In this document: one piece after another, positions 1-64,000 of the stretch | How positions within the stretch are numbered: position 1 is the stretch's first letter | Layout: the number at the start of each line of letters is the position of its first letter | Assembly: GCA_020137815.1 (NCBI GenBank) | Contig: CM035351.1 | Location: 5,642,001 to 5,706,000, forward strand | Direction: 5' to 3' | DNA length: 64,000 nucleotides | Origin: Hormiphora californensis | Taxonomy: Eukaryota > Animalia > Ctenophora | Made by a program: the position numbers and the translations under genes | The notes under the pieces: generated by a model | Told to the model about the DNA's origin: nothing | The model's input: only the letters and a program-made list of their open reading frames with translations | Database searches by the model: none

Positions 1-10
1 TGCAGTCTTG

Positions 11-200
11 TATCTCTCCACCTCTCCCTCTCTATCTCTCTCCGCCTCTCTCCCTCTCTATCTCTCTCCACCTCTCTCCCTCTCTATCTCTCTCCACCTC
101 TCTCCCTCTCTATCTCTCTCCACCTCTCTCCCTCTCTATCTCTCTCCACCTCTCTCCCTCTCTATCTCTCTCCACCTCTCCCTCTCTATCTCTCCATCTC
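11..200. repeat. CT-rich tandem/low-complexity repeat (~TCTCTCCACCTCTCCCTCTCTA units)
   Basis: Visible repeated units; the ORF 8..277 is just its translation. Confidence 0.9.
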
Positions 201-1503
201 CTTTATCAGCTTCCTACTGCACTTGTAATCCCATACCCTTCTCACACACAGTGATCACACACAAACAAGAGAGATAAATCATATACATGCACATATATAA
301 TACAAAACCCTCAAAGTGCTTCCTAACACTATTTAATTGGGTAGAACTCGCTTCATCAGAATAGAATTAGAAAACAAAAAACAGAAATTATAGCCGAAAT
401 ATGCGACTGTAGCCTTCTGTGTCCAAATATATATTAGAAAGTAATTACCTTGGTGGTAGTGGGTGTTTTCCTCTTGAAAAGTTTTAGATTCTTAAACCAA
501 TATGTCATGTTAACACACACTAATTCTCTGACATAGCACCTTCTACACGCATACCCAGATAGATTGTTATACACAGACACTCATTTTCAATAGTTTTCAA
601 GGTTACAAAAAGGGTTTCAGCGGAGAATTAGAAAGCAGAATTTAACGAAATATTGATATATAAAACAGATACAGCAGCAGGTAATGCAACAGAAATCAGA
701 GCTAACAATTACAATTTACACATGTATCTCTACTAAACAGACAAACTTACAGGGGGCTCTGAAACTTGTATACAGGAACGAAAGAGCAGATTATAAAACG
801 ATGAAAACTCGCTACGCATCATGAGAGATGGATCACCATTCCCTAGGGGGTACAGGGTCATAAGTCAATTGGTAAAAAGAATAAATCTGAAATAAGTGGG
901 ACTTCAGGAGGCGAAAAACGGTTGAAAACTTAATGGAAGTACCCCATAAAGACAGTAAAATTGCCTTAACAAGTGCGAGATATATGCCAAAGTACATTAG
1001 GAATGTCTTTAGCATTCTAGCAATGTCTGGCGCGACAGGGAAGTGCCATTTCCTTCCTTGTCGTAAAAACTCGAAAAATCAAAAAGCGAGACTCAAGTTT
1101 TCAAACAGCCGGCGTGGCGGATCGAGATGGATTTCGGAACACTGATGCGCGCCGCTGCGCACCACCGTTGGCAGCGTGTACATATAATTCTTGCGTATTA
1201 CATCGGTACTGTTGAACTTCCGGTAGACATTGGAAGACCATCGTTTAAGAAAATAAATACCAAACACGTTAATTAAAAACAATTAGCCGTCGTAAAACAT
1301 CCGAGTCAATTAAAACCCAATTAAAATAGAAGACAGCTGCTTGAACAGTGTTCAGGGACAGTTCAGCGCGGCGCCCTTATCGTCCTTGACTGCTTACAAC
1401 CAGTACCTCTCCTTTCCCTGCGCGCATTTCTCCGCTAGTAGCGCAACTCTTCCCACTCTCCCAGTGTTCCCTTTCTGACTGACTGGTCAAGTACCCCCCA
1501 CAC

Positions 1504-1956
1504 TCAGTATGATAACTGTTTCACCTCCTCTAACGTCCTTTCCAAAACACTCCTTATCTGATCTCTCTCCCGTCCATCGGGAGTATCCAACATCTGTCTG
1601 TGTAACCGATTCAAACTGTAACTGTACAGTTTCTTCTGACAAGTTCTAATTGTGCCACCCACATGTACCACATTGCACACGCACCTCTCTCTTCCAACAA
1701 CAACCAGACTTGCCAGACACACCCGGGCATCTTTTTCAAAATCTGCAGGCACCCTAATAACCGCCATCCCTGTCAGAAGCGCCAGGTAAACAACCTTTAT
1801 TCGGTTTTGTGTCCGTCCTAAACCGACCTCCCCGAAATTCTCCTGGACAGCGTTGTAGATGGTTGATAGAAGGTGGGATGGGGTGAGGGAAGTGTGGACT
1901 GTACAGTCAGTGAAGTGCAGCTCCACTAAGAAGTATCGGTATTTTAAACGGACCAT
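1504..1956 (-). CDS. POP5: RNase P/MRP subunit POP5 (Rpp14/Pop5 family), intronless
   Basis: N-terminal MVRLKYRYFLVE motif, 'ENFGEVG', 'VVHVGGTIRTCQK' typical of Pop5; acceptor-like TCCTAG 10 nt upstream of ATG. Confidence 0.92.
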   Translation of the reverse strand: MVRLKYRYFLVELHFTDCTVHTSLTPSHLLSTIYNAVQENFGEVGLGRTQNRIKVVYLALLTGMAVIRVPADFEKDARVCLASLVVVGRERCVCNVVHVGGTIRTCQKKLYSYSLNRLHRQMLDTPDGRERDQIRSVLERTLEEVKQLSY

Positions 1957-2241
1957 CAGGATAGAGCTAGGAGTGGTGACTTATCATTGGGAGCTAAAGG
2001 GAGTCAATTAGTTAATTACTAAAATGGCACTTCCTGCAATACATTAGTTGTTTGAAAATAAAATATACATTTTATACAAGTTTATACAGTGATATAAACA
2101 CTTAGTTACACACATAACTTCTCTCTGACCTCTGAAAGTTAATATCTGATAGGAGAATACAGTGTTCAGCTGTACACTTCAATCACCAGTCTGTATCTGA
2201 CCTTCTTTCCAAGTATAAAATATCCCAAGCATACCCCGTCC

Positions 2242-2360
2242 TTCACTCTGATTTATTCGAAATATCCAGCTCCTGTTCATTCTGATTTACTGGACATATC
2301 CAGCTCCCGTTCATTCTGATTTACTGTACATATCCCTCCGGTTCATTCTGATTTACTGGA
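2242..2360. repeat. ~34-bp tandem repeat (3-4 copies) overlapping the CSTPP1 stop codon/3'UTR
   Basis: TTCATTCTGATTTACTGGACATATCCAGCTCCCG-like units. Confidence 0.75.
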
Positions 2361-3131
2361 CTTGGCCTCACAGTTTTCCAAGCACTGACTCTTCTTAGGC
2401 AGAGCTCCAATACTGCCATTGATAGTATCACTGTTCGCAATACCCAGGAGATATGTATAGAATGAGGCCTTCTGGGTCTTTCCTAATATCCTATGAATCA
2501 CTCGAATTGAGGGGTGATGATAATGGTTGTTAGCGATCATATCAGTTATCCTATCTAGAAAGATGCCACTCTCAACTCCCTCTAACCGCGGTGTCGCTCC
2601 ACTCTTCTCGTTCCCACTGCCCGCTGATAGGGAGAGATACAGCTCCCTGCAAGCACTCAGGAACTCGTTATAATAAAACTGAACCTGGAAGGCGTATAGG
2701 AAATCCTGAAATGCCATCAGACAATCTGACACAGCATCATCCATTAGAATTATCCGAGCCGCTGATTGGACAATTGTGAAAGGGAAATCAGGGCAGAGAA
2801 GTTGGATTAGGGCATGGTACTCCTTGGCTGTTAACATGTCACCATGGTTACCAATGGTCCGATAACACTTCCAGAATAGTTTCACAAAACTGGCCCTGTT
2901 GTGTGGGGTGATGGAGACGTAGGAGAATGTCTGATGTACTACGTGGTTACCCTGTGATACCCTACTGAAATAGTCAGATAGAAACCGGTGGGGTTGGAGC
3001 TTGGGGTCACTGTCTCGTATAGCGAAGAGGGAGGAGAGGGCGTGGGACAGGTAGGTCATGATGTGGTGGGATTGAAGGTATGCTTCCGGGGTCTGGAGGA
3101 ACCTGTCCTTGGAGTCCGTTGAGGTACTCAT
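2343..3131 (-). CDS. CSTPP1: Centriolar satellite-associated tubulin polyglutamylase complex regulator 1 (C11orf49/UPF0705), intronless
   Basis: Motifs TPHNRASF, LLCPDFP, AARIILMDDA-DCLM-F-DFL-AFQ-QFYY-EFL match recalled human C11orf49. Confidence 0.9.
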   Translation of the reverse strand: MSTSTDSKDRFLQTPEAYLQSHHIMTYLSHALSSLFAIRDSDPKLQPHRFLSDYFSRVSQGNHVVHQTFSYVSITPHNRASFVKLFWKCYRTIGNHGDMLTAKEYHALIQLLCPDFPFTIVQSAARIILMDDAVSDCLMAFQDFLYAFQVQFYYNEFLSACRELYLSLSAGSGNEKSGATPRLEGVESGIFLDRITDMIANNHYHHPSIRVIHRILGKTQKASFYTYLLGIANSDTINGSIGALPKKSQCLENCEAKSSKSE

Positions 3132-3654
3132 GGTGGTCTGTACCTAGGAAGCTGGATGGGGTTAGAAAGAAGTAGGGCGTGGAAGACACTGATCAGTTGG
3201 GGGTAAAGAGTTTTCGTTGTGGGGCAGCAACTTTCTATAGAATAGGAGGTAAATCCGGCCAGGTTATAATGCAGAATAAACAGCTAATTTTGCCTGTGTG
3301 TTTATAAATTACAACAGTTACCTTACAAATCAGATTACATAACAAAATTGTCCGTTCCCTGCCATCATAAACATACTTCTCTTTTTCTGAACTCTTTCAA
3401 TACTCTCTCAACCTTCCCCTCTCTCTCTCATTATTTCTCTCCTTCATCTCTCCCCCTATCTCTCTTTAATAATGTCTCTCTTCTGCTTGTTGCTTCAATA
3501 ACAATGACTTAATTACATGAGGGACTCTTTACCCACTCTTTACAGTATGACCACTTTCTCTCCCCTCCCTAACTTCTATTCCTCAAAACAACAACAATAC
3601 ATCCCTTACTCGACCCTCTCTCACATTATAACAACACATTCCCACTATTCAACA

Positions 3655-5685
3655 TCAATTATACTGCACTGTCTCTGATGATGAACCACCACCACTACCC
3701 TGTCTGAGGCTCAGCCTCTTCACAGTCTCATAACCCAGTATAATAAGGAAGGAGCTGGTGGACATGCTCAGTGCACGTGCTGATAGTCCTTTAACAAACA
3801 GTCCAATACCGTCCTCTGACCACAGTTTCCGAGTTACATACACTACCGATCTGCTGCCACCGACCTGAGAATAAAGAGGGGGGATTGTGAGAGGGGGAGA
3901 CTAGAGGGAGGGGTGTGAGAGAGGGGCGTGAGAGGGGTGTGAGAGGGGGACAGGGGATTGTGAGAGAGGGGGAGATATATGATTTACTTAGAAGATCTCA
4001 TATTTATAACAAACTTTTGTCAGATTATGTAGAACTATTCTGTCGAATTCTACAACTATATTCTAGAACTATATGATGAATTATGAATCACGAAATTCCA
4101 ATCAAATATATTTTACCGGGAGGTGTTAATTATTTACCTGAATTCTAGTTCGAATGATATCCAGGGGGTTCGTTGCAACTGCCGATATAACTCCACTCAT
4201 AACTCCACTAACTGCCTGTACAGGCATCTTATGGTGCCCTTGACTATCTGGTGCTACATACCGTCCAGAGTGGGCCAACTGAGAGAGTTTTTACAGTCAG
4301 CTGATATAACTAGTTACAGTTAGTCGGCAGGCATTAATCATATAATGGTTTACATGCCACTACTGCACCATCGTGACTCAGGTGTATACAACATGTGTAA
4401 TGTACAACTCGGGACATGTATAATGCCCAGAACATGTGTAACTCAGATCACATGTGTAACTCAGATCACATGTGCAACTCAGATCACACTCACCAGACAG
4501 TTATAGGTAGCCCACCAGATGCCGCTAGTGGGGACATTACTCATCAGACTGACAAGGTACCCCCGGTAGAAGCCACTCAGCCCGTCTTTCACCATGATCT
4601 TCCTACAGATCCCCAGTAGGGTGTGGTCAGCAGGTTTAGCAGCCACAGGAGCTCCATATTTTGAAGATGTCATCTCCTTCTGACGTAACATTCCCTGTAA
4701 AGATATACAGTGTGCAGTGAGGAGAAGGGACAGAGAATATGTATAATTTCAGAGGACAGTGGTTTTTTTATCTCCAGACCCAACTGGGGCCGGGCCTGGG
4801 GGGAGTGGGAACTAGATAATTACCAGTATCTGTAATCTCTGTGTGACCACATCAGCAGGAACTGACAGGGTCTGACCAGCCACAGAGGCAACCGCACCAG
4901 GCAACAATCCCTGAAATAAGGGGGTTCGATTTACAACAGGAACCGACCGAAACAAGTAAACAACCAATCAGAACTCGTTTTTAGGTCACGTGACTGGTTA
5001 TCAGCCAATCAGGGACCAGTATTTCCTGATTCGGTCGGTTCCTGATTTACAAAAACTGGTTGGAAGACCATACATGGTCATGACTCATGAATCTAAAGTG
5101 CTGTTATTGCGACACACTCTGTATTTACAATGGCCCCGCCCCACTCTCTCCGTACCTGCATAACTACGTTGAGGTGGTTGCACCTGTGTTTTGCATACTC
5201 GTATGTTGTAATGTACACTTGACCAAAGAGGACTCCCAGGGCGAATATGGGAAAACCACGGTAAAATCCAAGTATTCCCTCTGATTTAAATACCTGGGAA
5301 CGGCACCATTAAAAACACGAAGAAGGAGACAGAGAAAGATAGATAGATGCAGATGAGAGTTTGAAAGTGAAGTTTATAGCGGTGTTTCGTTAAAATACCT
5401 TAATAAATGCATCAAATGATCCTCTATAGACTGAAGTCCCCCTTTGAACTTGGAGTCGTGTTTTGATTAGGTTGGTGGGGTAGACACAGAGCCTGATACC
5501 CAGAAATACGGTACATCCCCAAAAATAATACCTGATGGAAATCACAGTTAGCTTTTAGTTGGGTGATATTTTGTTCATAGTTGTTAGCGGTCTGTAAATC
5601 TATAATTAACTCACTTTGATTTATCTAGGTCGTTCCAGACGATTTGTCGAGGACTGGATGAGGGAGAAGAAGTTTCGGAACTCAT
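3655..5685 (-). CDS. SLC25A44: Mitochondrial carrier SLC25A44, 7 exons (approx 5615-5685, 5399-5531, 5156-5293, 4824-4911, 4493-4694, 4138-4278, 3655-3864)
   Basis: Manual splicing gives IVWNDLDKSK-YYF...YPTNLIKTRLQVQRGTSVYRGSFDAFIK...VPADVVTQRLQ...NPLDIIRTRIQ...GYETVKRLSL; three Px[D/E]xx[K/R]-type carrier motifs; GT-AG introns. Confidence 0.9.
4937..5044. mobile_element. hAT-type MITE (108 bp) in an SLC25A44 intron
   Basis: 15-bp TIR CAGGAACCGACCGAA / TTCGGTCGGTTCCTG; 8-bp TSD ATTTACAA (4929-4936, 5045-5052). Confidence 0.9.
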
Positions 5686-5994
5686 AGATCTGTTTTAGTT
5701 GGTTGAGAAGTTTGGGGTCGGGACCCTATTGGGACCCACCTCCTATGTCCAAGTGTCATACCATCCCTAAAAAGCAGGTTGAGTTTTCTGGCAAGTTTGA
5801 GATCTAATAAACGCCAATAATTTCAACAAAAACATTCTTCTAAATCAGAAGTTTCAAACCGTAAAACATAACTGTGAATATCACATACTCGTATTTGTAC
5901 AAAAAGGAGAACCACCTCACACCAGGCTCACTGTGAGGTCACAGTTTAGGTTGTGTAGCTCACACGCGTTGTGAGGGTCCGGTAGAGCATTGTT

Positions 5995-6645
5995 TCATTT
6001 TCCAAGTACACCCTGGTACCGCTCAGCAACATCCTCCCAATTAACAATATCCCATATCTTTCCCACATACTCTGGTCGAACATTCTTGTACTGCAGGTAG
6101 TATGCATGTTCCCAGACATCGAATCCCAACAGTGGCACTAGTCCGGTTGTAGCGAGGAGGGGATCCTGATTAGCACATTTAGCAATACCAAGCCGCTTAG
6201 TGTTAGGATCAACCCCTAACCAGGCCCACCCGCTACCCTGAACTCCGATCGCAGCTGCACTCATCTCGGCCTTGAACTTATCGAATGATGAGAAAGTGGA
6301 GGAGATGGCATCCCCCAGAGCACCATCTGGAACACCTCCACCATTTGGGCTGAGGTTGTGCCAGAAGATGGAGTGGTTGATGTGACCACCTGCATTGAAC
6401 ACCATATCCCTTTGACAGGCCATCACAGTTGAGATATCCTTAGCCTCGACCGCTGCCTCCAGTTTGGGGACGACATTATTGAGGTTGGTAACGTATGTGT
6501 TGTGATGTTTGGAGTGGTGGATCTCCATGATCTCTCGGTTCACAACGGGCTCAAGAGCATCGTAGGAGTAGGGAAGTTCCGGGAGTGTGTAGAGAGACCG
6601 CCGGGAGCAGGAGCGAGATAGCGCTCGTAGTGAGCTTTGGAGCAT
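5995..6645 (-). CDS. SOD2: Mitochondrial manganese superoxide dismutase, intronless (true start likely MLQSSLR at 6645)
   Basis: [50 protein letters not shown]; N-terminal mitochondrial presequence; TTTCTAG acceptor 5 nt upstream. Confidence 0.97.
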
Positions 6646-6823
6646 GATACCTAGAAAGAGAGAGGATGTGTTTAGATTGTAATTTGAGTAGGGGAGGGGT
6701 TGAACGAGGGTTGGAGGATTAAAAGACACATTTGTTGCAGTAAAAAAGGATAAATAGAGATCTTGATACAACTCATTTCTTCTGATATTGCTCCATCGTC
6801 CTTCGGAGAGCGAAGGGAAATAT

Positions 6824-6885
6824 GTGACCATGGTAACTTGTAACCATGGTAACTAAAAACCATGACAATTTGTAACCATGGTAAC
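6824..6885. promoter_or_regulatory. Three RFX X-box-like palindromes (GTGACCATGGTAAC, 2x GTAACCATGGTAAC) in a short direct repeat
   Basis: Match to the GTNRCC-AT-GGYAAC consensus; function untested. Confidence 0.35.
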
Positions 6886-7839
6886 TAAAAACCATGACAA
6901 CAGGATGTCTCATGGTATGTGAGAAAAGAATGTGGTATGAACCAGTATACAAATTACACACGGTCCCCTAGCAGGTTTCTCTCTCTCTCATCTCCACAGG
7001 AATGGGAACATAGCAAAAGCGTTCGAATTTCTCATCAAGACCATCTACTTTTTAGTTTAGGAATAATTTTTTAATCTAGGTTGTAATACAATGGACCAAT
7101 TGCGTTTTAAAGAGTCGCTTATCGTCTTCAGACTATCGTAATTTCAAAAGAGCAACTAATGCCGAACGCGAATGACTATGGCTGAAAAAGTAACCAAGTA
7201 AAACTTAGGGCTTAAAAGATTTAGCGATTCGATGGATTTTTACTAAAATTTGTGAAATTTAGGTAAGGAAGTGTTTTGTAAATTTTAGGGAAGGAATTAT
7301 TTTGTTGAAAACGGCTTTTGATTGTTTCCCAAAAAGGTGAAATAGATTTGGTCAACAATTAAAGTGGTGGTCAATCATTAAAATTGGTACCCCGTACCAA
7401 AAAAAGTTCACACACACACACAAACAAACACACACGCACACGCACACACAATCTGCAAACACAAACAAACAAAAAGTTGGTAAAAAAATTCACGATCTCT
7501 CTTTGGCTGTCGCATACTCGCATTTTCCAAACTACACCTCACATCAACAACAACATATAATATTTATTACCAAGAGGACAAGAAAGTAAGGACTGACAAT
7601 AAATGGTGTCTGTATCTCCTTGTCTCAATACCCTGACAAAACTAAACATACATTCACTTTAATAATCTCAATCTCTGACAAATTTACCGGCCTTCACTTC
7701 TCACAGGTCATTCAAAATATAATCCCAGCTAAATCATCCATTCTTTCAGCTTCTACACAGTTTAACATAATTTCATTTTCTCTCACAGCAGTATTTCATA
7801 TCCCAAAAGATCCCTCTGAACCGAAAAAAAGCATTGTAA

Positions 7840-7934
7840 ACCAAGTAAACAACCAATCAGAGCTCGTTATTTAGGTCACGTGACTGGTTATCAGCCAATC
7901 AGGGACCAGTATTTCCTGATTCGGTCGGTTCCTG
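7840..7934. mobile_element. Second, 5'-truncated copy of the CAGGAACCGACC hAT MITE
   Basis: Near-identical to 4950-5044; flanks CATTGTAA / CATTGTAG resemble an 8-bp TSD. Confidence 0.8.
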
Positions 7935-8381
7935 CATTGTAGTGTGCGTGGTGTGTTTCTCAGTTATTTGGGACATGTTATAGGAGTGTCTTTTTGTAGT
8001 GGAATGAACACTTATTGACGACTTGTATCTTTGCATACTGCAAGGTCGTTCATCTAATACAGTTTGACACCTTATCCCACTAACACACTATTGGATGCCA
8101 CACGCATATCATTTATTTAACTCCTTCAATATCCTCTCTCTTCTAAACATTGCAGTTCGTACAAGCACCATTTTACAGACACAGACAGGTAGAGGGAGCC
8201 AACTACTACTCCACACATAAATAAGATTTTAGAGGCCAATATAATAACTTCTCACTCAGCACATTTTGACAGCCAGATCTCGAGAAAATTGTGTCTGCGT
8301 CATTTGTGATGGTTTGCTTGTGTGTGTGTGTGTGGTACTGGATCTTAGTAACGGGGTACACAATTTGATTTTCTTCTTCAA

Positions 8382-9944
8382 CTAAGATGCCTCCGTTGGT
8401 GCAGGGTTGTGTTGTCTGCGGTTGTTCTGGTGCCCACCGCCACTGTGACCCCGTCCATCGACCCGCCGGTAACTAGATCTCCCCTCGTCTCCAGATCTCT
8501 CATAATAATTCCTCCTCGGCTGTCCCTGGTCCCTGTTATCTCTCCTGTCGTAACCACGGTGATCATTGTTGTAGCTGTTGTACTGCCTCTGTTGGGTGTT
8601 CTCAGCCCTGTTATCTCGGTTATTATACCCTCCATCGCTGTTATTGTATCGGCTATCCCGGAAGTCTCGTCCATTTCCATAAGAGTTGTAATCCCTCCTG
8701 TTGTTGTTATACCCACCATCTCGACCACTATATCCCTCGTGCCGGTTGTTCCTATAACCTCCCCGGTTGCTATGGTAATAGTTGTCAGAGCGTCCATACC
8801 GGTTATTGTTGTACCCTCCATTGTTGTTGTAGTACCGGTTATCTCCACCCCCGTAGTTGTTATCCCGCCCTCGGTAGCTGTTACCCTGGTAACTGCGGCT
8901 CCTGTAAGTCGACACTCCCTCTCCAAATGTCTCGCTGTTTAGCTGTTTCTCCTGGTGCCAGTTTGGTGGCCTCCGCCTCTCACCCTTCTCCTTCTCCAAA
9001 GCCTCACAAGATATGGTATCGAAGAACGAGGTGGCCTTATCATAGCATTTGTCATCCGGATCCTCACCTGTGCTTCCCGGTGCAGCATTATTATTTGTCG
9101 TTTCACTTTCCTCTCCTGGCGCTGCTGGTTCAGCTGCTGCCACCTCAGGTTCATCAGAAACACTCAATTTAGCGAACTTTCTTAGTTCCTTCTCCAGTTC
9201 ATTTTTGTCGAATTTAGAGTTAGCGGAGGCAAAATCAAAATCGCTCTCGAAGCTCAGAGTTTTGTTGGTGAACGGCATCCCTTCCCTGTGAGTGTGTCGA
9301 CGATTGTTGTAGCTATTCTTGCGTTGTGCGTTCCTACCTCGCCCACCTCTGCTGTAACTTCCCTCCTCCCTGTCATCTTCTTGCTTTCCTTCCTGCTCCT
9401 TGTTGGGTCCGGGGGAGGCAGGCTTGGCAGAGTCGGTGTTACCTCCAACATTTCCCTCCTGGAAAGAATTAGCTGGGGTTGGAGCCGCGGCACTTCCTCC
9501 TTGTCCGAATGGCACAAAGGTTCCGGAGTTGTTTCCTTGGTTGTTGAAGGAGTTGTTGGGAGAGAAGCTGCTGTTAAATCCGCTAGCAGCAGGAGTTGGA
9601 GCAGGGCTTGCCTCGCTAGGGGTCCCTCCGACCTCACCTCCCATCATGTGACCGTTGGGTGGGGGTCCTTGTTGAGCTTCAATTATTGCCGGGTCCTGGG
9701 GCTGGCTCTGCTCGAACACGTGCAGATCGGCAATGTCAGTTCCCCGAAACTTGACATAGTTGTAGGTTGTTTTCGAGGGTGGGTACTGCGTTGGGCAGGG
9801 CCTGTTTTCAGTACCGAAGGACATGACATTTTTCAGGGCGACCGTAGATTCCGAGGCGTTGATGTCAACTAGGGTTCCTAGGTAACGAATTCCCGCCTTG
9901 GAGATCAAACTGATCTTGCTGCCAACGAAATTGTTGCCACTCAT
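8382..9944 (-). CDS. LSM14: LSM14/RAP55/Scd6 P-body protein, intronless
   Basis: N-terminal LSm domain (GSKISLISKAGIRYLGTL...SFGTENR), FDF (DFDFASANSKFDK), FFD (YDKATSFFDTISCE), TFG (LNSETFG), RG/Y/N-rich tail. Confidence 0.96.
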   Translation of the reverse strand: MSGNNFVGSKISLISKAGIRYLGTLVDINASESTVALKNVMSFGTENRPCPTQYPPSKTTYNYVKFRGTDIADLHVFEQSQPQDPAIIEAQQGPPPNGHMMGGEVGGTPSEASPAPTPAASGFNSSFSPNNSFNNQGNNSGTFVPFGQGGSAAAPTPANSFQEGNVGGNTDSAKPASPGPNKEQEGKQEDDREEGSYSRGGRGRNAQRKNSYNNRRHTHREGMPFTNKTLSFESDFDFASANSKFDKNELEKELRKFAKLSVSDEPEVAAAEPAAPGEESETTNNNAAPGSTGEDPDDKCYDKATSFFDTISCEALEKEKGERRRPPNWHQEKQLNSETFGEGVSTYRSRSYQGNSYRGRDNNYGGGDNRYYNNNGGYNNNRYGRSDNYYHSNRGGYRNNRHEGYSGRDGGYNNNRRDYNSYGNGRDFRDSRYNNSDGGYNNRDNRAENTQQRQYNSYNNDHRGYDRRDNRDQGQPRRNYYERSGDEGRSSYRRVDGRGHSGGGHQNNRRQHNPAPTEAS

Positions 9945-9962
9945 CCTAGTGGGAATAGTGTC

Positions 9963-10260
9963 TCTGTTAGTGGGTATCAGGGGATAGTGTATCTGTTAGT
10001 GGGTATCAGGGGATAGTGTATCTGTTAGTGGGTATCAGGGGATAGTGTATCTGTTAGTGGGTATCAGGGGATAGTGTATCTGTTAGTGGGTATCAGGGGA
10101 TAGTGTATCTGTTAGTGGGTATCAGGGGATAGTGTATCTGTTAGTGGGTATCAGGGAATAGTGTATCTGTTAGTGGGTATCAGGGGATAGTGTATCTGTT
10201 AGTGGGTATCAGGGGATAGTGTATCTGTTAGTGGGTATCAGGGAATAGTGTATCTGTTAG
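9963..10260. repeat. 29-bp minisatellite (~10 copies) immediately upstream of the LSM14 ATG
   Basis: CTGTTAGTGGGTATCAGGGGATAGTGTAT repeated. Confidence 0.95.
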
Positions 10261-10482
10261 AGTGGGTAATCGAAACTTTTTTGGGTTGAATTTGGGCACA
10301 ATTAATATTGTGAATTAGCTGCAAGGGGTATTGGGGATAAGGGTAGAGAACAACAGTGAAACTTGGTTAATCAGCTGAGTCAAAATTTACTATCAAAAAC
10401 AATATAAATAACAAAAACAAAAAGGGATAAAACTGAACAAACACACGTTTCGTACAGAGGGGATGATAAAAATTAAAACAGT

Positions 10483-13400
10483 TCACCACGTCGTATTTCG
10501 GAGGAGAGATTTGGCAAGATAACCTGGTATCACACCTTCATTCACAATACCCTGCATAGCAAGCTCAGATTTAGCCAGAGAACATGTCAAGTCTGTCAAT
10601 TCTTTTGAAACACAGGTGGCGGTCTCGGATTCCTTTACCAAAAACGTCCTATTTTCAGGCGGAATAGGTGGCTTGTCCAACTTTGCCTCATATCTCTGAA
10701 TACTCTCCCAAATATCATCAATGTCCTCACGAGTCATACTAACAGCCCTCTCCCGCTCCGCTCTCCTGTCCTCCTCTATGTCGATCAACTCGTTGTAAAC
10801 TAGAGCCCGTTCCACCATCTGTTCTCCGTTTAGGGTCCCCAACTCGTTGAGCTGCCACTCGAGTAAGGCCGTGTGAGGGTTCAAAATCACCGCATTCTCG
10901 ATAACATGGTGGATTATCTGATTCAAAATAGAACACCACTGAACCCCTGACTGTTCCACAATACCACAGATCCGGGACAGCAGTAGCTGGGAGCTGAAGG
11001 TCTTGATTGAGCGACAGAACTCTAAACAATCCTCTGGTGAGTCTGGTTCTCCACGGAACGCCGGTAAACACATCCCCTCCAACTCTGAGGAGAGGGAGGA
11101 CATTCTCTCCGTGGTGTTCCAGTCAACCAGCACATCAGAGCGCTGATCAAACCAACTGGGCCAGTTTATGGAAGTGAGGTCAGGAAGTCGAACAGCCCGG
11201 GAGAGATACCGGAGGATGGAATTGTAGAATGTTAGGATTTCGTTGGGATTGACTGAGTAGGCGGGACATTTACTGAGAACAACCTGTTTAGACAGCAAAA
11301 CATCAGTTAGTTTGACACATACCACCGACTGAAGTAGGTCCCTGATGTCCACAAGTTTGAAAGGTTGGAAGGGAATATCGGTTGCCAGGTAACGAGCGAT
11401 GGTGGAGTTGAGTGTTTTGTACAACTTACAACATCCCATGTTTGTCAGAAACTCGGGTTGTTGTATAAATGTAACTCCATCCGGACATGAGGGAGGTTGG
11501 GAGGGAGCCACTAAAACAACTGGACTGGAGCACTCAGGAAGGGGTCGGGTTGTGTTTGCTACTACCACGTGACATCTCTTACACGCCATTTTAGCAGTGT
11601 GAATCGTGGCTCTAGTCATTATTACCACTTGTATTTTTAGTGTCGTGGATCCGATGAAGACCTTCTCAGCGAAATAGTCACCAATTTCAGAAAGGGATGG
11701 TAATCCAAAGGAATCGAGGAGGAACTGAGACAGTTTTGAATCTACCGTGTCCAGTAGAAGGGTGATGTATCCTGCGGAAAAGGGTGGAGGGTTGTTGAAA
11801 CACTTGAGAGGGATACCCCTGATTGCCTTAGCTTCCTCAAGCAGGTCCATTCGCATTTTTAACCGCTTTTGTACATCAAACTTCTTCTGGAAAGACTTGG
11901 TAGGTGATGTCAGGTCGATGTTAGCTATCCGAGAAATAGGTAGCAGGGATGGGTCACGCTGCTTGGGCCGGCCACTTCCAAGAAGATTATCCAGTACTTG
12001 AGCAGATGATAAGGAGACAATTCGTGGTGGAATGTTGTCCAAGGCATGGCGTTTAGCATTGATCTTCTCGCATCTCTTCTTCCACATGGTGAAGAAGTAT
12101 CGCTTCTGAACAGTACTCTGCTCCAGCGTCTCTTTGAGCCGTTTCTTCTTCTCGGCAGTCACCTCTGCCACAGTGCGAGGCACCAGGACACTCAGCTCCC
12201 TCTGGACAGTGGTGTTCACAAGATCAGATAGCACCGACTCACACGATCTCGAAACGGAGATATCAAACTCGGATAACATTCGGTTATTTGAATCGAGGAG
12301 GGTTTTTAGTTCATCTTTTAGGACAGTCTCCATGATTTCACTGTGGGACTCCTTTATAAAACTATCCGATGCTTCCTCCCAGACAACTTCTTTGACAAGA
12401 TCTTCTAGGAACAGCCGGGGACAAACATCCAGGAAGAGATCTCGCGTTGCTGAGTTTATCTTATTTTTCCTCTCCTCTTTCAACTCTTTCAGCTCTTCTC
12501 TCAGACCCCTGCGACATGCCTCGTCCAGCAGCTCGACAATAATATGCCTCTTCGCAAACTCAAGCGCTTTCTGCTCCTGCAAACACTCCATCAGCATGCC
12601 AGTTATCTCCCTCTGACAAGCCTCGGACAGCAGAGAAACTGTAACATACGCTAGCGATTCTGTGAGATGGGGGATCTGGGGTAGGTCCTTCCGTGGAGCA
12701 GCAACAGGGGCAAAAGTAGGGGCGAAGGTAGGAGTAGGTGTGGCAGGAATGGCGGAACCCAGGACACTGTCTGGTAGCACCTCAGCCGTGTAAAAGATCT
12801 TGCCCGGTGTAGTGGTTATCTTTTGGTTAACACTCGATATCTGGTCAGTCAATGTGTTCTGGTTAACCGTATAACAGTGCTTCTTGAACCTCACAATTTT
12901 ATCTTTCACCTCTACCTCCATAGACTCGACAAATCCCACGGTCTCAACGAGGGAGTCAAATCCAAGCATTCCTTGGAGTTTTTCCAGCGGGTACTCAGTT
13001 ACAGATTGAGTGGTATGAGAATTGATCAGGGCTCCCAAAGCTCTCTGTCTCACAATGTTGATGTAACGGTAGAGGATACAGCAGGCAAGGAGAGGCCCAC
13101 ATCTGAATAACTTGAAGAACCGGACAAAGTTCTTGGTGTTGTAAGCGTTGTAACACTGAACTGCGTACCGCACCTCATCAGACCTCATCACGGCGATAGG
13201 ATAATTTGATACCTCTCTCATTATCTTTCCACTGTCCAGATTTAGAAGAATATGGTACATCCTAAACTCCGCCTCATTCGGGCAACTCCCAGCTACCCGA
13301 TCCCGATCCTCATATATGTGACGGAGACTTGTCATCGTCTTCTCAAGGTTCTCATTGTTGTGTCTCTCATCATAGTTGTGGTCAGGGCCGGCGAGGTAGT

Positions 13401-14334
13401 AAGCGGAGAAAATGTGAAACCTGGCAATTGTTTCTAGGACAATGACAGCTCGGGGATCGCTTAGTCGCTGTTGAGTGATATCCTTACGTATTGCACGTGT
13501 CCGGTCCCATAGAAAACTGTACATTTCCTCCAGGTTGTCATCCTGACTGGAGAGGAGATCTAGGAACAAGTACTGGGTGGTTTTCTGAAGGATTATTGAG
13601 GGTCGCAAGTCCTCTGGTTGAGATTCATCCTGATCAGCGGAGGAACGTTGGAATTCTTTGACTGCCAGGTGATGCTGAAACTGCTCTTCTTTGTCCGTTT
13701 CAAACACCGACCAGATTCGCTTTTCCAGCCGGGACAGGAACTCTTTCTGAGAGCACATGTGAGAACAAGTTCCATGTTTCTTGGTATACACGTGATCTTG
13801 GTTTTCAAACCGGACAGGAGCAGAGAAATCCTTCTGAATCTGCTGGCTATTCTGTCGTTGGAGGGAAACATTACGTCTACCAATGGATCTCCTACAGCTA
13901 TTATCATCACTGCCCCTCGCTACAGCTGGTGATCGTTCCCTTGATGAAGCCCTCTCCTCAGAAGCAACTGAGAATATATTCCTCTTGGCGTCTGAAGGCC
14001 CAGTTGCAGCCGCAGCAGAGAATGAGAAAGGGTTGTCAGATGAGGGAGCGGGTCTCTTGTTCGATGTAACCGGTGGAGGTAGTGGAAGGGGTGGAGGTAA
14101 TGGGAGGGCTGGTGCAATCTCAATAACATCCTGATCCTCAACATAGTGAACCTCTATCTCCTTCTGCTGTTTCCCCTCCTGATCCTGACCCCGCACATAG
14201 GAGTAAGGATTACTGCTGCCCCCTGGAGGATCGCTTCCCCCGTGAGAACTGCGCCTCTTAGCTCGCTGCTGGTACTGTTGGAGAGCCTGCCGCTTCTTCT
14301 TCTGGCAATACTGCTTCTTGATAAAACTTTCCAT
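10483..14334 (-). CDS. MCM3AP: GANP/Sac3 (TREX-2 mRNA export scaffold), intronless 1283 aa
   Basis: SAC3/GANP motifs: GTCSHMC...E, AVKEFQRSSADQ, DLRP, FLWDRTRAIRKDITQQ, ARFHI, CPNEAEFRMYHILL, NFVRFFKL. Confidence 0.93.
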   Translation of the reverse strand: MESFIKKQYCQKKKRQALQQYQQRAKRRSSHGGSDPPGGSSNPYSYVRGQDQEGKQQKEIEVHYVEDQDVIEIAPALPLPPPLPLPPPVTSNKRPAPSSDNPFSFSAAAATGPSDAKRNIFSVASEERASSRERSPAVARGSDDNSCRRSIGRRNVSLQRQNSQQIQKDFSAPVRFENQDHVYTKKHGTCSHMCSQKEFLSRLEKRIWSVFETDKEEQFQHHLAVKEFQRSSADQDESQPEDLRPSIILQKTTQYLFLDLLSSQDDNLEEMYSFLWDRTRAIRKDITQQRLSDPRAVIVLETIARFHIFSAYYLAGPDHNYDERHNNENLEKTMTSLRHIYEDRDRVAGSCPNEAEFRMYHILLNLDSGKIMREVSNYPIAVMRSDEVRYAVQCYNAYNTKNFVRFFKLFRCGPLLACCILYRYINIVRQRALGALINSHTTQSVTEYPLEKLQGMLGFDSLVETVGFVESMEVEVKDKIVRFKKHCYTVNQNTLTDQISSVNQKITTTPGKIFYTAEVLPDSVLGSAIPATPTPTFAPTFAPVAAPRKDLPQIPHLTESLAYVTVSLLSEACQREITGMLMECLQEQKALEFAKRHIIVELLDEACRRGLREELKELKEERKNKINSATRDLFLDVCPRLFLEDLVKEVVWEEASDSFIKESHSEIMETVLKDELKTLLDSNNRMLSEFDISVSRSCESVLSDLVNTTVQRELSVLVPRTVAEVTAEKKKRLKETLEQSTVQKRYFFTMWKKRCEKINAKRHALDNIPPRIVSLSSAQVLDNLLGSGRPKQRDPSLLPISRIANIDLTSPTKSFQKKFDVQKRLKMRMDLLEEAKAIRGIPLKCFNNPPPFSAGYITLLLDTVDSKLSQFLLDSFGLPSLSEIGDYFAEKVFIGSTTLKIQVVIMTRATIHTAKMACKRCHVVVANTTRPLPECSSPVVLVAPSQPPSCPDGVTFIQQPEFLTNMGCCKLYKTLNSTIARYLATDIPFQPFKLVDIRDLLQSVVCVKLTDVLLSKQVVLSKCPAYSVNPNEILTFYNSILRYLSRAVRLPDLTSINWPSWFDQRSDVLVDWNTTERMSSLSSELEGMCLPAFRGEPDSPEDCLEFCRSIKTFSSQLLLSRICGIVEQSGVQWCSILNQIIHHVIENAVILNPHTALLEWQLNELGTLNGEQMVERALVYNELIDIEEDRRAERERAVSMTREDIDDIWESIQRYEAKLDKPPIPPENRTFLVKESETATCVSKELTDLTCSLAKSELAMQGIVNEGVIPGYLAKSLLRNTTW

Positions 14335-14476
14335 ATAATGGCCCTGAATGAAGGATAGGGAGTTAGGTCAGGTGCTACAATAACACACACAGATTATCAT
14401 ATATCATTTGATAAAAGAAGGTTATTACAATACACAAGCACACGGGATGAAATGATAAAGACACAGCTACATAAAT

Positions 14477-15391
14477 CTACAAAGTTCCAGGTTTATTGTC
14501 ACTAGGAGTTGGCGGTTTACTGGGTGTAAGAGACAGGGCTTTCCGTCTCGCACTCTCATTAGTCCTCCGCCGCTTTGTTTTGTCCACCCGGTGCTGAACT
14601 GATCTAAGTGTAACTTTCTCTGTGATGAGATCTGGATAAAGAATGTGAGAGTCCCTCCTCTTCCTGTATGTGTTCAACATGTCTCTAAGAATAAGGTCCG
14701 TACTGGGGGCCTCCTTGTGTCTATTGAAAACATCCTCAAATGACTCTTCTTCGTCTGAGGAATTTGAGTAATCCTGAGTAGATAACTTGACAGATAGCCA
14801 TATCTTCTCGTATTCCCGTTTAGCAGACTCTTTTAGCCGCCTCTCTCTATCACAAACAACGACCGGATATGGGCCAGTAGCAATACTGCCAACAAAGGCC
14901 GTGTGAGAATGCACTGCTTCGTGTAGAACCGCTTTCCGAGAAAACAGGATTTCTGATAGAAGATCCCGGTAATGAGTCTGTCGTTTTTGTCGGTATTTAG
15001 TATACGATGCCTGGTGTTCTATCGCAAGGAGTTCTGCTATTCGGGGGTTAAAGTATCCAAGCTGCAAGCGTCTGTAAAACTGATTGACTGGGTTACCAAA
15101 TTTAAAATTTCTGCCACTGAGCAGCAGCTGTACAGTCTCTTCCTGAAGATGATAAGTATCTTGGGCACTGGCAAAGTGTGGTAAGTACTGCCGTAAATGT
15201 TCTCTTTCACCATCATCGAACAAAAACGTCCAGGTATCACAGTTGAGGACAGAAGTCAGGATGTTTGGGTTGGTGTAGAGGAGAAGCGGCATGTTTATAG
15301 CACAATCGCGATACATAGCAACCTCTGTAGGGGTGCTGTTACTGGTGGAACATGACCCTGCATACTCAGGTTCTTCCCTGGAGCAAGACAT
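14477..15391 (-). CDS. NFRKB: NFRKB-like DEUBAD-domain protein (short, ~304 aa; likely start MSCSREE at 15391)
   Basis: TW..LF...EREHLRQYLP.F...EETVQLLLSGRNFKFGNP...GYFNP matches the NFRKB DEUBAD domain; TCTTAG-CC-ATG acceptor context. Confidence 0.8.
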   Translation of the reverse strand: MSCSREEPEYAGSCSTSNSTPTEVAMYRDCAINMPLLLYTNPNILTSVLNCDTWTFLFDDGEREHLRQYLPHFASAQDTYHLQEETVQLLLSGRNFKFGNPVNQFYRRLQLGYFNPRIAELLAIEHQASYTKYRQKRQTHYRDLLSEILFSRKAVLHEAVHSHTAFVGSIATGPYPVVVCDRERRLKESAKREYEKIWLSVKLSTQDYSNSSDEEESFEDVFNRHKEAPSTDLILRDMLNTYRKRRDSHILYPDLITEKVTLRSVQHRVDKTKRRRTNESARRKALSLTPSKPPTPSDNKPGTL

Positions 15392-16012
15392 GGCTAAGAA
15401 GTGGAGAGCGGAGCCTGAGGAGAGCGGGATTTCGAAATTTTCAGTTCTGAGTTTGCAAACTTGACTCGGCTTCATGTCATGAAACTGTGGTGCGCGTTAC
15501 ATTTTTCAGTAAAATGTGCTGCACAATTGAGTCATTAAAGAGCTGCGGCGAGAAAAAGCCAAAAACGTTGCTGAAAAAGAGCAACTTTAAAATGCGCGCG
15601 CGATATTTTACTGGATCCAAGCGAAATCTGGGTCAGCGATTTTTTCTTGGAATGCGCTGCAGCCCCCTCATGCGCGCACCCCCGCAACGAGGGGACTGAA
15701 GGGAATGCCGCGCGCGCGTTTGGCCTGAGCCCGGCTGGGTCGAAGATAACTTTGCGGTCGAAAAAACGGCGGTGCTTATAACTTTGGCTCCTGTAGTCCG
15801 TTTGACTTGATTTTTTCACCAGTTGTTAGATCTGACGATTATCTACCTTGCTGTTTTTGAGAGAAGTTAATTGGACTTAAGGAGGCTGAGCAATAGCCGT
15901 TGAAAGATGGGTTGTTTTCAAAAAGTGACGTCACAGATTCCTGCAGGGACACCTTTTTTTAAATTTCATTCAAATTTTGATTTTACCGCACTCGATTTTG
16001 CGGAGTTTGGTT

Positions 16013-16131
16013 CATATCTCCTGTTCCTGATAAGATAGAGACCTGAAACCGGTTGCATTTAAAAGCTCTTATCTTCCTCTTTCCAACGCTACCAAAACGA
16101 TTTCTGTACCTTATCTGGAACCGGAGATATG
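16013..16131. repeat. Imperfect palindromic transposon-internal module
   Basis: CATATCTC...GAGATATG ends; related (reverse complement) to 41917-42032. Confidence 0.55.
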
Positions 16132-16330
16132 ATTGATTATGTATTCCCCCCCAGCGCGGTATTCCCTCCAGGCCCCTTATATTATATTATAAGGGGCCTG
16201 CAACGTATGCCAAGATTTTTTCTCAAAAGTGAAAAAATCCCGAATTTTGCGTGTTTTTTTACTTCTGTTTGCAGTTTGAGACAATGTAACGTGAAGAGAA
16301 AGCTAGCAAATTATTTTTTATGTTTTCTGT

Positions 16331-16445
16331 GAGCTAAAAGGCGTTTATCCGCGGAAAAGTTCTCAGTTGGATCAGATGCTTCCTGACCGACAGATACCAA
16401 ACTGTCGTGGTGGATGGAAAACTCTCATCACTGTGCGGGGTCACT
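16331..16445 (+). mobile_element. CR1/L2-type LINE reverse transcriptase fragment
   Basis: Translates to IRGKVLSWIRCFLTDRYQTVVVDGKLSS, the segment that precedes SGVPQG in CR1-clade RTs. Confidence 0.7.
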
Positions 16446-16754
16446 ATTATGTGCCCCCTAGCCTGTCATATATCCAACAGGAGTGGAACCACCGAAATGG
16501 TTTTGGTAATGGTTGGGCCGAGAAAATGGATACTCGGGCAGAAGCTATTTCTCTTTGGAAACTTCCTTGGAGAGAGAGGTGGATGCGGGGTCACTGGATA
16601 TGTGCCCCCTATGATAGTTAATAGTATGTTATAGATTCAGGGTTTTAGTTATCACTTGGAGTGATGTGATATATATAAAAACCCTGGTTGTATTTATGTG
16701 AATGGGCAAATTACCATGGCTCATATTAAGGTAGGGGATAGCACGCCCCATAAT

Positions 16755-17355
16755 TGTAACAGTATGTTCGGACATGCTCCGAGTTTGGTAATTCGGTTAA
16801 GGACCACCGATAACGGTTTTTGCAGAGGAGCTCCACAAGCCGATGTGGTTTATTTCACTTTATTAAGAGTTCCAGATTTCGGAGATAATGAGACTGTTCT
16901 GGCCTGCAAATAACCTATATCAAGAAGAAGAATTGGAGAGAGTATACGGAGCAAGTTTCCTTCACCGCACACCTGCACTGATAGTGATAAGCAGAGACAG
17001 CCTCTACGAAGAAGAAGAAGAAGAAGAAGATAGTGATAAGCCGATAAGGGACCACGACGCCAAGTTGACGGAGTTGCAAGCCCCTGCTCACGTTTTGATA
17101 ACGCCAGTCTGCGACGTATAAATAGCGGCCAGGAGGAACCCGGAGTGTCTCAGAATTACAATACAAAAATTACTTACCACTTTGGTATATCTTGTGTTTT
17201 GATAGTACCTTTCTAGAACAAAACCTGAGACCATCACCACTCACCCTCACTTCACACTATCTAAATACACTCTCACCACACTGGTACACTGTATAGTATT
17301 TAGTTGGAAGCATGTCGAATGGAAACAATACCTTTGACCAAAATGGTGTAGTCGG
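16755..17355 (+). mobile_element. Possible LTR followed by a tRNA primer-binding site
   Basis: Starts TGTAAC, TATAAATA at ~17117, ends ...GACCA then AAA-TGGTGTAGTCGG (tRNA-Ser-like PBS); only one end seen. Confidence 0.3.
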
Positions 17356-17375
17356 GGACGGCAGGGACCCCACAA

Positions 17376-18578
17376 CTGGAGAAAGTGCTTAGTGGAGTTC
17401 CTCAAGGAACCGTACTCGGGCCAATACTCTTCATCATATATGTTGCGGACCTAAACTCAGCCGTTGTACACTCAACAACCAAAACTCTTGCCGACGCTGT
17501 CTGGCGCCGCGACCCATCTGAGCGCACTGTCGCGCGCTCAGATTATTTGAGAATCAAATTGGGGTCTGGCGCCGCCAGACAGTGCCGACGACACTAAACT
17601 CATAAAGGGAATTGAAAGGGAAGTGTCACATGACCAACTCCAAGAGGACCTGACAAAAGTGGGAATTTGGTCGAAGGCCAACAACATGAGTCTGAACGAA
17701 GATAAGTTTGAGGTTTTGCAATACTCTCTCAACAAAACTCAACTACTTAAACAGTTACCATTCACCCAAGACCTCCAAACGTACTATACTCCAGAGGGAC
17801 TCAAGATTGAACCAAAACATTGTGTCCGTGACTTAGGGGTCCAACTGTCAGATGATTTATCCTGGGAACATCAAATAGGAAAAATGACATCTGACGCCCG
17901 AAAGATAAGTGCATGGGTATTGAGGGCCTTCAAAACAAGGGAGGAAAAAACTATGACTATCCTGTACAAAAGTCTGGTCCGCAGTAAACTGGAATATTGC
18001 TGTCCACTATGGGATTCGCCAAAGATCTCTGACATCCAGGACGTTGAAGCAATCCAGCGGAAGTTCACCAAACGGATCAAGGGAATGGCTGAACTAAACT
18101 ACTGGGAGCGTTTGAAAAAGCTGAATTTTACTTCCCTTCAACGCCGCCGAGAACGTTACAGCATCATAATGATGTGGAAGATGGCAAACGGCAACGCACC
18201 CAACAACATCGGCATCCGCTTTTATAACAACAACCATCTCGGGAAAAAAGCGGAGGTCCCAACATGTCCCACAATCACACAGAAGTCAGTCGCGACGAAG
18301 TACCACAACTCGTTTATCTGTAGAGCGACTCGACTATGGAACACACTACCCAGGGAAGTGAACTTAGCGGAAAACCTACCGTCGTTCAAGGTACTACTAG
18401 GGAAATGGATGACGAGATTTCCGGATCGCCCACCGGTTCTCGGATACCCAAAACAAAACAACAATTCAATCTTGGACTGGATACGGATCGTTTCCAGGGA
18501 GGGGGAGGCTCTGTGAGGAACTGACACCTGTGTAGTTTGTACACGAAGAAGATTACAAGATTACAAGATTACAAGATT
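17376..18578 (+). mobile_element. 5'-truncated CR1-clade LINE (RT C-terminal half plus 3' tail), inactivated
   Basis: SGVPQGTVLGPILF, LADD|TK (interrupted), VRDLGV, LYKSLVRSKLEYCCPLW, SLQRRRER, LWNTLP; (AAGATTAC)n 3' microsatellite at 18548-18578. Confidence 0.93.
17497..17582 (+). mobile_element. 86-bp CTGTC...GACAG element inserted in the LINE RT catalytic motif
   Basis: TIR CTGTCTGGCG/CGCCAGACAG; 8-bp TSD TGCCGACG (17489-17496, 17583-17590); removing it restores CTT GCC GAC GAC ACT AAA (LADDTK). Confidence 0.92.
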
Positions 18579-18783
18579 GATCGATTTAAAATTGTCCACT
18601 AAAATACTGGCTATGCAATTAAGGGGGGGTCGGCCGATATTGGCCTTGAATGCCATGTAATTGTCAGTTTGTCCTTGAGAAACATATCATAAAAGTCTTA
18701 TAATGTTAATCGATGATTTTAAATACGAAAAACAGCTTTTAATCGGATGAAGACAGTTGGTAATCGGATAAAGGTTTGTTGAC

Positions 18784-19056
18784 GGAAAACGTTAAAATCT
18801 GGGTGCCTTTCATTGCTAACAATTCGTAGTTTTGGCGCGCGCGACGGGTTAGGGCTATCCGTTAGGGTCTGGTTAGGGTTTGGTTTGGGGTTATCGGTTA
18901 GGGCTATCGATTCTCTAACTGATACCGTTTAGTTTACTCAAATCGGCCATGTGGTTCCATGGCTATAGCCGTTTGAAAAAAGTCGGTCTAAGTATACTCT
19001 TTTGGTAGCGCGCACCTGTAAACAGGCTGCAAGGCACCCAGATTATAATCACGCCC
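18784..19056 (+). mobile_element. 273-bp Mutator-like (MULE) MITE with internal TTAGGG-like repeats, copy 1
   Basis: Imperfect 26-bp TIR with core AATCTGGGTGCCTT; 9-bp TSD TTTGTTGAC (18775-18783, 19057-19065). Confidence 0.88.
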
Positions 19057-19082
19057 TTTGTTGACCTTTAGGCTTTAGTGAG

Positions 19083-19310
19083 CTGGTACTAGGCCAGAAG
19101 ACTATTCTCTTTTTCTGGTACTAGGCCAGAGGACTATTCTCTTTTTCTGGTACTAGGCCAGAGGACTATTCTCTTTTTCTGGTACTAGGCCAGAGGACTA
19201 TTCTCTTTTTCTGGTACTAGGCCAGAGGACTATTCTCTTTTTCTGGTACTAGGCACGAGGACTATTATCTTTTTCTGGTACTAGGCCAGAGGACTATTAT
19301 CTTTTTCTTG
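19083..19310. repeat. 32-bp minisatellite (~7 copies)
   Basis: CTGGTACTAGGCCAGAGGACTATTCTCTTTTT repeated. Confidence 0.93.
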
Positions 19311-19393
19311 AATATCCCAAAACCCAATACTATTAGGACCATTTCCAAAATTAACCTTTGACCTCGTGCTAACAGGTACAATGTGAACAAAAG

Positions 19394-20440
19394 ATGACGA
19401 CTTTTCAACAAGAATTCAGACACCTTGCTCGAACATGTTGTGCTTCGACAAACGGTCAAATTGCAGTGACCTGGTACGATTCGGATCTGCTACGATTTAA
19501 AATCAACATATCTCCAAACAATGGACCGTACCAGGGTTCTCTCTACATGTTTACTATCCGGGCCAGTGACAATTATCCAATTTCTCCACCAATTGTAGTT
19601 AGCTGCTCCTATATCCTTCACCCCAATATTAACGAATATGGAGAGGTCAGCCTACATTTGTTGGACGATTGGCACTCAGAGAGAACTGACCTTACCGGCG
19701 TTGCTAAGGCACTTCTTGATCTCTTTCACCAGCCCAACTTTAGATCTGTCACTAATGAGGAGTTTAGGGATTGGAGTTGGACGGATGTTGAAATGGTGCG
19801 GAACGTCCACGCGTGGAGACAAGAGCAACACCGACCTGATAGTCCACCACCACGACAACCAATACTGGGGGAGGGGTACGGTAGTTCGATCAGTCTCATG
19901 TCCTCTGCAGGACACAGGGGAGATAGCTGTGTATGTAACAATGAGTACATCGTGGTAACCAACTCGAGGAAACCCCGGCCTGGTAGTGCGAGGAGAGCAC
20001 GAGCTGAGGCACACGCTCAGCAGGCATGGCAGAGAGATATCGAGTTTCGGAGTGCCAGTATGATCGACCTATCAGATTTACACGATAGTATCCGTGGTGT
20101 GGAACCTGACTATGAAATACGGAGTGTTACTAGTGATGATGACATGGAAGTAATGACAAGGGAGTCTAGTCGTCACATTATCAGTAGGGAAACCACCATC
20201 GCTACACCCTCACCACGCTCCAGACCTATCTCATCTAGACCAACATCTTCTAGACCTGCTTCATCTAGACCAACATCCTCTCCCAGAACATCATCTCACA
20301 GGACACCACCTTTCTGGCAGGCATCGACGAGGTCCCCGAGGGCCCCACTGGAGCAAAGGGATAGCATCCGACGTAACATGGACTACAGCAATAACAAACC
20401 CGACTTCCACTGTAAAAACCTGCATCGGTTTCTAAGATAA
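19394..20440 (+). CDS. Ubiquitin/NEDD8 E2-fold protein (Ubc12/UBE2M/UBE2F-like) lacking the catalytic Cys, with long S/R/P-rich tail
   Basis: DLLRFKINISP.NGPYQG, YPISPP, HPNINEYGEVSL (canonical HPNI..G.VCL), LDDW, LF.QPN; GCTAACAG acceptor 18 nt upstream. Confidence 0.8.
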   Translation: MTTFQQEFRHLARTCCASTNGQIAVTWYDSDLLRFKINISPNNGPYQGSLYMFTIRASDNYPISPPIVVSCSYILHPNINEYGEVSLHLLDDWHSERTDLTGVAKALLDLFHQPNFRSVTNEEFRDWSWTDVEMVRNVHAWRQEQHRPDSPPPRQPILGEGYGSSISLMSSAGHRGDSCVCNNEYIVVTNSRKPRPGSARRARAEAHAQQAWQRDIEFRSASMIDLSDLHDSIRGVEPDYEIRSVTSDDDMEVMTRESSRHIISRETTIATPSPRSRPISSRPTSSRPASSRPTSSPRTSSHRTPPFWQASTRSPRAPLEQRDSIRRNMDYSNNKPDFHCKNLHRFLR

Positions 20441-21670
20441 TTCCCATCTGTGTTCAGAACTTCACTTGAAGAGCTCTTGTACATATTTGTATGCAATTTT
20501 TTTGCTGTCAGAGCATTGACCCATTCTCGTTTCTCTCAAAGATGTTTTGAGAGCTGTGCACTGTGCAGTGTGCTGCTGGGACTGAGAAGAATTATTTCAA
20601 GGTAAATATAGGCACTAGCGTGAGAGTAAGCCGAGTAGTTATTACTATTTGATCACAAAATGATCTCAGAACTTGTACCAGATGTGTTTACTATTTGTAG
20701 AACTGACAGAACTTGTGTTCGACCAAATCCGCTGTGTTGTATTTGTTCATTTGTAGACAATCTTGAACCGTTTGTCCCGCACGAGAGACGGACTTTAAAC
20801 TAGTTATGACAAGTGTGTCCTATTCCAGATTCCTAAATCTCAGAACAGAGAAGTGAGCAGTGTTTTAGTGTAGACATTGATCTGGGTGACGTGATCAATG
20901 CACAATTGTCGAATGCAGTGTTTTCCTACGATGCATGTCAAAAACTCTATGTCTCTCCATGCAACTCAAAACACACGGCCCCATTACTCTACAAAATGTA
21001 ACGCGCGGAGTCTGAATCATGTTAAGTAAGTGAAAGTACACAGTTGACAGCGCCACATGATTTACATGCGTGCGCGGCGGATTGCAAACCCGATCCGGAT
21101 CCATGATATTGAGATTGACAGCAGTACCAAATGATATTCGATTGCTTTACTTTTGGTTTTAACTTAAAAAGTGGTTATAAAGTATAGTTTATTGAAAAGC
21201 GAATTAGCAATAACACTGGCAGAAAGGGTACCAGGACGCACAATAGATTGCAGTGCACCTTCATTAGCAATAGCAATAGCATGGTCTTCTTTCATGTTTG
21301 GATTTAACTTGTTTCCGAAACAATGGATGGGCTGTCTCTGTGCAACAAAACAGTGTCGCTACACAAAGACAATTCATTCGGGGCTCACTCGGTTCTTATA
21401 ATAGGAATAGCAGCACTATTGTAATATGTAGAACCGTCCGACACATAACATATATATTCATGGAAACTGCAATAGCACTGCAATGGCACTGCAATAGCGC
21501 CACACAATTCCGGATTCATACTGCCGGCAGTCCCCTCCCCCTCGAGTCTATAGATTCACACTATACTCTGTCTCTAGATATCCTGTATCATGTGGTTACT
21601 TGTACCCCCCTTACTCAACAAGTGGTAACCACATTGTGGCTATAGGTGATGGGCGTGTTAAAATAAACAG

Positions 21671-21846
21671 TGGGCAAACACAGTCTCTCCTGGGCAAACA
21701 CAGTCTCTCCTGGGCAAACACAGTCTCTCCTGGGCAAACACAGTCTCTCCTGGGCAAACACAGTCTCTCCTGGGCAAACACAGTCTCTCCTGGGCAAACA
21801 CAGTCTCTCCTGGGCAAACACAGTCTCTCCTGGGCAAACACAGTCT
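21671..21846. repeat. 20-bp minisatellite (~9 copies)
   Basis: TGGGCAAACACAGTCTCTCC repeated. Confidence 0.95.
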
Positions 21847-22056
21847 TTTGTCCCCAACGGCATCTGCTTTTCTGGATTTCATATCTCCGGGATGGTTTCA
21901 AATTGACAGTGTGCACTGGTCCACAGTCGTCAAACAAACCCTAACAGATCATCGTCCTGCGGAAATAAAGAGGGGTCAACACAATACATACACAATACAT
22001 ACTATGTACTAGACACCCTGTATTGATGGTACAATGTGCAATAACATGCATTTGAC

Positions 22057-22162
22057 TTGTCTCATATAAGACCCTCCTCTTCGCACCGGGCCGAAGGCCC
22101 GGTGCGGCTACGTGAGGCCGCGGAGGTTGCGCGATGTACATTGTACAGTCAGTGTGTGACAA
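22057..22162. mobile_element. 106-bp TTGTC...GACAA element with 8-bp TSD
   Basis: Ends TTGTCTCA / TGTGACAA; TSD CATTTGAC (22049-22056, 22163-22170); internal hairpin GCACCGGGCC-GAA-GGCCCGGTGC; its 3' end recurs at 27732-27760. Confidence 0.8.
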
Positions 22163-22462
22163 CATTTGACCCATTCGTCCCGGAAGCGCTTCTGTCTGTT
22201 TCTCTCGGTCTTTATCCCACCATCCCACCACCTCAGCTCTGAATACATATGGAATTATTAGGTACCATGTATTTGCAATAACATGCATGCGTAGATGGCT
22301 AGCTATTTTAGTAAAATTGAATTATTAGTATTTCATTTGAACCCTTCGTCCCGGAAACGGGGAGGCAGTATATCATAGAGTCATGAGCTTCTGTCTGTCT
22401 CTCGGTCTGTCTCCATTTTTCTGTCTCCCACCTGTTATTAACAGTGTTACACTGCGTGTAAC

Positions 22463-22600
22463 ACCCCACCCTCCCACCAGTCACCACCCTATCAGTATCA
22501 CCTAACACCCCACCCTCCCACCAGTCACCACCCTATCAGTATCACCTAACACCCCACCCTCCCACCAGTCACCACCCTATCAGTATCACCTCCCACCCTC
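22463..22600. repeat. ~41-bp tandem repeat (3 copies)
   Basis: ACCCCACCCTCCCACCAGTCACCACCCTATCAGTATCACCTAAC units. Confidence 0.85.
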
Positions 22601-23030
22601 CCTGAATTTACACTGTGTAAACAGGGCCGATGGTGGGTGTTATAATACACACCTCCACTACGAAGTAGAAGCGAAGCCAGCAGACAAAGGTTCGCATGGT
22701 GACACACACAAAGAACAACATGACGAGGAAAGCAATGGCAATTGCAACCTCGGCGTCATCTATACTTATTGACATATCTCATTGTAGATGCTGCATCTAT
22801 AGACGGGGGGGGGGGGGATATATAAATAGTTGGACAAATAATAATCTCAACAAGGCCATTGTCATATATGAGATGATGTGATGATGACATCCAATCGATC
22901 AACCAATTCATCCAATTGATGGTTGGGTTGGTGAAGGCCACAATGTCAACAATTACAGTTGAGCAAATACGTTTCCGTCGAAAACTGGGGCGAACAAGCA
23001 CCACACACATCACAAATTAACTGCAAGTAT

Positions 23031-23790
<760 letters not shown>

Positions 23791-23897
23791 TCGATCGCTG
23801 TTGTTTGTAAAGGACAAAGACACACATCGTTTACTCTCTCTACATACCCCATGATGTGTATTTGTGTGTCATGTTTGTTTAGAAATTAGATGTTCGT

Positions 23898-24345
23898 ACA
23901 TGTGTTAGTTTGTCTGTAATACATGCGTTAGTTTGTCTGTAATACATGTGTGTCTATCATACATGTGTTAGTTTGTCTGTAATACATGTGTTAGTTTGTC
24001 TGTAATACATGTGTTAGTTTGTCTGTAATACATGTGTTAGTTTGTCTGTAATACATGTGTTAGTTTGTCTGTAATGCACATGTGTTAGTTTGTCTGTAAT
24101 ACATGTGTTAGTTTGTCTGTAATACATGTGTTAGTTTGTCTGTAATACATGTGTTAGTTTGTCTGTAATACATGTGTCTGTGTGTCTGTAATACATGTGT
24201 TTGTGTGTCTGTAATACATGTGTTTGTGTGTCTGTAATACATGTGTTTGTGTGTCTGTAATACATGTGTTAGTTTGTCTGTAATACATGTGTTAGTTTGT
24301 CTGTAATACATGTGTTAGTTTGTCTGTAACACATGTGTTTGTGTG
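23898..24345. repeat. 23-bp minisatellite downstream of DCP2
   Basis: ACATGTGTTAGTTTGTCTGTAAT repeated ~19 times with variants. Confidence 0.93.
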
Positions 24346-24408
24346 TACGTCTGTCCAGTGGTTTGTTTCATGTTTTGAATGAGGAATGAGGTGTGGTTGT
24401 TCCCTACA

Positions 24409-27081
24409 TCAGGCTACAGTTAGTATTAGTAATATATTGATTTAGTACATAACATGTTATTTAAATGATGTAAATTAGATGTAAATGGGGACCATGTAAA
24501 TTACCTGCAATAGTTGGTAGGCACCGATGTAAACGCTCCATATCCAGGGAAAAGTTGGCCAAGGTCTTGGGCATATTGTTGGGCATATTGGGCATCACAT
24601 TGGGCATATTGTTGGGCATCATCATGTTAGGCGCCATTATAATGTTGTTAGGCGCCATCATATTGTTGTTGGGAGTAGGAGGTCCAGAAGGTAGTTGGTA
24701 CCCAGGTCTGTAGTTGGGAGATTGCGACTGTTGTGCCCGTCCCCTGGCTAGTGCTACTACAGGCGCTCCACCCCTCCTGCCCCTCCTACTAGGGTTAGGG
24801 AGGCTCTGTAAAGACCGTGTGTCACTCATCTCTTGTGGAGTGGGTCTGTTGTAACCTCCCGCCACAGAGCCAGGGGGTGCCCTACTGTAGCCTGTATTAT
24901 CACTTGGTGGAGGGACCCTATTGTAGCCATCGTTAGGTACCCTATTATCACTAGGGGGTGGGACCCTATTGTAGCCATCGTTAGGTGCTCTGTTGTAGAG
25001 ATCACTAGGGGGTGGAGCCCTGTTGTAGTCATTATTAGGGGGTGGAACCCTGTTGTAGTCATTATTAGGGGGTGGAACCCTGTTGTAACCTTCATTTTGT
25101 GCTCTACTGTGACCCCATTGGTTGGGTCTCCCCTCTCTGTAGTCATGGTTACCACCCTCCCCAGGGTTCACCCTGTAATCGTGATCAGAGAACCGGGAGG
25201 AAGGGTGGTTATCTGGTGGTGGGGGTGGCTGGTACTGGTCCTGTCTCAATACTGGCTGCCTCGAGTTATGTCTCACTTGCTGATCGGGTCTCTGCTGCAC
25301 AGCAGGCTGGTTTCGTAGCAAGTTCATGAGATTCTGACTTTCATCCTGCCTCGTTCTATCAACACCTTTGTTGTTGGCTCGCTTCCTGTCATCCTGCTGA
25401 TAGCGATTGGAACCTAGGAGAGGATGGAACTTGAGAGATGATATATGATTAGTCAGGATGGGTGGCATGGATCTACTACTACTATAAAGTGATTACTCCT
25501 GGCAAAACTTCCAGGGATTTCACCGTAGCTGTTCCTACCTGGGTTTGAGTCGGAGAACGAAGCCCCTCGTATCCTGGCTCTATTAGCTCCTGATTCACTC
25601 TCACTCACAGCACGTCCATTTCTCCGCAGATATTCCCTGTAAAAGAGCAGCTGTTTAGTTTGAGTTACAATTACTTGGCTAAACAGGAAACGATAAGGGA
25701 AACAGTTCGATCAGACGATCTGACCTAACAAGATATCTTGCAAGACTCACATAACAAATGGTTTAACCATGAAAAACTGCTCCGATTTGTGAGTGGATCG
25801 TTTATAACCGGGGGCTCCAGGCAGCTGGTCTAGGGAGAACCACCTATAGTTGGCTATCTCGCCCTTACAAGAGGGGTAGAAGAGGGTAGATTCCGGGACA
25901 CCCTTTACCACATACAGTCTGACCCGTCGCTCGTGCAACACCTATTGGATTAATTGTATGGAATTTCAATAACCAAATCTAAATTATTATGCATACAAGG
26001 AACTAGCAACAGTTATATCTGCGTATTGATATCATTAGGTGGCGGTGGTTCTCACCTTCTCAATGTATTCACTTTGGAATGCCAGAGGTTTGATGTTGTA
26101 GTTGGTCTCCTCAAGTACTTCCCTTACTGCACAATCAAAGGGGTCCTCCTGTTCTTCTATCTTTCCTAGAAATAATACGTCGTGTTGTATTGCCGGGTGA
26201 CAAGTCCTATCTTTCACAAAGACATGGTTCATCTACGAAACTGAGATGTAATCCCCCTGCAGTAGTCTGCAGACACAGACAGTTCCAGAACTATAAATTA
26301 TTAATTGCACCTCTGGGGAAGGTCCAACATTGCTTAGTGCTATGTCCCTCCACGAGCAATGCTTTGTTGTTGGAAATCAGCATGGCGCCATATACCGGCA
26401 CCTGCTTCTTGAACCCCCTCCAACTCTTCACCAACTTAGACATCTGAAAGGAGAGGTCGGTTAAAACAAGACTAGGATAATAGTGGAACCGATGCCAAAC
26501 AATTAAACCATTCCATTATCCGCATGGACCAGATGCCCTACCAGGATCAGCCAGGTTAACCAACACCCATCCCATCCCTGAAGAAACAAACCTTTTGCCT
26601 GCGATCTGGTCCATCATTAGCTCCCAGTTTCAGGAGTGACGGCATGTGGTGATCACACGCTCTGATGAATTGTTCCACCTCACACTCGGGAAGTTGGGGG
26701 TAGTCAGCCCTGATATAGTCCAGATAAAACCAGTGGGCCATCTGAGAAGTGGAAGATGCGGGTTAGGGAAAAACATGTCCCCGGGACAGATCTAAGAACG
26801 AGGAGACCAGGTTTCAACTGTTATTCCAGGAGTGTAAGTCGATCCTGGGATAAAATTCCGAAACATGTATTGCACTTGCAGTTGCTGGGACTTGTTGAGT
26901 AGGGGACTAGGGGTGACCCAACAAGACAGCTCCTCTAATAAATTTCTAGGGCCAATCTGAGAAGATAATATATTACCTCCATAGCGAAGCATAGCCTTAT
27001 GGGGTCGGAACTGTTTTTAGCCTCTGGTAGGATGAACCTTGGAAATATCTGGTCCAGGATGTTATCTGGAATTATCGTCAT
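24409..27081 (-). CDS. DCP2: mRNA decapping enzyme DCP2 (multi-exon)
   Basis: Box A MTIIPDNILDQIFPRFILP...IRLCFAME|MAHWFYLD; VPVYGAML; WTFPR|GKIEEQEDPFDCAVREVLEETNY Nudix box; FFMVKPF; long disordered tail; last micro-exon ends at TGA 24409. Confidence 0.93.
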
Positions 27082-27246
27082 TCTGTGGCTATTTAATGTA
27101 TGTTTGTTGAGATTTGTTAAGGAACCCGTTTACAAAATATTGGAGAACGCATTAATAGACAGGGTATAATCAGGTAAAAATTAAAACTTAAAAAGTCTCC
27201 AAAATAACAGTTTCCCTCGCCTATAACAATAAGTTGGAGTGGCTGT

Positions 27247-29616
27247 TTACCGACGCCTCGCCTTCTTGTTATACTTCAGATCCAGTAGCACCTCTGTGAG
27301 TTGATCCAAGCCCTGACCGGTGTAACATGACACGGGCACAATAGCAGATACCCTGACTAACTTCCTGAGTTGCTCCCTGTACTGGGCAGTAAAGGCAGTA
27401 AACTCCTCATCAGCTCCCTCCGTGTCCATCTTGTTAATTGCAACTGTGGGGGGGGGGGAGTGTAGTAGGGTGGATGGTGTATTGGGGGAATGGAAGTGTG
27501 GGAGGGAGTGTAGTAGGGAGGATGATGTATTGGGGGAGGGAGTGTAGTAGGGTGGATGGTGTATTGGGGGAATGGAAGTGTGGGAGGGAGTGTAGTAGGG
27601 AGGATGATGTATTGGGGGAGGGAGTGTAGTAGGGAGGATGATGTACATCTGTCAGAGCATTGGCCTGACCCATTCTCGCTTCTCTCAAATAAGAGCGCGC
27701 GAGAACTGTGGTCAGAGCATTGGCCTGACAGATGTACATTGTACAGTCAGTGTGTGACAAGTAGTAGGGAGGATGATGTATTGGGGAGGGAGTGTGGTAG
27801 GGAGGATGATGTATTGGGGGAATGGAGATGAGGGAATATGAATACTAGCAGGGATCTGTGGGGGACACTACCGTGGTACAAGCAAAAAACACACCCGCAC
27901 GAGACAAGGAAACACAGGTTTGATCTGTTTTAGGCTCTTGACTTACTGACAATAGGTCGTTTTGTAAGGCCTGCCATGTACAACTCTAACTCCCTGGCCA
28001 GATACCCAAATGTTTGGAAGGGTGTCCGGTGGGGTTCCCGGTAGTTCAACTGGAATCCCTGGACATCCAACACGAAAAGAAGGGTTTTAGTTCTCTCGAT
28101 ATGTTGCAGGAACACGTGACCTAGCCCCCTGTTCTCACTCGCACCTAGAAAGAGGGATGGGGAGGTGAGTAGCAGAATCCATGAAATAATTCTGAACACG
28201 AAATCCAGTCTGATTAAATCCAGTAACTAGTCGGATCATGTTACCTTCGATAAGACCGGGTATGTCAGCGATTGTAACTTCCCTAGAATGGTCAGCAGTT
28301 CGGACAGTACCCACAGTTGGTTTCAGAGTAGTGAAAGGGTAGCTCCCTATCTTGGGCGCTGATTTAGAAATCATGGAGAGGAGCGAGGACTTTCCAGCGT
28401 TCGGATATCTGGTGAGTGAAGGGCAAACAATTTAAAAAGGGTTCGAAGAGTTATAAAACTAGTATAATAGACCCAATACCAAATGTTCCCCACTCACCCG
28501 ACTAGTCCAACATCAGCCATACTCTTCATAACCAACTTCACATATCTCTCCTTGCCTCTTTTTCCAAGATAGTTATTGGTCAGTGAGCCACCTTTTGTGC
28601 CTTCCTGGCGGGGAGGGGGGGGGGTAACAATGTTAACCACTGGCGGGGGGGGGGGGGGGGGGGTAACAATGTTAACCACTGATAACTAACTAGTTGATAG
28701 TGGACATAACTAGGAATTGTATTGTATTATACTCTTCTTTGCACAGGATTTTCTAGAGGAAGGATCGTGTAAAATTTAACAACTGCACCCCCACCCATCT
28801 ACTTTTATTATACCTGAACAAGAAAGAGTTTATTTTCAACATCCACATCGCAGATCATGTCCCCAGTTTGGACATCCATTGCAACAGTTCCAGCAGGTAC
28901 CTCTATCACACAATCCTCCCCCTCCCTTCCTCTAATCCACCCATCTCCTGCATTCTCGCCTGCCCCGGCCACAAACCTGAGAATATGTGGGAGAGGTTAG
29001 ATCACAGTACAATAGATCAAGATGGTGAAATGAAGACCGTCGAAACCCTCAGAAAGACTTGGCTGTCTGTACCCTTTCTGTACCCTATGTTGCCGTACTT
29101 GCGTGTTGGATGTTGATGAAGGTGGTTCAGATTCCGTAAAGAGGGGAGTGCTTCCAACAACACTTTCCCTCCGTTCCCTCCTATTGCATTTTTCCGTGCC
29201 ATACCACCCCCTCCGGAGCCGCCCCGTAGATATATCGTCACCTGGTCACATATCTCCCCTTTTTTATAAACGCTCCGCTCTTTTCTCAGTTCCTCAGCAA
29301 CTTTCCTGAGATGGGGTGATTTAAGGTATCATGTCCCCTAATTTGTTATAATAGCCGTAAGACTAAGCACAAGCTTCACCCATTGAATAGCGGCATTATC
29401 ACTCGATTTACGACTCCGAAAACAAAATTACCTACTCTTAATCCAATTGTGTGTATCACAGAAATTACATACCCGTGTTAGGTACATCTAAATTACTACG
29501 TACCTCGGTGTCCAGTTCTCGTCTTGTACCACTATTCCACTAACTGCTCGCCGTCCTAATCCAGCCGCTCTCTTCACCAGGTCCACCATTCGTCTCTTCC
29601 CAAGATGACATGCCAT
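27247..29616 (-). CDS. GTPBP10: Mitochondrial Obg-family GTPase GTPBP10 (multi-exon)
   Basis: [11 protein letters not shown] Obg fold; ADVGLVG|YPNAGKSS; YPFTTLKP; ADIPGLIEG; [27 protein letters not shown]; ELELY; NKMD. Confidence 0.9.
27445..27830. repeat. G-rich intronic tandem repeat (GGGAGTGTAGTAGGGAGGATGATGTATTGGGG variants)
   Basis: Visible repeated units in the last GTPBP10 intron. Confidence 0.85.
27649..27731 (+). mobile_element. 83-bp CTGTC...GACAG element, second subfamily
   Basis: Both ends carry GTCAGAGCATTGGCCTGAC in direct orientation; outer TIR CTGTCAG/CTGACAG; 8-bp TSD ATGTACAT (27641-27648, 27732-27739). Confidence 0.9.
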
Positions 29617-29663
29617 GTGTGTAACACTGTGACAGAGATAATGCTTGTTGTGACAGGTAGCAG

Positions 29664-29726
<63 letters not shown>

Positions 29727-30179
29727 AGAGAAAGAATTGTCATGTGATACTCATACAGAGAGAGGTGTGTGTGTGTGTGTGTAACATCGAGAACCTTTCA
29801 GAGAGTGCGCGCGAGTGGGTCTACAATTGTGATATCGCGCGTTACAGCTACGGGTCTCATCTCTCTGCTTCTGTGATTTCACCACACACACAGAGTCAAG
29901 ACATTACATGTACAAAAGTGAGAGAGCTGGAAGACTCCCGGGAACGCAAGCAATGACATTCAGAAGGATTGGGGGTAGTTGAGACCAGATTAAAACACAA
30001 TAATTTTCTAACAAATAGTTCACCGTAATTAAGAAAAGAAAGTCATCAGTAAAATAAACTTGGTCAGATATATATATTCCCACACAAACTTTAGTACATA
30101 ATTCGTACACACAAAATTACTAAAGAGTCATTACACAAAATTAAGTTAGAGACACACATAGTTAAAAAGAACAACTTCA

Positions 30180-30767
30180 TCAGGAGTTGTATTGGAGGTC
30201 AGATCCCATACCCGTCCAGCGGTCAGGGACCAGAGGGAAGTACCTCTCTATCTGATTATAGAACCTGAAATTTAATAATTTAGAATATAATAGGTGAGTG
30301 TGTGAGAGACTAAAGAATCTAGAAAATAGAAGTGTGTGGTGTTTTTGTTTATGGAGTCATGCATGTCACTAAAAGGTAGACACAGACTAAAAGCAGTAAT
30401 TACCTTTCTCTGTACATCTCAGGGGAAACTATAGTTGGCATCTTTCCAGCAGATCCAATCATATTGGTCTTGAAGATCATCTCCACCTTTTTATCGAATG
30501 TAAACTTTCTGATATAGTCAATTATCCCCACCACCAATCTATCACCACACACCCCAACCAGCAGGGAATAGTCAATGATCGACTGGGCGGCAAGGAATGC
30601 TGTGTCACAGTTAACCGCCTCTCTGAGGAAGGTTTTACAGTGGGGCCGCAGGTAGATAGGGTCCGTTACTATGTGTTTTAGGTAGTTGGTGTCTAGTAAC
30701 ACTTCCTCTGTCTCTTCCGCTAACCGATTTCTGTTGCTACCCTGGAGAGAGTGTGGTGAGAGAGAGG

Positions 30768-30837
<70 letters not shown>

Positions 30838-33800
30838 GGAGCCTGGGTGCGATATAGACCTTCTCTCTCTGCTTTTTCTCTCTCTCTAGCTCACTCGCTC
30901 TCGTCTCTCTCTCGCTTCTCTCTTCTCTCGCTCCTCTCTACTCTCTCTTCTCTCGTCTCGTTCTATCCCTCTCTCGCTCTCTCTCTCGTCTCTCCTTTTT
31001 GCTCTTCCTCCTCGCTCGATCTCGCTCTCTCTCTCTCAACCTCTCTCTTCTTATACTCTCTTTCGTCTCTCTCTCTCTCTCTCTCTTCTCTCGCTGAGCT
31101 CTCTCTCTCGCTCTACTCTCTTGCTTCTCTCTCTTCCTCCTCCAAACTATTAGGTTTATAAATAGAAAGTATAAAAGGTTCTCATGTGGACACAAAAACA
31201 AAAGAAACTACTTGCATTATTTAGAACACATGTGTTTTATTTACATGAACAAAGCCGGAACCTACATCTACATGCCAAGTTCTAAGAGAGGGTCGTACAA
31301 TGCAAACATTATCAGTATCAACAATATTCATAGAACTAGACATATAGTGTAGGGTTGATTTTGAACGATGAAGTGATAAAAAAGGTAGACAACATACCTT
31401 TAGATCGTATATAAGTGAGGGGGTACAGTTGTAGAAGATATTCTCCATAATGATAACATCCTGCTTGAGATTCCCATTAACATTACTGTACCCCACCGTA
31501 CAGGCCGCCACTATCTTCGCCAGTAGAGTAGGCCTCTTGTTCATGCTATCCGACACGTACTCAATATAGCTTGGCATGAACATTAAAAGTGCCTGGAGTT
31601 CCAGTCGGGACATCTCCTTAACAACCCACCGATCGTCTTGAGTCTTGTTAAAAGACAGCCCTGATTTACCACCCTTTGCCTGCCATTTGTTGCAGTAGGA
31701 GAGGGAATGGATGAAGTCTTGGAGTGCTTCACCGGGCATTAGCATGCTACGCAGTCGTTCAAATTCCGCAGCAAAATAAAACTGAAGGGAATTAGGTAGA
31801 GATTTAGTGAGAGGGTAAGTTAGAGATTTAGTGAGAGGGTAAGTTAGAGATTTAGTGAGAGGGTAAGTTAGAGATTTAGTGAGAGGGTAAGTTAGAGATT
31901 TAGTGAGAGGTAGTGATAGTTAATTATTAGAAGGGGGTGATAAAGGGAATAAAAGGAGAAGTAAAACCATGATTCCATTAGAATGGCAGATCTGTGTTAT
32001 GTTTACTGGACATGCTTGGCGTACATTTTATACACAAGTATGTGTGGCCTGTGCATGATAAAGTAAAACCACGTACTCGTGATGTGAACAAAGACAGAAA
32101 ATATAGTCTTGATAGTCGTGATGAAACATACATATCATAACGTGTTATTAACATGTTTCCCCTACGTTGTAGAACATGTAGGCGCCACACTACCAAGATA
32201 TCACGTACCAAAGAGGTATAACATCACGTACGTACCTTACAAAAGAACTTGGTGGGCCCATCACTAAATTCAACCTCAACATGGCTAGCTTTGTTACTCA
32301 TCAGCTCCTGGTCTGAATTCCAATCACTACTCTTGTTTCTCTTGTGTTGGTTGTGTTGTTTGAGCTCTGGTGGGGTGTCCCCCGCACTACTGCTATTACT
32401 TGTAACTGTCAACCAGTAACCAACCTGCAGGCATAATTACTAATTACTAATTATTAATTAGAAGTAGGTGATGAGACATCTTCAATGTTCATGAAGATAT
32501 CAAACTGTAGGGTCAGGAAGGTGGATTCAGCCCTTTTTCGAGCATTAAATCTAAACCAACCTTATCCTCAGTCCCCTCAGAATGGTTTGAGGAGTAAGAT
32601 TTGGTAGAAGGGCGGGAAGAAGAAGTTCCCACTCCCCCTCCTGCCCCATTGTTGGAGGTATGTTCAGGTTTCAAGAGTTGTAGTTTGGATCTGTACGTCT
32701 CACATGACAGGGCATATGCTATTATGGATGTAAAGTGTTTCTCACAAACCAAGACACATGGCTGTGCACAGGCTGTAATCCGGTGGTGTTCCTCAGGAGG
32801 GAACAGATTCTGAAAGAAGGGGAGGGGGTTGCCATGGTGACATGTTAGAGGGGGTTGCCATGGTGACATCATGTTGATTAATGGGACATGGTTTAGTTTG
32901 AAGTTACAACTGTATCGGCTGATTGTAAACAAATATATTCTCAGAGCAATTTGATAGTCTAGAACTTATATTTTACCTCAATTTTCTTGAAATGTGACTC
33001 CGCAAAGGAAGGGAAACTAAACAGTTTCTTAGTTAGCCTACTGTACGCAGTCTTTGTCTTCTTCGTCTGTTGATCCTTGATCCCAATCTTAGCCACTATT
33101 TTACTAGTACTACGCAGCCTCAGATCATCCAATGAATGCCATGTTGTCTTGTGTAATACCTCCTGGGGCTTCAAATCCACAATCCCACTGTCAGATAACA
33201 CTCTCCTGTGAGACTTTTTAGTAGCCACTACCGGTACTGCTGGTTCTTCTATCTCTCTGAGCACTTCCTCCACACTGTTCAGGACCTCTGTTGAGGATAT
33301 CTTAGCTTTAACAGCTGGTTTCCTCTTCATGGCCATGAGGCGACCGTTCCAGGTGTCCACGCTAAGAACTAGTTCTGACTGGAGCATGAATATCTCACGG
33401 CGAGTCTCAATGGGGGGTTTATCCGCTACCAGGGACAGGTCAGACATCTTCTGTCTAAATCCTTGTTCCTCGACTAGGATACTAGCACGTGCATCCCTGA
33501 TCGTGCCCTCATCAGCAGTACCCGACATCTCGTCTAGCTTATCAGTCACTGCCTGCAAACGGGAGGGTATTTTTAGAAGGTTGTAGAACTCAGCAATCAG
33601 GAGATGATATGTCGGGGCTTCTTAGAAATGATAGAGTGTTGATGGTAATGACTGAGGTACTAGTTATCTAGCGGGGTGATATAACACAAGTGAGAGATAG
33701 AGAGAGGTGAGTACTGTCATCGCATTGTTATACAGAGATGTGTAAACAAACACTCATTACACACGCATGTTGTGAACAAAGTCATGACAGAGAACGAGGT

Positions 33801-36800
33801 ACAAACGGACAGACAGACAAACAAACAGACAGACAAAAAACATGATAAACAGCCAAACAACCACCATGACAAACTGTCAAAAAAGACAAACTCAGTACTC
33901 ACCTTCAAAGCGGTATTTATCTTGGTCACAGTTTCATTTAGTAGCACTCCATTGGACACCATGATATCAGTGTAATGGCTCTTGAATGATATTTTGGAGG
34001 GTAGGGGAGCTATCTCTAACACCCTCACATCGCACCGCGTGAAGGAAGCCACCAGGTTACCCAACACGAAGAAGTTAGTGTGGTACCGGTGGTAGGGATG
34101 GGGACACGAACCCACCACCAGCTCAGTTTCGTAGAACTTCAATTCCAGGAACTTGCCAAAGGAGTAGTTCCAGAGTTCCTTCGACACCACGGATATATCG
34201 GACATGGCGAGGCACTGGTTACAAACACTCCACATAAGGGGTGTGCTAGCAACACAATCCAAAACTTGAGACACCCTGCTCATTCTCAGGCTGACTTTCT
34301 GGCCGTTGTGCACAAACCTCCGTTCATGATCCACCGTTTCAATTTTGCAAGTTTGCTCAGGACACTGGTAGGTACTCTGGAAGCAGTAATCTCGGAGAAA
34401 TAGGCCGAGGGTTAGGTCATTCTTGCTATAGAACTGCATGTTCAGCGACCAGGGACTGATGCAGGGTAGAGGATGATTGAAGGATTTCACTGAGAAGGAA
34501 GAAAAGAGAACCAGGAGCTTTTGATGGTTATAAAAATCCAAGCAATCTAAATCTTTGCCCCGTAGGTTCTGCTCAAAGCGATGTTTTATCCTGGCGGGTG
34601 CCTCAGGATGACACTCCTCCCCGACCCCACTATCATCCGTCCCTTCCACCTTATCTCTCTCAAACTCCCAATACCCAAAGGCCCGGTAAAACGCAAAATC
34701 ATCTTCCGAAAAAGCGGTGATAACTGGCTTGTGAAGTAGAAGCTCGGGGGGAGAGTTTTCAGTTGCAGAATCCAGGGAAGAGGAAGAGGACCGTCCACGG
34801 TTTTGTGATAGCGGGTCCTCGCTCGTAGTGCTGATTGGAGACAGCAGATCAGAGTGGTAGATGTAGTCATCGAAATAAGGTCTTGTGGGACAAGTGTTAC
34901 CCTCCCCAGTATAGAGATAGGGGACACTTGGCCGGCAGAATGGGGTCAGTGAGAATATCGTGGTACGGACCAGCATGGAGAAGAGACGCTCCACATCACT
35001 AACTGTATCATGATGTTGTTCACTGTCATCCTCAGAGACGTTGTCAATGGCCGCCTCACTGTCAGAGGGGCTGGCACCCAGGGTCGGTGTGCAGCTTGGA
35101 GGGGTGTTAGTTGAGAGAGGTGCGGGGCTACTTGGGGTGGTCATGGCAGGGAGGAGGAGTTGGCATCGCTTCATGTAGTGGAGTTCTAAACGGGTGTTGT
35201 AGAGCGAGAGTAGGAGGTAGGATGCAACCTTCTTTACACGTTTTAGCATCTGTTTGTTGTCCCCGAACAACATGACAGTTTTACCGAGCTGTTTATTACA
35301 GCCTGTGAAAAAGAGAAGCGGCTTCCGACCACCGTAGAAATCCTTCATGAAGCTAGCCCGGAACTCCCGGCAATGACCCAGTTTGCTCTTGAAGGAGCTG
35401 ATCTCCCCTGAGGCTGGGATGAAATTAATGTTATCCAGGTTTTGTATTACGTCCCCCTCGACACATCTCGCTAACTTGTCAATCTGGCCTTGCTTCAAGT
35501 TTAAAACGAGCGTTATCCCCTTTTCCAACAAGTCATCTTTTGCGATTTGTGACACTGACTTTTCCACGATTAGCACGTCAGGTTCGAAGGATGAGATCCG
35601 ATCAGTCAGCTTTGAGAGGAACTCTTTCTCCTGCAGATGGACTGGGTTGAGGGAAGTTAGTTTGGTGAGGAACTCTCTGGTAGGATATAGAACCACTTAA
35701 CAACATTATCTTAGGGTTCGTTATCCATGGTCTCATCTTCTTATGGGCTACCGTCTTACTGCACACGTATCCGTCAAGGGCAAACTGACTGCTCGGTTGA
35801 CCAAACACCTTCTTGAACTTGACATATTTCCGAATGTCCATGGCGTCACCTAGCAACGGGTTAGGAGTGACGTCACTAGCAGCCTCCGCAACGACCCTTT
35901 TTAGAATTGGTTTCCATTGTTCTGGAATCCGTTCCCTGGCAACCAGTACGTCCAGAATATTACACATGTGTTCCTCGTACCGTGCTTGTAGAGCAGTGAG
36001 TGTCCGCTCAACGGGCACCGCGTGATGAACAGGCTCTGTTGTCATAGGTAACGTTCTGCTCACCAAATGCTGGGATTACAATGCTAGGATTGGGTGTTTT
36101 CTCCTGTTTCACGCACTGACAAAACACATCGATACCGTAGGACTCAGTACTCCTGGGAACAGTAGAAGAACCCTCAGGGACGGGTTTAGCAAATATATTA
36201 GCGCTCCGGTTCAGGGACTCGAGTGTTCGGGTCAGTTCTATCGTATCACTATCATCCATACACTTATCACCAGTGTTCACGGCGGAATCGACAGAGGGCG
36301 GCCAATAACCCTCCGCTCCAGGGAGATCCTTCTCTAGATCAACATGGACAAACGATGAGACAGTGGACCGGGCATTGCTGTCAAATGACTGAGTCCGTGC
36401 TTCTAGTATCATTCTATGGACCCAGTTAGTATCACTATCCTCATCCTTATCCTTCTTTATCTGTTCGTACAACATCACGGTATTTTCATTATAATCATCC
36501 TTCCTGCCCACCCGATACAAAACCCCTCCCTTATCCACCCCCTCCAGCCTATCAGTCTCTATCCACGCACTCAACATACGATCTGCTTCATCGGACTTCT
36601 GGAGGTGCTCTGCCAGCCATTTTAAGATATCAGATCTCTGGTATGTCTCCGTGTAGTATCGGAATCGCTGCCAGGTGGACTGGGGCTGGAGGAGGGAGGA
36701 GGGAGATCGGAACAGGCTCCACATGAAATGGAGGTTGATTTTCCACACATCCTCCTCTTTGAGTTCCTCCTGTTGGGAAAGAGCAATGTTTTAGACAAGT

Positions 36801-39800
36801 TAGAAAATAAAAAACTCATCCTGTTACCTCTAGAAAAGAGAAGGGTGATAAAGCAAAGCAGGTCATATTATATCTGCACTTTCAAAACAGGACACATAGA
36901 GATAAAGAGAACAAGCAATCCTAAACAAGTTGATACATGTATGCAACCGATAACCCACATATTATATGTATATAAAATGCGGGTATATGTGGGTTATTAG
37001 TAGCATAAAAGTATCAACTTGTTGGATATATTTCATACTAACGACCTGCACATACTACCTAAGTTGTAACCTAATATCCCATCACACAAACCTGCAAGAA
37101 GTCGCTGATCTGCTCAATGGGGGATTCCTGAGTCTCGATAGCAGAGGTAGGAGACCGGTCCAACATGGTGGTGGGGGAGAATATGAGGCTCTTGTGGTTT
37201 AGAGAGGAGTGACGTCGTTCTAACTTCATATTCTTGGATTTCAGCTCCAAGCAATACTTACACACCCGCAACTGCACCTGAAGAAGACGGGGTGATAATT
37301 CAGCAACTGCAGCACCTGTGTAGAGGGATAGGGAGGGAGTACAGCTGATGTATGTGACGTACATACAGCAGGTGTGTATGTCGATACCTTGTAATAAGGC
37401 GAGGTGTGTGGAATATGATACATCCCCCTTAGTGGATTCTGCAGTGCGTGTGCCATGTAACACAGTACACACATAAAAGCGCCTAGTAGGGTGTTGCAAT
37501 ATTGTTCTGTTCTAACCCTTCTACAATATTTGGGGCGTGGTGAGGAATGTTGCAATGCATAATTGCCCTTAGAACAAAGGTGCCTAAATTCCTCTTTTGA
37601 AGCGCTAGAAGTGATATATCAAGAATTTCTAAAGGTTACTTTATTTAGGTTTCTTGGCGAGAAACCCAAATAAAGTAACCTACACACACATGGCTAGTAT
37701 CAATATTACATATTTCCTGGTATTCGCATGTAAAAACACTAGTCCGATAGCGCCCCACCCACATGTACCATCCCAGCCCAACCCTGTTTGGCGGATTTGA
37801 TTCTCAATCTCTGTGCGTCCAGATGGGGTCTGTAGTGCCAGACAGGCGCACCTTCATCCCCACCAACACCCTGGGTGTACCTCTGTGTTTCCATTGCCGG
37901 GTATTATCCCCGTTATCATATCACTGCAGCAATCGTAGCAGAATATCTGGCCGCACAGTCGGCAGTGGTGGCGCCTCTTGAAGGTTGTGAAGAGGGTACC
38001 GCAGTCATAACATTCCTGAAACACGTGTGTTACTATTGGTAACTAGGCAGTAACTAGTGGTAACCCGCAGTCATAGCATTCCTGAAACACGTGTGTTACT
38101 ATTGGTAACTACCGCGTGGGCCAATAAAAAGGGAGGGTCTTAAATCTTAGATTTCTCCGGCACCTTAATTCCAATGGTTCTGAAATTTTGACACAATGTT
38201 CTTGAGCTTATGCCAGATATGTGTACAGAGTTTCAAGTTCAAAAATTCAGAAATTCATTAATGAACCTAAATTCCTGTTTTTAAGCCAATGCAGGTTTTC
38301 TCGACTCCAGGTTTTTTCGTTTTCCAGGAACCTCTTTTGCACTTTACGCCGGATTTGTGCTACTGGGTACAACAAAGGGAATTCGAGACCAATTACAATC
38401 TTGCTAACAAGATTTTGTCACACCCTGGTTACGTTTCTTGTTGCTTGCATGGAGGTTACATGACGCTTGTTGTTTCCAATCAGTATAAGCATTAGCAAGC
38501 TTCCATAGGCAAGGTTTCGATTTACTAATGTCTCAACTAACGGTTTGTTAATGAACTATCGGTTAGATGTTAATTTATACAGTTATTAACGAAAAATAGA
38601 AAACAAATAAAAAAATCGAAAATTTAAAAAAACAGATTTTTTCAAATTTAACAGTTTTTCATACCAGAATGAACTTAAATGATTAAATCATAACCAAGTT
38701 AGGTTTTAATTTCATCTCTACAGTGCAAATCTCTCCTTTTCAGCGAAAATATATTTTTTGAAAGAATGATCATTTTTAATTCATTAATTTCACCCACTAA
38801 ACTTTATTCATTTTCAATAAAATTTCAGATTGCCATTGATAAATGTTAACACTATTGAGTGGCTGCAATTTTGCGATCCAAATCGACTTGGAACAAGGGA
38901 AAACCTTCAATTAACCGAAAAAACGGGAATTTAGGTTCATTAATGAACTTCTGCATTTTTGAATTTGAAACTCTGTACACATATCTGGCATAAGCTCAAG
39001 AACATTGTGTCAAAATTTCAGAACCATTGGAATTAAGGTGCCGGGGAAATATAAGATTTAAGACCCTCCCTTTTTATTGGCCCACGCGTTTAAGTTAGTA
39101 ACTAGTGGTTACCCACAATAAATCAACCATTACAAAATAGAGGGGGGAGGCCGGAGGGGGACAAAATACCATGGGGCATGTGTAGTACTCTTCCCCTAAA
39201 TACCTTGCACTGATCATCTGGCATCCAGTATTTCCTATAGTTCCCAATCGGGTCAGGACCACCATCCACAGTTGTAGTTGTGCTAGTGGTTTGAGTTATC
39301 GGAGGAGGAGGAGGACCATTCCTCTTGCTCAACAGCTGACCAAATGAGGAGACCTGCACAGTTGTCAATATTATATGTCAATAAGGGACACATTATATTG
39401 TCAATATATGTTGCTGCGTGGGTGGTGCAATATTACAAGTTCGACACTCTGTCTGGTTTGAAATGACCCAATTTTCAGCATCCCAGCAGACATTTCATTC
39501 CAAATGGTCGGAAAGTTTTCAACTGTTGAATTGGATAGGGACCATGATGAACGTTACTACCCCAATATATGTCTACCTACCCTTGTCAGTGGAGCGGGGC
39601 TTGTCACTGCATCACGGAGTACTGGAGCTGCTGTAGTTGAAGGGGGTAATGGCACAGGGACTGCAGCAGCTGTCTCCACCACCTGCCCTCCTCCATTGGT
39701 AGTGGTAGCAGGTCGGACAAAATCCAGGAAACTCCGGAGGAAACCCCCGGCTGCGGAATCAGGGGAGCCACCGGGTGGGTTTTCAAAGGAGGTCAGCACA

Positions 39801-39829
39801 TTGGGGTTGGTGTTCATCGATGACGTCAT
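30180..39829 (-). CDS. PIKFYVE: 1-phosphatidylinositol 3-phosphate 5-kinase PIKfyve/Fab1 (multi-exon; two apparent frameshifts near 36060 and 35670)
   Basis: FYVE YWMPDDQCK|ECYDC...RRHHCRLCGQIFC; CCT-like domain MDIRKYVKFKKV, VEKSVSQIAKD; YSKNDLTLGLFL, HERRFVH, SFGKFLELKFY; kinase GGKSG, YDLK, DYSLLVG, GIIDYIRKFTFDKKVE, LVPDRWTG at the C-terminus. Confidence 0.95.
31796..31910. repeat. 24-bp intronic minisatellite next to a PIKfyve acceptor
   Basis: AGAGATTTAGTGAGAGGGTAAGTT x ~5. Confidence 0.9.
37784..37845 (-). mobile_element. Decayed reverse-oriented copy of the 86-bp CTGTC element (PIKfyve intron)
   Basis: CTGTTTGGCG...ATTTGATTCTCAA...CAGATGGGGTCTG...CCAGACAG aligns by eye to the reverse complement of 17497-17582. 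Confidence 0.7.
38112..39089. mobile_element. ~980-bp non-autonomous DNA transposon with ~170-bp TIRs (Tc1/mariner-like), PIKfyve intron
   Basis: CGCGTGGGCCAATAAAAAGGGAGGGTCTTAAATC... mirrored at 38920-39088; TA at or near the flanks. Confidence 0.85.
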
Positions 39830-41089
39830 AGAGCGGTAAGCAGCTCATGGAGAGAGGGGAAGGTGATGCAACACTGTGTGTAGTTACATGCTAGAGAGAG
39901 AGTGAGATAGATGTTATTATGGGAGAGTGAGGACAACTAGATCACTGAGAGAGGGGGCAACTCGATCATAGAGAGAGAGAAAGAGAAACTATATCATAGA
40001 TAGATGTTATTATCAGAGAGAGGGGGCAACTCGATCATAGAGATCACTGAGAGAGAAAGGGAAAATAGATCACATAGATATATCTGCGGTCCACTTAGTT
40101 GGGTCGGGTAATACTCAAACAAGAGGATCATTTCAGTGTGTGTTTATAAAAATAGTTGGTAATAAATTAGTCAAGATCAAACGAAGCGATCCGGTTAGAA
40201 AATAGAATTCTCCGTGTTTATCCTTCCATTAGCATAGTAAAAATCTCCCCGCAATCCTTTGCAATAAGGCATCCTACACCAAACCAAAACAAGTTTCGAG
40301 TTATCTTCCTGTAGGGGGAAACAAGAGATTTATCAGGGGGGGGGGGTACAGGCTAGCAAGATAAGAGGTTTTTCAGATAATACAAAGGGGGTATAATATG
40401 AGCTAGGTACTCATGATAGATGATGTGAAAGAGTTACGCTCCAGTTGCAGATTGGAGGCTGGCTCCAGTTTCTGGCGCCAGCCTCCAGTCTGCAACTGGC
40501 GCAAGCTGGGAGAGTCCCTGTGCGCGCCAAATCTTCGTTGACTAGCAGGGTTTTCGATGTGAATTGCATGTAAAGTAGCGCGCGCGGCAGTGTCAGCAGT
40601 GTCAGCAGGGGCCTGATTGATTTTGATTTGAACTTTAACTGGACCCTTACTACCAAGTACCAACACTCAAACGAGAAATGAAATAAAACCGAGAGAAAGA
40701 TATTTCTCCGAGTTTCAAGAGGTGCACAAGTAAGAGGTGCACAAGTAAAATGCCCTGTGAGAGGGTTGAACACGGGGGGGGGGGGGGGGGGGGGAGGGTG
40801 GTTGAATACACACGACTTGATGTGATGAGAATTGGTGTTGAGGAGATACAAGGCTTATATATAATCAACAGGAAGATTCTAGATGCATTTGTGTTTGAGA
40901 GAAGAGATGTAAACAACTGAGAGATTCTAGTGGGGTGTTCATCACACACACACACACACACATTCATCACACATTCATCACACATTCAGCACACATTCAC
41001 TATTACCTTCTGAAGGGGTCGGTGTAGACACTACACACCGTTTTCCTGATCTCAGTTATCTTGGACTCTTCAGCCATGATATTATCAGC

Positions 41090-41420
41090 TGTATGATGGA
41101 GTAGAGAGGTGATGCAACACACAATTAATACAATATATTGGCTGGAGATCAATTTATTAATAACACTTTAACGCAAGAAAAACAAAGATACACGCGTTAC
41201 AAAGATTTCCCACACAATGACATTCCCACACACACCATGCCTCAAGATTGATGGTCTACTGTTTTATACCCAAAATCAATATATGAATACATAATTCTCT
41301 GTGCTGTGTATAATAGCACAAACTGTGTTTTACACAATTGTCTAACGTTATACTGCTCTTTGGTTACGAAGTCACCCCTATTATTGCATATAGGGGTGAC
41401 AATACCGCCTACCTAAAAAT
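41090..41420 (-). mobile_element. Possible LTR remnant preceded by a polypurine tract
   Basis: Minus strand AGGTAGGCGGTA-TGTCAC ... TATAAAA ... AATAAA ... CATACA. Confidence 0.35.
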
Positions 41421-41760
41421 GAAAATTTACAGGACCTTCTCATGAAAAGTTATCGAAAACTTGTCTAAAACCTATCTAAAACGTATGGTACTAGTTTGTA
41501 TAGTAACCAGGACCTGAATTCTACAGAAAGTAACGATCGGTAGCGATTCCACCACATGTTTAACAACAGAGGTGTGTCGCAGAACTCCTTATATGGGCAT
41601 AAAATTCCAATCTTGTGGAATTTATTCTGACTCGACTATAGCTTAGTTATCAATGAATCCACCTCTAATAACTTTGGAATGGCATTTTGCACATTTCTGA
41701 AGCTTTTTGTAGCCAAATTCCAGCATCTTCATAGTTTTCCAAAAACAAAAACAGTGTTAA

Positions 41761-42210
41761 AGGTTGACAAGATACCTAAAACTTTTCGTATATCGTCTTA
41801 TTTTGATTTATCATTAATTTTCAGCATTTTTTCAGAATTTTTTGTCGGCTAGAAATATGTGCAAAATAGGGGGTCTACTGACAAATGAGTGTGCCTTTTT
41901 TAAAATTGATAACGTAATATCTCCGGTTCCTGATGAGATACAGAAACCGTTTTGGTAGCGTTGGAAAGGTCTTATTGAGACCAATCCAACGCAACCAAGA
42001 TCAAGTCTTTATCTTTTGAGGAACCGGAAACGTGAATTTCAATTTGCGAGACGCAGTGAGTGTGCCCAGTAAAACCAGTGCTGACAATATCGGTAGACCC
42101 CCTATTTCGAATTTTTTTCTAGCCGACAAAAAATTCTGAAAAAATGCTGAAAATTAATGATAAATCAAAATAAGACGATATACGAAAAGTTTTAGGTATC
42201 TTGTCAACCT
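41761..42210. mobile_element. 450-bp Kolobok-like MITE
   Basis: ~120-bp TIR beginning AGGTTGACAAG; TTAA on both sides (41757-41760, 42211-42214); purine termini distinguish it from piggyBac. Confidence 0.85.
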
Positions 42211-42415
42211 TTAATGGCCAAAATATCGAAAAATTCCGGTATGTAAAGGTAGCTCAGACAATTTCCTCGGTATGTTCAAAAAATTAGAACTTTCTGTTTT
42301 GTAGTTTGGACACACGAATTTTTTTCCCGCCGTACAAGCGATATTATTACCCCTCCGTGAGCTAGCGCAGAGGGGGAATTTCATTACCAATACTGCTCTG
42401 CAGTTAGCTGGTTTC

Positions 42416-43281
42416 TAGGAGCCGGCGATATATATCGATATCGAATGGAATATCGATATTTCGATTCGATAATATCGAATCGATATCGAATCGAGCAATT
42501 TTTTTCCCGAAATATCGAATCGATATCGAATCGAAAATTTTTCGATACCAAAATATCGAATCGATATCGAATCGAAATTTTTCGATATCAAAATATCGAA
42601 TCGATATCGAATCGAAATTTTTTCGATATCAAAATATCGAATCGATATCGAATCGAAATTTTTTCGATATCAAAATATCGAATCGATATCGAATCGAAAA
42701 TTTTTCGATATCAAATATCGAATCGATATCGAATCGAAAATTTTTCGATGCCAAAATATCGAATCGATATCGAATCGGAAATTTTTCGATATCAAAATAT
42801 CGAATCGATATCGAATCGGAAAATTTCGATATCAAAATATCGAATCGATATCGAATCGAATTTTTTTCGATATCAAAATATCGAATCGATATCGAATCGA
42901 AAATTTTTCGATATCAAATATCGAATCGATATCGAATCGAAATTTTTTCGATATCAAAATATCGAATCGATATCGAATCGAAATTTTTTCGATATCAAAA
43001 TATCGAATCGATATCGAATCGAAATTTTTTCGATATCAAAATATCGAATCGATATCGAATCGAAATTTTTTCGATATCAAAATATCGAATCGATATCGAA
43101 TCGAAAAATTCTCGATATCAAATATCGAATCGATATCGAATCGATTTTTTTTCGATAACAAAATATCGAATCGATATCGAATCGAAAAATGTTCGATATC
43201 AAAATATCGAATCAATATCGAATCAATATTATTTCGATATCAAAATATCGAATCGATATCTAATCGAAAATTTTCGATATT

Positions 43282-43325
<44 letters not shown>

Positions 43326-43329
43326 TCTT

Positions 43330-43383
<54 letters not shown>

Positions 43384-43627
43384 TCACAGTAGTACTCACT
43401 GAGGGTGCTATTCATTTAAGTTTCTTCTTTTCATTTATTTCATATAATTGCCTTCTTTGTTTGCTATATTGTTCCTGTTGATGATAAACAAGACCAGCAG
43501 GAACTTTACTACGGGTCCATTCCCATTTGGATTCCAAGCTACTTCAGCTAAACCTGGTCACAGGTACTCACAGGTACTCTCTCTCTCTCTTTCTCTCTCT
43601 CCCTCTCACTCTCTCTTTCTCTATCTT

Positions 43628-43681
<54 letters not shown>

Positions 43682-43729
43682 TCTCTCTTTCTCTATCTTT
43701 CTTTCTCTCTCTCTCTTTCTCTTTTTCTT

Positions 43730-43767
<38 letters not shown>

Positions 43768-44773
43768 TCTGTCTCTCTCTCTCTCTGTCTCTCTCTGTCT
43801 CTCTCTCTCTCTGTCTCTCTCTGTCTCTCTCTCGATATCGAACGGAATATCGATATTTCGATTCGATAATATCGAATCGATATCGAATCGAGTGATTTTC
43901 TTCCCAAAATATCGAATCGATATCGAATCGGAAATTTTTCGATATCAAAATATCGAATCGATATCGAATCGGAAATTTTTCGATATCAAAATATCGAATC
44001 GATATCGAATCGATATTTTTTCGATATCAAAATATCGAATCGATATCGAATCGAAAATTTTTCGATATCAAATATCGAATCGATATCGAATCGAAAATTT
44101 TTCGATATCAAATATCGAATCGATATCGAATCGGAAATTTTTCGATATCAAAATATCGAATCGATATCGAATCGAAAAATTTTCGATTTCAAAATATCGA
44201 ATCGATATCGAATCGAAAATTTTCGATATTAAAATATCGAATCGATATCGAATCGATAATTTTTCGATATCAAAATATCGAATCGATATCGAATCGATAT
44301 TTTTTCGATATCAAAATATCGAATCGATATCGAATCGAAAATTTTCGATATTAAAATATCGAATCGATATCGAATCGAATTTTTTTCGATATCGAAATAT
44401 CGAATCGATATCGAATCGATTTTTTTTCGATATCAAAATATCGAATCGATATCGAATCGATTTTTTTCGATATCAAAATATCGAATCGATATCGAATCGA
44501 TTTTTTTTCGATATCAAAATATCGAATCGATATCGAATCGATTTTTTTTCGATATCAAAATATCGAATCGATATCGAATCGAAAAATTTCGATATTAAAA
44601 TATCGAATCGATATCGAATCGAAATTTTTTCGATATCAAAATATCGAATCGATATCGAATCGAAAAATTTTCGATAACAAAATATCGAATCGATATCGAA
44701 TCGAAAATTTTCGATTGTCAAAAAAAAATCGATATCGAATCGAAAAAAAAAATCGGGATATCGCCGGCTCCTA
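42416..44773. mobile_element. 2.36-kb non-autonomous hAT element filled with two arrays of a ~41-bp palindromic satellite
   Basis: 16-bp TIR TAGGAGCCGGCGATAT; 8-bp TSD CTGGTTTC (42408-42415, 44774-44781); unit ATATCGAATCGATATCGAATCGAAATTTTTCGATATCAAA, ~20 copies per array. Confidence 0.92.
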
Positions 44774-44817
44774 CTGGTTTCCCACCTTTCTAATCCACAG
44801 TTCTCTATATCCCTGCA

Positions 44818-45186
44818 CTAGAGGTTCCTACAAATCCTCTCGACCTGATCTAGATTAATGCCAGCAAGCCACTTCTCATACTCAACAAAAAACTGGCTCA
44901 TGCACTTTTCAGGATTGCTCTCCGTGGAAGAGAGATGCTCATAGAGTTTCAATTGGAAGGGACTCAGTTTACTGATAAGCACAGTTATCACCCCATCATT
45001 CTCAATTTGGTATTGTGAAACTGTCCTGGATTGATCCAATTTCACCCCCTTGTGGAGTAGAGTCAGCTGGATGGAGGGTAGACCTAGCTCCAGACCCAGG
45101 ATCCGCTTCATCTCACTAATCAGGGTCTGTCCTCCGGCAGTGAAGGACCCAGACCGACCACCAACCACTTTGAAGTTAAGCCTCAT
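44818..45186 (-). CDS. UBL4A: Ubiquitin-like protein 4A / Get5 (122 aa, intronless)
   Basis: N-terminal ubiquitin fold (MRLNFKVVGG...LLHKGVKL...QYQI) and C-terminal INLDQVERI resembling the Ubl4A BAG6-binding helix. Confidence 0.75.
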   Translation of the reverse strand: MRLNFKVVGGRSGSFTAGGQTLISEMKRILGLELGLPSIQLTLLHKGVKLDQSRTVSQYQIENDGVITVLISKLSPFQLKLYEHLSSTESNPEKCMSQFFVEYEKWLAGINLDQVERICRNL

Positions 45187-45750
45187 ATCATTGCCATACA
45201 CCTGGTACACTATGGAAATGTGAGATATGAAAGGGACTGTTTGGAACAGCAGAGAGTGAAGAGAGAAGATATTATAGGAGATGGTGGGGAGAAGGATCAG
45301 GAATAGGGAATGCTGAATCAGGGATGAACCTGCATAAATCAAGAAAAACACATCCCAGGTTATTGCAAAGAATCTCAAATTATGTCAATTTTATATTTAT
45401 GCGTCTTTGGACATTTGAGTGTAATATAACATAAAACATTCTCTCTATTAATATCTCCCTGTATCTCTCTTTCTCTCCCTGTATCTCTCTTTCTCTCTTT
45501 TTTCTTTCTCCATTATTCTCTGTTTCTCTCGTTTTCTATTTCCCTCAGCTCTCTCTCTCTCCCTCTCTCCTTTCTTTGTCTCTCTCTATTCCATTATTTA
45601 ATATTTATATTCAATAAAATTATGTTCGTGATAAAAGAATTGTGAGTGTTAGTAAAAAAGCAGTTACTTTACATAAAAGCGTTTCCCGTCGCCAGTGTCC
45701 CATAATTCAGGAGTTTTTAGTTGCTAAGCAACGCCAATATATATCCCTGT

Positions 45751-47951
45751 CTACCGGGTGGCTTGGATCTTGGGCTGACGCACCGCGTACTTGGTCAGTA
45801 GCAGCAGATCATGGAATGGATCAGAAGGATCAGGCAGGGAACTATTAGAGTGCCCCCTTTTGTGTGTTTTCCTCGTCTCCTCCTCCTCCTCATCTAGTGC
45901 CACCACATCGATCTCAACGTCATCCGACTCAGAACGGGGCTCCAGGACTGAGGTGAGGCACTCCTGGGCAGTCAGTATCTCCTCCAGACTAACCCCAATC
46001 AGATCACCGTGATGGTTCTTCTGGATGTTCTGAAACACAATATTGCATGTCAAAACAACAACAAACACTGTCCTGGGGGGGGTCCAGCCCTAAAAAAAGC
46101 TAAACTAACGGCCAAAATCAGGGTACCTTTAGCTTTTTTTAGCTTTTTTTAGCTTTTTTTAGCTTTTTTTTAGCCTTTTTTAGCTTTTTTTAGCTTTATT
46201 TAGCTTTTTTTAGCTTTTTTAGCTTTTTTTAGGCTAAAAAAAGCTAAAAAAAGCTAAAATTGAGTTTTTAGTGGATTCATATAGGTTCGAATCCCGCTGA
46301 CGCCAAATTTTTTAAACTTTTATTATAACGTTTTATAACGTTTTTTGAACTTTTTTAAAACTATTTTTATCAAATTTGAATAATATTTTTATCAAAAAAA
46401 TGTCTCCAGAAAATGGCAGTAGGGGTGGATACAGAAATTGCTATGTATGGACATAAACGGTAGATTATGGTAAAAAAATGTGCAGGAAATGAACAAATGC
46501 AGTCAATAGACGTCCGGAAGGATGAAAATTTAATGGAAAAGTGTCAAGATGAATGCTGAAAAAACATAAAAAGTAGGGCTAAAAAAAGCTAAAAAAAGCT
46601 AAAAAAAGCTAAAATAAAAAACGCTATCGACCAAAATCAGGGTACCTTTAGCTTTTTTTAGGGCTGGACCCCCCCCCCCCCTGTACTATACAAAATGGAC
46701 CAAAAGTACATGTTGCACACTGTTTGGCAAAGTTTGTTATATGACACGTTTGGGGTGGTTTGTTGTCCCTACCAGGTGTGATAGAGAGTGGTGAGCAGAT
46801 GCATCATGTCTGAGGAAGGCATCACGTTCCAAGAACACCATGGTACACTCGGTACACCTGTACCACGTTATCTTAGTATGGGTAGCTGCATGTCTATCCA
46901 TGGACTGCTGACCATACACTTTCACCCCACATTCTCCACAGGTGTAGACCCGACCTCTAACGGCAGTGTCCTCAGTAGGTAACCCCATTATAGGGGGAGG
47001 TGCATCTTTAGTTGGTCCATCTACCAGCGTTACCTGAGATAGAAGAAGTATTAAATCGCCTGATACACACAACAGTAGTATCCATGATAAGATTGTGGAT
47101 ATATATCCAGCTCACTACTAACCCTGAGAATGGCACTACACAGACCCTCCTTGTCCCATTCCTTGCCCTTGTGTTTCCAGCCCATATGCATCTGGAACAG
47201 AGACATCTTGGGGAAGAGCTCTTCGCACAGAGGACACGCCAGTCTCACTTCCTCTCGGCATTCCGGGACCGCCATGTAGTTGTCTACTGCCTCCTAAAGA
47301 TGAAATGTTACGGTAAGAGATACATTATTTCTAGCATAGAGTGTTATTCGGGAACTCTTGATCTACCGAACCCTCCCAGAGCCACACAAGGGAACTCCAC
47401 AATGGGACAATATATATGAGATTTAGTGTAACGTGTATTACCTGTTTGACAGCAGGTAGAGAAAACTTGACACTCCCAGCCTCCGAGGGTGATCCATCCT
47501 CCAGTAAGTGTCTCTCTAGCATATGGTGCTCCAGCTGCACATGCAGGTGGAAGAACTCAAAGCAACTTCCACAGTTGAAAGCCTGTAGAAATTGAGGGAG
47601 AGTGTGTGTCACAACTCACACATTAAGAATTCTAAAAGCTGCTAAAAAACGTACGATTGTACTAACAACAACTCAACAATTAACATGTGTCAGGGGGGTC
47701 ACTAACCGTGATGTTAACATGGCTGTGTTTTAAGTGGTAGACAACATCAGGCCCTTCTGGAAATACCTCACTGCATACACCACATACTGCCAGTCGACCT
47801 GGAGAGACAACAGGCGATAACATCACGACTCCAATTTGTTATGGAAATAAGGATATTTTCTAGCGTGATTGCCATATGACAAATAAGGATTTTAACAAAC
47901 TAAGAGACATACGGTCGACTAACCGTTGTGTGTTATTACTTCATTATCCAT
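45751..47951 (-). CDS. Multi-C2H2 zinc-finger protein (multi-exon)
   Basis: CGVCSEVF...HLKHSH, CGSCFEFF...HMLERH, CPLCEELF...HMGWKH, CGECGVKV...HAATH, CTECTMVF...HDASAH across GT-AG exons. Confidence 0.8.
46073..46683. mobile_element. hAT-like MITE with inverted (TTTTTTAGC)n subterminal arrays, in a zinc-finger gene intron
   Basis: TIR C(A/T)GGGGGGGTCCAGCCCTAAAAAAAGCTAAA; TSD not clear. Confidence 0.7.
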
Positions 47952-48409
47952 CTCCGCCACATTTCATAGTGTCAAATAACCCTATCAAGAGTAAAATATT
48001 CTTATTGCAAAATAGAAAAACAAAAGCAAAACGATAGCGAGATAATAATCGCTTAACGCTTTCGAGTTTTCAGACTGTCAAATTGTTTAGGGAACTGTTC
48101 CATGGCACTTAACGTGCTAACAGCAACAATATTTGGACCTGAGAATAATGTCAAATACTTCTGAAATCTGAATTCTAACAATCGCCCTCTCAATTGTGAA
48201 TTGCGATTCAAAGGATGTAAAAGTCCCGATTCCAGATTTTTAGCTTGTCTGGCACTTTGGTTTTTGGCAAGCGCCAAAAGCCATAGTTTCGCTACACGTT
48301 CCAAGGTATCTAAGAATTGGAAAATGGCCCTTATTTCACCCCTTTGGGGATTTGGTTTGAGGAATCAAGCATCATTTTCGGGAAGAAAAACCGCACACGC
48401 GACGGGAAC

Positions 48410-48682
48410 GGGCGCGATTATAATCTGGGTGCCTTGCAGCCTGTTTACAGGTGCGCGCTACCAAAAGAGTATACTTAGACCGACTTTTTTCAAACGGCTA
48501 TAGCCATGGAACCACATGGCCGATTTGAGTAAACTAAACGGTATCAGTTAGAAAATCGATAGCCCTAACCGATAACCCCAAACCAAACCCTAACCAGACC
48601 CTAACGGATAGCCCTAACCCGTCGCGCGCGCCAAAACTACGAATTGTTAGCAATGAAAGGCACCCAGATTTTAACGTTTTCC
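48410..48682 (-). mobile_element. 273-bp MULE-like MITE, copy 2 (reverse orientation)
   Basis: Near-identical reverse complement of 18784-19056; own 9-bp TSD GACGGGAAC (48401-48409, 48683-48691). Confidence 0.9.
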
Positions 48683-49449
48683 GACGGGAACAGAATTTCG
48701 TTGAACCTGAGCTGGATGAGATTTTGCAATCAACGCGCGCGATATTATCACGCGCAAATACGGCGCCGCGCACTTGACGTAGTAAAATTACAGTCTTACG
48801 CCGAAACGACCCTTTTTGGTTTCGATACTCTGAGAGAATTGAATAAGGGCCGAGTGTTTATATTACACTGGTAATTCAAAACGCACACCCCAGTGCACTG
48901 ACAAGCAGGTCATTCAGTGACAACTGACAAAATATTCCCACAATTTTCAAAAAGGTAAAAAAACGAAAAACATGTATAATATCAATTCTCGAATAATTTA
49001 TCCAATAAATTATTCTGATTTAAAGATCCAATTCCGAATTCACAGTTCAAAACCAAAGCTAAAACACGCCATCAAATCAGGAACTGTGTGGTCTTGAATT
49101 CTTCTTTTATGCGGCATTCCTCTCCTTTGCAGCTTGTACTCTAGATGCTTCCTTGGCGTCTCTTGTGAATAGGGTCGACCCAGTCGTAGTTTCTCCTCCT
49201 TCTAAATAGAGGGGAAAGGATGGTCAACAAGAATTGACAAAATAGCAGGGGTTAATATAGGTTATAGTAGGGGGTAACGGGGGTTATAATAGTGTTTTTA
49301 AATCAAAAACTCAAAATTCCCTGTACCTGCATGTCGTTTTTCTCTCTCACTAGCTACGCTGTTAGCAGCGGTGAGAATGGCCTTGTTGTTTGGTCGCACT
49401 GCCTCAAACACTTGTCCCAGTCCATACACCCCAACAATAACCCCCAATG

Positions 49450-51796
49450 TAGTTAGGGGCGCACGGCGTGCCTGGTGAAATTTTAACACGACCTAGCATG
49501 CAACGGGAAACCACCACTTGTACGTGGTAGCTGAGGGTCTACAGAATGGCGCTACGGTGCGGGAAAAAAAAGTCCATGCCCTAAAATCGTTTTTTTTACT
49601 TTTATTTGATTTGGGTCAAAATTGGCTATATTAAACGTGGTCCCGAAAAATCCATAATGACTTAGCACACGAAATATGTCACCCCCACCTATTTTTGCAC
49701 GTAGAATCGATTGCCGTTGAAGTCGAATCTCTAAAATGACTGTAAAATGGTCAAAAGTTGATTTTTTACCATTTTTTGGAGGTTTTTGGCCCCTAAACCA
49801 TTGAAAACGTTGAGATAGGAATTTTAAACTAGTGCCAATCGTTAAAATGGTCATTTTTCTACCAAGAACCAAGTTTTCGTGTATATCCGATTTATGGTTA
49901 GATTTGGGCAAATTGTTGAAATCTGCCAACTAGGAGAACCGTAACTTGATTTTCTTGTTTTTTGGATTTTGGCATTTTTGACAAACTTCTGATTGAAATG
50001 GTCAATCGGGACCATGCTTAAGTTGTTTATGGGACAATTTTCGACTAAAATCCAAGATTTCATACCAATCCAATAACAGATCGTTGATTTATAGAAAATT
50101 TAAGTAGGCAAAACGGTGAAAATAAGTAAGAAAAGTTGTCATTTTGACCGTTTTGCCTACTTAAATTTTCTATAAATCAACGATCTGTTATTGGATTGGT
50201 ATGAAATCTTGGATTTTAGTCGAAAATTGTCCCATAAACAACTTAAGCATGGTCCCGATTGACCATTTCAATCAGAAGTTTGTCAAAAATGCCAAAATCC
50301 AAAAAACAAGAAAATCAAGTTACGGTTCTCCTAGTTGGCAGATTTCAACAATTTGCCCAAATCTAACCATAAATCGGATATACACGAAAACTTGGTTCTT
50401 GGTAGAAAAATGACCATTTTAACGATTGGCACTAGTTTAAAATTCCTATCTCAACGTTTTCAATGGTTTAGGGGCCAAAAACCTCCAAAAAATGGTAAAA
50501 AATCAACTTTTGACCATTTTACAGTCATTTTAGAGATTCGACTTCAACGGCAATCGATTCTACGTGCAAAAATAGGTGGGGGTGACATATTTCGTGTGCT
50601 AAGTCATTATGGATTTTTCGGGACCACGTTTAATATAGCCAATTTTGACCCAAATCAAATAAAAGTAAAAAAAACGATTTTAGGGCATGGACTTTTTTTT
50701 CCCGCACCGTAGCGCCATTCTGTAGACCCTCAGCTACCACGTACAAGTGGTGGTTTCCCGTTGCATGCTAGGTCGTGTTAAAATTTCACCAGGCACGCCG
50801 TGGGCGGTAGTCCCGTGACTGGGAAAAAATTTGTGTCAAGCTAATTTCTTCACTAACGTGTCCCAATAGGTCCCCTCTAGCCCTCCTAAGTTTTTTCAAA
50901 CTCGGGATGGGGTGCAACATGTTCATTTCCGGGTGGGCGTGGTACCTGTATTTTCAGCCTGAGGCCAAAACCATAAGTACCCTTAAAATAGGAGTAGACA
51001 TAAAATCGAGGGCACTAAAATGATCAGCGTCCTCGCATTAGTGGGGGTAGGTGCCGGAATTAATTCTCTATCTCATCTGGTTAATTAGATAATTGGATAA
51101 TTAGGTTTGCGCATAACCGTTTTTTGGCTATATGGCTATAGCCACTTAGGAATGGTTTAGAGACTTTTCACTGGCGCCATTTTGTAGGGAATAGCCAAGT
51201 TGTGGGGGGTCTACGTCGGACTTTTAAGCTCTATTTCCAACCGTTTAGCCGTTATGTGGCTTGAAATTCGCTCAAAATCGGGCTTTTTACCGTTTTTTGC
51301 TCTTTTTGAGCACCTTTAAAGCCAAATAACGGCTAAACGGTTGGAGATACAGCTTAAAAGTCCGACGTCGACCCCCCATAACTTGGCGATTACCTACAAA
51401 ATGGCGCTAGTGAAAAGTCTCTAAACCATTCCTAAGTGGCTATAGCCATATAGCCAAAAAACGGTTATGCGCAAACCTAATTATCCAATTATCTAATTAA
51501 CCAGATGAGATAGAGAATTAATTCCGGCACCTACCCCCACTAATGCGAGGACGCTGATCATTTTAGTGCCCTCGATTTTATGTCTACTCCTATTTTAAGG
51601 GTACTTATGGTTTTGGCCTCAGGCTGAAAATACAGGTACCACGCCCACCCGGAAATGAACATGTTGCACCCCATCCTGAGTTTGAAAAAACTCAGGAGGG
51701 CTAGAGGGGACCTATTGGGACACGTTAGTGAAGAAATTAGCTTGACACAAATTTTTTCCCAGTCAAGGCGATATTCGGTGTTATTACCCCTAACTA
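49450..51796. mobile_element. Non-autonomous DNA transposon (TAG termini, 3-bp TSD; Academ-like) with long internal inverted repeat 50816-51765
   Basis: TIR TAGTTAGGGG/CCCCTAACTA; TSD ATG (alternatively AATGT); empty site visible at ~54170-54180. Confidence 0.8.
49462..50802. mobile_element. 1.34-kb near-perfect palindromic element (CAC termini, 4-bp TSD; Chapaev-like) nested in the previous element
   Basis: ~655-bp arms around a ~28-nt loop at 50132 (identical mirrored ORFs 49552-49929 / 50335-50712); TSD GGCG (49458-49461, 50803-50806). Confidence 0.85.
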
Positions 51797-52277
51797 ATGT
51801 GGCGGCCAAGGTTTTTCCAGTAGACATATTGAGGGGATCAGGAACAGGGCTAGAAAGGGGGATATTTGTAAAAGTGGGGCAGTGGGGTCAGTGGTAGATC
51901 GTATAGAAAGGGCAGTTGCCTACCTGCTCCTAAACGAGGGGCCAAATAGGACACAACTAAAAATAAAGCGAGCAATTTTAGATCTATCAAAAACTCCAAT
52001 AACATATTCAATATTGCATATATTTATATTTACAGGTTCTACAAAACACGATAGGATTGTTTACCTTGCTCCACCCTCTCTCTTTGAGCAAAAACATATA
52101 GAATTGTGAGCATGTGATACAATCAAAATAACTTATTACTGCATTAACTAATAACTACAGACATGAAGAAAAAAAACACGAGCAAAACAGATGTGAACAA
52201 AAACTTGAAGAACAAAAACTCTGCTACTTTTAAACTAATAGAACTGTTAGGAAGTTCATTGTACTTCTAATGGTTAT

Positions 52278-53531
52278 CTAACTATTAACGGTGGTTGATT
52301 CACTGGTTAGCTGAAGTAGATCCGCCACGGCACCCTCTACATTGCCTCTCTTGCTCTCCAGCACAGTCTTGATCACCTCCTTTTCAACGTCGGGGAACAT
52401 GTCCTGGGAAGTAGTGAGTTAAATTAGGGAACATGTCCTGGGATAAGACAACACAATTGTCAGCACACCTTTTATAACAGCTGGGAAATGTTTCAACCAT
52501 CACCTTGCCTTGTTCGACCCTCTATCACCGGAGGGTTAGAACATAACGAACATCTAGTACCTTGATTTTACCCTAGTAGTAGTAGTAGTAGTAGTACCTT
52601 GATAGTATTGATGTCCTCATCCCGTATGACAAGGGGTGGTGGGACGACAGGTGTGTAGAATTGTGCAGGGGCTGCCTGTATGTAGGGGTAGTGAATCCTC
52701 TGGTATGGAACTGTCATCATTGGCATTGTCTAAAATAATGATGAATATAGTGGAAAATAGAGATAGAGCGAGGAAGAGAGAAGGGGAAGACACAGAGAGG
52801 TAGAAAAAGAGAGATGGGAGATTGAGAGCTCTTACCCGAACCCCGCAATAAGATCTGTAACAGTAGGGTCTGACTAGTGGACTGCAATTATTGTAACAAC
52901 AGTGGTGACTGTACCGGAGTCGTCTATTCAGGTTATTTAGGGAACTCATAAGAACCCGTCCCCAGATGCACTGCTGTTTTAAGCAGGGAAAACTCGATAA
53001 AAAGACGTTATGGCGAGGAAAAAAGTGGAGCTGTGTGTGTGTGTGTTAAAACCTACATACTATAGCTACCGCCCCATGTAAGCTTTTGAAGCTAAATAAT
53101 TGACTGCAGTTACCGTGTAAGCTGTCTGGCGCCGCCAGACAGCGTGTAAGAGATGATGAGATTAATAGATCCCTCTGCTTCTGTTCCCAGTTTTCCACTC
53201 AAAGGATACCACTCATCCACTGTATGTCCCTAGAAGGGAATGTTACCAAGCTGTGGAACATCCAAGCAGTAAAGAGTTATATTTGGAAACAAAGATCCTT
53301 GCCAGCGCCCTTGACTTACACACAGCTACCTAACGCGCGGCTCTTCTGCGCGTTTCTCGCGCGATTAACTTCTCCAAATTATAATCGCGCGTTCCGACAT
53401 TTGGTACCTGGAAGACCCTTTCTGGAACATTAATCTTGGCAAAGGCCACTCTGAGGTCATCTGTCAGACTCTTTTCATCGAATACTTCTACGTTTATAGT
53501 TCGGACTGAGGTGTTATTCGGGAGAGGCCTG
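52278..53531 (-). pseudogene. TOLLIP: Partial duplicate of the TOLLIP 3' exons (C2 second half + CUE), no 5' exons
   Basis: EVFDEKSLTDDLRVAF, DEWYPLSGK, DMFPDVEKEVIKTVL; a 29-nt insertion lies just before one donor. Confidence 0.8.
53122..53142 (+). mobile_element. 21-bp solo-site derivative CTGTCTGGCGCCGCCAGACAG
   Basis: 8-bp TSD CGTGTAAG (53114-53121, 53143-53150); absent from the paralogous site at ~55539. Confidence 0.88.
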
Positions 53532-53832
53532 AAAGAGAGAATATTACCAAATTTGCTGCCGAACTCACTTTGGGGCCCCACGACCAGAGGATATTACACT
53601 GGTAATTCAAAACGCACACCCCAGTGCACTGACAAGCAGGTCATTCAGTGACAACTGACAAAATATTCCCACAATTTTCAAAAAGGTAAAAAAAACGAAA
53701 AACATGTATAATATCAATTCTCGAATAATTTATCCAATAAATTATTCTGATTTAAAGATCCAATTCCGAATTCACAGTTCAAAACCAAAGCACGCCATCA
53801 AATCAGGAACTGTGTGGTCTTGAATTCTTCTT

Positions 53833-54202
53833 TTATGCGGCATTCCTCTCTTTTGCAGCTTGTACTCTAGATGCTTCCTTGGCGTCTCTTGTGAATAGGG
53901 TCGACCCCGTGGTAGTTTCTCCTCCTTCTAAATAGAGGGGAAGGGATGGTCAACAAGAAGTTACAAAAGAACAGGGGTTAATATAGGTTATAGTAGGGGG
54001 TAACGGGGGTTATAATAGTGTTTTAAATCAAAAACTCAAAATTCCCTGTACCTGCATGTCGTTTTTCTCTCTCACTAGCTACGCTGTTAGCAGCGGTGAG
54101 AATAGCCTTGTTATTTGGCCGCACTGCCTCAAACACTTGTCCCAGTCCATACACCCCAACAATAACACCCAATGTGGCGGCCAAGGTTTTTCCAGTAGAC
54201 AT
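53833..54202 (-). CDS. Uncharacterised 81-aa single-pass membrane microprotein (exons 54052-54202, 53833-53927)
   Basis: Spliced ORF MSTGKTLAATLGVIVGVYGLGQVFEAVRPNNKAILTAANSVASEREKRHAEGGETTTGSTLFTRDAKEASRVQAAKERNAA*; GT-AG intron; TTTCTAG acceptor upstream; protein sequence conserved in the duplicate. Confidence 0.7.
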
Positions 54203-54646
54203 ATTGAGGGGATCAGGAACCGGGCTAGAAAGGGGGATATTTGTAAAAGTGGGGCAGTGGGGTCAGTGGTAGATCGTATAGAAAGGGCAGTTGCCTACCT
54301 GCTTCTATTACACGAGGGGCCAAATAGGACACAACTAAAAATAAAGCGAGCAATTTTAGATCTATCAAAAACTCCAATAACATATTCAATATTGCATATA
54401 TTTATATTTACAGGTTCTACAAAACACGATAGGATTGTTTACCTTGCTCCACCCTCTCTCTTTGAGCAAAAACATATAGAATTGTGAGCATGTGATACAA
54501 TCAAAATAACTTATTATTGCATTAACTAATAACTCGAGACATGAAGAAAAACACGAGCAAAATAGATGTGAACAAAAACTTGAAGAACAAAAACTCTGCT
54601 ACTTTTAACTAACTGTTAGGAAGTTCATTGTACTTCTAATGGTTAT

Positions 54647-57600
54647 CTAACTATTAACGGTGGTTGATTCACTGGTTAGCTGAAGTAGATCTGCCACAGC
54701 GCCCTCTACATTGCCTCTCTTGCTCTCCAGCACAGTCTTGATCACCTCCTTTTCAACATCGGGGAACATGTCCTGGGAAGTAGTGAGTTAAGTAAGGGAA
54801 CATGTTCTGGGATAAGACAACACAATTGTCAGCACACCTTTATAATAGCTGGAAAATGTTTCAACCACCACCTTAACGTTTTCGAGCCTCTGCTCCTCGT
54901 AAAGGAGAGTTAGAACATAAAGAACATCACCCTAGTACCTTGATTGTACAATGTCTCTACCTATTGGGTACCCTAGTAGTACCTTGATAGTACTGATGTC
55001 CTCATCCCGTATGACAAGGGGTGGTGGAACGACAGGTGTGTAGAATTGTGCAGGGGCTGCCTGTATGTAGGGGTAGTGAATCCTCTGGTATGGTACTGTC
55101 ATCATTGGCATAGTCTGGAATAATGATGAAACAATTAATAGTGGGAAATAGAGATAGAGCGAGGAAGAGAGAAGGGGAAGACACAGGTCACAGAGGTAGA
55201 GAAAGGAAAAGAGTTATAGGAGATTGAGAGCTCTTACCCGAACCCCGCAATAAGATCTGTAACAGTAGGGTCTGACTAGTGGGCTGCAATTATTGTAACA
55301 ACAATGGTGACTGTACCGGAGGCGTCTATTCAGGTTATTTAGGGAACTCATAAGAACCCGTCCCCAGATGCACTGCTGTTTTAAGCGAGGGAAAAACTCG
55401 ATAAAAAAGACGTTATCGCGAGGAAAAAAGTGGAGCTGTGTGTGTTAAAAACCCACACTTTACCACCCAAATAGGCTTTTGAGAGAGGACAAAAAGTATA
55501 CTTTTGAAGCTAAATAATTGACTGCAGTTAGTGTTACCGTGTAAGAGATGATGAGATTAATAGATCCCTCTGCTTCTGTTCCCAGTTTTCCGCTCAAAGG
55601 ATACCACTCATCCACTGTATGTCCCTAGAAGAGAATGTTAGCAAGCTGTGGAACATCCAAGCAGTAAAGAGTTATATTTGGAAACAAAGATCCTTGCCAG
55701 CGCCCTTGACTTACACACAGCTACCTAACGCGCGGCTCTTCTGCGCGTTTCTCGCGCGATTAACTTCTCCAAATCATTAATCGCGCGTTCCATTCATTTG
55801 ATACCTGGAAGACCCTTTCTGGAACATTAATCTTGGCAAAGGCCACTCTGAGGTCATCTGTCAGACTCTTTTCATCGAATACTTCTACGTTTATTGTACG
55901 GACAGAAGGTGTTATTGGGAAGAGGCCTGAAAGAGAGAACTATTACCAAATTAGCTGCCGAACTCACTCTGGGGCCCCACGACCAGAGGAAATTAGAAAA
56001 GCTATTATACGACATGTAAGTAAGTTATAAAAGCAAGACACAATCCCCCCCCCCCGGCCCAGAAACCACTTACATGTGATAAACCTTATTCCACCGAGGA
56101 TTCTTGTCACCGTTGGAAGTGGGTGAATGTCTCACAGGTAGGTGTGGCCGACAGTTAGACGGACATATGGGTCCATACTTCCTATCATTGCATAACTCTT
56201 ATTTAGCACCGCCTGATGGGGGGATGGAATCGTCAAAACGGATATATTGGGGGGAGAGAACACTTGGGTATTAGGTATCTTTCTTACACAACACGAGGAT
56301 ACATATCAAGAACAAGTCATAACTTTATTTGGTCTCTCTACTATCGATATTTAACAACTAAATGAACACATGCAGCTCAGAGAATACCTACACTTTGTAA
56401 TACACGTCACTATTGATTCACATGTAATACATGTGTATACATGTACACGTCACATGTTAGTACTTCCTCCTCTCACTTTTCGATCTCTCTAATTATCACT
56501 CCTAACCTTCACGTTATATAACTATTTATCAACCCCCAAAATAGAAGTCAGGAATCGACTACATTATAAGTCACTTTACTGGCAGACTTCCTTTAAAACA
56601 TAACTTCCTCGAATGAAGAAATTTATCTAACTTTCCCTCTCTCCGGCTCTCTCTTCTCTCTCTCTCATTTAATTCTCTCTATATTTCTCATCATTCTCTC
56701 ACTCTATATTGCATCTCATTTTCCCTCTCTTTCATTTTATTTCTCTCCCCCCCATCCCTCCCTCATGTCATGCTACGCTCACACACAAACTCCCCATCAT
56801 ATATGTGAACCTCTTCGTACTCTAATCGGTGAATGATATCATTAGAACAGGAGATATATCAGAGTTGACACAGGATTGAAACACATGACATATACATTGT
56901 ACACACACTCATATGCTGATACACTATGTGATACACTATTTCTCACATGACTGCGTGAGATCATATAATAATTTGGTATTCACAACTGCGGCAGTGGAGA
57001 AGCACTAGGCAGAGATGTACAAAGATTTGGTGTGTATAGCTGTGCATTGTATCATGGATAAAAGACACAAAAAGGTGGAGAGAGCCGGGTGAGAAAACAA
57101 TAGTGCGTAACTTGTCGTACAATGAGCAATGCCTGAATCGCTACACAAAACCACCACACACAGTGAGTTGAACAACAGGGAATATAACAACAATATATCT
57201 CACCTGAGCGATTGTGATACTGAGACCAGCCTGGGGGTTGCCGCTTTGGTACATGCCAGGTTGAGATAGTACCTGCTGCTGAGTTCTCTGTTGTGGCAGG
57301 TCAACTTGTGCAGCAGGCTCTGTTCTTACTGTTGTCACCGTCTCTCCATCCCTGGAGGAGATGAATTCAGTTGGGGGAGATTCAGTTGGGGGAGATTCAG
57401 TTGGGGGAGATTCAGTTGGGGAGATTCAGTTGGGGGAGATTCAGTTGGGGGAGATTCAGTTGGGGGAGGATTACTGCGATATCATTTGCCAGGGCCCACG
57501 ACACGAAATTTTTCCAGGGGGGGCCGGAATTTTTGAGATGCACATGCGACGACGGTGCCGCGAAGCGGCGCCGGAGGAGCAGCGGCAGGGGGTTTGGGGG

Positions 57601-58327
57601 CCGCAGGCCCCTAATGGGGTCCAGGGGTGAAGCCCCTGGTGGGGGTGTAGGGGGCGAAGCCCCCGGAAAAATTTTCGACTTTTAACCGATTTTTACTCAT
57701 TTTAGGCATTTAGAAGTCCATCTCCACCTTCTTTCTGTTTACGTAGAACCTGTATGTCTTGAAGGGAGCACCGAAAGAGCAGCGGCAGGGGGTTTGGAGG
57801 CCGCAGGCTCCCAATGGGGTCCAGGGGTAAAAATTTAGACTTTTTAACCGATTTTCACTCATTTGAGGCACTTAGAACTTGTATATATGCCTTGAAGGGG
57901 GCGAAGCCCCCGAAAAATTTAGAGTTTTAACTGATTTTCATGCATTTTTTACATTCTCCACGAAATATTTCAATAAAATTTCCATGTTTGGTAAATCCCA
58001 GGGGGGGGCCCGGCCCCCCCTGGCCCCCCCCGGTGTCGTGGGCCCTGTTTGCTGGATACAGACATGTGCTGGATAATAAGTATCGTATCGGAAACCTCTT
58101 ATTCAGGTTCTAACCAAGTTCTAACCAAGTTCTAACCTAGTTCTAACCAAGTTCTAACCAAGTTCTAACCAAGTTCTAACCAAGTTCTAACCAAGTTAAC
58201 AGTTCATGTTGAACATGTCATGTTCTCACCTAGTTCGGGTTTCCAGCCGTAGGAAGGACGCTGGAAGTGGGCCAACTAACACGTTATCAGATCTGGTAGT
58301 CGTTGTAGTTCCTGTACTGCCTGGCAT
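54647..58327 (-). CDS. TOLLIP: Toll-interacting protein (TBD-C2-CUE), multi-exon; small indels in the C2 exon
   Basis: Exon 1 VLVGPLPASFLRL (Tom1-binding), LSITIAQ|AVLNKSY...MDPYVRL...NGDKNPRWNK, EVFDEKS, WYPLSGK...GSINLIISY, CUE EDI.TIK|DMFPDVEKEVIKTVLESKRGNVEGAVADLLQL. Confidence 0.9.
57365..57470. repeat. 15-bp minisatellite abutting a TOLLIP acceptor
   Basis: GGGGGAGATTCAGTT x ~7. Confidence 0.9.
57490..58047. mobile_element. hAT-like MITE with 5-bp TSD in TOLLIP intron 1
   Basis: 15-bp TIR CAGGGCCCACGACAC/GTGTCGTGGGCCCTG; TTTGC on both sides. Confidence 0.8.
58107..58197. repeat. 11-bp minisatellite
   Basis: GTTCTAACCAA x ~8. Confidence 0.9.
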
Positions 58328-58355
58328 TACATGCTGTTTGCTATAAAGAGAGAGG

Positions 58356-58407
<52 letters not shown>

Positions 58408-58940
58408 GAGAGAGAGAGAGAGGGGGGGAGAGAGAGAGAGAAAGAGAAAGCGGGGGTGGGGGGGGGGCAAGGGGAGCAGAGAGAGGGAGGGAGAGAGGGA
58501 GAGAGGGAGAGAAAGAGGTAGAAAACGAGAAAGAGAGAGCGGGGGTGGGGGCCGGGCGGGGGCAAGGGGAGCAGAGAGAGTAATATATTTTATTCGATAT
58601 ATTGTAGAGGATTGAAAAGACTCCATTCAGGATTATACTTTTATTGAATTTTAGAGTTGATCACAAAGGGGAGAGGGGGCATCACATAAATCACGGAATT
58701 GTGGCAAAATCAACATCTCTAACGTAAAACACAATAGGGCAAGAGATGTCTTTCACTTTCTCTATCTCCGAATGGATTTTCAATTTAATATTACCCAACA
58801 ATAGCATATATATAGGGGGAGCTGTAGTTAAATAGAAAAATAATATACCAATAGAAACCAGAGAAAAAGGGAGAACCACGGGGAAGGGGGGGGGGGCATA
58901 TGTTTTAATTTAATAAATGTTAAATATATTTCGTTAGTTT

Positions 58941-59553
58941 TTAGTAAATAACAGAGTGGATCGCCCTGCCCCGATGAGCAAAATGATAGAAAGATGGCAC
59001 ATTGTTTAGACTGTCCATCGTCCGTCTGTTCATATCACTGGTGGCACTAATATCTTTGAACTCTCCAGCCACCTAGACAGGAAGTGTGTTTGTTACTTTG
59101 GCAGTTAAACAATAATCCTGTTAGATCATTGAAAAGGATACCACGCAGAACTATCCAGTCTTCTCAAATACAGTTATCCAACTAGGTATATCAGAGGACT
59201 CACCCTGGTAATTCCATAGCAGGCCATTAGAAATCCTATCACACACTGGGCGGTTATATCAACAGGCAGACCTGCGGAGATGATACATAGCGTAAATGTA
59301 GTATACAACTTTGAAAAATCTTATTTCCTACAACGACCATTCTGTCTCCCCACGAGAATTAGTATAATGGGCACTGGGTATAACAGTGTAAAAGGGATGA
59401 TGATATTGAATATTAATTAATTAATTAATAATTACCTTCGTATGGTAGCTCAGATAACCTAAGGTAGGTCCTGTGTTGTGCTGAACTGAATCCCGCATGA
59501 AGTACAATTAGAATACCAGCGCACACCAATGATCGACCTACACCCATGTACAT
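58941..59553 (-). CDS. MMGT1: ER membrane protein complex subunit 5 / membrane magnesium transporter 1 (3 exons; missed by the ORF track)
   Basis: Spliced: MYMGVGRSLVCAGILIVLHAGFSSAQHRTYLRLSELPYE|GLPVDITAQCVIGFLMACYGITR|VAGEFKDISATSDMNRRTMDSLNNVPSFYHFAHRGRAIHSVIY*, matching recalled MMGT1 motifs. Confidence 0.92.
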
Positions 59554-59746
59554 GATCTCTGCTTCGAATTAGGGAGTATGTCTCTGTTAGATATATATTT
59601 TCTGATGTATTGAATTGTATAATATGTATGGTATTATACATTGTATACGCTTCGATAAAAAACCAAAGCTTTCTGAAAGATGGTTTGTATAAAAAGTTTT
59701 GAACGGTTTAATATAATAAACATTTATTTCCCCATAAATAATACTT

Positions 59747-60397
59747 TCAGCCAACATATTCATAGACACTCTCTTCCCATGATCTTCTAACATCTCTTCT
59801 GTAAACTATTATAAACAATTAAAAGTTAACTAACAGTTAGTTAACTGGTAATTAAACAATTGAAAGTCTATACCTTTCTCATCTGTCTATTGGTTTTCTG
59901 CAAACTGGACAAATCATATTTTTCATTAGCCACTGATCAATACATTTTGTATGGAAGTTGTGTATACAGCGTAACCGCCGTATCCTACAGTCATCTACAA
60001 ACTCCTCAAGGCATATCGCACACTTGGGCGTCTGACGGGCCGAATTCGCCTCCGAGGACTTGGCAGGCATTCGCTGAGGAAAATTCACATATTATAAGTT
60101 CCTAGATATATCTAGTTTGGAGTTGAACTGTAATTGTTATATGTATTTGTCTCTTGAAATTAGGGGTTTCCTGAAGGAAACACATAACAAGGCGCCTACC
60201 TTTATAAACCGGGTCCTGGTCGTCCACTGGTCGATGTATTCCTGTTGGGCTCTCTCTGACGGGTCAGGCCACACCCCGGCCGTTGGGAACTGTGTGCCCG
60301 GTACAGCCCATTCCAGGGGTGGTAGATCCTGCTCCGTAGGGGGCTGCCATGTCGATTGGAGGTGTCGCACAAGTAGTGATGTTGAGTTTATAGAGAA
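59747..60397 (-). CDS. RING-H2 finger protein (partial model; start unresolved, indels present)
   Basis: CAICLEEFVDDCRIRRLRCIHNFHTKCIDQWLMKNMICPVCR; flanking GT-AG exons. Confidence 0.7.
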
Positions 60398-60539
60398 CTG
60401 AAGAGGGGTCCAGTGTTAGATCATGGGTGTTACCATGGTGACATTTGAGGGCCGGGTGGAGTTAGATGGGTGTTAGCGATAATTTATAGAAAATAATTTA
60501 TAGAAAATAAGGATCGGTTGATTGTTTGTTAGCCGCATA

Positions 60540-60690
60540 TCAGTGAGGAAGTTTAGTTTTCTCCTTCCGCCTTCCAGCTAGACAAAATGAGTATTGAGTA
60601 GACGGGGTTTTGTAGAAGAACGCTTCTACAATAAAACCCCGTCTACTCATTTTGTCCAGCCGGAAGGATAAAACTAAACTTCCTCACCGA
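60540..60690. mobile_element. 150-bp palindromic MITE flanked by TA
   Basis: TCAGTGAGGAAGTTTAGTTTT ... AAAACTAAACTTCCTCACCGA, with inner arms GAGTAGACGGGGTTTT/AAAACCCCGTCTACTC. Confidence 0.8.
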
Positions 60691-62098
60691 TAATGTATAT
60701 ATGTTCAAGACAGAGATTGTTTGTCACATACTATGCAATTATGACAAAGCATGCTATATTGTAGTAGCCACGTTTGCCGGCACAGTTATTGAACACAACA
60801 AAATAGTAATTTGAAGATGCATACCCTTATTCGATATTCTAATCGTAGCGGCGCTGGAAACGGCTCCATATCGTAAACCCTCTGAAGGAAGAAATGTAGA
60901 TGTAAATTTATGTGTGACAAACGCCCAAAACTGTTTACCAAAGACAATCACCCGGATGCCTTTTTCAAAGAAGCAATTGATCTACCGAACCCTGTGTACC
61001 ACAGAAAAAGGTAAGGGGCTTTAGAAGTTTGTAGCAGGTATACCTTACATAATACATTTAACATCACATTGAAAAAAGTTTGACGCAAAATGTCATATTG
61101 AGAAGAATAAGATGTTAAGATCATTTTAAAAAATAAAAGTGTCTTATGTTGTAATTCGCCCGCCATAATTCTATCTCCTTTCTTTCTTTACCGTACCCCC
61201 GTTTATTATGCTCATATAATATTATTATTATTATTATGCTCATAATATATCGCGGCTGCTTTGTGTCGCTGCAGGTCGCTGGTCGATCTCTGATAGGGTG
61301 ATAACGTTTGATAAAGTTGTTGTGTGTCTCAAGGCCTTGCAAGGACTCCGTATACAATGTTTTGGGCTAATTGTGTGTCTTTGAAATATGTTTTGTACCT
61401 TCTCTCTTTGTAATACCACTTGTTTTATGTCCAAAAATCTTTTTTGTTGCCTTTGCAGCTTGTGAAAACTTGTACAGCCGGGATATACATAATGGTTATA
61501 TGCTCTCGCACACTGGACTGTTATACGCTGTCGGGATCTTTCCTTTGCAATAAGGAAGGCTATGTACACATTATGACAAAGTCTTGATATGGTGATCACC
61601 TTGAGTCTTGGTGCATGTAGAAGCCGAAGGGCGGTGAAACACAGCATTATACAAGCATGATTGCACTATATTATATTCATATTCATATTCATAAATGAAT
61701 ATATAATGCAATAATGCTTGTATTCAATAAAATTAATATTCAGATCCCTATAAAGAAGTTTTCCTGTTCGTCGCCCGCCATAATTCTAAAATTCCCCCTT
61801 TCTTTACGAAAATATTTCAGTCGGGCACGGGGCACTGCACTTTTCGGCCAGCGGACATTGCTAGTGTCTCCTTCCCTTTAATTAAAGCTATAAACTCACC
61901 CTGTTGCTTTGTCTGTTTTCAGGGCGTTGTCGCATAGTGCACCGGGTATTTTCTGTTTCAATACAATGGAAATTGTGCCCAATAATTCGTATGCATATAC
62001 ATTGCCTTTTCAACAAATATTTTGTTCGGATTCTCAATTGAATTTGAGTACTGCTAAATCGTTGTTTTCTTTGATTTGAATAGTTTGTTCCCCAAGCC

Positions 62099-64000
62099 AT
62101 GGGTTGGAGGATAGTGTACAAAACGATCTTGATCTTCCTATTGATACTGTGGTGTCTGGGTGGGAAATGCCCAATCACAGAGAGATACGGTTTCCTGGTG
62201 CCAACTTGTGACAACACGCTACATTTTCACTGTGCAAATAGCCCTGGGGTGTCCTTTGACGTTCAGTCGTGGAGGACAACAGCACGGACATTCAAAAAAT
62301 ACTCAACCATCATATGTCCCGATGATTTACAATCATATCAAGCATGTATTGTAGGCGCTCAGTCCATGAATGCGCTGTTCCCAAACGCTCCTGTTTGTGG
62401 TGTCCTGTGTCCAACATCCCTTGATGGAACCACTACCCAACATGTCTATAAATATCAGCAGGCGTGCACGGAATCCAGAGATGATTTTATAGAGATGTCC
62501 CTCCCGGGTTCCAGTAGGCATACAGTAGCGATCTTTGACAAGGAAGCTATGTGTAATGGAAAATGCGAAGCTAAGCTAGAACCCTCCCCGATTGATTTTG
62601 ACGATGGATTTTGTCATGATGAGGTTAGCTGTAATGGTTTTAATTACGGGATAATACAAGGTGATCTAATTTATCCATTTACAACTTTACTGCCACCTGA
62701 TAATCTTAGTGCACTTGACCTTGGAACAGATGCCTGTGAGACGGATAGGGACCATCCAGTTTCCGTTATATAATGGCTCCAGGTGCTTCCCGGGATACCA
62801 TCAGCTAACATGGGCCTTCTGCAAGAATGGTTACGACCAGACTAACTGTAGCGACCCAACTTTGGTGGTAGGAAAATGCCAGGTAGGTGGTTTTATGTCC
62901 ACCATCTCCAAGTACATCATCTGCCCCCAGTCCCGGTCCCACGATATCGGGGTTTGTGATAATGGCCTGGACCGTATCTGTGAGCAGGTCAGTCCCGTTT
63001 GTAGGATTCACAGACATGGACTATGCAATCAGGTCATAGATTGCGTTGGCGGGGCAGACGAGGATGTCGCCCACTGTGGCCCACTTACGGACCGTATGTG
63101 TGAGCGAGCATTCCACCCCGGTAAAACAATAGTTATTCCGGTACGATGGGTCCAAGATGGGGTGCCCGATTGTCAAAATGGAGAGGATGAAAAGGGGCAC
63201 TGGGACAGGTGTGGAGAGGGCTCAACTTCACGAGTACGTAGAATACCTCCTGCACAGAGGTGTTTCTACTGTACACCGAAAAGGGAACTATTCACAGAAC
63301 TTGCCGATCTGTGCCAAGCCACAGAGCGATTGTGGATACAATATGTGTCCTGTGTCGCGGAGAGGTCTGACTGTTTCGTCTCTCATCTCCTTCAACGAAG
63401 CCACAGGTATACGCACAATGCCACAGTGCATGAAAGGAATCGACTCGATTCGTAATCTCGCAAGCTCAACCTGCAATTCAGTGGTCTTCCGCCATGACTT
63501 CCACAATTTTTTCGGAAAGACCCCCGAAACAGAGCTCATTGTTCCCAGTGGAAAGATGGACTGTCGTTTCTTATTCGGTGAGGCGTACCTATATTACAGT
63601 TGTATAGGTCAGTGTCTAGGTGAGGTATGGTGTCCTATAGAGAGACGGGTTGAGGTTAGCAGTTGCACCAACTTTATATCAGGTCGTCTCCATGCCCTGG
63701 CCACAGACAACTCTCATGTCACCACAGTGATGAGGATGAGAGATGGTTACCATAACAACGTCTTTGTATGTAGCAACAACCGGTGCATCCCCTTTTCCAT
63801 GGTTTGCAATCTTGATAATGATTGTGGTGATGGATCAGACGAACAGGGCTGCGAGAACAATTGGATGTGTGAAGACGGGCAGTGCATATCTCTCCATAAA
63901 CCAGTTTTGTAACTGGAAAGCAGGACTGTCAAGATTACTCTGATGAGTGCAATGATACTTGCAAGGAGGAAGTTCCTGGACACGAGGATGCTGGTTGTGG
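62099..64000 (+). CDS. Secreted/receptor protein with multiple LDL-receptor class A repeats (possibly GRL101-like GPCR ectodomain); frameshifted, runs off the window
   Basis: Signal peptide [21 protein letters not shown]; LDLa motifs [52 protein letters not shown] across three overlapping frames. Confidence 0.7.

What the first reader, a model, noticed from the sequence alone, without database searches (positions are those of the whole stretch)
1504..15391. Seven-gene co-directional cluster with splice acceptors before each ATG: candidate trans-spliced operon
Seen: NFRKB-like, GANP, LSM14, SOD2, SLC25A44, CSTPP1 and POP5 are all on the minus strand, with stop-to-start gaps of 142, 538, 1736, 309, 523 and 386 nt. 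Each ATG has a 3' splice-site signature 1-12 nt upstream: TCTTAG-CC-ATG; CTAAC...TTCAG-GGCCATTAT-ATG; CACTAG-G-ATG; TTTCTAG-GTATC-ATG; AAACAG-ATCT-ATG; CTAAC...TCCTAG-GTACAGACCACC-ATG; TCCTAG-CTCTATCCTG-ATG. The 142-nt gap has no AATAAA and little room for a 3'UTR plus promoter plus non-coding exon plus intron. Known: spliced-leader trans-splicing resolves polycistronic transcripts in nematodes, tunicates and flatworms, whose operons are enriched in RNA-metabolism and mitochondrial housekeeping genes, like this set; SL trans-splicing is also reported in ctenophores. Inference: one or two operons, possibly split at the 1.7-kb gap, in a lineage where I am not aware of operons being well characterised.
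Basis: partly seen in the sequence, partly recalled or inferred. Interest (0 to 1): 0.82.

Follow-up and report, generated by a model that had tools for sequence, protein, structure and literature searches.

The report
Comb-jelly candidate operon, partly conserved
Seven unrelated housekeeping genes lie head to tail in a comb-jelly genome, each with a splice-acceptor site just before its start codon, and four of them keep the same order in a distant comb jelly; this makes them a credible but unproven operon in a phylum where none has been reported.

Summary
All seven minus-strand genes, the six gap sizes and the seven acceptor motifs are as described. The acceptor signature beats chance: 6 of 7 starts against 13% of random ATGs, P about 3e-5.

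The genome is almost certainly Hormiphora californensis. Spliced-leader (SL) trans-splicing is published there on at least 56% of long reads, so the acceptors are expected. They do not by themselves indicate an operon, because the head gene of the row has one too.

New here: a Mnemiopsis leidyi GenBank model fuses SOD2, SLC25A44 and CSTPP1 into one protein, and POP5 carries the next locus tag. CSTPP1 and POP5 also appear to share small contigs in several other comb jellies. The published maximum for Hormiphora–Mnemiopsis collinearity is four genes.

The six internal gaps are CpG-poor like introns. The unique flanks on both sides of the cluster are CpG-rich.

Co-transcription is not shown.

Best reading (0.45): two operon-like units split at the 1.7-kb gap. 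Main rival (0.38): separate promoters with short outrons.

This scan found similar unproven clusters elsewhere in this genome.

The parts
14477..15395 (-). NFRKB-like gene (304 aa, DEUBAD domain only), head of the row. Acceptor TCTTAG at 15394-15395, 2 nt before ATG 15391.
   Evidence: The next gene upstream is on the other strand (UBC-domain gene, ATG 19394).
14335..14476 (-). 142-nt gap NFRKB-like>GANP. No AATAAA or ATTAAA. It holds AATAAC at +51, a TGTGTGTGTT run at +86, then CTAAC, a pyrimidine tract and CAG. CpG o/e 0.23.
10483..14345 (-). GANP/SAC3 gene, one 1283-aa exon. Acceptor TTCAG at 14344-14345, 9 nt before the ATG.
9945..10482 (-). 538-nt gap GANP>LSM14. 310 nt of it is a 29-nt minisatellite (x10.7, 9951-10260) whose unit carries CTAAC..AG. 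CpG o/e 0.20.
8382..9947 (-). LSM14 gene, one 520-aa exon. Acceptor CACTAG at 9946-9947, 1 nt before the ATG.
6646..8381 (-). 1736-nt gap LSM14>SOD2, the likely unit boundary. It holds AATAAA at +265, a roughly 120-nt MITE copy (about 7800-7925), (CA)n and a 32-nt repeat at 6827-6901. No ncRNA found.
5995..6652 (-). SOD2 (Mn superoxide dismutase, 216 aa, one exon). Acceptor TTTCTAG at 6651-6652, 5 nt before the ATG.
3655..5691 (-). SLC25A44-like mitochondrial carrier, 7 exons: 5685-5615, 5531-5399, 5293-5156, 4910-4824, 4694-4494, 4278-4138, 3864-3655. All six cis acceptors are CAG. Pre-ATG acceptor AAACAG at 5690-5691. A MITE sits in intron 3 (about 4929-5051).
   Evidence: Checked exon by exon; the joined model was not searched.
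2343..3145 (-). CSTPP1 (C11orf49) gene, 262 aa, one exon. Acceptor TCCTAG at 3144-3145, 12 nt before the ATG.
1504..1968 (-). POP5 (RNase P/MRP subunit) gene, 150 aa, one exon. Acceptor TCCTAG at 1967-1968, 10 nt before the ATG.
1957..5994 (-). Span holding the three internal gaps of the conserved block: 309 nt (5686-5994), 523 nt (3132-3654) and 386 nt (1957-2342). All are free of high-copy repeats (only short low-complexity matches) and CpG-poor (o/e 0.26-0.51).
15392..15640 (-). Mostly unique CpG-rich stretch (o/e 1.25) upstream of the head gene, the candidate promoter region. Holds TGTAACGCGC at 15492-15501.
15641..16221 (.). Young high-copy 570-bp repeat (98-100% identical copies on many chromosomes), inserted 250 nt upstream of the head gene's ATG.
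900..1503 (-). Unique CpG-rich stretch (o/e 1.12) directly downstream of POP5. It marks the 3' limit of the cluster and may be the promoter of the next minus-strand gene.

Best explanation
This is a dense row of seven real, mostly intron-less housekeeping genes on chromosome 2 of a pleurobrachiid ctenophore, inferred to be Hormiphora californensis.

Inferred from the sequence signature plus published biology: each mRNA is matured by spliced-leader trans-splicing at a pyrimidine-rich AG 1-12 nt before the ATG. This removes everything upstream, including several upstream ATGs.

Shown here: the downstream four genes (SOD2 > SLC25A44 > CSTPP1 > POP5) are an evolutionarily constrained, co-oriented block.

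Inferred, not shown: the block is most likely transcribed as one polycistronic precursor that trans-splicing and polyadenylation cut into monocistronic mRNAs. NFRKB-like > GANP (142-nt gap), perhaps with LSM14, is a second such unit driven from the CpG-rich region at 15.4-15.6 kb. The 1.7-kb gap separates the two units.
For: Species and SL trans-splicing:
- G000 is 110.69 Mb in 45 contigs and carries 698 copies of the published Hormiphora leader's 3' part.
- PMC8527503 reports a 110-Mb assembly, 718 leader copies, and the leader on at least 56% of Iso-Seq reads.

Acceptors:
- The signature is non-random, P about 3e-5.
- Upstream ATGs are not depleted before the acceptors (13 observed, 15 expected). 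None lies between an acceptor and its ATG.

Conserved order:
- Mnemiopsis KAL5255828.1 (ACHWQZ_G011156) is a fused model. SOD2 covers aa 1-209 at 70% identity, SLC25A44 follows, and CSTPP1 covers aa 480-738 at 80% identity.
- POP5 is KAL5255827.1 (G011155), on the same 20.87-Mb chromosome.
- Bolinopsis XP_063694661.1 joins the tail of SLC25A44's last exon to CSTPP1. POP5 is XP_063694657.1, on the same chromosome.
- The POP5 and CSTPP1 protein clusters share ten contig lengths: 3000, 4227, 4366, 4507, 5211, 34507, 78215, 134202, 412826 and 2960320.
- GANP and CSTPP1 share contig lengths 157911 and 513444 in a more distant ctenophore.
- PMC8527503 states that the largest Hormiphora-Mnemiopsis collinear blocks hold only four genes.

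Other features:
- Internal gaps have CpG o/e of 0.20-0.61, like introns. The unique flanks have 1.12 and 1.25.
- The gaps inside the conserved block hold no high-copy repeats.
- Density is about 2 kb per gene, against a genome mean of about 7.7 kb (14,265 genes in 110 Mb).
Against: - No RNA evidence of any kind was obtained. SL joining at these sites and precursors spanning the gaps are both untested.
- Five of the six gaps (309-1736 nt) are long enough for a compact promoter plus outron. They exceed the 250-bp cut-off used for chaetognath operons (PMC12460157).
- The head gene NFRKB-like also has an acceptor at its ATG, and the divergent UBC-domain gene has an acceptor-like CAG 18 nt before its ATG. 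So the signature does not separate operon members from stand-alone genes.
- With at least 56% of mRNAs trans-spliced and a mean spacing of 7.7 kb, most SL-accepting genes must be monocistronic.
- The Iso-Seq-based annotation paper does not mention polycistronic transcripts.
- A TATAAAA lies 110 nt before the POP5 acceptor.
- The fused Mnemiopsis model may be a gene-finder artefact. Its SOD2-SLC25A44 junction is not at the predicted acceptor.
- The contig-length matches are indirect.
- It is not established that CpG-rich patches mark promoters in this species.
Confidence: 0.45

Rival explanations
1. Seven independently transcribed genes in a compact, gene-dense region. Each gap holds its own small promoter. 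Each primary transcript has a short outron that is replaced by the spliced leader at the acceptor before the ATG. The conserved order reflects overlapping regulatory sequences or chance retention, not co-transcription.
For: - Gaps of 309-1736 nt leave room for a promoter.
- SL trans-splicing affects at least 56% of mRNAs, far more than tight clusters could account for.
- The head gene also has a pre-ATG acceptor, and the divergent UBC-domain gene has an acceptor-like CAG 18 nt before its ATG.
- TATAAAA lies 110 nt before the POP5 acceptor.
- In the window's second row, the 550-nt gap before GTPBP10 holds GCGCGC and TGTAACGCGC motifs like those upstream of the head gene here. This shows that same-strand neighbours can have promoter-like gaps.
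- Mature monocistronic mRNAs exist. One example is a 1162-nt contig carrying the 312-aa Mnemiopsis SLC25A44.
Against: - The 142-nt gap must hold a 3' UTR, a poly(A) site, a promoter and an outron.
- All six gaps are CpG-poor like introns, whereas both unique flanks are CpG-rich.
- The four-gene order is kept between lineages whose largest shared blocks are four genes.
Confidence: 0.38
2. One single seven-gene operon, transcribed from one promoter upstream of 15391 through all six gaps, including the 1.7-kb one.
For: - All seven genes are co-oriented with pre-ATG acceptors.
- CpG-rich unique sequence is seen only at the two outer flanks.
- GANP and CSTPP1 appear to share contigs of 158 kb or less in a distant ctenophore.
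Against: - The 1736-nt gap holds a canonical AATAAA 265 nt after the LSM14 stop, a MITE and simple repeats.
- Tight conservation could be shown only for the downstream four genes.
- No orthologue of GANP, LSM14 or NFRKB-like could be placed next to the block in Mnemiopsis.
Confidence: 0.08
3. The AG sites are ordinary cis-splice acceptors of short 5'-UTR introns. Each gene has a non-coding first exon in the gap, and no trans-splicing takes place at these genes.
For: - About 44% of Iso-Seq reads lacked the leader.
- Gaps of 300 nt or more could hold a small exon and intron.
Against: - The 142-nt gap cannot reasonably hold a UTR, a promoter, an exon and an intron.
- Five of the seven pre-ATG acceptors are TAG, while 9 of 9 cis acceptors read here are CAG. 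This hints at a different acceptor class.
- The paper notes that over half of annotated transcripts begin with AG, as expected for leader addition.
Confidence: 0.06
4. Chance arrangement with no shared biology. The co-orientation and the AG dinucleotides are coincidental.
For: - A run of seven same-strand genes has a probability of about 1.6% per locus, and many windows were scanned.
- An AG within 12 nt is common.
Against: - The acceptor test gives P about 3e-5.
- The order is conserved in Mnemiopsis and Bolinopsis.
Confidence: 0.03

Closest known systems
Caenorhabditis elegans operons (SL2-resolved)
   Same: - Co-oriented, functionally unrelated housekeeping genes.
- A trans-splice acceptor just before each downstream ORF.
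- Order conserved in evolution.
- The 142-nt gap is close to the roughly 100-nt intercistronic spacing (own knowledge).
   Different: - No specialised downstream leader is known here.
- Five gaps are 3-17 times longer than is typical for C. elegans.
- The polycistronic precursor has not been demonstrated.
Chaetognath operons (Paraspadella gotoi, PMC12460157)
   Same: - About half of genes are trans-spliced.
- There is no operon-specific leader.
- Operon genes are housekeeping genes.
- Operons are called from same-strand spacing plus leader evidence.
   Different: - That study required gaps under 250 bp, and only one gap here meets that.
- It also had leader-containing reads, which I could not obtain.
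Tunicate operons (Ciona, Oikopleura)
   Same: - A single leader type serves both monocistronic and operon genes.
- The genomes are compact and intron-poor (own knowledge).
   Different: Tunicate intercistronic regions are nearly absent. Here the gaps are 142-1736 nt.
Known SL trans-splicing of Hormiphora californensis mRNAs (PMC8527503)
   Same: The same genome, the same leader, and acceptor AGs at the annotated 5' ends.
   Different: That paper treats the leader as a 5' cap-like addition and does not consider polycistronic transcription.

Membership tests
SL-resolved eukaryotic operon | The organism performs spliced-leader trans-splicing | tested here: met
   698 genomic copies of the published leader's 3' part against 4 for the control. 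The leader is on at least 56% of Iso-Seq reads (PMC8527503).
SL-resolved eukaryotic operon | Two or more same-strand genes with short intercistronic distance | tested here: inconclusive
   The gaps are 142, 309, 386, 523, 538 and 1736 nt from stop to ATG. Only the 142-nt gap meets the 250-bp criterion used for chaetognaths.
SL-resolved eukaryotic operon | An unpaired 3' splice acceptor immediately upstream of each downstream ORF | tested here: met
   All seven ATGs have a YAG 1-12 nt upstream. Six of the seven have pyrimidine-rich tracts, P about 3e-5.
SL-resolved eukaryotic operon | The leader is actually joined at those acceptors in mRNA | not testable with these tools
There are no SL-headed retrocopies of these genes. 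Database proteins show no leader-encoded N-terminal extensions. The metagenome scan was blank.
SL-resolved eukaryotic operon | One promoter and one polycistronic precursor spanning the genes | not testable with these tools
   Only indirect hints exist: CpG-poor internal gaps against CpG-rich flanks, and fused gene models in Mnemiopsis and Bolinopsis.
SL-resolved eukaryotic operon | Gene order and orientation conserved beyond the background level of synteny | tested here: met
   Met for SOD2-SLC25A44-CSTPP1, with POP5 adjacent, in Mnemiopsis. Met for CSTPP1-POP5 in several taxa. The published background maximum is four genes. Not shown for NFRKB-like, GANP or LSM14 beyond the GANP-CSTPP1 contig-length match.
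Stand-alone SL-trans-spliced gene (outron type) | Own promoter and capped start a short distance upstream of the acceptor | not testable with these tools
   No TSS or chromatin data. TATAAAA lies 110 nt before the POP5 acceptor. No GCGCGC or TGTAACGCGC motif occurs in any internal gap.

The most novel reading that the evidence does not exclude
SOD2 > SLC25A44 > CSTPP1 > POP5, and probably NFRKB-like > GANP, are true spliced-leader-resolved operons. They would be the first for Ctenophora and would have been kept intact since cydippid and lobate comb jellies diverged. Together with the many similar rows this scan has noted in the same genome, that would make operons a regular feature of ctenophore genome organisation.
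Probability: 0.45. Interest if true: 0.8.

Novelty: new member of a known kind. Interest (0 to 1): 0.6.

Why it matters
Ctenophores are one of the two candidate sister groups of all other animals. Their spliced-leader trans-splicing has been known since 2010, yet the held literature reports no operons for the phylum (PMC7986045 says so explicitly).

If these rows are co-transcribed, operons would have arisen, or been kept, in yet another early-branching animal lineage. That would explain why a few small gene blocks survive the otherwise scrambled gene order of ctenophores. It would also flag a source of annotation errors, since the Mnemiopsis GenBank model here is a three-gene chimera.

Public Iso-Seq and RNA-seq data for this very individual should settle the question quickly.

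Tried and rejected
1. The look-up of encoding contigs, to fetch RNA-derived contigs.
2. A search of the whole genome for retrocopies of the seven genes that might start with the leader or span two genes. None was found. Only a 570-bp repeat, a MITE and low-complexity matches came up.
3. Metagenome scans with the GANP protein and with a leader-SOD2 junction string. Both were blank.
4. A check for leader-encoded N-terminal extensions. One reading frame of the leader is open, and LSM14, SLC25A44 and POP5 are in phase with it. No such proteins exist in the database. A search with the LSM14 N-terminal piece found nothing.
5. An exact look-up of the six single-exon proteins. None is in the collection.
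6. A poly(A)-signal scan of the gaps. Canonical hexamers are mostly absent, and ctenophore signals are unknown, so this was inconclusive.
7. TGTAACGCGC as a promoter motif. It is 5.6-fold over the control genome-wide, and it lies upstream of and co-oriented with three gene starts in the window. A crude ORF-orientation test on 20 other copies showed no bias, so I did not use it as evidence.
8. Rfam and tRNA scans of the gaps. Nothing was found.
9. A check for a GANP-NFRKB fusion in other ctenophores' GANP proteins. None was seen.
10. The joined SLC25A44 model was not searched. Its exons were checked one by one.
Full report
**What is there.**

| Gene | Coordinates | Note |
|---|---|---|
| NFRKB-like | 14477-15391 | 304 aa |
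| GANP | 10483-14334 | one 1283-aa exon |
| LSM14 | 8382-9944 | one exon |
| SOD2 | 5995-6645 | one exon |
| SLC25A44 | 3655-5685 | seven exons |
| CSTPP1 | 2343-3131 | one exon |
| POP5 | 1504-1956 | one exon |

- Pfam confirms POP5, SOD, LSM14 and SAC3/GANP.
- SLC25A44 exons 2 to 7 each match the mitochondrial-carrier repeat in the expected order. Exon 5 aligns to a Mnemiopsis SLC25A44. I checked this gene exon by exon and did not search a joined model.
- The NFRKB-like protein matches the DEUBAD domain of human NFRKB in PDB 4UF5_B at E 3e-20.
- CSTPP1 is confirmed by named orthologues carrying PF27900.
- The stop-to-ATG gaps are 142, 538, 1736, 309, 523 and 386 nt.
- Proteins of other ctenophores begin at the same N-terminal sequence for POP5, SOD2, CSTPP1 and GANP, so the chosen ATGs are right.

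**The acceptor signature.** All seven quoted strings are present.
- A YAG preceded by at least 60% pyrimidines, within 14 nt of the ATG, occurs at 6 of 7 starts. It occurs at 13% of all 2005 ATGs in the window, so P is about 3e-5.
- Upstream ATGs are as frequent as expected in the 130 nt before each acceptor (13 against 15 expected). None lies between an acceptor and its ATG. That fits removal of the upstream sequence by splicing.
- Five of the seven pre-ATG acceptors are TAG. All nine cis-intron acceptors I read in this window are CAG. The sample is small, so this is only a hint of a distinct acceptor class.

**Which organism, and what is already known.**
- The window is C2:5,642,001-5,706,000 of a 110.69-Mb, 45-contig assembly. 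That assembly holds 698 copies of the 3' part of the published Hormiphora californensis leader, against 4 for the control.
- This matches the published 110-Mb assembly with 718 leader copies (PMC8527503). The species identity is my inference.
- That paper reports the leader on at least 56% of Iso-Seq reads and notes that over half of annotated transcripts begin with AG. It does not mention operons or polycistronic RNA.
- PMC7986045 states that operons had not been reported in ctenophores.
- Five further literature searches found no later report.
- So the acceptors before the ATGs are the expected mark of a known process. On their own they do not indicate an operon.
- NFRKB-like is the head of the row. 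Its upstream neighbours are a 570-bp repeat, a truncated LINE and a plus-strand UBC-domain gene. It nevertheless has the same acceptor.

**New evidence: conserved order.**
- The protein database gave orthologues with their sources and contig lengths.
- Mnemiopsis leidyi KAL5255828.1 (locus tag ACHWQZ_G011156, 739 aa) is a fused model of three genes. SOD2 covers aa 1-209 at 70% identity, SLC25A44 follows, and CSTPP1 covers aa 480-738 at 80% identity.
- Mnemiopsis POP5 is KAL5255827.1, the neighbouring locus tag on the same 20.87-Mb chromosome.
- Bolinopsis microptera XP_063694661.1 joins the end of SLC25A44's last exon to CSTPP1. Its POP5 is XP_063694657.1, on the same chromosome.
- The POP5 and CSTPP1 clusters share ten contig lengths, five of them between 3000 and 5211 nt. 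The two genes therefore lie within a few kb of each other in several further ctenophores.
- GANP and CSTPP1 share contig lengths of 157,911 and 513,444 nt in a ctenophore whose GANP is only 37% identical.
- The Hormiphora paper says the largest collinear blocks with Mnemiopsis hold only four genes. This block is therefore at the top of what survives between the two lineages.
- The contig-length matching is indirect. I could not read strand or spacing in the other species.

**Sequence character of the gaps.**
- The six internal gaps have CpG observed/expected of 0.20-0.61, like the SLC25A44 introns.
- The mostly unique sequence just upstream of the head gene (15392-15640) scores 1.25. The unique sequence just downstream of POP5 (900-1503) scores 1.12.
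- GCGCGC motifs occur in both flanks and in no internal gap.
- The three gaps inside the conserved block hold no high-copy repeats.
- The 1.7-kb gap holds a MITE, simple repeats and a canonical AATAAA 265 nt after the LSM14 stop.
- The 142-nt gap reads like a compact 3' end followed at once by a branch point, a pyrimidine tract and CAG. It leaves little room for a promoter.
- I do not know that CpG-rich patches mark promoters in this species, so these contrasts are suggestive only.

**What could not be done.**
- No retrocopy of any of the seven genes exists in the genome.
- Metagenome scans were blank.
- No database protein carries a leader-encoded extension.
- Two things remain untested: leader addition at these exact sites, and a precursor RNA crossing the gaps.

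**Verdict.**
- The trans-splice reading of the acceptors is very likely, and it is already-known biology for this species.
- The operon reading is credible but unproven. I put 0.45 on two operon-like units, NFRKB-like > GANP (perhaps with LSM14) and SOD2 > SLC25A44 > CSTPP1 > POP5.
- I put 0.38 on separate promoters with short outrons and 0.08 on one seven-gene operon. The rest goes to cis-spliced 5' UTRs or chance.
- Earlier follow-ups in this scan reached the same 'credible, unproven' verdict for other rows in this genome. This report adds the four-gene conservation and the CpG contrast for this row.

Noticed in passing
window 15641-16221: A 570-bp repeat with 98-100% identical copies on most chromosomes (over 2000 first-look candidates). 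It is a very young, high-copy element with no ORF of 100 aa or more, inserted 250 nt upstream of the NFRKB-like start.
   Followed up: partly
window about 4929-5051 and about 7800-7925: A roughly 120-nt MITE with terminal inverted repeats (GGAACCGACCGAA...). It carries two inverted CCAAT boxes and a CACGTG E-box. It has over 600 candidates genome-wide at 95-99% identity. One copy is in an SLC25A44 intron and one is in the 1.7-kb gap.
   Followed up: partly
window 15492-15501 (-), 20997-21006 (+), 29837-29846 (-); loci L013-L032: TGTAACGCGC occurs three times in the window (0.04 expected for its 9-mer core). It occurs 1038 times in the genome against 186 for the reversed control. Each window copy is 20-220 nt upstream of, and co-oriented with, a gene start. 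It is often followed 40-70 nt later by GCGCGC(ACTCTC). It may be a promoter element, but a crude test on 20 other copies was inconclusive.
   Followed up: partly
window 6823-6901, 9951-10260, 19083-19308, 29660-29735: Minisatellites or (CT)n tracts sit directly upstream of the pre-ATG acceptors of SOD2, LSM14, the UBC-domain gene and GTPBP10. The LSM14 unit itself contains CTAAC..AG, giving 11 acceptor-like sites in a row.
   Followed up: no
pre-ATG acceptors in window 1504-15395 and at 29624; introns of SLC25A44, PIKfyve and GTPBP10: Pre-ATG (presumed trans-splice) acceptors are mostly TAG: 5 TAG and 3 CAG among 8. All 9 cis-intron acceptors read are CAG. Fisher P is about 0.01 on a small sample.
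   Followed up: partly
Mnemiopsis leidyi GenBank KAL5255828.1 (P0142); Bolinopsis XP_063694661.1 (P0155): Public gene models are chimeras of neighbouring genes. The Mnemiopsis model fuses SOD2, SLC25A44 and CSTPP1. The Bolinopsis model joins the SLC25A44 tail to CSTPP1. These are annotation errors typical of tightly packed same-strand genes.
   Followed up: yes
window 2242-2361: A 34-nt tandem repeat (x3.6) re-copies the last codons and stop codon of CSTPP1, so the 3' UTR starts with extra copies of the gene's end.
   Followed up: no
window 17300-18580 (+): A 5'-truncated non-LTR retrotransposon fragment (reverse-transcriptase C-terminal part) ending in an (AAGATTAC)n tail. It lies between the two divergent genes.
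   Followed up: no
window 29614-30170 (-): In the window's second same-strand row, the roughly 550-nt gap between the PIKfyve stop and the GTPBP10 ATG holds GCGCGC and TGTAACGCGC motifs and a (CT)n tract. It looks more promoter-like than any gap in the seven-gene row.
   Followed up: partly
window 42434-44746: A 2.3-kb satellite of a 41-nt unit rich in ATCGAT palindromes. It has an extreme CpG excess (o/e up to 7).
   Followed up: no
window 440-506 (-) and L012 9628-9975 (-): A further minus-strand gene seems to start about 1 kb downstream of POP5. It has a short exon ending in the donor GTAATT near 447 and a coiled-coil exon further on. The same-strand run may therefore continue, but beyond a 1-kb CpG-rich gap.
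   Followed up: no
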